64,000 bases of DNA from Blasia pusilla. Its lineage: Eukaryota. This document shows, piece after piece, positions 1 through 64,000 of this stretch. The stretch covers positions 35,898,001-35,962,000 of the forward strand of contig CM114271.1 of NCBI GenBank assembly GCA_050084515.1, in the 5' to 3' direction. How positions within the stretch are numbered: position 1 is the stretch's first letter; each line of letters starts with the position of its first letter. The notes beneath the pieces were generated by a model, which saw nothing but the letters and a program-made list of their open reading frames with translations, was not told the DNA's origin and did not search any database. Position numbers and translations under genes: made by a program.

Positions 1-1007
1 TGATTCGCAACGTGCTTCTTTTGAGAACTCAGAGAAATGGCATGAGTATCAATGGCGTTCACAAGGTGATGGTTTGTTTGGTAGATCAGTTGCCCCTCCG
101 GGATATAAAGGTCACACATCCCATGATGAGACCTCCTCAAGAAGAGAATGGGATGATGAGTGGAGAGGAAGAGAAACTCCCCATCTATATGGGATTGGGT
201 TGAATGGTATGGGCTTGCCCCAGAACAAGAGTTCAAATTGGGCAAGGGAGGGAAGATCCCAATCTCAAATGTTTGGGAACTTTCCACGACCAAGCTTGGA
301 AATGTATGCGGGATATCCCAAAGGATCAGATCCTTATGGTGTCCAAAGCCATGTACATGGAAGTGATCCAGGAAAAATTGGATTTGGACCATCGGAAAGT
401 TATAATCTGGGGAATCAGCAAAGACGTAGTAGGGACTTCATTCCAAACTATATATATCATAGTCAAGGCATCTCACAGCCATATCAGAATTCTAGTCATA
501 ACAAAGATCCAGCAGAGACCAACCAAGCACCCCATGGATATACTGAGTAGAAATGCTCTAAACACCCACCGTATGATGTAAGTACTATCTGATTTTAGGT
601 AAAGATTTCCTTGTTGTTTTAAAACCTTGCATATGTTGATGTTGAGTGAATTCCAAATCCTTGATTGGATTAGACCTAATTTACAAGTTTCCAAATGTTA
701 GTATTTAACATTCTTTCTTGTTTATTTTTTTAGAGATCTATGGAGTTTACAACCACTAGGAGTCAATCATGTACTACTCGACCTGGTACACATTCCATTC
801 ATGTTTTAGGTGCCACGTTTCATAACCAGGAGCGTTTGTATCAGTCCACCCCATCTCCAACAACTCACACTTTGGAAGTAGATTGCGCAAGGTCCTCTCC
901 CCAGTCTCTTTCTACCATAAGTCTCGCTTAGTGCGACGAGATCCATTTCCTCGTTTACCTACATGGATCATAGTGAAGATCAAGCAAACAAGGGTTCATC
1001 AAGAACA

Positions 1008-1732
1008 TCATATTGTAACAATATCAGAATAATCTGTTACTCTTGAAGAAACTAGTTTGCAAACTATAGCTATGTTGGGTAAATTATGTGCTCGTGTAAT
1101 ATTAAATAGGTGCATAACAAATGCCAACATTGATACTCTAGCACTGGAATAAAGAGGCTTACATGCATCAGCCATATCATCGTCTATATTTTTAGGGTCT
1201 TCATCCATGTCCATCTGATCATTGTTCCCATCTATTTCCCCACTATCCGATCTGCCTTCTTTGTCATGAAGATCACCGTATTGGGAAAAAAGTTCATTCA
1301 ATATTTTGTGCATATCAACTTCGTTATCTACGCCTTCTTGGTATGCTAGAGGTTGAGATTTGGTGAGATCTGCTGGCCCATCATGGTCTGCATATTCACA
1401 CGTTTAGCAAAATTCATGACAATGGCTTCATGTACTATTCTCTCATGCTCATCTTGTTTCAACTAGTCATCATCAGAGGAGTCCCATTATTCTCTACCTT
1501 TCCATATCCTACATAGAGAGAAACGTCGGTTTTTTCGTAAATGTTCCTCCACTTTGGGCAAGGAAATACTTCTTTGTCCTTTGCATACACTACAAGGACA
1601 CCTAACTTGCTTTATACCATCCCTTCTAGCATGAGCCTGCTCTCGGCACGAAATTTTAAAGTCATGTCGTGAAATTCTATCCATATGATTATGTGGTTGT
1701 CTACCCTTGCTGGCGCTCGGCGACTGGCTCAT
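1008..1732 (-). mobile_element. CACTA/En-Spm transposase (TnpD) N-terminal relic
   Basis: ORF 1487-1732 has the transposase-associated motif VRCPCSVCKG..L.KVEEHL. ORF 1008-1313 has ACKPLYSSARVSML..HLF, typical of the region preceding Transposase_21. The two are separated by stops or frameshifts. Confidence 0.7.
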
Positions 1733-2492
1733 GGTGATTTTGGCTAGTCATTAGGGGATGCAGAGCTTCTAATGAACCTCAAAATAGAAAAGAAAATGAT
1801 GATTAGCTCTATTGATCATATGGAGTTTTATGATTTCAATGACTTAAACATTCATCAATTTCAAATTTTGATAGAATTATAAGAGAATGAAAGTATATGT
1901 GTATTTTTCAGAGACTATAAGCTCCACTTGTCAACTGCAATACCACAAGATACATACATTATCCGGTCAATTTCAATGATTATTATGTCTGACATCTACA
2001 AACATGAAATGAGTCTACTCCTTATGTAAGCATAATGTATTTTTTAAAACAAACTTACTTCTTAGGAGAGCAATCCTTAAGGTTTCTGTGCAACCACTCG
2101 TCCTCCAATTTTGTATGTTTTGTATAGGCTGCACATACTTTTTCCCAACTACAATCCTGCCAATAAGCTAATGCTTTGGCCTCTTCAGGCCATCTTTGTT
2201 CCTCCTCTAGAGCAGCAAGAGCCTCATGAATGTAATGTTGGGCAGACTCTTCTTCTTGCTTCCTCAAATTTTCTTCAAATTGCACGATTTTCTCTAACTC
2301 AATCTCCTCCTCTTCTAGAGCCAATCGAATTGTAGACTTTTGAGACTGATCACTCAAAGTCTTTCCATTTACACTCTTTTCCACATGTCTTCATCCTCCT
2401 ATCTGAACATGAAACATGGTTATCACCTTACCATCAAAATCAACTAACACGAGCAACCTATGAGGGGCTCATCTCTACTTGTGAAACCCATA

Positions 2493-3070
2493 ACCAAAGC
2501 AGTGGTGAAGCAGACATAGCAAAACAGCATGGAAGAAGCACTGAAAACAAGAAGAATAGCAAGATGGGAACACAACTAAACTTCTACACCTTGACACATT
2601 TTGGGATGAAACCTATGGTCACTACTAAGGCTCTTACACAAAATTCATAACACAAAGAGCAAGAAAGCAAGAGCATGTGTTGATATTGCAAACTAGGTGA
2701 CACCATAATTGATAGTGTGAGCATTCACACTCTGTCATGCACTACCATCTGAGTATAGTCTCATTCTCTCTCTATATGTAGGGCCTGAACTATGGGAGCA
2801 AGATGAGAAACTATTAGTCGATACCAAAACCAAAGCAGTGAGCAAGTAGAACAACATGGAAGAAGCCATGAAACTACTTGGTCTCCTCCACAAAATTCAC
2901 AACACCATAGCAAAAGTATATGTTGAATTTTCTAAGCTGGTAACAACGGAATTGTTCGACACATTGTGGTGTAGCCCTAATTCTTTGTCCAAAGTTTTTG
3001 CACTGGAATGAAACCTATGGTCACTACTTGGTCTACTTTGCACAAAATTCATGATACATAGAGCAAGCTC
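2493..3070 (+). repeat. Diverged direct duplication (~2493-2670 and ~2829-3070)
   Basis: Shared blocks ACCAAAGCAGTG, CATGGAAGAAGC, ATGAAACCTATGGTCACTACT and CACAAAATTCAT occur in both copies. Confidence 0.65.
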
Positions 3071-3699
3071 TCGTATGTTGCATGTAGACATGATCAATAA
3101 ATTCTGCAATGCCAATCATCGAGAATCTGAGAATGCAAGATGTGTATTCTTCAACATAGCTTAGAAACAAGGCTACACTTTAGCATACCTGTGAACTTGC
3201 CTTCGTTACCTTCTTCACTTGCAAAACACATCCAATGTGTTTAGATACTTGTTGCTTTAGATCAAGCTAAACTTCACAGAGTTTCTAAATAGACACAAGC
3301 AGATCTTTTGGTGTCTGATACACAAAGTAAGAGTCCTTATTTGGAGACTATGTACCCTAAATCCTTCCATAAATCTGTTGCATTCAAAGCAGATCAGCAA
3401 TGGCTATTAACTCGAAAGTTGTTGAAAGTCACTTTATCACACCAAAGTCACATTACCTCAACATAGATTCAGTACTTCTTATCAAACATGATGCTATCTG
3501 AGATGATACTTCTCAGAGCTAGTCAATGTTAATTAGTCTACAATAGGTTCTGGTTTCTTGAGTACCTCCGATCTCAAATGTAGTCAGAATTGAGGAAAAT
3601 AGTGCTTCTACGTTGATTGTGGATGATGGTGTATTGAGAAGTAAACAACAGATCTGAAGTGTTTATAAATGGGAAACATTTATAGTTCTCCAGTGTAGT

Positions 3700-5990
3700 A
3701 TTAACTGCGTAACATCCATTCTGGATCAACTGATAGTTGATGGGACTAACATCAATGCAAAAGAGAATGTGTTAGATCTAATTCATAGCATGCCTCAAAG
3801 GTATAAAGGCTTTTTTTTATTTCTATTCAGGTTCAGCCCAATTTGACAAATGACAACTCTCATTCCTCAATTTTTGCAAGAGGAAACTTATAAGAAAAAT
3901 ATGGATGGGGATGCTAATTCATCAACAACACTCTCTATTAGGGGGAAGCAAAGATTCAATCAAGGCAGAGGAAACTAGAAGAAGATTTCTATCACATCAA
4001 TGCCCTGTTTCTATTGTAAGCAGTTAGGACACATGTTCAAGAATTGCCCTAAAAGACTGCAGAAACTAGAGTAGAGTAATATTGTTGAATCTAAACTCTA
4101 CACAACAACAATAAGTGCCTAAAATACTCCAAATACAGCTTGGTATGTGGTTAAAGGAGCTACTTAGCATATGGCTCACTACCTCAACACACGTTTCAAG
4201 CCAGAAATGCAGATCAACAATTATTGGTGTACTTGGGAGATGACACATCCCAGCCTATTCAAGGAACATGGTCTGTGTGCATCAAGCTTCTTAATGGAAT
4301 ACAAACTGTTGTCACGGCTGTGCTGTTTGTTTCTAGTCTCAAGAAGAATCTATTTTCAATGGATCACTTTGATCAAACAGAGGACAGGTCATAATCAAGA
4401 ATTGCCGATGCATGTAGTCTGAAATACAAAGTTGGGATAACAAAAGCAGAAAAGTAGATGTAAAATCTGAAGAAGGTACTCTTCTTGGTTACGACAAGCA
4501 AAGATAAGCATACATGTCGCAGAAGAAATTCAACAAGATTATCATTACCTATAGGGATGTAAGATTTCTAGAGGGCAACATGGCTTATGCTTGTCTGTGT
4601 GAAGAGAAGGACAAAGATAACTTTTTTGAGTTCGTGAAGGCTTAGGGAACAAGTTTAGTGGGATCCTTACCAACTCCAACATGGACTACCACTCAAGGAA
4701 TAGATGTAAAATCACCAAGTATGATCATTCCAAGCACTAGTACGAGTGCTAATGTGATTCCAAAATATATCATGCTTATTGATGCTGCACTCGAACAAGT
4801 TCAGATGGAGCCACGGATTGTTTACACAGAGTCCAACAACAGAATTCCAACAGAAGCAAGACTTGGACCAAGAAGACCTGAAAGGGTTTCAAGGCAAGTG
4901 CAGAAATATGATCCTGCACATCAAGAATTGCAGGCAAGGAATGTAAAGAAGGAGAAGTTAACTCGTGTGTTATTGAGTCAATTAGAGAATAATGTCCATA
5001 TTGAAGAACCCAAGACCTATAAAGACCCTCTTTGTGCAACAAGTAGTTCACTGGAGGGATGCAGTGGAGGAAGAGCTTAAATCCATGAAGTTGAATTGTT
5101 AAAACATGGTCATTCACCTCACTCCCACCAAGTAGAAAGGCCTTGGGATGTAAATGGGTTTTCAAAATCAAGTATAAGGCAGATGGGAGCATTGAAAAGT
5201 ACAAGCCAGATTAGGTTCAAAAGCCTATTCATAGATTTATGGTGTGGACTACACCAAGCCATCCTCCCCTATAGTCAACGCAATTTCAATTCGAGCTATG
5301 CTTGCTCTGGAAGCACACTTTGATCTTCAAGCACATTAGATGGATATAAAGACAACATTTCTGAATGGTAAATACTTAAAGAGGAAGATACATGGAGACG
5401 CCTAAGGGGATATCAGATCCTACTTGCCAAGTTCAAGTATGTAGACTTTACAGGTCCATTTGTTGACTGAAATATTTTCCAAGACTGTCATCAAATGATG
5501 GATAGTTTTCAGATCAAAGTAGGATTTTGAAGATCTGATAATGACACAAATGTGTATATTCTGAACAAGCAGGAAACTTTTGCTCAATTGGCGTGATGCA
5601 GAGATGATGCTAGACTCATTAGCAATTGTACACCATTGCTAAATCTATTCAGGACTTGATGAAGAAGGAGTTGAAAATGACAAATCAAGGAGAAATCCTT
5701 CATTTCCTTCAGATGGTAGCAACGGAAGGAAGGATGGATGGATTAGACTATCTCGCATTGAGATAATGTACTTGCATAAGTTAAATGCAAGATAGTCTAA
5801 TCCATCCATCCTTCCTTCTGTTGCTTCCATCTGAAGGAAACGAAGGATTTCTCCTTGATCTGTCATTTTCAACTCCTTCTTCATCAAGTTCCGAACAGAT
5901 TTAGCAATGGTGCACTTGTGCAAATACATTATTTACATAAATAATGTACTTGCAAAAGTTAAGATGTGTGATTACAACATTGCAATTGTA
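3700..5990 (+). mobile_element. Degenerate Ty1/copia LTR retrotransposon internal region (gag zinc knuckle, protease, RT; integrase largely missing)
   Basis: CFYCKQLGHMFKNC at 4006-4047; WYVVKGAT*HM (decayed WxxDSGATxHM) at 4141; EEPKTY; KTWSFTSLPPSRKALGCKWVFKIKYKADGSIEKYK at ~5100-5205; MDIKTTFLNG at ~5340-5369. Confidence 0.9.
5631..5912. repeat. Foldback inverted duplication, 129-bp arms (5631-5759 / 5784-5912) with a 24-nt loop
   Basis: The arms are direct reverse complements with scattered mismatches. The loop sequence recurs at 5941-5962. Confidence 0.95.
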
Positions 5991-6039
5991 GGACTTCCAG
6001 AAATACTTGGTTCCCAATCTCCCATGAAATTTTGAAACT

Positions 6040-6810
6040 CAGCTGATTGTTATGAAGTGATAGAGAAGTCAGCTTGTGGCAGTCGAAGAGTTCTCCCGGA
6101 ATTGGTCCAATAAGGGAGTTATTATTCAGTGCTAATGTCTATAGAGCAGTCAACCTTCTCAATTTGGTGGAAATTTAATCCTTATTTAGGTCCCGTAAGC
6201 TTTTTCTTGAAAAGGTTGAGTCCCTCCAATTTTACAAGCCCTGCAAAAGAAGAAGGCCAAAACTCTCCATCAAACTGATTCTTCGATTCTTTCATAGAAA
6301 TGAGGTCTGACAGATTACCAAATAACTCCAAAATATTCCCATGAAAATCATTCTTGTCTAGAGACAAATCGTGAAGTCGTAAAGATGGAATCCAAAGTGC
6401 CACTCAACTTATTCCTGCGTAGACTAAAAATTTTCAGTTTTTTCAACTTGAAGAGAGACGAAGGAATAGAGCCTTTCAAATCGTTGGCTGAGAAGTCCAC
6501 ATTCTTCAAGTTGCTAGAGTTTCCTATCTGATGAGGGATCGTTCCCACCAAACTTCTCACTCCATACAGATTTAGTAATCGTAGATTTTTGAGCTAATCA
6601 AATGCAACAAGCTACCACAGACAAATGGGAATGAGATTGGAGGTGACAAAGTCCCTTTCCACGCAAGACTACCAAGAATGTTGGGTGTGAGGAGGAGCAG
6701 GATATTAGCCTTAGAGTATTACGAAGCAAATTCCAGGTAGGTTGGGTAGGATGGGGAGAAAGTGAGATCTGTTTGACTTTCAAACAACTGTATCAAAGGC
6801 AATTAGAGAA
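6040..6810 (-). pseudogene. Plant extracellular-type LRR (RLK/RLP ectodomain) pseudogene fragment
   Basis: SLVGTIPHQIGNSSNLKNVDFSANDLKGSIPSSLFKLKKLKIFSLRRNKLSG; LSLDKNDFHGNI; LALNNNSLIGPIPGELFDCHKL. These fit the LxxLxLxxNxLxGxIP consensus and are split across frames. Confidence 0.85.
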
Positions 6811-7512
6811 CCAGAGGGTGCATGTAATACCCGAATTTTTTTTTCATAAGTTTCGTTGTCAATTTCCACAGGCGTGATCACCTCCTCGACATCTCCTAAA
6901 ATTGTATTCAAGTGCTGGATGTACGCCTGCTGATTACATTCCGTTACCATTAGAACGATATCTCCTCACTCTCCTCTCCTACAATTTAGGAGCCTCGATA
7001 TCATCATAACCTCCTTCCCGACCCTTAGAGAAATCTTGGGCTCTGGGTGCAAAACCCAAACCCTAACGGCCACATCATCATGCTACGTAATCCAAATGGG
7101 AGTCATTTCTTTTAACTCTCACTTATTTGAAAACCTTGACTAGATAACAATGACTCAGTGTGCCCTCCATGACTAAACAAATGATTCTATATGAAGCAAA
7201 AGGATTAAAAATGACTCCAAGAGTCATTGTGATGATTTTTGAGTCATGAAAAGCTTTTGAGTCATTAAGTATTGAGTCATAAAATCGGGTATTTCCTTCT
7301 AGTGATACCAAAACCTCCCATACCTTCATCTTCAAGCTAGGAATCATGATGATCTACTCTCTTCCCATCCATAATAATGTTCCATTCTAACTTCACTTAC
7401 CATTAACATCTTGACTTATTAACTCTCAAATCCAAACCCTCTTATAAATAATAATAATGAAGAAAGAGGGAAATTCCAAAATATGGGAATTAGGGAGTCT
7501 ATGGGGGTATCA

Positions 7513-8136
7513 AAATCACATTTTTTATAGAAGATCAATGAGTATCCGCAAGGTACCTTCAAGGAGGTTGGAGGAAAAATGCAAGAGGTCAAGGATAACA
7601 TATTAATGAAAAGTAAGGGTAACTTAAGAGAGCATGTTTCCCCTTGTTTTAGACTTATTTGGAACCATGTTGAGAAACTTATTATTTTAAGCAAGTCCCT
7701 CTTAGGAACATAGTTGAGTTTCCATTTGGAGAATTGATCCTTCATCCCCCTACTATAGGTCAAGAGCCAAGGAGGTAACCTTCAAGCACAAGTCACCAAG
7801 GAGAGAGCTTGGGAAGAGGGAAGGGATATATCCAAGGAGAGAGAGTTTCGGAGCTCATTTTCTCTTTGTTGAATCTTCTTTCTTGAACGAGTAGAGCTAT
7901 AGTCCTCCTTGCCTTATGAGTAACCTAGGCCTCTCACTATGAGAGTGGGTTTGGTTTCATATGAGAGAGACATGGAGTATATGAGAGATTTGATATCACT
8001 TGATTTAATTCGAGATATTTTGGAACATGGTCGTTTTTGTGTGAAGCTGTCATGAGGGAGTATGGTATCTTTTGTTTATGTCTTTGTGTTTGGTAACAAC
8101 AATGTATGTTGTGTAGCAATGTGTTAACACACAACA
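7513..8136 (+). mobile_element. Solo LTR, family A (diverged copy)
   Basis: Aligns by eye to 27631-28269 (GGTCAAGAGCCAAGGAGGT...GGAGAGAGCTTGGGA...CAATGTATGTTGTGTAGC) and ends in CACAACA. Confidence 0.75.
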
Positions 8137-9429
8137 AGGGAAACAAAGACCAAAGTGGATAATAACAAAAGTATATTCTAAAGAGAAAGGGTACAAAATA
8201 ATATTTAGGAATACTTAAATGCATTAAAAAAAAAGTTTAAGGGAACCAAATGGCTTGTTCATACCAAATATTCATCACTCTATTTAACTAGAGTACCACA
8301 CTGATCCCACATTGATCCCATACTACCCCTCTAGGTCCTCCACTCTATCTCCATCATGGTCCATTTGACGAGAAGATAAATAAGCAAAAAAAGGGTGCTC
8401 CTAAGGCTTAAGTTCTTAAAATATACAGCCACAAAAGACGTAAAATTTTCCAAAAGAAGATCCATGTTGTTAAAGATGATCAACAAAGAGGATTCTCGAT
8501 AGGGTAAATTATTTATGGGGCACTCAAAAGAGTTGGGACTTAATAGGTCTTCAAACATTTGAAGGATCCTCCAATCAAAGGATTTAAAAAGAGTAAGGAG
8601 GCTTCTAGACATTTACATGGTCCTAATGAGATATATAAGGTGTCTACCAAAACACTAGGAAGTAGCTTGAGGGTCATCAATCTTTGTGAGGCTATCAATA
8701 TGAAGCAGATCCTAAATAAGAGCCCCATTGGAAATCCTCATAGAGGCGATGTGGCTTGTAATGGGTGTCATGCTCGTACACATCATCATACAATCTACAT
8801 TGTAGCTCATATCAATACAATAAACATTGTGGATGTAGGTAGATCCATGTACATACAAAAATAAACTTATAAATGTATATCAAGATCACAAAAAATGAAG
8901 TAAAAATATCTTACATGGAAAACTCCACACTTGAATCTACATGCATATAGTCATCATTTGGCCCCTCTACTAAGGTTGCTACATCCTATTAGCTTGACAT
9001 AGTCAACCAACATAGGAAGGTAGACGCATGCTAATATGACACTAGCCCTAAATATAAACCCTAAATACCATGCCTAAGCCCGCCCAATGGCTCTACTGTG
9101 CGGGTCTGTTGTGGGCTACGCGCGAGCCAAAAAATGGGTAGATGTGGGCTCAGCTAGCCTGGGTCTATGCAACGGGATTGGATGCGGGCTGTCTGCACCC
9201 GAGCCCACACACACATGCCCCTGAACTTTTTTTGTGTGCAATCTTGTTTGTGTTGAACATGTGTTGCATTTCAACCCATTTTCATCCAAGGTCAAATGAC
9301 TTGACTTACAAATCACCTAAAAATTGCACTCATATAGTAATAGATCCTTCTTGGTAAGCTACCTAATACTCTTGTTGGTCTCTACCAACCACCTCAATAG
9401 TTTATGATGAATGATGATCATGCAAGGAT

Positions 9430-10975
9430 TTCCAAATAAATAGCATACATGTGAAATATATTATGTATGGCCCATATTGTAGCCAAGCACTCTCCCTCAT
9501 AGAAGTTGTACTTCATTTGTGCAATATTTTTCAATCGACTCGCATAAGCCACAAAAAAATCCCTTTGCTCGTTATCCTTTTGAGTGAGCATTGGTACCAG
9601 GCCCAACACACTTCGATCGGAATGTATCTCAAATAGATGACCTATAATAGGTTTCAAAAAAGGATCCACCATAGACACGGGCGATGTGCTCATGATCCTA
9701 CACTCGCCGCATCCAAAAACACTATTGGGTCAATCCATGCACGCACCTGATGTGCACTCTTCACCACCCGTGACCTCGAATCGCCCAAAATCGGTACATT
9801 CTCCAAAATGTAAGGTGGAGAACGAGACTGATGCTCCTGCAAGTTTTGCAAGATCCTCATCATCTCCCTAAAAACCTAGATCGAGTGTCAACTAACCTAC
9901 TACCTTATCTAGCACTCGACTGGCCCTGACACGTCCAACCTACAATGACCAAATCAATGGTCCCTACCTGCTCCAAGTCCTACGCCCCCAGCAACGAAAT
10001 ATCCCTCGATAGGGAACTCTCGTATCCTTGTACAGCCGACCCAGATAACAATTCAGAAAAACGGAGGCATAATTGCGCCATGTGTCATAGTGAAATGGGC
10101 ATTGCAAACTCATCAAGCTCAACATACAAATATTTTTGCACGTGCACTCTTGCTTGCAAAACAACAGCCAATCCACTACTGATTTCCAAATAGATCTAAC
10201 ACCCGAATACCCTCCTCTAGGATGCATGCGCCACACAATCATTGTGGTGTCCAAGGATGTCATAGAAGTACTCTTGGCTACCTCGGGTTCCTCTGACCCA
10301 TCACGCTCTGGTGCAAAGGTCTTACTCCACACCGTCTGCACATGCTCATCGGCCAAGCGTCGAAGCTCCTCACTCAATCAAGCCCCACAACAGCACCTCT
10401 CCTCCACGGAATGATGCGGCTACCATAACACTCCTCTCCCTAGAAGTTTCAGGCGTGGATGTGTCCACTGCATGGACATACCCCTCAATCAAATAACAAG
10501 GCCAAGTGATGGTGTTGGTTAATGTTGCTAATGTCGCTATCTCTCCTAGCCGTCGCTCGATCACTCCACCCGTGAATCGAACGTGTAACAAGCTAAGTCG
10601 CCCATCACCTGACTATCATACTAGTCTGTAGGATGTTGACTCTTCCCAATAATCCAGGTAAAACCCCATTGGGTATAACAGTGCTCTTCAACCAAGACGT
10701 CGTACGACTCGACATGAGTCACTCTTGCCTTGGCTCGCACCATGGACTCATCTAATGGATGTCTCGAGAAAATCCTCACCACAATCTCATGTCAAGTGAT
10801 AAATTGTGTTGTACTTGCTCCATCCAAAGATGTCTGTATCTTGAATGGAAAATGCTCCATATTGGCCCTTGTTAGGCCCAATCCTATAAATGCCACCTTT
10901 CCCAACATCAAGGGTTACGCTCTTGAATCCAACAAGACGCGTTGCGGAAAAAACACTTTACCTCTTGGACTCATT
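9430..10975 (-). mobile_element. Ty3/gypsy polyprotein relic: aspartic protease - linker - C5 DNA methyltransferase - (RT missing) - RNase H
   Basis: Protease FPQRVLLDSRA*PLMLGK (catalytic Asp at 10927-10929) and VTHVESYDVLV..YPMGFYLDYWEE. DNMT at 9663-10220. RNase H IHSDRSVLGL..LTQKD...FVAYASR...YEGECLATIWAI at ~9440-9660. Confidence 0.88.
9663..10220 (-). pseudogene. Retrotransposon-borne C5-cytosine DNA methyltransferase domain (DNMT3-like), degenerate
   Basis: Manual translation gives motif I GIRVLDLFG/ISSGL, motif II YLYVELD, motif III RDI, motif IV IDLVIVGWTCQGQSSA (Cys at 9929-9931), motif V LVDTRSRF, motif VI YILENVP (ENV at 9795-9803) and motif VIII LDAASVGS*AHRPCLWW. Two frameshifts and several stops interrupt it. 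Confidence 0.9.
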
Positions 10976-11329
10976 GAGGTGTTGTGGAGGGCTTATGCAA
11001 GAGTGGAGCGTCCCTCAGATTTTTTGGTGGATTCTATTGTGGATCTACGTCATCGATCACAAGTAGTGAGTTGACCGCCGTTGACTGTGATGAACAAGAT
11101 TGGCATGCCACGGGCAACCTTTCCCATCTTTGTGAGTTTTTCCGCTTCCTATGCATACAAGGAGGCCAGGCTTGGCTTGGTTTGAGATGACCAGGTATAG
11201 CGGTTGGTGGAGCCCAATGCCAATGAGCAACAACGAGCGATAGGATTTCCCACAAGAGTGACGACATCAGTTTCTTAGGAGTTATAGGAGTTTTTTTGCA
11301 TTTAGCATGCAAGATTTGGGTACGCTAAA

Positions 11330-13255
11330 GGAACCTATCGCTCGTTGTGAGTTGTATAGCGATACGCCAATCTTTTGAAGATCCTACAAGTACGGTGATA
11401 TGGAGAGGGCTTTGATTTAGAGTAGGATCCAAGACTTGATTGGAGCAGGACTAGTGGAGATGTTGCATGGAGATTATTTTTCTGCCATTGTTATGCCCGC
11501 CAAGAAGGATGTGCATGGCAACTGGACGGATAGGCGGATACGTGGAGCTTATGGACCTATCAATCGGTAGACAAAGTTTGATAGGTATGCCATGCCCAGC
11601 CCTGAGGAGATCTTTGATGTTATTGGGCATGCAAAGGTCTTCAATTTGTTAGATCTTCAAGCCGTATACCATCTACTGCCTATCAGATTGGAGGATAGGC
11701 AGAAGACAATATTTTGGGGTATCGATCCTCACGGGAAGGATTCCCTGCACCAATGGCGTTTCTTACCATTTGGGTTAAAGAACGCTCTGGCTGAGTTTCA
11801 GAGGATCGTGGATAGGATCTTGGCAGATCTAGATTTTTCTACGCGTTATATTGATGACATCTTAGTCTTTAGCGCCATGATTGAGGAGTATGAGCGACAT
11901 CTAGAGGAGGTGTTTTGATGATTGCAGTTATATGGGCTAAAGCTACGTCCACGCAAGTGCAAGTTCTTCTACGACCGGATTAAGTACTTGAGTCATACGA
12001 TATATCCACATGGCCTTGGTGTGCAACAAATAAAGATAGAGGCTATTTCACACATTCCACGCCCTACAGATGTGAGTCGAGTTCGTGCATTCATAGGATT
12101 GGTGAACTTCTATCGACAAAATGACAAGGGTTTTAGTTAGATTGCAAAGCCGCTAACCTTGCTGACCAAGATGGATCACAAGTGGCACTCAAGGGATGAG
12201 CGCAAGAGCTCAAGGACAAGTTGATGTCCGCGCCCATATTGAGGAGACAGATCAAGGGGCTTCCTTTCTAGTTGCATACAAATTGGAGCATGTTGGGGCT
12301 TGGAGTTGTGCTCACCCAACATGACGATGAGGGTAGAGAGTTTGTGGTGGCTTACGCTAGTTGCTTGAACAACGTTGTAGAGACAAAGTATAGCTTGTAT
12401 GAGGGTGAGTGTTTGGTTGCAATTTGGGTTGTTGCGCATTTCAGGTATTACTTATTCGGCAACCACTTTACCATCATTACTGATCATCAACCATTTAAGT
12501 GGTTGATGGAGTTCGACAAGCTTACAAGGAAGCTTGCAAGGTGGGCTGTATTGTTGCAAGAGTATGATTTCCAGGTGGTACATAGACCTAAGATGCTCAA
12601 CCAGGATGCAAATGGTTTGAGTCATAATGTACCCATGCTCGAGTCAACGAGATGTGACTTGAGCTCAGTGGCATAGAGAGAGTGATGAGGAATTAGTGCC
12701 AAGATGGCATGCGTGAGCCTATTAGGCTTGTTGGCTATGGAGAGCCAGAGTGTTGAGACTTCGATGGTGAGGTCTGAAGGAGAGTCTGGAATACCTACAT
12801 CTAGAGGCCGGTGAGGAGGCAAAAGATGACCAAGATATTCACGAGGATGGAGTAGTCTTAGAGTACCTATGTACTGGCAGCGTTGCGAGCACAATGGGTC
12901 CTAGAGAGCAGGATTGGATCCTACAGCAAGCCAAACGGTTTCGGAGGGAGTGGACATATGTGTTGTGAGTTTGGCAAGATAGTAGAGTACATGTAGTGCC
13001 TCATCCTTCATATAGAGCACGTTTGGTTTAGGCATGCCCATGAGGATTTTGGTCATTTTGGAGTGAAGTGGACGTACAACTTGCTCCAGATACAATATTG
13101 ATGGCGAGGCATGCAGACTGGTGTTCAATAGTTTGTTACCAGGTGCATGGTTTGTGATCGGGTCCGAGCATCGTTCAATGCTCTGACTCCACAGCCTTCC
13201 AATCGTGGGTTTAGGTTATAGATGGAGTTTGGATTTTGCACGCCCTTTACCTTAG
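11330..13255 (+). mobile_element. Ty3/gypsy pol relic (RT, RNase H, integrase N-terminus)
   Basis: LDL..YH.LPI..ED..KT.FWG; FLPFGLKNA; YIDDILVFS; RNase H VVAYAS...YEGECL...TDHQP; integrase zinc finger HEDFGHFG...CMVC; WSLDFA. Confidence 0.95.
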
Positions 13256-13599
13256 ATTGATCCTTTTTTTCAACCCTTTCAATCTTTGATCTTGTATGTT
13301 TTTTATGTTCAAGGGTAATTGGAAATATTAGTCTTTGTTTATTTGGGGGGGAGGAATTTCTATTTGGGACACTGAATACCCTTATTTTTTCGACTTATTC
13401 CCCTACTCCACAATTGGGAAGGACCATAACCACTTAATAAGTGGATAAACATCCTCACTCTGATAGATTTGGATTGGTGATCCTTCCATTTGGCCATAGA
13501 TGCTCTCCGATTTGATGCATTTTGTAGCATCGTTCCCTCTTGAGTCATGGGAGTAGTCAAGGTCTCATCTTGAAAATATCATGGATATATTTGAGACAC

Positions 13600-14240
13600 G
13601 TTTTCCTTGCTCGAGGTTAGTCCATAAGACATTCTATTCAAAATGACCTACGCCATGCTCTATTACTTCCCCCAACTAGGATTGCACTGGTCTCTATATA
13701 AGGACAAGCTCTCTTGGTATTTAATGCTTCTCCTACCCAATTGGTATATTGGCTTTACTCATATTGGGAAAGCCGGACATAGGGAGGTTTTGGCATAACT
13801 CAAGAAATTTAGAGGAAGTTACTAGAAGTCTCCTTAGAGCAACTTTGTGGCTTGCATTAAAGGCAACTCTTCAATTGATTTTCCATTAGGCTATCTTGTA
13901 GGAAACATTGTAGGACATTGGGACTTTCTTGCAAATACTCATGAGTGGCCTATGCTCTTTGTCCTTTAGTTATCACACCCCCAAAAATTGATACTATCCA
14001 TGCCCCTAGGAGCCTACATCCTTGCCCAATGGTTGACATTCCAACTTTCATGCATGACTTCCATCTTGACATGGATCCGTGTCTCTATGCACAGGCACTT
14101 GGACCTTTGCCATTGGCTTGTGGAGGTTTGCCAAATATGGTGTAAGAAAATCAATGGGATTTCTAATTTTCCAAAAGATCCTACTAGCGGCTTCTCCAAA
14201 TTGCTATTGTTTAATTGCCTCTCACCTAGGTCAAGGGATA
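13600..14240 (+). mobile_element. Older fragment of the CRE-like non-LTR family seen at 38-42 kb
   Basis: WYIGFTHIGKAGHREVLA*LKKFRG and GGLPNMV...KDPTSGFSKL match WFLRYTRGGKAGHREVVA*LRRFRG and GLSGIMY...EDSASSFSEL of the 38-42 kb element. Confidence 0.7.
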
Positions 14241-14399
14241 ATTCTAGTAGTAGAATCCAAAGTTTTCAGGTCGGGGCGAGTCTAGTCAAAAAATTTGAAT
14301 TGATGTTACACATCAATTCAAATTTTTTCTTGCCGAAACATAAAGATAGATGTGTTATATTATATAGTAGAGAAGTAACAGATTGGGACGCCATGGCCC

Positions 14400-16060
14400 A
14401 ATTTTGTTCGAAGAAAACTGACCCGGCCCGAAACGCAGTCCCGTCGGTCGAAGAGCGTGTTCGCCGGGTAATCTGGACCAGTTTAGGAATAGCATCGTAC
14501 AGAAATGGATTGTCCGATATCAGCGCACTCCGGAGTGTCGGTTGTAGAGTCGACTTTTGGGCGTGGCGAAGACTATGCGACCTTAAAGTATGAAGGAAAG
14601 GAAGGCACTGACCACAGTTTGAAGAGTCTCACCCACTAGTGAGTCGCGCCCCGTTGGTTAGCGTGCCAATGGTTGTATTCCCACTAGGAAACTGAAAAGA
14701 AAAAAATGAAAATAGACTATGAGGGTTGATTGGTTGAAGGAAAGGAACTAATTCATTCATATGAGGACGGGACTTCGACCAGAAACCGTTCACACGAACC
14801 AATCGAACGAAGGAGAACACAAAGTAAATTGATGGAAGCTCGGACCCATATCATTCACACGGTAGGAAAAGTGTTAATCTCAAAAATCGACGGTGTACAC
14901 TGGATAGTTTTCCCGACCGAGGGAAACGAACGAAAAGTCCGTTCGGAGAAGTGTGCTCTGCCAACAATATTGTTCCAGCAGTTGATCACGCTGTGGGTCC
15001 CGAAATGTTTGATTCGGCTATTTTTCCAGTCCATCCACTGGTCCGTCTCCACATCATGTACATGAATAAATAAAAGAGTTAGATTTTGTCACTTGCGACG
15101 ATAGATCTCTAGAGATTCATGTCTTGCCGATCCCGTTCTGTCATGAATCTCTAGCACATTGTGTGGGGCCTCTAACTCGAGTGTGCTCGTGATCAGGTTC
15201 GAATAGGACGAATGAGTGGAATTGTGTGTGTAGGGTAGAAAAAGAACGCAATACAACGAAACTCAGAAATGGACGCAACGCTTCAAGTAGCTTCCAGCGC
15301 ATCACAACTGAGGTGTGCTGGGTGTAGGCCTTGAGTGTGGTGATCGAGCTTGTGACCCAAATCTTCCATGGATTTTCAAACCTATTGCATGTTACAGTTG
15401 GCGCAGTTGATCACTCGCGGTCTGGAGGTTGGATTTGCCTGAAAAGGAACAGGCAAGTGAATCAGCCACTGGCATGGACAGAGATGGCGACGGGCCGGTG
15501 TGCTCGAGGCGACGGAAGAATCGGCAGGTGATGCGAGAGCGAGCCAGGGTAAGATGAGAAAGCAATGTCAGATAGGAGCTTGGACACAGTTGCAATGCGC
15601 TGCGAGCTTTTGTCGAATTCGAACGTGGGAGATCCTGGCCATGAGAGCGGAATTGAAGAAGCAGTGCCTTCAGTTTTTCGTAAGAAAACACCGCTGGCAA
15701 TGTATGGTGCTGTTAGTTTGGATTTCGTTCTGGAATTCCCGGAGCCCGAGATAGCATACAAGCCCAAACCCAGCAGATCATCATCAGCGCTGTCTCCAAC
15801 GATTGTGCCTGTACCCCGACCTGACCTCGAGGGGAATAGGGAACATTGCGAACTGGAGGGAAGAGTGGAGAAGAATCCATGGAAACGTGGCGTTGAAAAA
15901 TGTGGATGAAGCGGCGGGCATTCGGATTGTATGCCAAACCGTTGCTGGTCAGAAAAGGTGATCTGTAGGCGGTGTGCATTGGCTACACCACTCGCGGTAA
16001 CTGCGAAATCGTCCTCTGCAGTTGCTTGGCCGACGAAGGAGGTTGCAATGGTCGATCAAG
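14400..16060 (-). pseudogene. Highly degenerate intronless F-box/kelch-like (beta-propeller) gene relic
   Basis: Collinear weak motifs: ISQLPRVV*../PTDHLF*PATVWHTIR...SSTFF (F-box), VAISVHASG, IWVTSSIT, NLI...LEIHDRT, HDVETDQW, SIFEIN. Many stops. Confidence 0.5.
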
Positions 16061-17345
16061 ACATTTCGTTTTCAGGTTCCTCCTTGAACCGATCATTCGA
16101 AGCTTTAAACTACGCGCTTTTCAAGTCAATCTGGATTCACACAATCTGAGTCGACAACACGATGATGAATCCAGATCCAGATCTTTCTGTTTTAGGTCCC
16201 TACTTGGACTGATTAGTGGAAGCTTTGAACTACCGCTCCAGTCCTCCCGGCTAAATCGTAGGTACTTTTTAGAAGTCGACGCACACGTCTGTGACCCCAA
16301 GCATTTCGAGTAAAGATAGTAGGTTTCCTGCTTCACAGTAGATGGATCGCCCCCCAATAAAATCTCACGCGTATGCTCCGTCTTTCGAGAAACTTAAAGA
16401 ATTTTGCGAGTTGAAGTGATTGTTGACTGGGTTTACAGATCCGTTCATCTCAATCTCGGGCCTTTTACATCTATGGAACCGAACCGAACGATGCATATCA
16501 GTATATCATGATTTGTGAGTGCATAAATACAAATACACTAGAGATTCGAATTCGACCTTTCGCAGAGTTTACTTACGTGATAAGATGAGATAAGATGAGT
16601 ATAACATGAGACGCCGCTGTAGAGGACTAGCGTGTGGCCAAGTGAGAATGTCACAAATTCTGGAGAAGAGGCATTCAAATTTCTTTTCATCCTCACGCGT
16701 ATTTTGGCCGCAATAAGGCGTTGAACGAAAGTAACGTTCACATCAAATCAAATCAAAAGAGAAGGGCGTGCAACGGCTCTAGCTAGAGAGTACATCATCA
16801 TCATCCACCGGGGTAAAGGTACATAGTTATTGACAGTTTTGCGAAATTGCAAAATAATGGGACAATATGGGAAAACAATGGGACAAGAAGCTGCGGGTTC
16901 AATATGATTTTTCCAAGCATTGTGGACAAATGGGGATGGGAGTATTCAAAGAATGGAAAACAAGGACGCAAGTTCCCCTTAGTAGGAACATTGTACACAG
17001 CTTTGCGAAGCAAGCTGCTAGCTTTCAAATGCACATACACGTAATTGAAATAATACCCCTCCATTTGGAAGTGTTGGAGGGTCAGTCACATAACATTTCA
17101 ACATTATCACTACATATTCTCGAGGAGTGAATCTCGAGAACTTAAGCTCCACATGAAGTATAAGCTCAGGCAATCCCTTGTATAATGATACAAGTTCATC
17201 TGCTAGCAGAGCAAATTTAGCATATCACCACCCACCAGATTTGATTCAAAACATTTATAGACAATTCATTAACTTTTCGCCTATTTACACTGACACAATG
17301 TTTCTAAAGGAGTCGTCACAGTTAATTCCCGCATCCGACTGTTTT

Positions 17346-19455
17346 TCAGGCTGAAGCAGAAGCAGCGGCAGCAACTGTCTTTGCCACCTCCGATGCCTCC
17401 TTCGCTACATCGGTGAGCAGATTCTTGACTTGGTTGGACATGATTCGAGAGGCATAGGATCCTGCACCAGGCCCTCCAATAGCACATTCCCATCCAAAGT
17501 ACTACCATGAGTGGTATCAAACCAGAACCTCTGAAAACATGCAAGGTGGGACATGAACCATAATCTAGCAGTACCCTTCAGAAAGCACCATCCATAGAAA
17601 AAAGATGCAAAGCTACCACTTATAGTGAGAACAACATAAGAGGCTCAGCTTCCTCACCCAAAGGGCCTGGCGGGATGAAAGAGGGCAGCACTTCCTGCTG
17701 GACCACAAGCTTAGAAGTTGTGGGCTCGCCCTCTACTGGAAGAGGCTCCACAGTCCAAGAGCCGTGGAAGACTTGGAGAAATCCTGGCTTGTCTCTGTTG
17801 CCCACAAACAGAGGAAATATTACTGGACATTTGAGAGAGGGGATCCTAATGTCTTGTCCTGTGACAATCAGTTTGAGATGCAAGCGTTGACGGGTCTGCT
17901 TAACTTAGTTTAATGCAACAGACACAGCTGAATAGTGCACAAAAAGCTCACGGGCGAAAGGAGCAGCTGATACAAGAAAACTACTGACATGACAAAATGG
18001 AGAACGTCTGGGAGAATCTTACAAATTGTAAGACATGGAACGAGTCTCGGGATTGGGCTTCATTCTCACTCGCACATTATAATTTCCAGACCACATGAGA
18101 AAGTTCCAGTGCACGTGTTGTGTCACCACTTTCTCATCTCCCCTATCCTCCACTTCAACTCTGTCAACTGACCTAAAAACTCGTGCATTGCTGTCATAAT
18201 CTGTGATAATGCTATATAGAGAGTCTGGATCGGCTTCCGTAACCACAGACCCTTCCACCTGAAAATTCTTGCTCTGGACGTCCAGGGAACAGAACCTTGA
18301 ATGAGGTCAGACGTATTGGGTGAAAGTTCGAATGAGCATCTTATTACCAGGTAAGCAAGATCCTGATTCAAATACATTCTGCAAGGTGCTGGATTTTTCA
18401 CTTGCCCGTTCTACCAAGCCAGAATAGCACCGATTATTACAAGACACAGACACTTATAGGGTATTTGGATGTGGTCTTCAGCAAACTCTGAGTCGCAGTC
18501 TTTATGGATTAATTGCTGCAACGTGTAATCCAATTAAAGCATCACGGACAAGCTTTGTCATCACAAGTCAAGAAAGACATGAATATACCCTACCTTACTT
18601 CCAGAAAGCAACCCAGGAATGAACTTACCCCTTTCTGCACGTTTACTTTGGGTTGAGGTTTAAATAATGAAGCCATATTGTTCTTCTGGTCCCTGCAAAA
18701 TTTGCACACCTTCCGATTACTCGATCCATGATAGCGAAGTCAGTCGCACGAATATATTCTTGGCTGAATTCATTCCTTACCACCGAGACTCAAGATTGTG
18801 GCCCTAATACTAAAATGACTTTCTCAAATCATTCTGGTTGCATCACTCCTCTTTCTCCTACAACTTGGCAGAACTCTTATCGAAACCCGCTCTCCACAAC
18901 CACTTTGTAGTCAACACAGAATCAGGACCCTGTCGGATTACATCCTGTGAAGCAATTATCATTTGAATCCCCTGCACATATCCTGACTTCTTATGCTGTA
19001 CCTCCCAGCTACCAAACACGCCAAACAAACCATCTATCAATTCACTCGAGAGACAATTTCTGCAGCACTGCGGTGTAACTCGAGATGGCTACCGCGAAGA
19101 ATTCACTACCAAACGCCTTCAGGATAAAAAGAGGCAGATGAGCAGCAAATTGTAAATGACATGAAAGGAACCGAAATCGCAAGGGCTCCAATAAAACTCA
19201 CCCCTTCTCAAAACCTCTGGCAAGGCCCCTTCCAGAAGCACCATCCGCAGCCAAGGATGACGGTGCAGGGCCCCCTCCCCGCCTGCGTGTCTTCCACTGG
19301 TCCTTACCACCAACAGGCCATGACGAATTCCCGCCCCTATTCCACGAGGATCCGGTCCTTCTGTTGCTGGAAAACGCCGGTCTCTGCGGCTGCTGCTCCT
19401 GTCTGTCTTCGTTGCTGCAATTCTGCTGGTGGCTACTCTCCTCTTGCTCCCCCAT
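17346..19455 (-). CDS. Polyketide cyclase/dehydrase and lipid-transport (START/SRPBCC superfamily) protein, ~278 aa
   Basis: Phase-consistent GT-AG exons 19455-19202, 18692-18599, 18258-18023, 17794-17658 and 17461-17346 (837 nt). The domain reads VEGSVVTEADPDSLYSIITDYDSNARVF...PGFLQVFHGSWTVEP...QQEVLP..PP, after a low-complexity N-terminus. Confidence 0.85.
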
Positions 19456-19799
19456 TCCTCTCAATTCCTCACCCCAGTCGAAAACAACCCCAAAATGCAA
19501 TAAGCTACTGGCTTCACGACCTTCACTCCGTCCGCCCGCAACCGATCGACAGACGAACCGGAGCTCCCCGCTCCCGCTACCTCTCCGTGTGTGTGTTCTT
19601 CATTTTCCACCGTCAATTCGACGTTCAACGCCTGCAGGATAACAATGCGTAAACTGCGGTGCAGCTAGAATTTCTACCGGGCTTCTCAAATTTGGCATAG
19701 ATTCGCTGCTGCGATACTGTGTCTGTCTGTTCCGCTCCGTAGCCCTCCTCTGTCTCTCACCGTAGAAGCATACTATCCTCATGGTTCAAACGGAAACTC

Positions 19800-20340
19800 A
19801 GTGTTCAACATACGCAACATAACAAAACGCAAAGGCTGGTGCGTGTAAAATCTCGACCCGCATTCTAAAATTACGATGCACTCGCTGGAGCGATGGATGC
19901 TGTCCGTCTGTTCCGCTCTTCTGTATCCCGGAATCTTCTCCTCTATTCGAAGAGTAGCAGCTTGCGGAGAGCCTCTTCTCGTACGTCCCCAAGAGCCGGA
20001 TCCTGATCACCGCCATGTGGCTACCAGCGATTCTCCCGTCCACAGTATTGGACCGGATACCGCCGGTGGAAACTGATTGATTCAGGTAGAGTCAGGTCTA
20101 GGGTCCAACGACAGAGTACGGCTCGGGAAGTTCTCCCTGCCTGACATTAAAACCTACGTCCAAGTTTTTTCGAAGTAGTAGGAGTGACTATCGTGTATCC
20201 CATCCGGAGGATCGAACTGCTGCTCGTGCCCACGTCGTGTACGCGTCTCCCAAGGCTTTCCAAAACGGGATGAAACCTCCGGGCCATGATTAGCTCTTCC
20301 ACCGGGTACTCAAAATTTTCGATCGCTGCCCTTCCTCCGG
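19800..20340 (-). pseudogene. Possible F-box-like relic
   Basis: IENFEYPVEELIMARRFHPVLESLGRRV loosely fits an F-box pattern in CpG-rich, non-TE-like sequence. Weak. Confidence 0.25.
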
Positions 20341-22109
20341 GCACGGTGGACGGGTTTCCTGATTGTAATTCACTTTGCCACATTAATTTGGAAGAGCCTC
20401 TACATACAAGTACGGTTTTAGTTCCCTTTCACGGAGTTTATCCACCTGAACTTCATGAAGGATCTCTCTTCTCTTGCATGTGTGAATAGAGGGATGACAT
20501 GAAGCTAGGGTGAAAAAAATGAACGGAAATCTAATGTCTCCACCCCCTTCATTCATTGATTATAATTAATTCTTGTGTTACCATGTGTCACCACCAAGAA
20601 AGTTCCCATAGGACAGATGTTGATAGGAGGAAGAGGAATTCTAACCCCATCCTCTGTCAATAGTATAGATTTTCTTCCCCTCTCAAAGTAGTCCGACGTG
20701 GGACACTCTAGCATTTGGTGAGCATTTCTCTATGGATACACCCATAGTGGATTGTCTTAAAGGTGATCGTTGAGATTGCTTTCAATTCAATGTCTTGTGA
20801 GTTACTTCAGCGAGGATGTTGGAGGTCCCATGTCACATATTAGGCGCCCGACAAGTAGAGTTTTACCGTGTCATGGTGTAAAGAGTCATAGGGTTGTTTG
20901 GGCAAAACTTTGTCCGAGGTGGTCTAATGAGGTTGGCTACATTTTCATTGCGTCGAGATCATTATTTGTCACAAACCCTCTCTTTTGCAATTTTGCATGG
21001 ATTACCATTTTGACTATTTTTGGGGGAAGAGCTATTATGGCTCTTCCTAAAGATCTAAAAGATGGGGAGATGGCTTTCAATTTCCAATTTTCTTATGTTG
21101 AGCCTATGAAGCATTCATCCTTTTAGGGTTTTGTAGGAGTTTGAAGGTTAAAGTCCACATTCCCTCATGGTAGAAGATGGATGTGTCTTCATGACTATGT
21201 GTAGATTTGAGAATGGACTTTTCCATGTGAGCCATTTTTACTTTGATTTTACTTGGCAAAGATAGATAGAGATAACCATTGCGTGCAAGTGGAGAAATCG
21301 AGTTGCCTCGTTGGAGATCCCCTTGGAAGCATGTTGATAGGATTTTGAGGTTTTTTTTTTTCCATTCCAAAGGCCATGTGCGGAATAGTGGCAGCAACAA
21401 TATCATAGAAAAAAAATAGTATTGCATAGAAAGACATGGACGACACAAGGCATATCGACATGCAAAGTTTCTGAGGTGCGGTAGGCACCATCGAGTTACA
21501 TGATTTCATGCAATGGAAGACCTCTCTCTAGTTATCCAGCAAGATAATATCTAGTGATACCATGGCACGCCCTATATCGGGTCTAGCATGCATCTCCGCC
21601 ATCCTAGCAACCACAACCTGCCATGACTCTTAGGTGGATGACCTGAGCAAACTCTCCAAGGGTAGGTCCGCCACCTCCTCTGCAATCACCTCTGATTGTG
21701 ACGCATGAACACCAACTCCACGCTCACATAGTGTAGTGGCCAACTAGAAAACCTCGGCGGGCGTACCTCCCAACATCGTAACATCCGAAGCAGAAAACAA
21801 TGGGATGTGGTACATAGCAATGGCCGCCCCCAACAACATACTCAACACAGGCTCGACCTGAGCACCTACAATAGGAGTCTTTGCGTTTGCTTCTCCCATG
21901 GCCCTCCATGCCTACACTCCCTCATCAAGACCCATCGATGGGGTCCTCATCGCCGCGGACAAAGTAGAAGACTGAGGAATCTCGGTCTATTTCTTGGCCT
22001 TGCCTCTCTGCAAATCCAACTCTGTAGCTACTCCACGTATAACAACATTGGCTCCCTCCATCTGTGCAGCCCTGCACATCCAACCAGATCCTCCATGTCT
22101 CTAGCTGCT

Positions 22110-22259
22110 CCATAAGATGTCGATGCCACTAATCCGGCATCAATTAAACTCAATGCCATAGCGGCAATCTTCTACTCCAACTGGTGTATCTAAGTAGCAG
22201 ATTGCCGCTATGGCATTGAGTTTAATTGATGCCGGATTAGTGGCATTGCCATCTTATGG
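22110..22259. repeat. Foldback inverted duplication, 67-bp arms with a 16-nt loop
   Basis: 22110-22176 is the reverse complement of 22193-22259 with three mismatches. The loop region recurs at ~22259-22293. Confidence 0.95.
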
Positions 22260-22904
22260 CAATTTGCTACTCCAACTGGTGTATGTGAGTAGCCATCCCC
22301 GCCTCACGCCCGGAGTCTTCCTCGATGCGCCTAGGTGGTGGACCTCTACCTCCTCCACGGGAAACTCCACCACCCCCACAGGAAAATCCAAATCCTTGTC
22401 CCCCAACGGGACCCCCTAGTGCACAATCTCTAAGCCCACCTAGACTGGAAATTCGCTATGGTGCCCTCTATGGCCCTCGGTCCAGACGTAACTCAAGGTG
22501 TAGGCTTAAACACCTCTCGCGTGTATGACCAAACCTCTAAAAATGGTCACACTAGTAAACTCCTGGTGCAGACCCATCTCCTCCTCCTCCATGTTGAAGT
22601 ACACGTCCACTACCGTGACGAGTGTAGTCGCGTTGGTGATGGGCTCCATCACATGCCCAACAAACAATCCCTAACCGTTGTTGCTGAGCCGTATATGATG
22701 GCACGGGTCTCTATGGCATAGACTCTCGGTATCCTCCTTGAGCTTGTGGTGCCACACTTCTCTCCCAAGATCCACGTTAACATTGCTGCACTAGTGGTGT
22801 AGGCAATCGTGATTGCTCTCGCACGAAAACCCATGGCTGCTACGCTCTCTTCAGTCATGTTGCACTCAATACACTCCGTAGTCTCAAAAATATCTCTTAT
22901 TGTA

Positions 22905-22956
22905 GGTGAGGGATGGGGTACTTTTTATGCGCATAAAAAGTACCCCATCCCTCACC
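22905..22956. repeat. Perfect 52-bp palindrome with no spacer
   Basis: GGTGAGGGATGGGGTACTTTTTATGC|GCATAAAAAGTACCCCATCCCTCACC. Confidence 0.98.
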
Positions 22957-25114
22957 CGTTTCCATAGGTCTCGGTCTAGCCTCGCGTACCATGTCTGGAT
23001 AGCGTGGGACTTTGTCACCCCTAAGTGACACTAATCAAAGAAAGCAAGTGAGTGAAGGCCTCACGCCAAGTCTCACTTCGGAGCCTATGGAAGTCATGGA
23101 TGCTCCCTAACTTCTCAATCCATACCCCTTGGTAATTTGTGTGTAACTCCGCAAAGAACTCAACTACGGGGTTGAACCTAGGACGACCCGACTAGACAAT
23201 GCAACTGCTCCAGTTCGACTCATCCCTCCTAACACATTACTGATGGAAGAGGAAGTAGCCGCTCCTAACTCCTCCTTCTCCTCGTCTGGAAATGGCTTAG
23301 TCCATGACATATAGTGTGGGTCATAGTAGAGTCTCCATGCCTCAATCTCATAAGCACATCTCTAAGAGAACTCATGGTAATTGTCCATGGGTGCCCCCTC
23401 TAAGTGATGGAACATACCGTTCCATGTTGTGAACGGGTTGAACTCTCTAGAGTTCTTAGCCCGCTGTGAATCACACCAACTCCTTAACTCCGCAATGAAG
23501 TCCTGCAACTCTATCTTACCTATAGCATCCGAAAACGTACATGGTCCTCTTTCCCGATCGTCCATCTCGTACTCCCAAGCGGCAGGACCACTCACTATGT
23601 GCGGTCATGCAGTAAAATACTCCTCTATACCCTCCCCTTGTCTAAGGATGACATAGAAGGAGTTCAAGGTGGTCCTTCACGCAGAGACCCTCAAAACCTC
23701 GCGCCACTCCACGTAAAACCTCTAGAGCTACTCGCAAGTCCACCACCTAGCCTCTCAAAGTCCCGAAAGAACATCGTGATGATCATCATGCCCCTCTCCC
23801 GCAATCACTCTAAATCTCACAAGTAATCCCTCAATCACTCAACCGAAACACACGGCACTCAATCTATACTCCCTCTCATTGAGACGTATATTGTGCAACA
23901 ACAAGCGGCGTTGTGAGGCAAATCGGTTGATCTATTGTCTCATGGACATGACATACCCTCAACTTTGGACATCTCACACAGGTCTATGTCCCCTAAAACA
24001 CATACATCAATGATGCTCTCAAAAATCGCACAAAACCTAATATCCCCAAGTAACTTCCCAATACTCTAAAATCCCTAACATGAGCAGGGCAAAAGACCAG
24101 ATCTAGAATGGATAATCGGAACAATTGTCGATGTTGCTCCTCACCAACTGAAAATCTTGACCCTAACTTGGTGATGAAGAAAAAATTCTCTAATCAAAAA
24201 GTCGTACTCCTATGGTACTGACGGTACTTAAAACTTCTCGATGTTCGGTGCGGGTCCAACGGTATATTTTCGGCACGCAACGGCTAAAAATGACACGGCA
24301 CTCGGGAATGGGGTATGGCACTCAATGGCATACCCTCCTCTATTAGCAACACACACTCTATTCCCTAATGATAGTGCGGCTATGCGATCGAGACGATGCA
24401 GCGCAGCTACGAGCAGCACAACGCGGAAATCAGTGGCTACGGGCGTCACGGCACGGTACCCAATTGTCGTCGAGCGGCTACCAACCTCAAGACATAGTAG
24501 AACGGAAAGAGAACTCAGACCCTATAAATTAAGACATCACCTGCCATCAATGGAAGGTACTCGTAAACAATCGATGTGCAACGGCCGATGACGACACAAG
24601 TGCACTACTGTTGTCGATGTCAACGATGTAAAACGATGATCAAAAACTCACTCTCGACCCTCGGTTGTTGTTGCTAGAACTCAGTGGCCTTAAGTCAAAA
24701 AAATAGGTCTTCAGTGCCTACATTCCAATCAACAACGGTGAAGAACGCAATCAACGAAGGCCAATGGACGGAGCAAGGACGGCCCGAATGGACAATGAAA
24801 GTCAATAGTAATTATGATATCTTTCATGTTGGAAAATATTGCTCTATTTTAACCTTATTCAGTAATTCAATGTCTTTTGTTTTTTCCCACTCCACTAATT
24901 CCTTAAACTAAGGGTCAACTCACTAAAATTACTCACATTTGGCTTATACTCCACTAAGCCCAATAAATATTACGTCAACACCCACTAAATCAATTTTTCA
25001 CTCATTTTAACCTCAAGGTCATAGGTTTCACTTGTCCTTTCCACAATAATAAAATATTTCTAATTTTTCTACCTCAAATAAGAAGTACCAAGAATTTCAA
25101 AATTTGCTCCTTCC

Positions 25115-25470
25115 TCACACGGTAGCAATGGCAGCTCACGAAAATTGTCACAACTTTGCACTAAAATGTTGAGATTGCACATTGTTTCTTCAAGAACATG
25201 CACGTCTTCCCGATCTACAACAGCGTTAAATTGATTTCTTTTTTCAACCTTCCAGAAAAAAATGACACGGACTATCGTGCAACCCATGGCCTCTTCTCAC
25301 GGTGGCTATGGCAGCTCTGCGGAAATGTTCATAACTTTGTGCTAAGATGTTGAACTTGCACACCGTTTCTTCCAAAGCGTACAAAATTTCTTGATCTACA
25401 AAAAATTAAAATCTTTTCTTCATTAATTTTTCCAGAAAAAAATTTACGGTGACTGTTGTGCAGCTCACAG
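25115..25470 (+). repeat. Diverged tandem duplication, unit ~180 bp, 2 copies
   Basis: CACGGT..C.ATGGCAGCTC...AACTTTG..CTAA.ATGTTGA..TTGCACA...GATCTACAA...TTCCAGAAAAAAAT occurs twice. Confidence 0.8.
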
Positions 25471-25769
25471 TCTCTTTTTTCTACAAAAAAAATTGGCAAC
25501 GCTTCCGCGTTGATTACTCCCAACAAAAATGTGAAACGTGTAAAAACAGCAACCAGAGAGTTATACAATGCTCCGAGAGCACTAGCATGGATCATCCCAC
25601 CCCCATACACTGCCATACTCAATTTCTAACAAAATTTGGACAGCGCTTCCACACGCCACTCTTTCGTATGAAAAATCAGTAAAACAAAACACAAAAACAA
25701 GCAACTCTTGCTCCGGTTAGCACTCCCATGAGCTGTTGAATGGGGAACATGGTTCCGAACTTACAAAAG

Positions 25770-26105
25770 AGCGAGAAACCAGCAAGCTTTCTCTTGGAGG
25801 TATATCCCCTTCCCTCTCCCAAACTCTCTCAACGGTAACCTATGTTTGGAGGTCATCTCCTTGGATCTGTTGTAGCGGATCAATGACCACTTCCAAAAGT
25901 GGAAAGTCAACTATAGTAAAAATGGTAGCTTTCCCAAAATAGAAAGTTCCTAATATAGCTCCAAATGAGCCAAAACAAAGGGAAAGCCTGCTCTCTCACG
26001 TTATCCGTACCCTTAGCAGCTCATCCTCGACCTAATGAGGTTGTCCTCTAGTATCTCCGAAGTCGCTATACTAGATCTTGTCAATCTATCCTAACAAACG
26101 TGGCA
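25770..26105 (-). mobile_element. Solo LTR family A, partial, reverse orientation
   Basis: CCCCTTCCCTCTCCCAAACTCTCTC...ATCTATCCTAACAAACGTGGCA is the reverse complement of the first half of 27631-28269; its terminus reads TGCCACG on the - strand. Confidence 0.75.
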
Positions 26106-27479
26106 ACTTGTCAGTTCTCTACATCATCCACGCGATAAAACTCTACATGTTGACTAACTAAGATGTGACAAAGCACAATTTATCATCTATAGTATAAATT
26201 TTTGTCAAGGTTGGAGTTGCAAAGACTCAAAATGAAGATTTCGCAAATATTTTTCCTTAAATGATGACCCTAACTTTTTAATGTTGAAACCCCTAAAGAG
26301 GGAGGAGAGGAATAGTATAGATTCCATCCTACATTCTATTACCTGCTATTTGACTAAGTATATGCTACAAGCTTCAAAAGTGTGTTATATATATAAATAC
26401 ACATTTGCAACATTAACTCATTTGAATATCATAAATGTTATCAAGGCGGGATACAATTATGAGACTGAAATTTTGAGAGGAATCCAATGGGTGAAAGATT
26501 TGGTAAACTCTAAGCAAAGAAGTATTAAAGCATTCACAACAATAGTTTTGCAAGTGAAGTTTGAAACATAAACAAAGGCTCACAATAGATATGAATATTA
26601 ATATTAAACAATGGAATTGAAATGAATCTAACAAATAAAAAATAGAGTGAACGTCTCAAATGAATATGGAAGATGTCAAATAGGAAAAAATCAATTTTTT
26701 GAAAAACTTTACGATTTGAACATGAGTATAAAAAAACAAACAAACACGCAATAATTTAAGTTTGAAGATCCCATTGCAATAAGTAGGAAATCATTACATC
26801 TTATAGTTGTAGCACATACACATAGCAAAATTTAGTGGTATAACTAATTACAAGAGATATGCATTTGAAGGAGTGTTGTGATATTGAATACATATTGAAA
26901 ATAAAAGTGAAGCCTACATTTGGGATTGTAATTTTAATTAAGTAAGTACCTAGGCTCCAAGCCAATATTTCACCATATACAATAACTTTGTCTAAATGTG
27001 ACCAATGATTGCTATTGAATCATCTAATTGGGTTTGCCCAATTAACCTTATTTATTTTGTTCACTTTGTTCTCCAAATCGATTATGATTCCAATTAAGAA
27101 TTTCTTTTAGTATAGGAGACATTATCACATAAATTTTTTCACTTTCCAACTTGGAGGATCGTAAAACCTCACCCACTCATAAACTCATTCGATGATTAAG
27201 ATCACATATGAGTATCAAGTAAGTACTCTCTTACCATTGGATCTGCACTACTATTCCTACAAGTGACCAAAACACATTTATCCTTTGTTATAAGCTTGGG
27301 AAATGAGAATAATAACCATTATTTCTCTTTGTGAAAAGAAAAGTATGGAGGTGATTCGTGGCTTCTTCCATGGTATCATGCTCTTGATTAGCTATCTAAG
27401 TTCAATATAATCTTATGCGAAACAATTTTGAATTTTTTACGCAATTGGATCAAACTAAGATGCTTAAAGTGTTTGAAAG

Positions 27480-28720
27480 TAAGAAGATAAATAATCCCAA
27501 CATGTATTATGATATGGATAGAAGCTCAATCTACTTAACTATCACAAGACCAAATCTAAAGCTTTTTATTGGTTTAGTGGGCCACTTTGTGCAATCTCCA
27601 TAGAAATTTACTTTGATGTAATAAGGCAGATATCACGACTATTAGGATAGATCGGTGGGATCTAGCAGAGCGTCTTCACAAGTAGTGGAGGACAAGCCTA
27701 GGAGGTCGAAAATGACCTGTTGAGGCCCCGGGAAACCTGAGAGAGCAAGTTTTCTCTTCGTTTCGGCTCATTTGGAGCTATATAGAGAAACTTATTATTT
27801 CAGGTAAGTTTCCATGTTGAGGATAGGAGACTTTATATTTTTAGTAAGTGGCCCTTGACCTCCTACATCAGGTCAAGAGCCAAGGAGGTGACTTGGGAGC
27901 ATAGGTTACCATGGAGAGAGCTTGGGAGAGGGGAGGGGTATACCTCAAGGAGAGAGAGCTTGAGAGCTCATTCTCTCTTTGTTGAAACTCTTGGCATGAG
28001 GCGGCGGAGCTATGGTCCCTTGTCTTGTGAATAACCCAACCCTCTCATTAGGAGAGTGGCTTGGTTTGACATGAGAGAGAGTGCACACCTTTGAGAGCTA
28101 TGGTGTGAGATGGTGTAGAGAGAGATTGGATCTTATTTTATTGGAGATATTTTGGTATTTCTCGCCTCTGTGTATGGATGCCATGAGTTAGCATGGGATC
28201 GTGTGTGTGTTTGTGTGTGTGTTCGATGAGAGCAATGTATGTTGTGTAGCGATGTGTATGCGCACGACACAGAACTTAAGGTATAGTAAGGCCACAATTA
28301 AGTTAACATTTTGTTACCTATGGCTTAAGCAACCTTAGACATTAAACGCAAAAGATCCACTTCTTGAAATGTGTTTGGATTTGGAAGCGTTGTAGTGAGT
28401 TGAGATTCCAAGGAAACAACCAATTATTGCCTTACTATAAGCAAAAATTGAATACAAAGAAACAACCAGGGTACCATGTGAATCAATTTGGCTTAGTAGT
28501 CTTATTGTAGATAAAAAATTAGAGTGTTTAAGCTCTAATTAACACACACATATACACATAACACAAGTAATGTTCATTTGGAAAGCAATATAATACCTTA
28601 TGCAAGGACAGAGCACATTGAGTTGCATGATAACTTCATTAGAGAGAAAGTCTTCTCAAATGAAGCGGAGCTTACATCTATGAATACATATCAACAATTG
28701 AATGACATTTGCACCAAGGC
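27480..28720 (+). mobile_element. Ty1/copia RT C-terminus/RNase H relic, interrupted by a solo LTR
   Basis: SSIYLTITRPNL...HFVQSP; VIRQ|NLRYSKAT across the insertion; KQPIIAL; CESIWL; ARTEHIELHDNFIREKV. Confidence 0.8.
27631..28269 (+). mobile_element. Solo LTR family A (639 bp) with 4-bp TSD CAGA
   Basis: Ends are TATCACGAC (mutated TG) and CACGACA. CAGA flanks it at 27627-27630 and 28270-28273, and removing it restores the copia reading frame. Confidence 0.85.
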
Positions 28721-30054
28721 ACTACGTAGAGACACTTGTGATTTCTTTTGATTCGATTCAGGATTCGAACCATTTGGATTGACCTTACTACTAGAACATC
28801 CATACCAATGCGATGTACAAGTAGAAAATTTCCCAAATATGTTAAAATCTTAAAAAAATCTCCCATAAAAAGAAGACACATCAATCTTATTTGATCAAAT
28901 CAAGGGGAAAGATAGATCTTCTCTCATAGAAGATCCACATATTGTCATAATAGCATACATCCATTGAAAATAATCTTGTCCAAATTTTAGATCCACTCAA
29001 AATTGGATGATCTTATACAAAGATCCTTGGACAAAAACTGATTGTAAGAAATCGCTCCCTCCAAAATTTCTTTGGGTAGATATTTTGGGGTACATTTTTA
29101 TTTTTATTCCAATAATTTACCAATTTTCTTCAATTCACACTAAATCTCCATTATGGGACAAACATTCACCAAGTTTTTTTGGAAAGGAAAACTTTTTCAA
29201 AAGGGTTGGTTTGCTCCAACCGATGCTACAAACCCAAGCCAACATCCACTTATTTACTCATCACACAAAATGTGTAGCGTGACCCCATATAAGCGTGTCA
29301 TTGTGAAATGATATCGGATGAACTAGGATACAATTCAATCCACCATTTAATTAGGAGGTCTACTTAAAATGTAATGCACTCTTAACATCATTTTGAGACA
29401 TTGTACTTTAGACTTAGCCACTAGTTGTACTATTCTTGGCACCGGCCACAATTGCTTAAAAGTAGGATCCACTCTTCCAATGAATCCACAAAATCATCCA
29501 ATGGGATCCACTCTTTCAATATACCATAGGTAATAATCCTTTCAACCACTCCACTCTTGTGTACTCTTTGTGATTATGTCGTATGTGGTGCTAACTAGTG
29601 CTCGTGCTATATGCAGGCAATCTTCAAAGTTTTACAAGCCTTCTATCCTCATTTCCCTTCCTCATTTACTTGAATTTTCTCCTCTTAATTGAATCCTCTC
29701 TTTTACATTGACATGTGTCAACTCCATAATAACCTTTAGAGGTCAGATGCCAACCCCTCTAACCCCATCCTCTTTTAAATATATAAATAACCATTAATAT
29801 ATAACAGAAGCATTTGTTTTAATACCCTCTATTCCCCCCAACATCCCTCCAAAGTTTGAGCTTCTAGGTAGTCTTAAGTTAAGCTTACCACTCTTCTCTC
29901 ACCTGATTATGTGTGTAAGTCTTGCTTATCATCTAGCTTTCCCATGACTCATCCATTATACCAATCTTGTAACTAGTCCTCTCATCTTTTCATGATAACT
30001 ACCCCTACTGGTCATTACTTCTTGACAACTACCCCTACTGGCAAGTGATACAAT

Positions 30055-30600
30055 AAGATTGGAGGTCTCATCACACTTGATTTCATTACTGTCAGAAGTG
30101 TATTGGTGGAGATGTTGTGAAGTTAGTGGTGCCAGGAAATCAAACCCTTGCATTTTCCAGTTCTGACTTAATGGACATCCCTACACTAGTAAGGATTGTA
30201 CAAATACTCAGACTCAGGGCATTGACGAGGAATGAATCTTTCGTGTGCCGTCCTTCGCAGGTTTCTCCGCTGTGTTACACCGGAGAAGATTTTGGAAGGC
30301 CCAAGTCATCATTTTACAGATTGGAATGTTCAGAATGGTATTGGGTCGGCCTTTGAAGGTAAGAGGTGACTGGCATTCCGGAATAGTCCCATATGAAAAC
30401 CTTCGCCATGTCAAGCATTTAGTCACATAGGCCTGTCGAGGCCTAAGAGTCTTTACAACAATAGTTACTCCTCCATTCTCTATCCCTTCACCAAACCCAC
30501 GAAACAATGATGAATTCACCATTGTGTTTCTAATGTCAATAATGTGTATGAGAAGCTCTGCTGGATATTTCTGGTAAGTAGATTTAATACTAGTCATGTC
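30055..30600 (-). pseudogene. Degenerate receptor-like cytoplasmic kinase (RLCK/Pelle-type) fragment
   Basis: Collinear decayed motifs SLFRGFGEGIENGGVTIVVKTL (subdomains I-II), HSNL, GETCEG...FLV, QGFDFL, HQYTSDSNEIKCDE (resembles HRDFKxSNILLDE). Confidence 0.45.
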
Positions 30601-31214
30601 ACTTGTCAATTAAAGCAACTCCTCAGCCAGTTCGGAAGCCCCAAAGAACGTTAAGGTTCCTCGCGCAAAGATCGCAAAAGTTTAGGCGAGAAAGTGCATG
30701 GACAGGACCAAATTGACTTGTAAGAGCACACAACAAAAGATAAATCATAAAACACTTGAAACATGACGTTTCACATTGTTTCTGGATCCTGAATCTCTCT
30801 ACAGGTGATGGTCGGCCTTCACTCTGGGCAGACACCATTTGCATGGTACCAATGAATGAGCCGGTGCCTATGAGTGTCTGGTATGGAGGACATTTGCTAA
30901 TTAATTAGCTCAAACTGACGTTGCTGAGATGAGCTTTGTGTGTTATTGCACAACTATAAGTACAGAGTATATACACTATACAGCCCCAGGCCCTGCAGGA
31001 GACTGAGACGAACACAACGATCATAGACTGTACACTAAAAGAATAGGGGCTTGACCGTAGGCATGTCTCCAAGTTAGCATACTTTCAAAGACTGCCATTA
31101 GCAAGCAGCGTCAGGGCTGAACGCCCACTCATGCTCATGATCAACCGAGAAGTTTCCCATGACACAAGATGTACATCCAGGCTCGTGAGAGATCATGCCT
31201 CAAGGCGTCCATCA

Positions 31215-34200
31215 TCAAGACATTACAATACCTTTCTTACCTCTTGTGTTGGCTGCTATAGCCTTCTCTGAAGCAGCCGCCATTGCCTGGTCCAGGGCTA
31301 TTGCAGTCTCCTGGGCATCTGCTCCTTCTGCAACTCCGACAGTATCAATTTCAATGCATCCTTTCTCGCCTTCCAAATTGTACAACCCTGGAGGCCGTGA
31401 CCTGGTCACATGCGCATGGGCCTCCGCTCTGGCATCAGAACCTCTCTCACCAGATGATATTGTGGCAATATACTCCTTCTCCATGTCCATGACATAATCC
31501 TCACTATCATCTATATCTGAACTAATATGCTCGCCCAGCCCTTCTTCAGTATTCATCATAATACGCTGTCTCTTGTGTTCCTCAAACTCAGCCTTTGTGG
31601 GAAGTATCACGTAATCATAAAGAGGATCATAGAAGGGATCCGGTTCCCCAGCTCCTAGCCAATGTTTCATAATCCGGAAAAATCGCTCATCATTCAATAT
31701 TCCACGATGATCGCCTGGAATTCCCACTCTTGAAAGAGCATCGAGTTCATCTCCCTGCCACAAGAAATAACCAGAGTCTCATGTCCAGTTTCCCTCAGAT
31801 ACAAGACAGCAATGTTGCAGTAAGCACCCCACCCTTGCCAGAGTCTACAATCTTGTTCCATAGATAGCCTCAAACACATTTCATATTTTGCTATGCTCCA
31901 GGCCTCAGGTAACAAGAAACAAGTTTCATGTCTGAATTAGCTAAAAAAGCCTTAGGCAGTGGACCATTCTGTCAACAATAATGAAAATCATTGATAAAAG
32001 AAACCCACCATTGCTGATTCCGCTGGCACTGTCCCATCACCATTTATGAAGTCAAAGTCCGCCTATGAAAACAGTATCCATAGACTCAGTTAGTGATCTG
32101 AGACTCTGAATAGCCCTTTTCATTGGAGACAAGTGGCATCTTCGCCAAAAATGCTACATCTTCCTTCCAATGAAAATTCTATGTTGGCAAACTGTTGAAA
32201 TTTGTTAATATCTAGTTTAGTCATGCTCTAAAAATAGTTAGTCAAATACTAACTTAGTTGGATACTAATTTAGTTAGCTAGAGATAACTTAGTGTTCCTC
32301 TATCTTTTAGGGTAACCTTGAATTAGGGCAATTCTCGAGTTAGGGTTAGCCACCGTCTGTTATTTAGGGTATGGATCTGTTCAAGAAGATCTAAGGGCCA
32401 GAAGTGCTCACCCTGATGTATATAATGTCTCTGTTTAGAGAGCAGAAGCCAATTCTACAGCATGCACAGTTTTGGTGAGGACTCCTGAGGCTCTTGGTCC
32501 TGCTGCAGAGTGATCAGAGAGTAGGAAGAGGAGATTGAGACTAATTGCTGTGCTTGCTAGAGCCTCACTGGAAGGCAGGTTGTTTTGTCTAGTATGCTGA
32601 TGGAGATTGTTTGTGCTCAATGGTGAGCCATGTCTGATCTCTGAGCTGGTGACATGTGAGGACCTGTAGTGTGAGTGCAAGGTGTGGCTTTGTAGAATCC
32701 TTCTTAGTATCTCTTAGATAGTAAGAAGAGTCACATCATGGTAGGGCTCTGATTTGGCAATAGAGATAGGAACTGATTTGCTGATTGTGTACAAGCTGAA
32801 ATCATGGATGGTCTAGCTGATGCTAGCTCTGACTTTGTACAAGGAGATACTTCTGCTGGTCAATCATATTCTCACAAACTATATTCACATACTATCTCAA
32901 CTGTCTTTGAATCTTTATCCCCTAAATTAAGAAGACAAGAACAGAGAGATATGGAGTCCCTCATGTGAGGAATTCAAGATCTCAAAATCAAAACTGCACC
33001 TCTGTCCTTAAAATGTCCTGTAAAATGTGGATTGGAGAGTCTTCACTTCCATAACTGCAGAGAAGGTAGCACAATATCAGGTATAGAGATAGCTTAGTTC
33101 ATCCCCGGCCTGGTGAGGAGTGTGATTCACATACATGGTGTGCAAGCCAATATGCTATAGCCTAACAAAGCCCATGAGCAGGGTGGTACAAGGCAAACAG
33201 CAGGATCTTGATATCAACAGCAACCTCACTAGAGATATGAACAGTTCTACTGTATATTATTCGTTAAATCTGACAGATGCTCCCAAACAACCAACCACGG
33301 CATACAATTTGCCCCCTTCCACAAGCATACACAAGATTGGTTGTAATTATCTTCTGTTCCGACTAAACCATTAAAATTTCAAAGAATCTGCACCTTTGAA
33401 ACCTTCTGGCAAAACAGAACTACAGTATCCTTACGTTGAAAGAAGTAGATAATTTGGCAAGAAACAAGTGCTTTATCAATCATATTGGACATTTTCATGA
33501 GACATCAATTCTCAGTATAATGCCAAAAACCTCAGACATCATTCCTCATGCATCAAGTTGTAGACCTTGAAAGGAAAGTCACCGACATGAGGTAATGAAT
33601 GAAAGAATAGACAGGACATACCAAGTATGCATTGGTGTCTCGAGATCAGTGCCAAACACATTATAGAAGTTTATTCCCTTAGGAAGCTTGGCGGTTTTCA
33701 AGAGCCTTTGAGTTTCCATGGCCCAAGCCAATATATCTCGATTCAAGGGAACTGATACTTGTTCCCCATTGTAGTCCAGCTGTACCAGCAGGGAAACAGG
33801 AACATATGGATTAGCATCTAGAAGGGACACCAGTTGCTCCACCTGACTTATAATGCAGACTAAATGTCAGGGAGTCTACTGAGAACAGACGAGGCTTGAG
33901 AATCAAAACTCAATAAACTTGTATTTTCTATCTCAGTAAAAGCCTGGGATAGGAAAACCAGGAAACAAAAACTTACAACATTATCCTGCAGAGCTGCCAT
34001 CATTACACCAATACAATCTTTAGGACCAAAGGCTTCCATTTCAGTTTCACTTTCCCCATTGGAACCAAGCCGCTGATGCCAAAGCCTCAACTCAGGAGCT
34101 TCAGACCACGCAAAGTTTGGGGAGGCCATGAGCTCATACACAGATGGACATTCAATCAGCTGCAAAAAGGAAGCACGCCCATATAAGAACAAAAATGCTA

Positions 34201-36971
34201 GATGCAAGGTGTTTAACAATCTGCAGTTTTGACACAACTTTCTTGCTGTATTCTCTGACCACCAAGGCGATGAATTGATTAAAGTCCATGCAGACAACAG
34301 TGGTTTACTGGTGCAAAAACTTAAATAAATAGATTGATGGCACAAAATGCATGTAATCCGTGACTAGTTATAGTCATAACCTTAGAGACAGAAACCAGTC
34401 ATAGATCGGGACAAAACAGGAGTAGAAAAAGATTAGTTTTAACTCCTCACTCAAAGACAGTGAAGGGCAGAATCTTGCCAATTGGTGCATGCTCCACTTG
34501 GCAATGAAGAGCTCCCGGGTCCAACCCTTTACAAACTCCACTCCTGTTAACAGACAATCAACAATGAACCCAGGCGCACCTGCCCACAAACAGCGAATTT
34601 AGTTATCTAGATGCAATTTGACTGTTACCATTTCAAAACAGTGCAGCAGCGAGATATTTGAACGCTACTTCAAGAATTAAAGCAAATGTTAAAAGGAGAT
34701 CACAGCATACATCATGAGATTCATCATGTATGAACTGTATGTGCATCATACAGTGGCAAATTAGCCCAGAATTTCTTGAGAAGATAGGGCTCACTCGTCT
34801 AGCTACAAATTCTGAGATAATTGCATCAACAATGACAGTCACATGCAACAAAAAGCAACTCCAAAGAGGGCACTTTGAATAATAGATCAAAATCACTGGT
34901 CTTCAACCAATCACCTTGAAATGGTACAGCCACAGCAACCCATGTGTGCACATACTTCTCAAATACCTGTACCATCCAATTGCAGACCACAGGCAATCAT
35001 GACATGAACACCATCTTGCCTATTACCATGACTTACCTTGTACTGGATACAAAATGTGACTACGTCAGACTTTGGTAATCTGAACCAATTACTGGCAGAT
35101 GAAGAATTCTTGATTTTGTAAAGTCCTAGTAAACATCGATTTCAGTAAGGTGAGACTACTACAAGTCAAAATCAAACATTGAACTCCATCACTCAGCTAA
35201 GAACACAACCATTGGTTTATAATTTACCTCTGGGCGGAGGGCCAAGAAGCACTTCACAATCATGCCTCCCATCGAATGGGAAACAATGTCAATTTTTCTC
35301 CCACCCGATGCCTCGTACATTAACTTTAGCTTTGCTTCAAGGGCATCCATTCGCTCTGGAAGGCTGCCGATGAACCAGCACAAGGATGTAAGTCAGGAGT
35401 CCAGGGCAGTACTACTGTGCACATCCAAAAAATAGGTCAAAAGCCTCCACAAAGACTCATTCCAACCTGAAAAGCAGCTTGAAGCATTCTTAGACCTAAA
35501 CTTCCACACACATATTTACAGTCAACATACTTCTACTGCACTTGAAAACCGAGTTCCTGGTAAGTGAACGTGATCTGAATAGTACATATCATGGTCCCTT
35601 CTAAACAAATCAGACAATCTCTATTCTCAAGAATAAGACTGCCGGTCTCATGAAAAACAGGTTTGTACATACCTCATGTAACAATTCATGAGTAGGACAC
35701 TAACCCATACAACTTCAACACATTTAAATTAACTTCTGATGTTCTAGGAAATCCGAATTACAGATACCGTTGCAAATAGGACTTGCGCTGCATTATGGAT
35801 AGTTAAAGAACTGTGGACTTCTTAACATAACTGTAACTTACAGAATGTCCGCTGGTCTTTCGGGAGAAGCCAACTTCATACTAAAACTATTGTCATAAAC
35901 TCGAGCCGACCTCAGAAATATACCACACAGCCTCATGTACAGTGGGACCTTGATAGAGAGTTCAACAACACTCTGAAATGCAAACCCAAACGCACCGATT
36001 GCTTTGACGAAAATCATATGGAAAGCCAAAGAGAGTCGTCCCCTCCTTATAACCCCATCCCAACATCTGCTTAATGAGATCATGAAAGTAGTAGACAACA
36101 TCCAAGCGCAAGATCTGGCCCCACCACAACCCAAACCTAAGTCAGAACAGACTGACTCAAATCGGAATTTTGAACTCAGTTTGGGTAAATCAAGGTACTC
36201 TTGGTTGAGCCATCATTTCGACTGCAACAACTGAACAGATTGCATCTACAGACTTCACATGAGAGACTCCTTCTCCAGGAACTTTTGTTCTCTCTGTGAG
36301 AATCCCACGCAATTCTCGGAGTGAACACGTCTCAACTGAGGGAGTTCGACCATGCGCGCATTAGGTGACAAAATTCAGAGACACGAGTAACGTAACTTAC
36401 AACATCAGGATCTAGGATGTCGCAACCGTAGAGACCATATCTGTCCTCGGGAACTTCGATTTGTACAGTAGGGTCCAAAGACTCCGTTTTACCTGATAGC
36501 GAACACCAGAATTGCGAAACACACATTCGAAACAAACAGCAGGGATTAGATTTCCATCGCCAGTCAGTCATATGTGATATACATGAACTCTTACCCCAGT
36601 GAAAAGCAGCTTTTAGGCTGCGTAATGACAAAGGCAGGATGGGACTAAACTCAGCCACGAAGATTGGAAACGTTTGGATAATACAAGATTGAAGAGATTT
36701 CTGAAGGTGCTCGAACGACACCTGTTTCCGGATTGTAGAACGACCAAAGTTTAGCCCGGAACTCATGATCCGCAGAAAATAAACGCACCCAAACACGCTC
36801 CTTCTTTCCCTCATCATTCACGGCATTTAAAATAGATCCTCCAATACCCGGTATCAAAAGAACTGGGTGGAGGTTAAGGTCAACATTCTTGTCTTCTGCA
36901 GAACGGTCGTTCCATGGCCACCAGTCCTCGATTTTGTCGATAACATCCCAGATGTTGAACTTCAAACGCAT
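31215..36971 (-). CDS. Lecithin-cholesterol acyltransferase-like phospholipase A (LCAT3/LCAT4 type), ~579 aa
   Basis: Exons 36971-36722, 36492-36401, 36114-35996, 35363-35228, 34966-34915, 34579-34479, 34159-33977, 33779-33622, 33054-33000, 32062-32009 and 31754-31215 (1740 nt, phases consistent). Motifs PVLLIPGIGGS and GFPYDFRQSNR; catalytic SHSMGG, GDGTVP and DHRGIL. Confidence 0.95.
32193..32874. mobile_element. Solo LTR (682 bp) in LCAT intron 9, with 5-bp TSD CAAAC
   Basis: Ends are TGTTG...CTCA. CAAAC flanks it at 32188-32192 and 32875-32879. Internal TATATAA at ~32419. Confidence 0.85.
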
Positions 36972-38137
36972 GGTTCCAGACGAATTATCTAAAAAATGCC
37001 AACACGAGCCCTTCTAGCCACACGGCTACCCGAAAATCTGCGCAGGAGCGAGTCTATTCCTCTCCCTTTAGACGGAATGATTCCGCCTCCTTGAATTGAA
37101 GACCAGGGTCCAGTAAACTCGACTTGTCTCCTGTACTTAGCAAGCAGGGGCTCAAATAGCAATCCCCATCACAAGGACCAAATAACATCAATACTCCTCC
37201 ATACTCTGCAAAACCAACCACACCTTCCTGTTTCCAAAACCCACCCAACCCCACGCCCACCTTCTTCCCTACCCCACTGTGCGAACCAAATTCACGCCTC
37301 AAGAAGCGCCAATTGAAACGCACGACACTCCAATTCCGCCAGCGTCCCTGCACTCCTTCCTTTACCCCACACTCCTACTGCTCCTGAATTAGGGTTTTCT
37401 GCAGCAATTCGTAGTGCTGTCCGAACCGGTGCCCACATCCAACTCCGTCACAAGACAAGTATAAAAAAGAACAGCGGAACTTTTTCATGGTACAGAAGCT
37501 TCGATCATTTTTTATTACACCCTTTCGACGATTCCTTCTTCGATTTCATTCTATATATCGCTTCTCTGCTAAACGCTGGCAGACCCAGACGACGAGGATA
37601 CAGTGGCCCAGAACAGTCTTCCGTTGCGGCGCAATTTCTTCCCAGCATGAGTCGACTGCAGCCCACGAGTACCAGAGGATGAGCGGGAGCAAAACGCCTC
37701 ACGACTAGCGCCTCGACCTCACACTTCGACTTCCCATGCTCCAAGCGCGGCAGGTGCGAACACTGTTTTGGGTTTATTCCTTTTCATACGTCATCACCCG
37801 TCGTCGTCAAGTCGCCCCGTGTTAACGATATCCCATTCCGTCTAGACTCTAGAGTCTACACCCTTCACTGCACTTCACCCATTCGCAGTAAATAACTACT
37901 ATACTCCGGCCCCGGCCCCGGGCCCCGACGGTGCAACCTCGTGAGAAGGCAAAGATACCTCCACGTGTCATGCCTGTCCCATCTTCCCATGGCTCATTTA
38001 CAGCCCGCATTCACGGTACGCCTGTCGAACAAACGAGCCGCCAAGTGCTTACACGGCTTCTACCTCGCAACCCACAAGCTATGAGACCTACAAAATTGTT
38101 AGGCGTGACGGCTCTTCGTGGAAGACAAGAGAAAGTG

Positions 38138-41100
38138 TAATAATATATAGAAAATAGGATGGGAAACCCGTTAGGATACAAACGAGGGGGCGCAAGACAA
38201 GAAAAAAAAAATTCAAAACCAGCCCGAAGTAAGAAGGGGACCTTCCTTTAATGAATAAAATCACCAACAACAGAGACAATATCAGCAGTACCTAGAAAAT
38301 TATGACTACTATTAAGTGGGCTTCTAGCATTGGCATCTCTAACCGCCTAAGCCCGCCGCAAAAGCCCATTTGCCTCGGCACGTTGCAAAGCTATGGAGAC
38401 TCGTTGCCTACAATAAAGTATCGCACTGGCTAGGGACAACCCATTTCTCAACTGGAGATGATGGGCGCAATCCGTAAGGAACGATTCAAACCTCTCTCCC
38501 ATAGCCCCGTGCATCTCAATGGCTAGGGGGATAAATCCATGTCCATCATGAAGTCGACTATAAATGTGGGTCTTCTTGACCGCCGCCGCCGCTCCTTGTA
38601 GCAATCTGCCTTGCGCCGCCACTTGGGCTCGCACCGCCTCCCGCGTAGGATCTGTCACTATAACATCCGCTACCATCACCTCAGACTCCCTCGTCGTGTG
38701 GAGATCAACACGGATAAGGGACTCCCGCATGGAGTAGTGCCTCTCTCTCTCTCTGTACACGGAATCCACTCTCCCGAGCAATAGAGAACATAATATCCGG
38801 CACTGCATCGTGAGTGGCTTTCCTCTCACCCCCAACTGGACACCGTGCCAAATACACACCAAGTGGATCAAGACTCCGGCCACACTTGCAATGTGTCGAA
38901 CCAACCACCGATGGTTGGGGTAGGCCTAGTCGGTACCGTATCGTTGTAGTGTAGGTAAGTGGTGCAATGCGGAAAGCCGGGATGAGGGGACGAGCCCCCA
39001 CCCATGAGCATGCACCCTTTCCGGAGCAAGAGCGAATACGAGCCCGAACCTCCATGGGGATATTCTCGTCCGACATAATAGCTCTAAACAATGCATCAAA
39101 GTGGGCTTCCATCAAAGAAGATTGGAGCCCATACTGTCTGGGGGTAACTAGGGAAGAGAAAGCGGGAAGAACTGCTCTAGCCTCAACAAGAAGGGAGTCT
39201 CTACAAGCTCTGAGTGAAGACTGAAGTGGGAAAAGACCATCCTCAACCTAGGAAACGTAATGTAAAATTAGCGATCTATCCCCAACCAAAAATTGGGAGC
39301 AAAGGAGGGGTGCTACATTGGCCCAACTCCCTAAAAAAGGTGAAGACGCCACTAACTCAATCGTCATAAGACATACTCCACCAAAGGCAATCGGCCAAGA
39401 AGCTTGTCTATAAGCTAACTCCCCCGCGGGGCACTCTAATGAGCCGGGTCCTAGAAGATCCCCAAACGCCTGTAGGATCTTTCTATCAAAGGATCTATAC
39501 AAGGAAGAAATATGGCTAGACGCCCACACGGTTCTACACAGACAACCAGGTCTACGAGCAAAACATGACGAGAGGATTCCATAAGCTACTTGAGGGTCAC
39601 CAATCCTCGCGAGATCGTCGACGTGGAGAAGATCCTTGGTAAGAGCCGCTGCCACAACACTCGATACAAAGTCATGGCTCCCGAGTGGGACTCCCAAGAT
39701 GCGAAGCCCTCCAACAGGTGTCAAAAAACCATCAAGTAAATGAATATCCGTTGACAAGCCTAATGAAGACCAAGTCTTGCACTTTCCCATCTTCATGGTG
39801 AGGCCGACACATGCCAACTATGCTGAAAAGTGCTGAAATGTAGGAACGACCAGGTCTCCAAGGCCAACAATGTGAGTATCATTTGCCAACGAAGGGAAAA
39901 TGCAACCCGGTAAAGCCTCCACCGTAGAAAGAACCGCTCGATAATGAGCCAAAGCAAACAATGCACCACCCAAGGGATCACCCTAAAGCATCCCGATATC
40001 AGACTCCGATACCGTGACCTCCTCCTCAAACCTACCGTGGTGAAAATAGAGGGCCGAGGGGGCCCCATAAAAAGTATGCACGAAGGGAATCAGACTCGCT
40101 ATAGGACCCCATGCGTCTCAGTGAAGATAGCTGGCCAAGACATTGAGTTAAAGGCGTTCTCCACATCAACTTGGAGAACCACCCACTCAAGATGTATATC
40201 TAAACAAGCCCTCAAACCTAAGGCTACCGCCTCACAACCGGCTGGGATAGCAACTCTGAACTGGTGCGAACTCAAATGTGGCTAGAAAGCCTCAAAAAAT
40301 TGCAAACGATAGTGCGACTCACCAACCGTAATAGCACCTCCCCTATGGCGATCGAACGGATCCCTCCACCCTCCTTCGACAACGCCAAAAGTCGCACTGC
40401 CCCCAATACCTGGGCTACTACTGTTGGCACTCTCCCCTGAGCTAGGTGAGAGGCAATCTGAAGCAACTCGGAAAAGCTGCTAGCAGAGTCCTCGGGGGGA
40501 AAGCAATCACGAAGGTGTTTGTACATTATACCGGACAACCCTCCAGCTGCTTTCCTAAGGGAACGCCCAGGTGCCCGCGCAAAGAGGGACGGGTCTAGGC
40601 ATAAGGTTGTGTTAGGATGGAAGTCACGTACAAATGTTGGGATGTCAACCGCTGGACGAGGATGTAGCCTCTAGAGGGCGTCAATGGTAACAGCGGAAGG
40701 AGGAGCCATATCCATAGGGCAAAGCGCACGAGCCGCTCGCGAGTACTCCTCGGCTCGCCCAAATGTCCTACATCATCGCAATCTGGCTGCTTCAAGATCA
40801 TCCACTGGGAAACCAAGTGAAGTGCTACCTCTGGCATATGCCACGAACTCGCTCTGCAGAGACTCCCAATCGCCTCCTCGGAAGCGCCGCAATCAAGCCA
40901 CAACCTCTCTATGGCCAGCCTTCCCTCCTCGGGTATAGCGAAGAAACCATCGTGGAAGGACAAGTAGTAGATACCACGAGAGCTCATCCATAGGATCAAG
41001 CGCGATCCTAGATAGGGGAAGGAAAAAAGTCTAGTGAAGCTCATCCCGAATGGCATGGGGGATCCTATGAAACAACCTCGGGTAGGGAAAACGGGTCTCA

Positions 41101-42014
41101 AAGAAACCTGTGGTGTTGCCAAGGTAGGATCTCAACCACTCCCATGCCTTAGGAGGGGGCGATGATGCATGTAGCACCTATGAGCATACATGATCGACTG
41201 GAGGAACCACCCATCCAAATCTATCAAAGTCAGGATGTTTAGCCGCTAAGTGGTTCCGAATTCCTAAACGAGTGAAGAATTTTGGACAACAAGGGCATTT
41301 CGTATCCCGAATAGACGACCCACGGACCCCTATGCGAGGGGCCGATGCGGGTCAAGGCATGGACACCGCACACCAAGAAGAGAACATGACCCCCTCCATC
41401 AAACTCGAGAAACGATCCCCACCAGAATCCGTCCAACAACCCCCATTCGAACTAGCACTAATGGTAATCGACTCTCTTCCTGTCCACAAAAATGCTCTCC
41501 CTAGTATGAACTCTCATGTACCATCTTCACCTAGGACTTATGACCCAACCCCTTCCCAAAATAACGTAGAGGTAGTATGGAGGTCCGGATGATATGGAAA
41601 GAGAATAGACGGGAAAGAATATATGGGAATAGAGTGGGATAAGGGAGAAAAACATGGATCAAACGTGAGCGAGAAACATGAGTGGCTACAGGATAAGGAC
41701 ATAGAGAAAAAGGGATGGTGTGGAAGAACAACATGAGTTGTCTTGGAAATATTCATGACATGACAACGAAACGAGACAACAAAGAGGACCCTAATACCTA
41801 CATGAGAAACCCTAAAAAATCAAGAATCTAAGAAACAAAATAAAATGAACAATACTTCACTATAAGATTGATGTTGCGGATCAAAACATAGAGGAGACCG
41901 ATATCTCCGTCCGGTATAACACACGACCCTCTTCCATCCTCCATCACTCCATCAAAATCCGTTCCCGCCTCTTCACCATCCTCCGCGACCTCTGTGGGAG
42001 GTAGGGTTGATCGA
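38138..42014 (-). mobile_element. CRE-like non-LTR retrotransposon (RT plus C-terminal CCHC/restriction-like endonuclease), TSD-bounded, degenerate
   Basis: RT motifs GIRSIAIGEVLLRL, QVDVENAFNS, GDPLGGALF, SLANDTHIVG, GLRILGVPLG. RLE region CKCG..LD..G.YL..C..GGER..THD, RVDL...ADVIVTDP, KK..Y, FIPLAIEMHG. TSD core TCGTGGAAGACAAG at 38116-38129 and 42015-42028; short AT-rich 3' tail. Confidence 0.88.
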
Positions 42015-42029
42015 TCGTGGAAGACAAGT

Positions 42030-42900
42030 GAGGTGGAAGAGGAAAGAAGTTTTTACTGACTTAAAGGTGCACGATGACCATTTATGTTCATCGAAACTTG
42101 TTTGATATTTCCAAATTTTTTCTTGAGCATCCCTAATCAATGTTGGGGGGAGATCAGATGACAGGTCCCGATTTATTTTGCGATTGGATTTATGTTGTTT
42201 CTTTGTATCTGAAATTGGGATTATCATTTCCGTATGGGATTCCTAGGGAAAACTTTGAGAACCCTGGCCCCAATCGGAAAAATTGGGAAGGGTTCCCAGA
42301 GGATTTCATGAGAGCGATTGGGGATTTTTCCGCAACCAAAACTTCCACAGTTCTCAAATTGCCGGATAAACCCTATCTGTTGGAATTTTCTTTTGTGTAT
42401 GGCAATGTTGTCGCGACTAAAAGAAGTTCCCTACCATGCGTGTCACGGCCACCTTAGGAGGTCGAGGATTTTTCTACCACCAAAACCTTTGGATGTAGAA
42501 TGGTCCTTGGGTCATTATTCTTTGGACATTGTAATAAACTTCCGAAGTTTTATTCATTACTTGTTGGCAAAAGGTTTATGTTTGTACGTCAACGTCATTG
42601 CGAATAAAATTACTCTCCATGGAATCGAACCCTTAGTGTGCCTCCCGAGAAGCCCATAGACAGCCGCGGTTTGGTATTTATTGCGAGACCGAGCAGCTTG
42701 AACGCGGGCAGGCCAGGAAGAGGAGACTGCCAAAATGAAGCACCGAGGGGCGGAATCAAACCTGGGCACCGCTCCCGCATGCCACGACCTTTCCCACTTG
42801 CCTAGGGGCATTCCACGGTGTCATGCAAGGGAGCTTCGTTATTACATATGTAAATATTTTTTTATTACCTACCCTGGTCTTCAGTCCGTTGGAGCCGATC
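42030..42900 (+). pseudogene. Possible degenerate F-box/kelch-like relic
   Basis: EVFTDLKVHDD..KLV (F-box-like), LEFSFV..NVVATK..LPC, FSTTKTF and FYSLLVG occur in the expected order. Confidence 0.35.
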
Positions 42901-45318
42901 GGTCTCGAAAAAAATGAAAAATCACAGCAATCTCAGGTCTTTGGTCTCCCGACCGTTGCCACGTAATACGAAGCTCATTTGATGAACATTGTTCACATAT
43001 GGACTCTTGTGTGGAGTAGTGCGCTAACAAGAGCACTACCACAAAACAAGAGCTCCAACACGTGCACTGTGTTTTTTATTGTGCCTTCATTTTCCATAGT
43101 CTCGCACTTGTAGATAAGTCACTTTCATTCTAGTGTGAAGTATGCACCATCAAGGATTTTGGCATAATTATATACTAATAAAATTCCCGTGCATTTAACT
43201 AGTGGTGTCTCCAAAAAGGATGGAGGTGGATGAGAAAGGTTAAAACTTTGGCAATCGTATATCATCCAAAGATCCATATGCAACACTATGTATGTTTGGG
43301 TTTGTATTACTCATAATACAATGGTTCTATAGGACAATGGTTAGGTTAACACTCCAATACAAATGCGAAATGTTTGGGTCTATATTACTCATAGGGCATA
43401 ATATGATTAATCATAGCAAAATGAATACCATATGATTCAAATTGCCATATGCTTGATGGATAGTATGAGTCTTTTTTAATCCCTAGTGGCTGGATAAATT
43501 TACTTGCAAGGGCTTGTGAATCAGCCCTCAAACCTTGCGACTAAATTTGAGGGCTATGAAATTAGAAGTGCAAAAAAATGCCCCTTAGGATTCACAAGGC
43601 CCTTATCGTGGTTTTTAATACCATTAGTGTCCAATTCTCCGAATAACTTTTACCTACCAAGACTAAGAGATTAGAATTTAAGATGATTTTCTACTTCTTC
43701 TTTGGGTCCATGCACTTGAGGAGGGGGATGCCACCTTTGTGAAAATGTTAGCATAGTTTTGGATGGTTTCAAACTCGTAATTCTTTAACCTTATATTATA
43801 AGTGTTTTGTACAAACATTTAAGTTGGTAAGTGCTTGGTTGAGGGTTGTGTTTAAGACTAGCAAGAAGAATGAAGATTCTAAGTGGCCAAAGACCAAAAA
43901 AAAAGTACATGACCATGAAGAGAGGTTATGATATTTCAAAATTCCCTAATAGTTGCTAAGGTGATTTAGAGTCTATAATTCTATAGGTCTACGGAACCAA
44001 GATCAAGAAAATCAGGATGCTAGATTACCAATTGTCACCTTGGGTAACACAATAGCATGGCAACCTCAAGATACCAAACCAGCTTCCATTCATAAATTCA
44101 TACATTGAACCATTTATAAGGCCATCTAAGGATATCTGCTAGAGAATACACAAGCATCGGGATGCCCAAAGTCCAAATGAATCATCTCTGAAAAGAAGCC
44201 AAAGGCACATTGCTTAATTGGAAAACTTAGAGGATTTTTCATTACTAACTTTGGTTTGGTCTGTTCATACAAGCATTTAATAAAATACTCTCCCGCCACT
44301 TTTGTTTCTCGTGATTTGACATTGGCCCTCAAATTCTAGGCATACGTAGCATGCATATTGTAAGGGAACATTGTTTGGACCGCATGCAATAGGACTTTCT
44401 ATCTATATGATACAAATACAATGTTTGGATAGTCAAGAATAGGGATTGCCTTCAGAGAGTTAGAGCAAAACCACTTCCACTTCTCGTTGCTCCAAGTTCT
44501 CAAATTTTATGTTACATGCAAAACCTTTAAACTATTTGGGCTCTATTCAAAAGACATAACTATCCAAAGGACTACTTTATACCCATTGGTATCTTGCAAC
44601 TATTCCATGTGCCTATTTACATGGTTATTTCTTGGAACTTGTACAAGTATGATATGTGGATAAGAACATTGGAATGACATCTTATCCAATGAATGGGTAA
44701 TGCAACTTCCTATATACGAGATATATATTTAGAGAAGTTCACTCAAATCTTATGTTCTTGTGCATTATTGACAAAACAAGGTTGATTCTTGAGGTGTTGA
44801 AGTGATTGCAATTGCATTTGATTAAACAAGTGCACTAGCTAGTAATATCTGCCATTTTCAAACAACAATATTACGTTTTCCTTCATCCATCCAAAGTGCT
44901 TTTGTACATGTCTTGAGTTCCAAGATACTAGGTGGCCTTCTACACATATAATAACATGGGATGTGATGATTGGAATGGACTTCCAAAAGCTATTAAACCC
45001 TTTTTTGTATTAATTCCTTGATTAAAGAAATTCACAATACAAGTCTACTTATGATTAAGAGCAATGGGTTGATAACTACGTGGGATTGTCCCCCATATTC
45101 ATCTTGTCATCAAACGCTTTGAAATTGATGGTCCTCATAATTTCCCCAATAATACATGTGTTACGGAAATATTTTCATATTTCCAACTTCTATATCCAAT
45201 CCACATGAACATATCATTGAAATCATTTGACCAACTCTCCAATCTAGACTAATCTTGACAATGTGCAAGCTTAGTGTAACTTAATACCTCCAAATCCTAA
45301 TCAAGTATCAGTTTGACA

Positions 45319-45917
45319 TGTCGTGCGTATCCACAACATGTATTGATGCTAATAATTATAAGTGAATAAACATAAGATATCATACTCACTCATGGCATCT
45401 AAATACCAATATAATAGTGTACCAAAATTTCTCCACTTAAATCAAGATCACTGCAACGGTGCACACAATCTCCATCTCTATCTCATATGTCTCATCTCCA
45501 TTCTCCTAATGAGAGGCTTGGATTACTCACAAGGCAAGAAGGACCATACCTTTGCTGCCTCATGCTAAGAGGTTCAACAAAGAGAGAATGAGCTAAAAAA
45601 CTCCCTTCCATTGGGAAAACCCCTTCCCTCTCCCAAACTCTCTCAACAGTAGTATGTACTTGCAGCTTACCTCCTTGGCTCTTGAGATGTTATAGGGGAT
45701 TAATGACCACTTCTCAAAATACAAAGTCAAGTATGTTGCAAATAATAACCTACCCAAAATATTAAGTTTCTCAGTATAGTAGAAAGTTAGCCAAAATAAA
45801 GGAAAAACGCGCCCTCTCAAGTTATCTGAAACCTCAATTAGTCATCCTCAACTTCTAGAGGGTATCCTCCAATCTCATTGAGTGGATACTCTTTGATCCA
45901 TTCTAAGAGATTTAACA
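45319..45917 (-). mobile_element. Solo LTR family A, reverse orientation, followed by a short second partial copy (~45922-46030)
   Basis: Starts TGTCGTGCG, the reverse complement of the 28269 end. Internal CCCTTCCCTCTCCCAAACTCTCTC and CCTCCTTGGCTCTTGA. Confidence 0.8.
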
Positions 45918-47249
45918 ACTCTCGTGTGCGTACATATTGCTACACAACATACATCATTGTTAGTAATTTCAAGCACATAAACACAATATACCATATTCAC
46001 TCATGGAATTTGAATACCAAAATATCTCTAATTCCCACCCTAGCTAGTGGGTAGATTGCTCTAACTCTATATAGTCCTCTATTCCTACCAACCATGACAC
46101 ACATATCTAAGATGCTTAGAGCCAAAAGTCTTGGTGCTCATGTGATCCCATTGTTAGTCGTCTTCTTGTCCACGGTATCACTACCTAGTACCTACTATAT
46201 ACATTTTGGGCACATCCATTGTCTATAAGTATATGAGGCATCAAATTTGTTATGTGCCATCTGCTTGAACATCTATCATATACTAGGATAGTCGTTGTAT
46301 CATGGGCACATCCACACAACATACAACGCAAGCCTATAGAAACTACTGCTTAACTCAAATCAACTATACCATCAATGTTAGGAAAATGACATGGTGCACA
46401 AATATGCTTGTGGTTCTTCCAAACCATATCATCATGTCTGTCCAATTAGAGAAGACAAGATGAAAACACCTCACACACTCTCAAGTTGGTGTGATTACTG
46501 TTATATCCAACGTTGTAAGTATCATTTAGGATTTAGTCCATAAGACCATCCTCTATTAAAAGTATAGATTTGGGAATCTTAGAAAGCATTTTTTCCTATG
46601 AATAAACTTAACATATGTTGTCATGTGGATGGGGACACCATTGATATGTTCCCTCTCTATTTGCAGCCACCTCAAGATCCATATTTGAGCTATGGAAGGC
46701 ATTAACTTTCAAGAATGAAGAGAATTTACAAGGTTTTTATTAGAAGAGATTAATGTACTCGGACCTTCTCAGTCAACTTTACCGATTCATTGTAAGAATA
46801 ACATATAGTTTTTATTCTTTCATCCACTTCTTATTTCTCCCTTATAAGGCATCTTAAAATATGTTCCTATCTTGCGGTTATTGCTCCTATACATTCCAAT
46901 GCATTAAGTGTTGAAAGATGTTTGTGTTTAAAGGATTCTTATGATTCAGTTGTCTTATGTTCTATGTTGTAGTTCAAAGGCTAGCTACATAGATTGAAAT
47001 GAATCACCTGTTCAAGAGTTTTGATGAGTTTGAGTTCTCTCTTGACTACTATATGAACTCACATTGTAGAGTTCAACCTCTACTCCTTGCTTCACCTTGA
47101 AGCACTCCCAACCTTGAGCTTTGCAAGAAAAATTCTTGGGCTGATTCTCAAAGATACAACTAATAATGATTGCACATTTTGAAGGTAGGCGAGAAGCCGC
47201 CAACCACCAATATTACAACAGGTAAATGAGGATTTCAACCATAAAGCAA

Positions 47250-49570
47250 AAAATAAGGTGATAAAGATGCTAAGAACGCATGCTTTCTAAATTTATATAT
47301 ATCCCATTGCTAATCGTAGCAACTATAGGTCCCAATCTCCTAGGTGGTCTATTTGAAAGCCATAATTACGTAAACCTCTCTTCATCATCTAGACAACTCT
47401 CTCCAATTAGTCCATTCATTTCAAGTTGATATTTTGAAGTAGTGTAATGGTCAATTAGTACCTAATCACGTAAGGCTTGAAAACTCCTTGTGAAAATCTA
47501 CACCCTCATCTCTAAATATCTCAACTGGAACACCATAATGACTCATCACTCCATCTAAGAATGCATATGGTACTCTCTCATTCGATTTGACATGCAATGC
47601 AACCCAACTCTATGTACTTTGGAAAGTGCTCGACCATCACCAACACATGACGACTATGACACTCTTTCGAAGGTAAGGTCCCTAAAAAATCCAAACTCCA
47701 TCTACAGCCTAAATCCATGATCGGAGTGGATGCAATGAACAATATGGTTGGACTCAATCATATACCATGCATTTGGCAATAAAGTACTGAACGTCCATTT
47801 GTCTACCTCGCTACCAATATTATTTCCAAAGCAAGTTATACGTCCGCTTCACTCCAAAAGTGTATGAACTCTTTATGGGCATAATGCACCAATCGTGCTC
47901 TCTATTAAGGATGAGGCACTACACGTACTCTACCATCCTCCTCCCACACCAGTAAAACATGTATCCCCTCCCTCTCGAAGTGTTTGCAATTGGCTAGTTG
48001 TAAGATACAATTCCGTTATATATAAGTGGGATCCATTGTGTTGGCGATGTTGCCAAGATGTAGGAAATCCAAGACTATCCCATCCTCATGGATATCTCGA
48101 CCATATGTTGCCTCTTGAACTACCTCTAGATCTAAAGACTCTCCATCATATCTCATCATCAAAGTCCCAAAATTTTGGCTCTCCATAGCCAACAAACCCA
48201 AACAAGCTTCGGCATGCTAATCGGGCACCATCTCTTCAAACCTCCCTCCATGCCAATGAGCTCAAGTTATGACTCATCGACTTGGGCATGGATAACGATC
48301 CAACCCATCTATGTCCTAATGGAGCATCCTCAGTCAATGTACCACTTGGAAATCATATTCCTTCGATAATAGACCCCACCTAGCAAGCTTCCCTATAAGC
48401 CTGTTGGACTCTTTCAACCCCTTAAGTCTAGTCTTACGTGGTTGATGATCAATAATGATGGTATAGGGATCGTCAAATAAATAACACGTGAAATATTTGA
48501 CAACCCACAGTACACCTAAGCACTCACCTTCATACAAGCTATACTTTGCCCTTGCTAGAGTTGTTTGAGCAACTAGTCTAAGCCACCACAAACTCTCTAC
48601 CCTCATCATCACGTTGGGTGAGCACCACTCAAAGCCCCAACATACTCCAATATGTATGTCATTGGAAAGCATGTCCCTTAATAAATCTTCTTAATATATG
48701 TGTGAATGTCAATTTATCCTCGAGTAGTTGAAATGCACTCTCTTGCTCATCCCCCCAATGCCACTTATGATCCTCATGGATAAAGGATTAAGTAGAGGAC
48801 TCGTAATCAAACAAAAATCCTTCATGCATCTGAGATAAAAAATTTTCAATTCCATGAATATCCGAACTCAACTCATATCTATAGAACATGGAATGTAAGA
48901 GATAGCCTCCATCTTTATCTACTAAACACTAAGGCTTAATGAGTACATCGTATGACCAAATTAATGAATTTGATCATTAAAAAACTTGTAATTTTTTGAA
49001 CGTAGCCTCAGCCCACATAATTCCAATCGTCCAAAGATATTGCTCCTACTCCTCAATCGTGGCACTGAAGACTATGATATTGTTGATGTAATACCTAACA
49101 AAATCTAGATATGCCAAGATCCTATCCATGATCCTCTAAAACTATGTCGGGTCATTCTTTAATCCAAAAGGTAAGAATTGCCATTAGTACAAAAAATCCT
49201 TCCTATGAGGATCAATGCCCCAAAATATTGTGTTTATGCCGATCTTCTATTGTGATAGGAAGTTGATGGTATCTGGCTCAGTATTCTAAAGAACTTAAGA
49301 CCTTTGCATCTCCAATAACATCATAGATCTACTCATGAGTGAGTATAGCATACCTATTACACTTCATATGGCAATTGATATGTTGATTATCTCCACATAT
49401 TTGCATATCCGTCTAATTATTATGCATATCCTTCTTGGTGGGCATGACAATGGCAATTGCATACTCTCCATGCAACATCTCCACTAGTCTTGGCTTGACC
49501 AAGTTTTGGCTCTTGTTGTGAATCATGGCCCTCTTTATGGAAATGTACTTATATTTTCGTGACCCTCATA
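47250..49570 (-). mobile_element. Ty3/gypsy pol relic (RT, RNase H, integrase), same family as 11330-13255
   Basis: TIFWGIDP..K, FLPFGLKN, KYSLYEGECLGVLWVVKYF..YLF, IIDHQP, KLARW..L.EYDFQVVH, then GCRWSLDF and MVEHFPKY (integrase core). Collinear with the 11-13 kb copy. Confidence 0.9.
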
Positions 49571-50155
49571 ACCAAACGAGCGCCAAGTGGAACATCTGAA
49601 CTCTAGCGGGCTCATGCTAGGAGGGTTCGCACTTTTGAGAGCTCTCAACAAGAGACACGTTAGGAAACATAAGTGCGAGACGCGAGGGAGGCTAGCATTT
49701 TGAGTGTTTGATAAGTTTATGGTTGTAATTAGGAGACCACAAAAAAATGCAAACCCAGACTTGAGAGGAGTCGAGTCTATGAAACGTGGCCAGGGGATGA
49801 GAACCGGATTTGGAACGTTACTAGCATTTGGGGTTTATGATTGTATTTTCAACCATAACTTATAATCTTGAAATGCGATTGAGACAAGTAAGGTGGCGTT
49901 GGAAAGCTTATGTAGAGCTAGTTCCAACACACCAAAGATCTTAGCACACGCAAAAGTAGAGGCTGAGATATTGGCCAGAAATAAATGTAATGAGAGTGGG
50001 GTTCAAGGCCAAGAGGAGGGGCCCGGAGGTCTCTTCCCCAAAGGTAGGGGGAGGGGGGGGGGGAGATCCCTAGAAGTACTAATAAAGGGGAAGGTCTCCA
50101 AGGGTGCTTGGGACTCAAACAAACCCCACGTTAGAGCGCCGCAAGGCAACTCAAG

Positions 50156-51405
50156 GGCACGAAATGGATCGGGAGTTTGGCGTTGGGATTCGGAACCCAA
50201 ACCAAGTCCAATAGAGTGGATTTTGGAGGTCCTTATTGAATTCCAACCCATAATTCATATTATTGGATCTCAATTTGGGGCTCATGCGAGGTCCATTAGA
50301 CAGTCAAATCCGCTAGCTGCACAAACGTCATGTTAGGTATTTGGACTAACTAGAAAATCTATCCCAAGTCTTGAAATTAAGACTTGCCTATGTTGGGAAG
50401 CTAGGAATGAGGAAAGGTTGAGCTTGATGAGATGCCTAGTTGAGGACTCAATGGGTTGGAAGGCCGAGTGACCCATACCAGACTAACGTGAGTATGTTTG
50501 GATATAGATCGGCGATGAGAGCGTGTCTTATTGACCGTACGCTTTTGCGATAGTAAAGATTGACGTTCAAGGGGAGTAGGCGCACGATATGCATAGTCAT
50601 CAAAAGATATATTGACATGTTGCTAAACAACTCAATGTGGATCCCTAAACCCTTCAACATACCCAAATCATGCATATTAAATGCAAAATAGCTCCAATAA
50701 CTCTTAAGGAATTGATGTATCTGTCATTGATCTCCTCATGTCAACTTAGGAGTCATATTTGGCTGCCAAGTCTCCATCGTGACTATTGTAGGACTCTTTG
50801 GTACACATGGTTTTGGTTGATATCGTACAACCCTATCCAAAACAATTGAACTTGACTTCTCTTATGCATCAAACTTAAACATCTTGTCTTGTAATGCTCC
50901 TCAGTATTTAAGACCATGAACCGCAATTGCTTTTATGGTTTTGCGTCTTAATCTCACTTCGGGACGCCGTAGGGCAAACTAACGGCACGGAATGGATCAG
51001 GAGTTTCACGTTTGGATTCAAAACCGAAACCAAGTCCAATAAAGTTGATTTTAGAGGTCCTTATTGGATTCCAACCCACGACTTATTTAGGTAGGTTTTG
51101 GTTAGGAGCTCATACGAGGTCCATTGGAAAGTTGGGACCGCAAGATATGCGAATACCGTTTTAGGTGCTTGGACTATCCAGAAAGTATGTTCCAAGTCTC
51201 AAAAGCCTTTTTCATGTTGGGAAGGGAGGAACTAGGAAGTTTGAGCTTAATGAAGTGTATGGTTGAGAACTCGATGAGCTGGAAGGCTTCTTGGTCTAGA
51301 CCAGACTAGCGTGAGTGTGTTTGGGTGCAGATGAGCAATGATGTCCTACTAAACGTATGTAAACGCAACACTAAAGATTGATGTTTAAGAGGATTAGATG
51401 CATGA
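50156..51405 (+). repeat. Diverged ~430-bp direct repeat (50156-~50590 and 50984-~51405), probably TE non-coding sequence
   Basis: GGCACG.AATGGATC.GGAGTTT...AAACCAAGTCCAATA...GAGGTCCTTATTG.ATTCCAACCCA...CCAGACTA.CGTGAGT occurs in both copies. Confidence 0.85.
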
Positions 51406-53199
51406 CAATAAGCATCTAATGTTGGTTGTCATGCACATGAACAGATATCATGGGCTTCCAATCTATCTTCTTGCAATACTAAGAGTCAATTTCATCTACC
51501 TTGTACACAATCCCTAAGTACATGTGTGCCCTCATATTTAGCTATTCTCCACCCAACTCCACTCTAGTTCTAAGTACACACGTACATAATTCCACAACTA
51601 ACACATTGGCTATAGTGCTCTTGGACCCTACCTCAATCAAATCCCAATAATAGATATGTTAGTTAAATCTTAGAACGGCCTCATTTCCAACCCTGGACGA
51701 TCTCTCATTGGCCACCCAACCCATACCGCTCAAAATCAACTACACAGGTCCGCTATCGTATCGAGAGTCTTTCTTCGAGTAAGGGAGGACCGTCTAGCTG
51801 CAGCAGACGTGATTGATGCAAGTCAAACTCCATTAGAAGTTCTCTTTTTCACTAGAGAATTATTATGTTAAGCCCTCCTTTCTCTCACAAGAATAATCAC
51901 AAATGGTAGTGGCGAAGCGATCACTTCTTCATAAGATGGAATCCCGAAAACTAGATAGCAAGTGAACCAATGCCTATCTACAAACAAAATCTTGACATGA
52001 TATGGGTTAAGGAAAGGAAAATCGGGCACAACTCGTGCTCCACCCCTATCCATACTTAACGGACATCGTCTACTCTCCTCTGTAATGGGGTTTGGCGGAG
52101 TTGCTCTCCCAAGACGTGTAATCCATTCTCATTGAGAAAATAATAAGCCAAACCATCCAGTATTTCTAATATGACTAAACTCCTTTAACGTAACAAGTCT
52201 CTCATCTCCACACATACCATACTCTAAAATCCTCACGAAGAATAGACCATGGTCAAGTTACTCTCCCAAGAGGGGTCATCCACTTCTCATTAGAAGAGCA
52301 AGCAATCCCAAAGCCATACGCTCAAGAGTGACACAAGAAACTCAAGAAACTCAAGATGTGAAGTTGAAGGTGATCAACCCTTGAAGGTCCTTCCTCTTTA
52401 TATACTCATAAGGGATCCACAACAGTACAAAATATGGCTAATCTTATCTTGTGCCACATGACTTTCTCTCAAAGCTTAGCCAATCATATTTTGACACAAA
52501 TAAATTACTTCTTATCTCTTCCAAAATATCCTCCTTCATTTACTTCATATCTTCTAAACTACCCCAACTACCCTAGCCACCTACCAAAACTACTTTTGGT
52601 TTTCTTCCATTAAAGCATTAATCCCACTAATTTACTTTAATAATCCCATATTTTATTTATTATATCTTTTCCTAAAGTTGGGCCAACACAAATGAGTCAT
52701 CCTAAAGAGGTTTAAACATGGGAATTTGATTTTCCTAGGCCAATTTACTTAATACTCATAAAATTTTCTCTAACGATTAATGATAGAGGAGTTTACATAG
52801 TGAGTGATTTTACTATACGACACCGCTCTCACTTAGAATAGTCAAATACACACTCATGAAAGTACTCAGGTCCCTAAATACCCATGGGCTCTTGTGTCAA
52901 GTTGAATTTCGTGTGTATCCAATCTACTCATCATCATTCTTGTACTTTATCTAGCCGCCTCACTTGTTGCCTCTTAGATACAAAATTCACTAATATATAG
53001 AAATAACCCACCAAAGAATGCTTTGGTTACCAATATCCCTTTTGATTCCAAAAATTATTTGACCACTCACTCACTCACTCACGTTCTTCCATCTGCATAA
53101 TGTTTGAAGCAGAACGCCAAACGGTGGATTGGATGAGGTTCGGTTGGAGAGGTTGCACGGCACTGCATGTGGCGCTGAAGAAAGGATGGTCAACCCAAG

Positions 53200-53460
53200 T
53201 GGAGCAAATCTCGACAACTTTGAGCACAGCAATGATGGAATTAAGAGCGTTATAACGGATGAGACGAGCAAGGGAAGTTGGGATCCATCAATCAAACTGA
53301 AGAACCTGCTTCTTGCATTTAATAGCGACTTTCAAATGGATGCTCTTGGCATAGCCATGGTGAGTTTTAACATGAAAATCATTTCATTGCTGACTGAAGC
53401 TTTGCGGAATTGCAAATATGATGACAGTTATAGACTCAAGCAAGACCACAATTGCATGAT
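53200..53460 (-). pseudogene. Possible LRR fragment
   Basis: NDFHVK and WIPTSLARL resemble NxFxG and GxIPxSLxxL. Very decayed. Confidence 0.3.
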
Positions 53461-56179
53461 TCTCCCTATCTGCACTAGATTTGGCCTCTTACTATTAAAT
53501 TGATCTCATATCAAGTCCATTTCCTATTTATCTCTACATCCTTAAATGTGGCCCAAGATATTTTTACTCAATGTGCGCTCATACTATTAAACATTATTGA
53601 TAGGTGCATTTTACTTCCTGCCCAACACCACTCCAAGGAACAAGCTCTACTATTCCACCAATTTGAATATGGTTGATTGTTGCTCCATCAATCCATCAAC
53701 CACGAGTAACACTCTGACATAAGGAGTATACTGCAAGGCGGCCTTCTCAAAGCCAAAGAATTACTGCAAAAAATAGACACAAACATGTCCAATCACAAAT
53801 CCACTATGACCATATGGTAATGCAATTCGATAAGGGACTAGCAAAGGTACTATCCTTGGCCATACCCATATAGCCAACCTCGCCCAACCCTCCACTTATG
53901 TTGCTTTCGGAATGCTCGCCGCTCAACTTGCTTCAAGAATGCTTAACGCTCATGTATAGACTGTTATGCAGCTCTTTTGATTGTTCAATCCTCCTTAATG
54001 TCTCTACTTGTTGTGCCTTGGCTGATAGCATCAACCCCCCCCCCCCAAAACGCATGACTCCACACCAACTTCAAGTACTCACCACCTAGCTTGCATATAA
54101 TTAATTTCTTGAATACCATGGAGAATCATTCTGGCACTATATTACCTCCTCATATGCACAACATCCACCCCTCTATGTTATCAAATCTCTTCAAAGTAAA
54201 AAACACACATATGACCAAAATACACACAATCAAAATTTAGACGGTACAGATATTTCCACATGGGAAACACACCGCTCTTCCCTGAACATTGAATAAAAAT
54301 CAAACCAATCCCATCCTCGACATGAGGGAACCCAAGTCTATATCACCCCGATGGCACCCTACCCTAGCCTATGCTTGGAAGGCTCAATTGTTAAAAGATA
54401 AGCCTCTCCAAGCCTCCCCTTATGGTATACCCCTCTCAAGACCCCCCCAAGGATCCAAGAAGGTGATTTGTGCACAAAGGTCACCTCGACCTATTTAACC
54501 GATTCCTAACAAATCAAGAAGGTTCCAATAAAGCTCCCAAAGAATGACTCGTGCACACAAGTCCCCAAGGGACGCGAGTAGGTCGCTTTTGGCCTCTCCA
54601 CACACAACTACATACATAACCTCCCAAATATGGCCTACCACATACTCTTGCAACACTAGAACATAGCATGACGTCCATGCTTTGAGTTTGGGTCAAGATG
54701 CTTGAGAATCTGATCCTTCCATGTTTGGAAGTGTTTTCATGATCTCTATTGGACCTCTCCAAATGCTCTGAACTAGGCGCCCTTGCATGATTGATGGTCA
54801 ATTTGGGTCCTTCATCGAACTTCATTGTCTCTTCATTTGACCCTAATCCCTTATCCTTGCTCTCACTATCTTCCCTGTCAACATTATTTCTCTTTTGAAT
54901 GGGGGGGCCATATTGGCAAACTCATAGATAAAAACAACTTGTTATTTGTAACTTGGTGTAAGCCCTAGAATGTAGGACACTCCAACAATTGAAGTGCATA
55001 GTCGAACTCTTGAAATATACTAAATGTAGATCCTAACTTGACGTGATCCGCCTCTTATTCCACTACCCGTCCAAAAAAACTCACCATATGAAAAAATATG
55101 CAAATACAAGTGAACATTAAAGTAAACATATATGAAGGGGGCTTACTTACCATCATGCAATGTGTTTCCCTTCATTTCTTCATTGTTTTCTTCACCAACA
55201 CATTACGCTATAACCACTATCCGAAATCGGACCTCTGAAAGGCCACATCTCTCCCTATCTATGGTTTTTGCTCCTCGTGAGGGACTTCAATCCATAAATC
55301 GCATTCTCCTTTTCCCACATATAGGAAGGATAGTCATCTTCCATGGAAGATATTCTACATGAATCTAATTCTAGACTAATCATTACTTAGTCAAGTCTTA
55401 CCCTCGTCAATCCACAGTGCAAATTATGGAATTCAAATATTCACTTGGATTTTGCACTATTCTTTCACAAGTATTCTCTAACTTGCAGTATGTATCGATG
55501 AACAATACTCCTATAATCAAGCAAACATGCAATATCTATATCATTATGAGAGAGTGCCTTCTTAATTTGCAAACAGTGTGTTCTTGACATGTGGCAACTA
55601 GGGAAAAACATATTTTTCGTTCTCCGAAAAAAGAAATGAATTTGTGTGCGATATGATATTGGTGCCTAATCATGGCTGTGTTAACATGCAATAATTCCTT
55701 CTACAAGAACACTCTACGAGACACTAACACGTGTGATGATAATGTGGCACCATGTTCACAGTTTTGTTGAGGATAATAAATGGCTGAGGCTATGGTTGAG
55801 AAGCATAAACAAATACATGGTAGGATGTAGTAAAAAGTTAATGTAATTTCAATCCATTTTTTCACTAATGATTTTGAAACACAAACAGAATTTTCAATTT
55901 CCAGCAGCCGCATCAACAAATAACCAAGGTTTGGGGAGTTTTCTTTTTTTCAGACTATTACTGGTGTAATCCAAAGTATACCGGTTTTTCTTCTATAGGC
56001 TACTGGTCGTAGAAGGAGGGTTTGCCACTTTCCGCTTATTCTCAGGGAAATATTTAACTGGTCAGTTTTAATCCAAAAATCTCCCCTTCCTTATATTTCT
56101 AAGGAAAAAAATTATTCCAACCAATTGTCAGGCGAAATTGTACCAACCGGCCAAAAACCGATGCTACAACACTTAGCCA

Positions 56180-58460
56180 CAAAATGTGCTCCAGAGTGTT
56201 GATTCCTTAGGGACCACCATTAATCTTATTTGACTCAATGCTTGAATTTTCAAATTTTCATAGTGATGTTCACCCTTAAAATTCCAATCCTTCAAACCAT
56301 GTAAACATCAACTTCTACATCCTGAACTTAATATGCCACATCTCTTCTTCTATTACCTAAATCATATTACAAGATCATCCTTGGTAGGAGTTGAACATGG
56401 CAAGCCTCCCACCACGTGGGAGCCTAGGATCCTATCCCTCTAGAATACTTGGAGCCCCATTGCTCCAAGTATTCTAAAAGGGTCCTACTTCCTAAAACCC
56501 AAAATCTCCAAGTCTTCTAATTTACACATGTTTCGACAATCTCTACTTCTATATTTGCAAATAAGTACCTAAAATTAGTAGAATTCTTCCATGAGATCAC
56601 AGACTTAGACAACATATCCTCATAATTAGAGGAAGGTCCTTCTAAGGCAAACCTCAAGACAACATCTAAGTACTTGGTGATCAACCTATTACGAGTCAAA
56701 AAATTAGAAAATTCACATTTGCATCAAAAGATTTCGATGATTTCCTTACAGCCCACCTATTCAATCCCACTTTCCTAGAAGATAAGTGCAGAGGATTAAG
56801 GATTCTCATTACACCAATGAGGTTGTTATCTCAAAATCATTCCAATAAAGCTAAAGAACAAGGTAGCCTCCAAGTCTCTTCGTGTCCAATCTCGAGACAT
56901 ATTTATACTATGAAATTTATTTCCTCTTATCTCAAATTGTGAACGACGAAGATAACCACCAAGTGGCCCAAAGTCAAGAAGTATATGGTAACTAGTATTT
57001 CCAAAGGAGATTGAAGCATTCAAGGCATGAGTTTCCATCACAAAATTCATGGTAATCCTAGCTATCTTATAATTCACAATGCTCCCTATAGTGCTAACAT
57101 CCACAAACTTGTACTGAAATATCGTACTCAAATTTGAAAGCATGGAAAGAATGTTAGCCAGGAAATATAGTTGATAGATCATTTGGAATGATCTCAACTT
57201 GTTAAATAAATTTGCAGCATTCCCATCATCCTCGAAAGGGGAAATATTTCTGGAGTACGCCAATATTGATTCTAAAGAATCACACAATGTGGTCATAGCT
57301 TGCCAACAGGATAACCATCGAATCTTGTGGTATCTCTTCATGACTTGCTGGGAGTCATTAAAATTTTTGTGCAAAGATGCTAGAAATTTTTTCCTCTTGG
57401 GGGACGTTCTAAAGTAACCAGCTATAGCATTGAGGATCGAATCAACTTCACAAGAGATTGACTTGCAATCAAGAGCTTTTGCGGCTGACAAGGCGGCCAT
57501 ATTTGTTCTATGGGCTACACAATGAAGTGAAAGAATGTAAGAATTTACCTTATGCCTGATTTGGGAGGCTACTCGTGTTTGGATAACTACCATTTTTGAG
57601 GCACCATTTGAACCAAATGCTACCATTTTGGAGAATTCCAACCCTTCGTCTTTGATTAGTTGCAGCAAAGTTTCTATAATAGCATTAGAATGTTTTGATT
57701 CGCAATGAAGTAATCCCAAAAAACAAAATTATGCTTGGCCCTCTTCAAAGAAAGTGGTGAACACGACCAAATGCCCAGTTAAAAATATGTCAATTAACTC
57801 ATAGAGACTCATAATTCCAAAGAAATGAGAGGCTTGAACTCTAGGAAGAGTTCTAAGGAGAACTTGGCTAATGAAATAAGACATTTCACTACAACTCCTT
57901 TCATCTTGGTACAGGTCTCTAGTAATAGGAGCATTGAGAGAAAGCAAAAACTTACAAAGATTGGGAAATTTCAAAACTGGCATAGCCTCCTTTGCAAGGA
58001 AGTATGCACACTTAAATAATGCCATCATAGCAACTTTGCAAGGAAGTATGGTTGTGGCAATGGCCTTGGCCATGGACTTCTTACCCCCATTTGCAGGCCA
58101 TGCAAGCTTAATGTGCTTGTTGGACTTGGCATGATAAGTAAAGGCTGAAACCTTGCAATTTATTGCCCCATCTCTAGCAAAGACACTGTGCCCCATCCCC
58201 CTCCTACACACTTTACAAAAGATTCTACCAAGGACTGAATCAAAATCAATCCAATCATACATTGAGTACCATACATCCTTCCATGCTACACGAAATTTTT
58301 CAGATATAGTTGTGCTGCTTCCTGAGGGAGGCTGCTTGTCTCTTTCATCAGATGAGCCAGAAATGTCAAACCCATCGTTTGTACGTTCCTTACCTAGGAA
58401 CGTTGTCATTGTCTTATGTCTCTTGGCCATGTGCGTTTCTAAGCAAGTACTACAAACCAA
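56180..58460 (-). mobile_element. hAT transposase (ZNF862-like) pseudogene
   Basis: N-terminal W..MYDW...IFCKVC...H..S..H zinc finger; SHFFGIM; FGSNGASKM (D to N); LHCVAHR; IRWLS. Frameshift between ORFs 57729-58460 and 56826-57719. Confidence 0.88.
56441..56476. repeat. 15-bp perfect inverted repeat with a 6-nt loop
   Basis: TAGAATACTTGGAGC-CCCATT-GCTCCAAGTATTCTA. Confidence 0.9.
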
Positions 58461-59091
58461 TGTGTAACCTGATCTAGACTAAAATCTGTAAACCTTTCAA
58501 ACCTAAACCCAAAACTAGACCTAGCAGCAAGGAAAGTGAATGTCAAGATTTGGCAAGTTGGATAGTGCTAAGGGTGAAAGAAAGGAAAAAGGATGGAGCA
58601 CAAGGCCAAAGCAGTGGAATTGGAACACAAATGTGAGGGTGCAAAGCGTTGGTGGTGAAAGCCTCATAGCACGAAAGTGGAGTAGCAAAGTTGCACAAGT
58701 GAAAGCAAGTGAAGTAAAAGAAATGAACGTGGAAATAAAGTTGCATTCAGAGGGAATTTCTAGAGGGTAAGAGAAAGAGAGTGCGGCGTTGCAGAGCCGC
58801 AGTTGAGAGCGTGGTTGAGCAGAGTAGCGGTATGGAGAGCCCAAAACTCAAAAACAAAGGTATGGAGAGCCCAGGGCTAGAAGACAGGGTGGAGGAGGAC
58901 ACACTATAGTGTGCGTCGAGCAATCCGAAAGCATACAAAGAAATGCAATGGAGAGCCCCGCGGGTTGGAGGTGTGGTGCATACGCACTACAATGTGCAAC
59001 TTGCAAATACAAACAATATGAAGTCTACAAATAATCCATAGCTGCCCCAAATCCGCCCCCAAAATGCGAGGAGAGCCCCAAATCTACCCGA

Positions 59092-59380
59092 AAGTGTGGC
59101 ACTATGGTCTGCGTAGTGGGGACCAGATTCTGAAAGTGGAAAGAATCAATAGTGACCCTAAACGAAGCAAAGCACGAAGCAAAGAAATAAAGCAAGAGTG
59201 GCAGGTTCAGCGGAAGTGTGGCACTATGGCGTGTGCAGTGCGGATACGGATTCCCAAAGTGGAATGAAGCAAGACTCCAAGTCCAAGAGTAACCCTAAAC
59301 GAACCAAGCAAACCAAGAGTGGCGCGTTCAAGATTTTGAGAAGTTCGAACCGGCACGTTCCGATTTTGAGAAGTTCGAAC
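59092..59380 (+). repeat. Tandem/direct repeats upstream of the hAT ORF (~122-bp unit x2; 30-bp unit x2)
   Basis: AAGTGTGGCACTATGG...AAAGTGGAA...ACCCTAAACGAA at 59092 and 59214; GATTTTGAGAAGTTCGAAC twice; GAGAGCCC recurs between 58830 and 59540. Confidence 0.7.
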
Positions 59381-59599
59381 TTGAGAGCCCGCAGTTGGGA
59401 GAGAGCAAGTGTGAAGTGTGCAACAATGAATCGATAATGAAGTGAAAAGCGAAACAATGGCACGTTCAGGTTCGAGACAACTTAGAGAGAGCAAGCGTGC
59501 AACATAAAAAAGGAGAGAATGATGCTTGGAGAGCCCACAATGGGGTCTCCACCCAACGGCTGGCCCCTTCGTATGGCCTTTTTTGCATCCAACCAACTG

Positions 59600-60700
59600 A
59601 TCAAGATCGGACGCATCACATTATTGCCCATTCAAGTGAACGGCCAAGATAAAGCCGTCTCCCCTCAAGGCGATCTTGCCGTGGAAATATTATGGCAAAT
59701 CACATGTGAGTATCAATTTCTCGGCTGCCGGTAAGTCATTCAGCCCAAACCCGTCCACCTGAAGTGTCATCGCGGCCAACATCGCAAACCGTTTGCCCGG
59801 CCCGGTTAGTTCCAGCCGGGAACCAATACTAGTCTGGCGTCGCACATGTATGCCCGTCATATGCCGGGATCCTCTTAGATGCTGCCGGGAACCGTGCCGA
59901 TATCCTGGAAATGGGGTCGGGAAATCTAAAAAATTGCCGGCCATCCCCCCCCCAACCCCGGTTCTCGCGGAATCTCACCCCGACATTACTTGAACTTTCC
60001 CTTCGTAAGTTGTCTATTGATGTCACACGCGTGACCTGTAAGTATCGTCCTTGCTTCCGACATCTGGGAGGAGAGCCCTGTCAGCGAAGACACGTGCCCA
60101 GGTTCTAGAGATTCGGGAGACAGGGATCGTAACTGGCGCCCGGTCATGAGCCATTTCACATCGACGACCTGAAGTTCCGGGACAGATTTCTGGTCTTCTG
60201 CGATGCGGCCAGGTTGCGTAAAACAGGACTTTGACGTGTCTCTAGGAGAAAGGTGTGGGAAACGCAAAGCAAAGTCAGGACTCAGGAAAAGTGCGAAATT
60301 CATTGCCGCTCGTTGCAGTGAAGACAGCACTAACCGTGCTTAGAAGAAATGAAAGGCACCGCGGAAAAGAGGGTAATTATAGGGTGCCGTAGTTAGGATG
60401 GACAGACTTGGGGAAAGTAGTAATAGACGTGGGGAGAGTACCTTCGTAAGAGTGCGTACTCTGAAGTCTGTACAAAACGTTTACTTCTTCCGTGAGTCTC
60501 GACGTGTCTACGTATGATAGCAGAGGCAAAGATAGTCCGGAGTCCCACCTCCGGTCCGGCCAATCAATGAACACATTCTCATACTCCTTACGAGAGTGAC
60601 ATAATTGAAGATTCCTTTTGTTTCTGCGTGTAAGTGGTTTTGAGGATGAAAGAGTAAATCTGGGCTAGATATGGGAAGTTCCGAGGATATCCCAATCAAC
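59600..60700 (-). pseudogene. Degenerate F-box/kelch-like relic
   Basis: ELPISSPDLLF...IFNYVTLVRSMR (F-box-like), LTTAPY (compare LTAPY in the 15.7-kb relic), LQVVDVKWLMTGRQLRSL (resembles VxNPLTxxxRxLP), DINRQLTKGKFK. Confidence 0.45.
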
Positions 60701-60867
60701 TCAAAAATAAAACTCTGAAAAAAAAGGGCTTTGGAAACCCAAAGGTTTATGGGAGATAAACCCGCTTGCGAATCCAAATTATATGCTTGTCAACTGGTTA
60801 CCAATTCACCCGTAGAAGGGGTGGGGGATTTTTATTTTTTTGAAAATGGCCATGCAATGTTCGTGAA

Positions 60868-61047
60868 CTAATTATTATTATTAAAACAGTATGGGGTTTA
60901 GACATGGGTTTCCTCCTTTTGACACATGCATTTTAGGTCCTTCTCGTGCTTGACATGTGACGGGTGTAACATGAGCTAATAGCTAAATTAAGGGGCACCG
61001 GGCCGGTTTCATCCGTGCATCGCACGAGCATCGGCTAATAGGACTAG
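60868..61047 (+). mobile_element. Possible small non-autonomous Helitron
   Basis: 3' hairpin CGTGC-ATC-GCACG (61014-61026) followed by CTAG|T (61044-61048). The AT-rich 5'-like start CTAATTATTATTATTAAAA lacks the canonical TC. Confidence 0.4.
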
Positions 61048-64000
61048 TATTACATTGTCCTCGATTGGATTTATAGAAAATCAGTAAGTTTTTGCCCGTG
61101 CGATGGACCGGGTGAGATGATTGGGAATGAAAAGATTCATATATGGAGGATGATAATATGAAATTATTGGACACACGTTGGATATAGTTTAATCTTAAAA
61201 AGAATGAAAAAAAGAAGAAAGATAGATTTTTTTTATAATACATCTAACTTGGTTGAAAAAAAAATTTCATACATTTTATTTTATTACTTAAGGAAAAAAG
61301 AATGTATCCCTTTTCCAATCCCCATCCTTCAATAAGCAAAAGAAAATCACTTATTTTGATGAAAACTTTTCCCAAAAGAGGGATTAAAATTTTTCTCCAA
61401 CTCTAACTTGAAAATTAAAAATAATGTAGAAAAAATATGTCTTCCCACTATTTTGAAGAATATTTTTTTCCCATAAGTGTCCTATTCTCCTTTTTCTTTC
61501 CAAAAATAAATTTAATTTTTCCTCAAAATTAAACTTTAAATTAAATTTTATCATAAAATTTTGGAATAAACCTTGAAAAAATTATTTTAAATTTCCAAAT
61601 GAAAAAAAGGATATTAAATAATATTTCATGGGAAAGATATTTGGATATTAAATAATTATGTTTATGTAAAAAAATTTAAATAAATAAAAACCTAATGATT
61701 AAAACCTTACCCTTTCTTGTTTTATGCTAAGTATAGGGTAAAATGGAAAGAAAAGGGTCGTGAATTGGCTTCATGGACAAACATGATAGGTGCCCTTCAT
61801 TCATGAATCTTCAAAATGAGTTAACGCGCTTAATAGTATGATTCTATCGCAGAATTTTATTTTTCTCTCAGAAGGTTTAATCGCTTTTAGCAATAACGAA
61901 CTTATGTTCTAAGGAAGTCTAACAATCTTAATGACGTAGATCTAAAATTTCTTAGATCTTAAAAAATGTGTTGTCAAGGTGGACATGGATATTTTGGATC
62001 CACTACACATGTAATAAACAATCTCCAAGGAGGGGAAAAAGAAATTTTAAAAAGAAAAAAAGTTGGCAACAAGCTAACCCAAAAACCAATTTAACATGCG
62101 GCACGACTAACATCTTGAAACAAATCCGACAAAAATTCTAGAGGTTGGTTAAATGTGAATGGAAAATTGAATGAGTGGTTTAGTGCATGCAATCCGACAT
62201 ACCAAGTCAAAACATATTAGATTGCCAACCACCACACCACCCAATAAATAAAAGTCACTTTGGGATATGACTAGGTCATAATGTCGATGAGGGGGTACTT
62301 GTGCAATAGAAGGTAGGTCATATAGTTGCTCTTGCCTAACGATCTATCCTACAATACACGCCACTCATGCTATTTCCTCTATAATTATATCATAGAATGT
62401 CATTTGTTCTTCATTACATGCTCATTAGAGAATGTATATATCATTTGCATCAACATGCTTATGATATATAAGAGGATTCGCAACAAGCCAAGCATGCACT
62501 TATGTACTCATACATGAATACGGAAGAGCTCAAATCTTCTTGATATGTGTCAGAAAAGAACAAGTTTTCTTTCTCATTTGGTTATTAATGAACCTTTTCA
62601 TTATGGGATAGGATTAATATGTATTTTTTTATATAAGCTTATTTCAAAGTTTTTAATATGCTTGCACTCATATATACCCTAGTAGGTATTAAGGTTAGAT
62701 TTTTTTTTAAAAACAAGAGATCTCTTGAACTTTTCCTACTTTGTGGCTGAATGTGGGTCCTATGCGTAAAACTTGTAGGATCCACATCCAACAAGACAAG
62801 GAATAATGCACTTAGGATTGTACATATAAAACTAATCTTGGCTAGATTTGTTTTCTATTGAGGGTAGATGAAAAGGAAAAAGACATCATGGATCTTAGTT
62901 ACTAATCTAAATTTTATGCATGTGGATAAAATCTTATGGTCATACATGAAACTTGGACAAAAAATTGTTAACTAAAAATTAAAATAAAAAAATTTGTTGG
63001 AAAAAATGATGGAAATTTATTTTGGAGTTGTAAAACTCCAAATATATACTAAAAAACTTATAAATATATGATAAGGTAATAGACTTTGTTATCATAAATC
63101 ATTCTAATCTCTTAAGAGATTTGGTTTTTGACACTTTAAACCAATTTTTTTTCTTCATGCAATTCATGAAGAATTATTTTTGAACTATGGATGAAAAAAT
63201 CCAACGATGAGAAAAAGGAGAAAAGCCACAAACAAACCAAGAGGGGAAGAAGGCGATAAATGGAAAAAGGAATGCAAAGATAATTTGTAACCAGCCAAAT
63301 GAAATAGTAAAAAAAAAGACAATGAGAATGGCTGAACAAACAATGTGACAAATTGCATGAAGCAAATCTTACAAAACACAAAAGATTGTTCAAAAGTTTA
63401 TTGACATTAAGATGAATAACTGCAACCACTTCATCTCAACATGTCAATGCTTGTGTTGTTGTAATACAATTAGCACATCTTGTTAATAATAAGTAGTGAA
63501 AACGAAGAGAGAAGGACATAAAGAAGGGTTGGGCAAGTTAATGATTCTTGAGGGAATTGTGAGCACCATCTTTTGAGGAAACTATCAAAATATATTTATA
63601 ATTGCATAAAAATATCCATGGTGAAATAAATAAATCCATCATTTGCATTCTCACTACATAACTTAACTCCTTAATACTTGTTGCTATATCAACTAATTAA
63701 CTTTTGGATATGCAACTCAAACATCAAGTCAAAACATGTATGATTAGTTATTGCCATATCACCTAATAGAATAAAATCACCTCAAGATATAATAAGATCA
63801 ACTTATCACCTGCTATTTGCATTTGTTGTTGAAGTAAAGGTAGAATATATAGTTGCTTTTCCCCAATAGTATGTCATGAAGTAGGAACCATTAATATTAT
63901 TGCTTCTTTGATCCGAATATGTTTTGTTGTTCTTTCCCCTCCCTATATATGCATATTGAATAATATGGGGACCATTTGCATTGCTAAGCTCCCCACATAC

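What the first reader, a model, noticed from the sequence alone, without database searches (positions are those of the whole stretch)
9430..10975. Ty3/gypsy retrotransposon carrying its own C5 DNA methyltransferase, in a land plant
Seen: reading the - strand through stops and frameshifts gives one collinear polyprotein. It runs from a retropepsin (VLLDSRA*PLML, YDVLV, GFYLDYW) through a linker into a cytosine MTase with motifs in canonical order (VLDLFG/ISSG, YLYVELD, DI, GWTCQG, D.RS.F, ENVP, DAA.VGS.AHRP.LWW). It then jumps abruptly into gypsy RNase H. No introns are evident. Known: FxGxG, PCQ, ENV and RxR define C5-MTases; the DAxxxSxAxRxRxxW form resembles DNMT3; DNMT-bearing retrotransposons have been described in dinoflagellates and charophyte algae but are not a standard feature of embryophyte LTR elements. 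Inference: the ancestral element was gag-PR-DNMT-RT-RH-INT and could methylate its own cDNA or new insertions. This copy is dead (motif IV Pro to Thr, stops, motifs IX-X and RT missing). The ORF track misses it entirely.
Basis: partly seen in the sequence, partly recalled or inferred. Interest (0 to 1): 0.93.

Follow-up and report, generated by a model that had tools for sequence, protein, structure and literature searches.

The report
Gypsy retrotransposon with own DNA methyltransferase
A broken, partly flipped copy of a jumping gene in a liverwort genome that carries its own DNA-methylating enzyme, a kind of element so far described in print only for algae.

Summary
The minus strand of 9666-10974 reads, through stops and two frameshifts, as retropepsin, then linker, then a DNMT3-type C5 cytosine methyltransferase (motifs I to VIII).

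Motifs IX-X and the RT are not missing. They lie next door on the plus strand: methyltransferase C-terminal half at 10976-11275, RT 11268-12212, RNase H 12203-12655, integrase zinc finger about 13027-13254. Segment 9666-10975 is inverted relative to the rest of a single PR-DNMT-RT-RH-INT element. The minus-strand RNase H at 9248-9654 is a separate, more diverged fragment.

The same collinear order occurs in two annotated Marchantia polymorpha proteins (PF00145 + RVT_1 + RNase H). A Calypogeia fissa protein holds the same linker and methyltransferase start, and Closterium proteins show gag-PR-DNMT-RT. A host gene in the window is closest to Marchantia and Riccia, so the organism is a liverwort. 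Contigs from four sequencing runs of the same coded organism pile up by the thousand on the whole stretch, methyltransferase included, so this is a repeat family and not a one-off capture.

A model of an intact relative matches DNMT3A/B/C best among solved structures. This copy is dead. It extends the published Klebsormidium "Gypsy-DNMT3" kind to land plants; my searches found no paper saying so. Enzyme activity and its role are inferred only.

The parts
10690..10974 (-). Retropepsin, N-terminal part with the catalytic DS(G->R) site; 2 in-frame stops
   Evidence: Marchantia P0161 residues 136-231, 52% identity; P0019 residues 1014-1108
10213..10681 (-). End of the retropepsin (LYPMGFYLDYWEE) and the PR-to-methyltransferase linker; several stops and frame changes
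   Evidence: P0161 residues 235 onward; linker also matched by P0002, P0003, P0006 and P0087; alignment
9872..10217 (-). Methyltransferase motifs I to V: VLDLFG, frameshift, ISSG..., YLYVELDE, GWTCQG (Pro->Thr), DTRSRF; 3 in-frame stops
9666..9875 (-). Methyltransferase motifs VI to VIII (ENVP; DAASVGS*AHRPCLWW), reached by a second frameshift; 1 in-frame stop inside 9666-9875 (a second stop in the aligned stretch lies just past the breakpoint); ends at the inversion breakpoint
   Evidence: P0161 residues 494-567, 62% identity; ORF 9690-9875
10976..11275 (+). Methyltransferase C-terminal half: target-recognition region and motifs IX-X (...LVEPNANEQQRAIGFPT); 3 in-frame stops
   Evidence: P0161 residues 570-672, 45% identity, E 6e-18; P0019 residues 1479-1575; alignment
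11268..12212 (+). Reverse transcriptase
   Evidence: Pfam RVT_1 E 2.2e-20 on the window frame; P0161 residues 714-975 at 57% identity; P0150 at 62% identity
12203..12655 (+). RNase H
   Evidence: Pfam RT_RNaseH E 1.1e-29; P0161 residues 979-1119 at 70% identity
12825..13254 (+). Start of the integrase with its H2C2 zinc finger; the integrase core was not detected after 13254
   Evidence: Pfam Integrase_H2C2 E 3.4e-10; P0150 residues 586-664
13428..14071 (+). 3' stretch shared with the second gypsy copy in the window (41255-40610); nature not settled (possibly the 3' end or an LTR)
   Evidence: self-blastn, 65.6% identity over 660 bases
9248..9654 (-). Separate, more diverged RNase H fragment that abuts the inverted segment; not the continuation of the methyltransferase
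   Evidence: P0161 residues 992-1124 at 48% and 38% identity, against 70% for the plus-strand RNase H; Pfam

Best explanation
The window holds one dead, 5'-truncated and rearranged copy (about 9666-13254, perhaps to 14071) of a liverwort Ty3/gypsy retrotransposon family. Its Pol polyprotein carries a DNMT3-type C5 cytosine methyltransferase between the protease and the reverse transcriptase (PR-DNMT-RT-RH-INT).

In this copy the first 1.3 kb (PR plus methyltransferase motifs I-VIII, 9666-10975) is inverted relative to the rest (methyltransferase motifs IX-X, RT, RH, INT on the plus strand from 10976). That is why it looked like a methyltransferase that breaks off.

Shown: the anatomy, the family kinship, the DNMT3-type fold of intact relatives, and the many copies in the same organism.

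Inferred, following de Mendoza et al. 2018 on algal elements: in intact copies the methyltransferase is made as part of Pol and methylates the element's newly made cDNA or its new insertion, de novo. This would let the copy pass as host-like DNA or set its own chromatin state. I put that particular mechanism at about one in three.
For: - Collinear match to Marchantia P0161. Residues 136-567 lie on the minus strand (10974 down to 9645). Residues 570-1189 lie on the plus strand (10976 up to 12965). The break falls exactly at 567/570.
- P0019, P0020, P0021, P0039 and P0127 show the same split.
- Pfam on the window's own plus frames finds RVT_1, RT_RNaseH and Integrase_H2C2.
- Of 16 long representatives scanned, 10 have PF00145 at E<=1e-3, 9 of them at or above the 22-bit cut-off. 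It is combined with aspartyl protease, RVT_1, RNase H or integrase.
- Of 5 further proteins, 4 have PF00145, among them both Marchantia proteins and Closterium P0194.
- The RT ORF's nearest named relatives are Calypogeia fissa (71%) and Marchantia (64%). Of the 29 hits, 2 list PF00145, and both are Marchantia.
- In the quick tree the window piece groups with the two Marchantia proteins (SH-aLRT 97), then with P0001 (99). The Closterium proteins form their own clade (100).
- DNMT3 type: phmmer of P0161 against solved structures gives 27 methyltransferase hits, all DNMT3A/B/C, best E 2.3e-6. The model of relative P0039 has pLDDT 91.5. All its Foldseek rows shown are DNMT3A/B/C (E down to 3.6e-20, TM by target up to 0.81).
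- Many copies: 7544, 1595, 1799 and 1774 contigs from four runs lie on 9300-11600 at >=90% likeness. Summed depths over the methyltransferase bins are mostly in the hundreds to thousands, against 0-8 at 9300-9453.
- Six contigs of run X1 carry, just before 10975, letters that read W-T-N-L-V-P-H in frame with the plus-strand EVLWRAY. That is the uninterrupted methyltransferase seen in Marchantia (LWWTNLLPRE).
- One contig each in X2 and X3 joins 9665/9666 to 10976/10975 on opposite strands, as a non-inverted copy would.
Against: - PF00145 does not score on any single frame of the window.
- A search with the 61-residue ENVP ORF found nothing.
- This copy has no gag, no detected integrase core and no flanking direct repeats that could be LTRs.
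- There is no second methyltransferase in the 64 kb. The related gypsy copy at 40610-50768 shows no PR or methyltransferase.
- Depths are sums over short contigs at >=90% likeness. They are not copy numbers. One methyltransferase bin (10070-10146) has almost no cover.
- The two joints rest on one short contig each (sides of 34 and 42 letters, min_likeness 90).
- The Marchantia proteins are gene models and could join exons.
- No host DNMT3, DRM, MET1 or CMT sequence and no Klebsormidium sequence was in the tree, so 'DNMT3' rests on solved animal structures only.
- No activity, expression or methylation data were seen.
Confidence: 0.88

Rival explanations
1. One-off capture: a processed pseudogene of a host DNMT3 landed by chance inside an old gypsy fragment. 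There would then be no methyltransferase-bearing family.
For: There is only one methyltransferase copy in the window. The second related gypsy copy lacks it.
Against: The same PR-linker-DNMT-RT order, with a conserved linker, occurs in two Marchantia proteins. A Calypogeia protein holds the same linker and methyltransferase start, and Closterium proteins show gag-PR-DNMT-RT. Thousands of contigs of the same organism cover the methyltransferase part. No reader domain precedes the methyltransferase; the protease does.
Confidence: 0.03
2. Two independent truncated copies lie head to head. One is a minus-strand deletion derivative (PR, methyltransferase N-half, RNase H). The other is a plus-strand copy truncated at the methyltransferase C-half. 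No inversion would be involved.
For: The minus strand does run from the methyltransferase into an RNase H (9654-9248), as a deletion derivative would. TE-rich regions hold many nested fragments.
Against: The minus piece stops at P0161 residue 567 and the plus piece starts at residue 570. That coincidence is unlikely for independent truncations. The minus RNase H is far more diverged (48% and 38% to P0161) than the PR, the methyltransferase and the plus RNase H (52-70%). Contigs in two runs join 9665/9666 to 10975/10976 on opposite strands.
Confidence: 0.07
3. The inversion is not biological. It is an assembly error or a polymorphism of the sequenced individual, and the real locus is a plain collinear PR-DNMT-RT copy. 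This changes only the rearrangement, not what the element is.
For: One contig each in X2 and X3, from two studies, shows a junction expected for the non-inverted order with no letters between. None of the rows shown bridges 9666 or 10975 in the window's own arrangement.
Against: 12695 laid pieces were not shown, so lack of visible support is no evidence. The joints rest on single short contigs at min_likeness 90 in a repeat family.
Confidence: 0.35
4. The methyltransferase-like domain of the family is a pseudo-enzyme or serves RNA or structure, not DNA methylation.
For: Motif IV is not uniform in the family (P-C in some members, E-C in Closterium and in P0020). PF00145 covers only part of the domain in most members. 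De Mendoza et al. 2018 found that one retrotransposon methyltransferase (SymbioLINE) was inactive on DNA in yeast (Discussion).
Against: Cys and Gln of motif IV, Glu of ENV and Gly of motif I are invariant or nearly so in 28 aligned members. The model of a relative is a complete, confident DNMT3-type fold. The published DIRS-Dnmt3 methylates CG de novo (abstract and Discussion).
Confidence: 0.15

Closest known systems
KnitGypsy-Dnmt3 of the charophyte Klebsormidium nitens (de Mendoza et al. 2018, PMC5890265; section 9 and Discussion read)
   Same: An intronless DNMT3-type domain without domain rearrangement sits inside the Pol ORF of a gypsy-type LTR element. It has several copies per genome and a streptophyte host.
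   Different: The host here is an embryophyte (a liverwort). I had no K. nitens sequence, so kinship and the position of the domain in Pol were not compared. Activity and selection, measured there, were not measured here.
Marchantia polymorpha annotated proteins Mp_2g26090 (P0153) and MARPO_0091s0058 (P0161), and Calypogeia fissa CAM6086222.1 (P0003)
   Same: The two Marchantia proteins share the same PR-linker-DNMT-RT-RH order. Identity to the window is 52-70% per domain, with 58% over 101 columns of the methyltransferase. They group with the window piece in the quick tree. The Calypogeia protein holds the same linker and methyltransferase start.
   Different: They are intact or nearly intact reading frames, whereas the window copy is broken and inverted. 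They are named only 'hypothetical' or 'unnamed'. A search for their locus names found no paper.
Closterium (Zygnematophyceae) retroelement proteins, for example P0194 (zinc knuckle-PR-DNMT-RT), P0068 and P0066
   Same: A DNMT domain of the same protein family sits between PR and RT of a gypsy Pol.
   Different: They form a separate clade in the quick methyltransferase tree. Motif IV is E-C and the linker is shorter. One member (P0066) is copia-like, with rve and RVT_2 before the methyltransferase.
Animal DNMT3A/3B/3C catalytic domains (solved structures)
   Same: They are the best and only methyltransferase matches by sequence and by fold. The DAA..GS.AHR.R..W form of motif VIII is shared.
   Different: Identity is about 23%. 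There is no PWWP or ADD domain. Motif IV is GWPCQG rather than the animal form (the animal form is recalled, not from a call).
SymbioDIRS-Dnmt3 and SymbioLINE-Dnmt of dinoflagellates, and the EpiLTRs of Cymbomonas and Euglena (bioRxiv 10.64898/2026.05.21.726589, passages read)
   Same: These are retrotransposons that took up a C5 methyltransferase.
   Different: They belong to other element classes or other methyltransferase clades (DNMT4-like in EpiLTRs) and have other hosts.

Membership tests
C5 cytosine DNA methyltransferase (Pfam PF00145) | Match to the PF00145 profile at or above its gathering score | tested here: inconclusive
   No match on any single frame of 9001-11100, where the domain is cut by 2 frameshifts, stops and the inversion. 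The closest intact relatives do match: P0161 35.1 bits, P0153 29.0, P0001 38.6, P0019 45.5, against a cut-off of 22.
C5 cytosine DNA methyltransferase (Pfam PF00145) | Conserved motifs I, IV, VI, VIII, then the target-recognition region and IX-X, in canonical order | tested here: met
   All are present and in order once both strands are read: the minus strand 10217 down to 9666, then the plus strand 10976 up to 11275.
C5 cytosine DNA methyltransferase (Pfam PF00145) | Catalytic Pro-Cys in motif IV and an open reading frame | tested here: not met
   This copy has Thr-Cys, 7 in-frame stops in the domain and 2 frameshifts. Relatives have P-C or E-C. The copy is a dead member.
DNMT3 subfamily | Closest solved sequences and folds are DNMT3 | tested here: met
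   All 27 methyltransferase hits are DNMT3A/B/C. All Foldseek rows shown for the model of relative P0039 are DNMT3A/B/C. The test was made on relatives, not on the broken window copy.
DNMT3 subfamily | Placement inside the DNMT3 clade in a tree with DNMT1/MET1, CMT, DRM and DNMT5 | not tested
   No host methyltransferase sequences were in hand. The tree holds family members only and has no outgroup.
DNMT3 subfamily | N-terminal reader domains of host DNMT3 (PWWP/ADD, or the plant domain of unknown function) | tested here: not met
   The protease and a family-specific linker precede the domain. This fits a transposon-borne domain and not a host gene.
Ty3/gypsy LTR retrotransposon | Pol order PR-RT-RH-INT with a Ty3-like RT | tested here: met
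   The plus frames give RVT_1, then RT_RNaseH, then Integrase_H2C2. PR comes before them once the inversion is undone. Ty3 RT is the best solved match of P0161 (E 4e-48).
Ty3/gypsy LTR retrotransposon | Flanking long terminal repeats; gag | tested here: not met
   No direct repeats flank 9.2-14.1 kb. There is no gag on either side. The copy is truncated. Gag with a zinc knuckle is present in relatives P0019 and P0194.
Gypsy-DNMT3 of streptophytes (de Mendoza 2018) | DNMT3-type domain inside the Pol ORF of a gypsy element, in several copies per genome | tested here: met
   The copy count is indirect (contig pile-up).
Gypsy-DNMT3 of streptophytes (de Mendoza 2018) | Sequence kinship to the Klebsormidium elements; de novo CG methylation activity | not tested
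   None of the 30 representatives looked up carries a Klebsormidium name. Activity cannot be tested with these tools.

The most novel reading that the evidence does not exclude
Gypsy elements with their own DNMT3-type methyltransferase are a living lineage of land plants. They are present across liverworts, including the model Marchantia polymorpha, and are recently amplified in this species. Their enzyme is active and adds de novo methylation, to their own cDNA or more widely. A paper on Marchantia lists only MET, CMT and DRM methyltransferases (Schmid et al. 2018, passages read), so a DNMT3-type activity in these plants could be transposon-borne.
Probability: 0.3. Interest if true: 0.8.

Novelty: new member of a known kind. 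Interest (0 to 1): 0.58.

Why it matters
Retrotransposons that carry a cytosine methyltransferase turn the usual picture around, since methylation is the host's weapon against them. In print they are known from dinoflagellates and the alga Klebsormidium.

Here the same kind of element is present, and apparently abundant, in liverworts, including a laboratory model plant. That makes its role testable with existing genetics, methylomes and transformation. It also bears on whether the lineage came onto land with the first plants, because relatives occur in Closterium, a member of the algal group closest to land plants (that placement is recalled, not from a call).

There is a practical lesson too. 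The domain is invisible to ORF- and Pfam-based annotation in decayed copies, and an inversion can hide half of it.

Tried and rejected
- Whole-genome search was not possible because no genome is held for this window. A census of copies could therefore not be made.
- A search with the 61-residue ENVP ORF in 'longer' mode gave 8 candidates, none significant.
- Pfam found nothing on the minus strand upstream (11001-16000). Downstream (5001-9500) it gave only a weak LRR hit. It found nothing on 49400-53500 minus or on the 21486-21842 fragment.
- Earlier notes of this scan: none for this genome. A word search gave one diatom note, which I did not use as evidence.
- Sequencing runs: no RNA holder is listed, so nothing can be said about expression. 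The shares of words held were small (0.13 or less).
- The protein atlas gave scores of 0.86 only, which are leads and not evidence.
- The careful tree did not finish in 300 s, so only the quick tree is reported.
- Literature: six searches plus passages of nine papers turned up no report of a methyltransferase-bearing retrotransposon in a land plant. Subscription papers such as the Marchantia genome paper are not in the library. Supplements are closed, including the methyltransferase trees of PMC12344493, and they could well show the Marchantia sequences.
- I first read the plus-strand KNTLPLGLI (10949-10975) as part of the methyltransferase. I dropped this because the read joints and the Marchantia alignment put the breakpoint at 10975/10976.
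- I considered that the pre-protease fragment at 21.5-21.8 kb is the missing head of this copy. I dropped that too: it is only 33% identical, and no single inversion makes it collinear.
Full report
WHAT IS THERE

A retropepsin is followed by a linker of about 130 residues. It has VLLDSRA*PLML at 10938-10903, later YDVLV, and LYPMGFYLDYWEE after a frame change.

Then comes a C5 cytosine methyltransferase in three pieces:
- VLDLFG, starting at 10202.
- After a frameshift, ISSG...YLYVELDE...DLVIVGWTCQG...DTRSRF (10183-9872).
- After a second frameshift, VFREMMRIL...YILENVP...LDAASVGS*AHRPCLWW (9875-9666).

An RNase H follows directly on the same strand (Pfam RT_RNaseH, E 1.9e-08). PF00145 does not score on any single frame. 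That is expected for a domain cut into pieces of about 100 and 70 residues with stops.

IS IT MORE THAN CHANCE

Yes.
- The 104-residue middle piece, with stops read as X, found 137 proteins at E<=1e-3 and 18 at E<=1e-10 among 1.84 billion representatives. The best had E 2.8e-23 and 53% identity.
- The best hits cover the linker as well as the methyltransferase.
- Of 16 long hits scanned with Pfam, 10 have PF00145 at E<=1e-3, and 9 of these reach the 22-bit cut-off. In them PF00145 is combined with retroelement domains.

Three architectures appear:
- PR-DNMT (P0017, P0019, P0021, P0059) and DNMT-RT (P0068).
- RT-RH-DNMT-INT (P0110, with P0075 as DNMT-INT-PHD).
- One copia-like rve-RVT_2-DNMT (P0066).

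THE HALF THAT WAS THOUGHT MISSING

tblastn of the family proteins against the whole window shows that the methyltransferase does not end at 9666. For P0019 (gag-PR-DNMT, 1775 residues):

| P0019 residues | Window position | Strand |
|---|---|---|
| 1014-1190 | 10968-10445 | minus |
| 1298-1470 | 10183-9666 | minus |
| 1479-1575 | 10982-11263 | plus |

The RT follows at once on the plus strand (P0068 residues 436-738 at 11265-12194).

A search with the window's RT ORF brought in two Marchantia polymorpha proteins: Mp_2g26090 (P0153) and MARPO_0091s0058 (P0161). Both carry PF00145 together with RVT_1 and RNase H, which I confirmed.

P0161 maps collinearly:

| P0161 residues | Window position | Strand | Identity |
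|---|---|---|---|
| 136-231 | 10974-10690 | minus | 52% |
| 235-495 | 10681-9869 | minus | 39% |
| 494-567 | 9875-9645 | minus | 62% |
| 570-672 | 10976-11275 | plus | 45% |
| 714-975 | 11268-12170 | plus | 57% |
| 979-1119 | 12206-12628 | plus | 70% |
| 1143-1189 | 12825-12965 | plus | 47% |

The break between strands falls between residues 567 and 570. A plain inversion of 9666-10975 therefore restores one PR-DNMT-RT-RH-INT element on the plus strand.

Pfam on the window's own plus frames finds RVT_1 (E 2.2e-20), RT_RNaseH (1.1e-29) and Integrase_H2C2 (3.4e-10). The plus-strand piece 10976-11275 holds the target-recognition region and motifs IX-X, ending ...LVEPNANEQQRAIGFPT. It aligns to every intact relative.

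The minus-strand RNase H at 9654-9248 is a different fragment. It is 48% and 38% identical to P0161, against 70% for the plus-strand RNase H. It simply abuts the inverted segment.

STATE OF THIS COPY

It is dead.
- Within the methyltransferase I count 7 in-frame stops: three in 10183-9872, one in 9875-9666 and three in 10976-11275.
- There are two frameshifts.
- Motif IV reads Thr-Cys instead of Pro-Cys.
- About 40 residues of the Marchantia sequence (673-713) have no counterpart.
- The protease active site reads DSR instead of DSG.
- There is no gag on the minus strand upstream and no integrase core after 13254.
- No direct repeats that could be LTRs flank the copy.

A FAMILY, NOT A ONE-OFF

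No whole genome is held, so I laid public runs instead. Four runs of one coded organism hold parts of the stretch.

Laid on 9300-11600 at >=90% likeness, 7544, 1595, 1799 and 1774 contigs fit. In X1, 851 of them are >=99% alike. Summed depths over the methyltransferase bins are mostly in the hundreds to thousands, against 0-8 over 9300-9453. These sums are not copy numbers, and one bin (10070-10146) is nearly empty. Still, the stretch, methyltransferase included, is plainly repeated in that organism.

Two details matter.
- Six X1 contigs carry 21 letters before 10975 that read W-T-N-L-V-P-H in frame with the plus-strand EVLWRAY. This is the uninterrupted junction seen in Marchantia (LWWTNLLPREILRHAY). 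In other copies the two halves of the methyltransferase are therefore contiguous.
- One contig each in X2 and X3, from two studies, joins 9665/9666 to 10976/10975 on opposite strands with no letters between. A non-inverted version of this locus would give exactly that.

I cannot tell from this whether the inversion is real, polymorphic or an assembly error. The visible rows neither bridge nor contradict the window's own junctions, and 12695 pieces were not shown.

WHICH ORGANISM

A host exon at 31215-31778 (minus strand, LCAT/PLA1-like, PF02450 in its relatives) gives these identities:

| Relative | Identity |
|---|---|
| Marchantia polymorpha phospholipase A1 | 72% |
| Riccia fluitans | 71% |
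| Riccia sorocarpa | 70% |
| Calypogeia fissa | 61% |
| Conifer, moss and lycophyte proteins | below 50% |

The window is from a liverwort. By these identities it is closer to the Marchantia/Riccia group, but it is none of the named species.

WHAT KIND OF METHYLTRANSFERASE

phmmer of P0161 against all solved structures gives 45 distinct sequences at E<=0.01. Eighteen are reverse transcriptases, with Ty3 best at E 4e-48. Twenty-seven are methyltransferases, all DNMT3A, 3B or 3C, with the best at 2.3e-6.

An AlphaFold model of P0039 is confident: mean pLDDT 91.5 and pTM 0.90. P0039 is an unnamed 325-residue relative that spans the whole domain. It is 43% identical to P0161, and the model used a 28-sequence alignment. 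Its best Foldseek matches in the PDB are all DNMT3A/B/C catalytic domains in the rows shown, with E down to 3.6e-20 and TM by target 0.74-0.81 for the catalytic-domain chains.

In the 28-sequence alignment these residues are invariant or nearly so:
- A-G-W-x-C-Q of motif IV
- Glu of ENV
- Gly of motif I
- Asp of motif VIII

Pro of motif IV is not. Closterium proteins and P0020 have E-C.

No reader domain precedes the methyltransferase; the protease does. A tree with host DNMT3, DRM, MET1 and CMT was not made, for lack of those sequences.

PLACE IN THE FAMILY

For the quick maximum-likelihood tree, 130 of 140 proteins had a blastp match to P0039. I kept the 43 that cover at least 170 of its residues, dropped 87, and added the 104-residue window piece.

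In this tree the window piece groups with the two Marchantia proteins (SH-aLRT 97) and then with unnamed P0001 (99). Nine Closterium proteins with three unnamed ones form a separate clade (100). The RT-RH-DNMT-INT proteins form another (99). The careful search did not finish. The tree has no outgroup and is rooted at the midpoint for drawing only.

HOW IT MOST LIKELY WORKS

Shown: intact relatives encode the methyltransferase in frame within Pol, between PR and RT, as a complete DNMT3-type fold with the catalytic residues.

Inferred: the domain is made with Pol, either released by the protease or kept on the RT. It would then act in the particle or at integration on the new double-stranded cDNA.

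De Mendoza et al. 2018 (Discussion read) showed de novo CG methylation by a DIRS-borne Dnmt3. They proposed several roles:
- cDNA methylation to avoid being seen as foreign;
- protection from deamination;
- setting the chromatin of the insertion;
- damping transposition.

For the charophyte gypsy element they reported purifying selection (Ka/Ks < 0.2, section 9). I favour self-methylation of new cDNA or insertions (about one in three). None of these roles is tested here.

COMPARISON WITH WHAT IS KNOWN, AND NOVELTY

The kind is known. KnitGypsy-Dnmt3 of Klebsormidium is cited later as 'streptophytes (Gypsy-DNMT3)' (bioRxiv 2026, passages). It is also cited as DNMT3 members 'embedded within retrotransposon structures' (PMC12344493, passages).

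I found no paper that reports such elements in a land plant. This rests on six searches and passages of further papers. A search for the Marchantia locus names gave nothing. Schmid et al. 2018 list five Marchantia DNA methyltransferases (MET, two CMT, two DRM) and no DNMT3-type enzyme (passages).

The library lacks subscription journals, and supplements are closed. The authors of the 2025 survey may well have these sequences in a supplementary tree.

The sequences themselves are already public as unnamed gene models. I therefore file this as a new member of a known kind, with a new host range (embryophytes). It is of moderate to good interest, mostly because Marchantia makes it testable.

Noticed in passing
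window 21486-21842 (-): This fragment resembles the region just upstream of the protease in the Marchantia and Calypogeia methyltransferase-gypsy proteins (P0161 residues 41-142, 33% identity, E 2e-7; also P0153 and P0003). It is probably a remnant of another copy of the family. Pfam finds nothing in it.
   Followed up: partly
window 40610-50768 (-): A second gypsy copy (RT-RH-INT) is 71.6% identical in DNA to 11404-13256. It carries extra DNA between 49559 and 50607. No protease or methyltransferase was detected upstream of it.
   Followed up: partly
relatives P0110, P0105, P0106, P0137, P0075, P0066: The same methyltransferase family sits at other places in other retroelements. In unnamed metagenome proteins it lies between RNase H and integrase, some with PHD or G-patch domains. 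In Closterium it also follows a copia-type rve-RVT_2. This points to domain shuffling among elements.
   Followed up: partly
window 31215-37013 (-): Host LCAT/phospholipase A1-like gene. Its last large exon is 72% identical to Marchantia, which places the window in liverworts.
   Followed up: yes
window 5959-6593 (-): Leucine-rich-repeat exons of a receptor-like gene lie just downstream of the element. Only a weak Pfam LRR_8 hit was found, below the cut-off.
   Followed up: no
window 56826-58478 (-): Two adjoining long ORFs of 249 and 300 residues. The first has a zf-C17orf113 zinc finger (E 2.8e-10). They may be transposase-derived.
   Followed up: no
window 9848 and 11263 (table 5c): Contigs in X2 and X3 join 11263 to 9848 with the same 30 other letters between. 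This is unexplained. It may reflect a variant copy of the family.
   Followed up: no
literature (PMC5784723): A Marchantia methylome paper lists five DNA methyltransferases and no DNMT3-type enzyme. The transposon-borne DNMT3-like gene models are not mentioned.
   Followed up: partly
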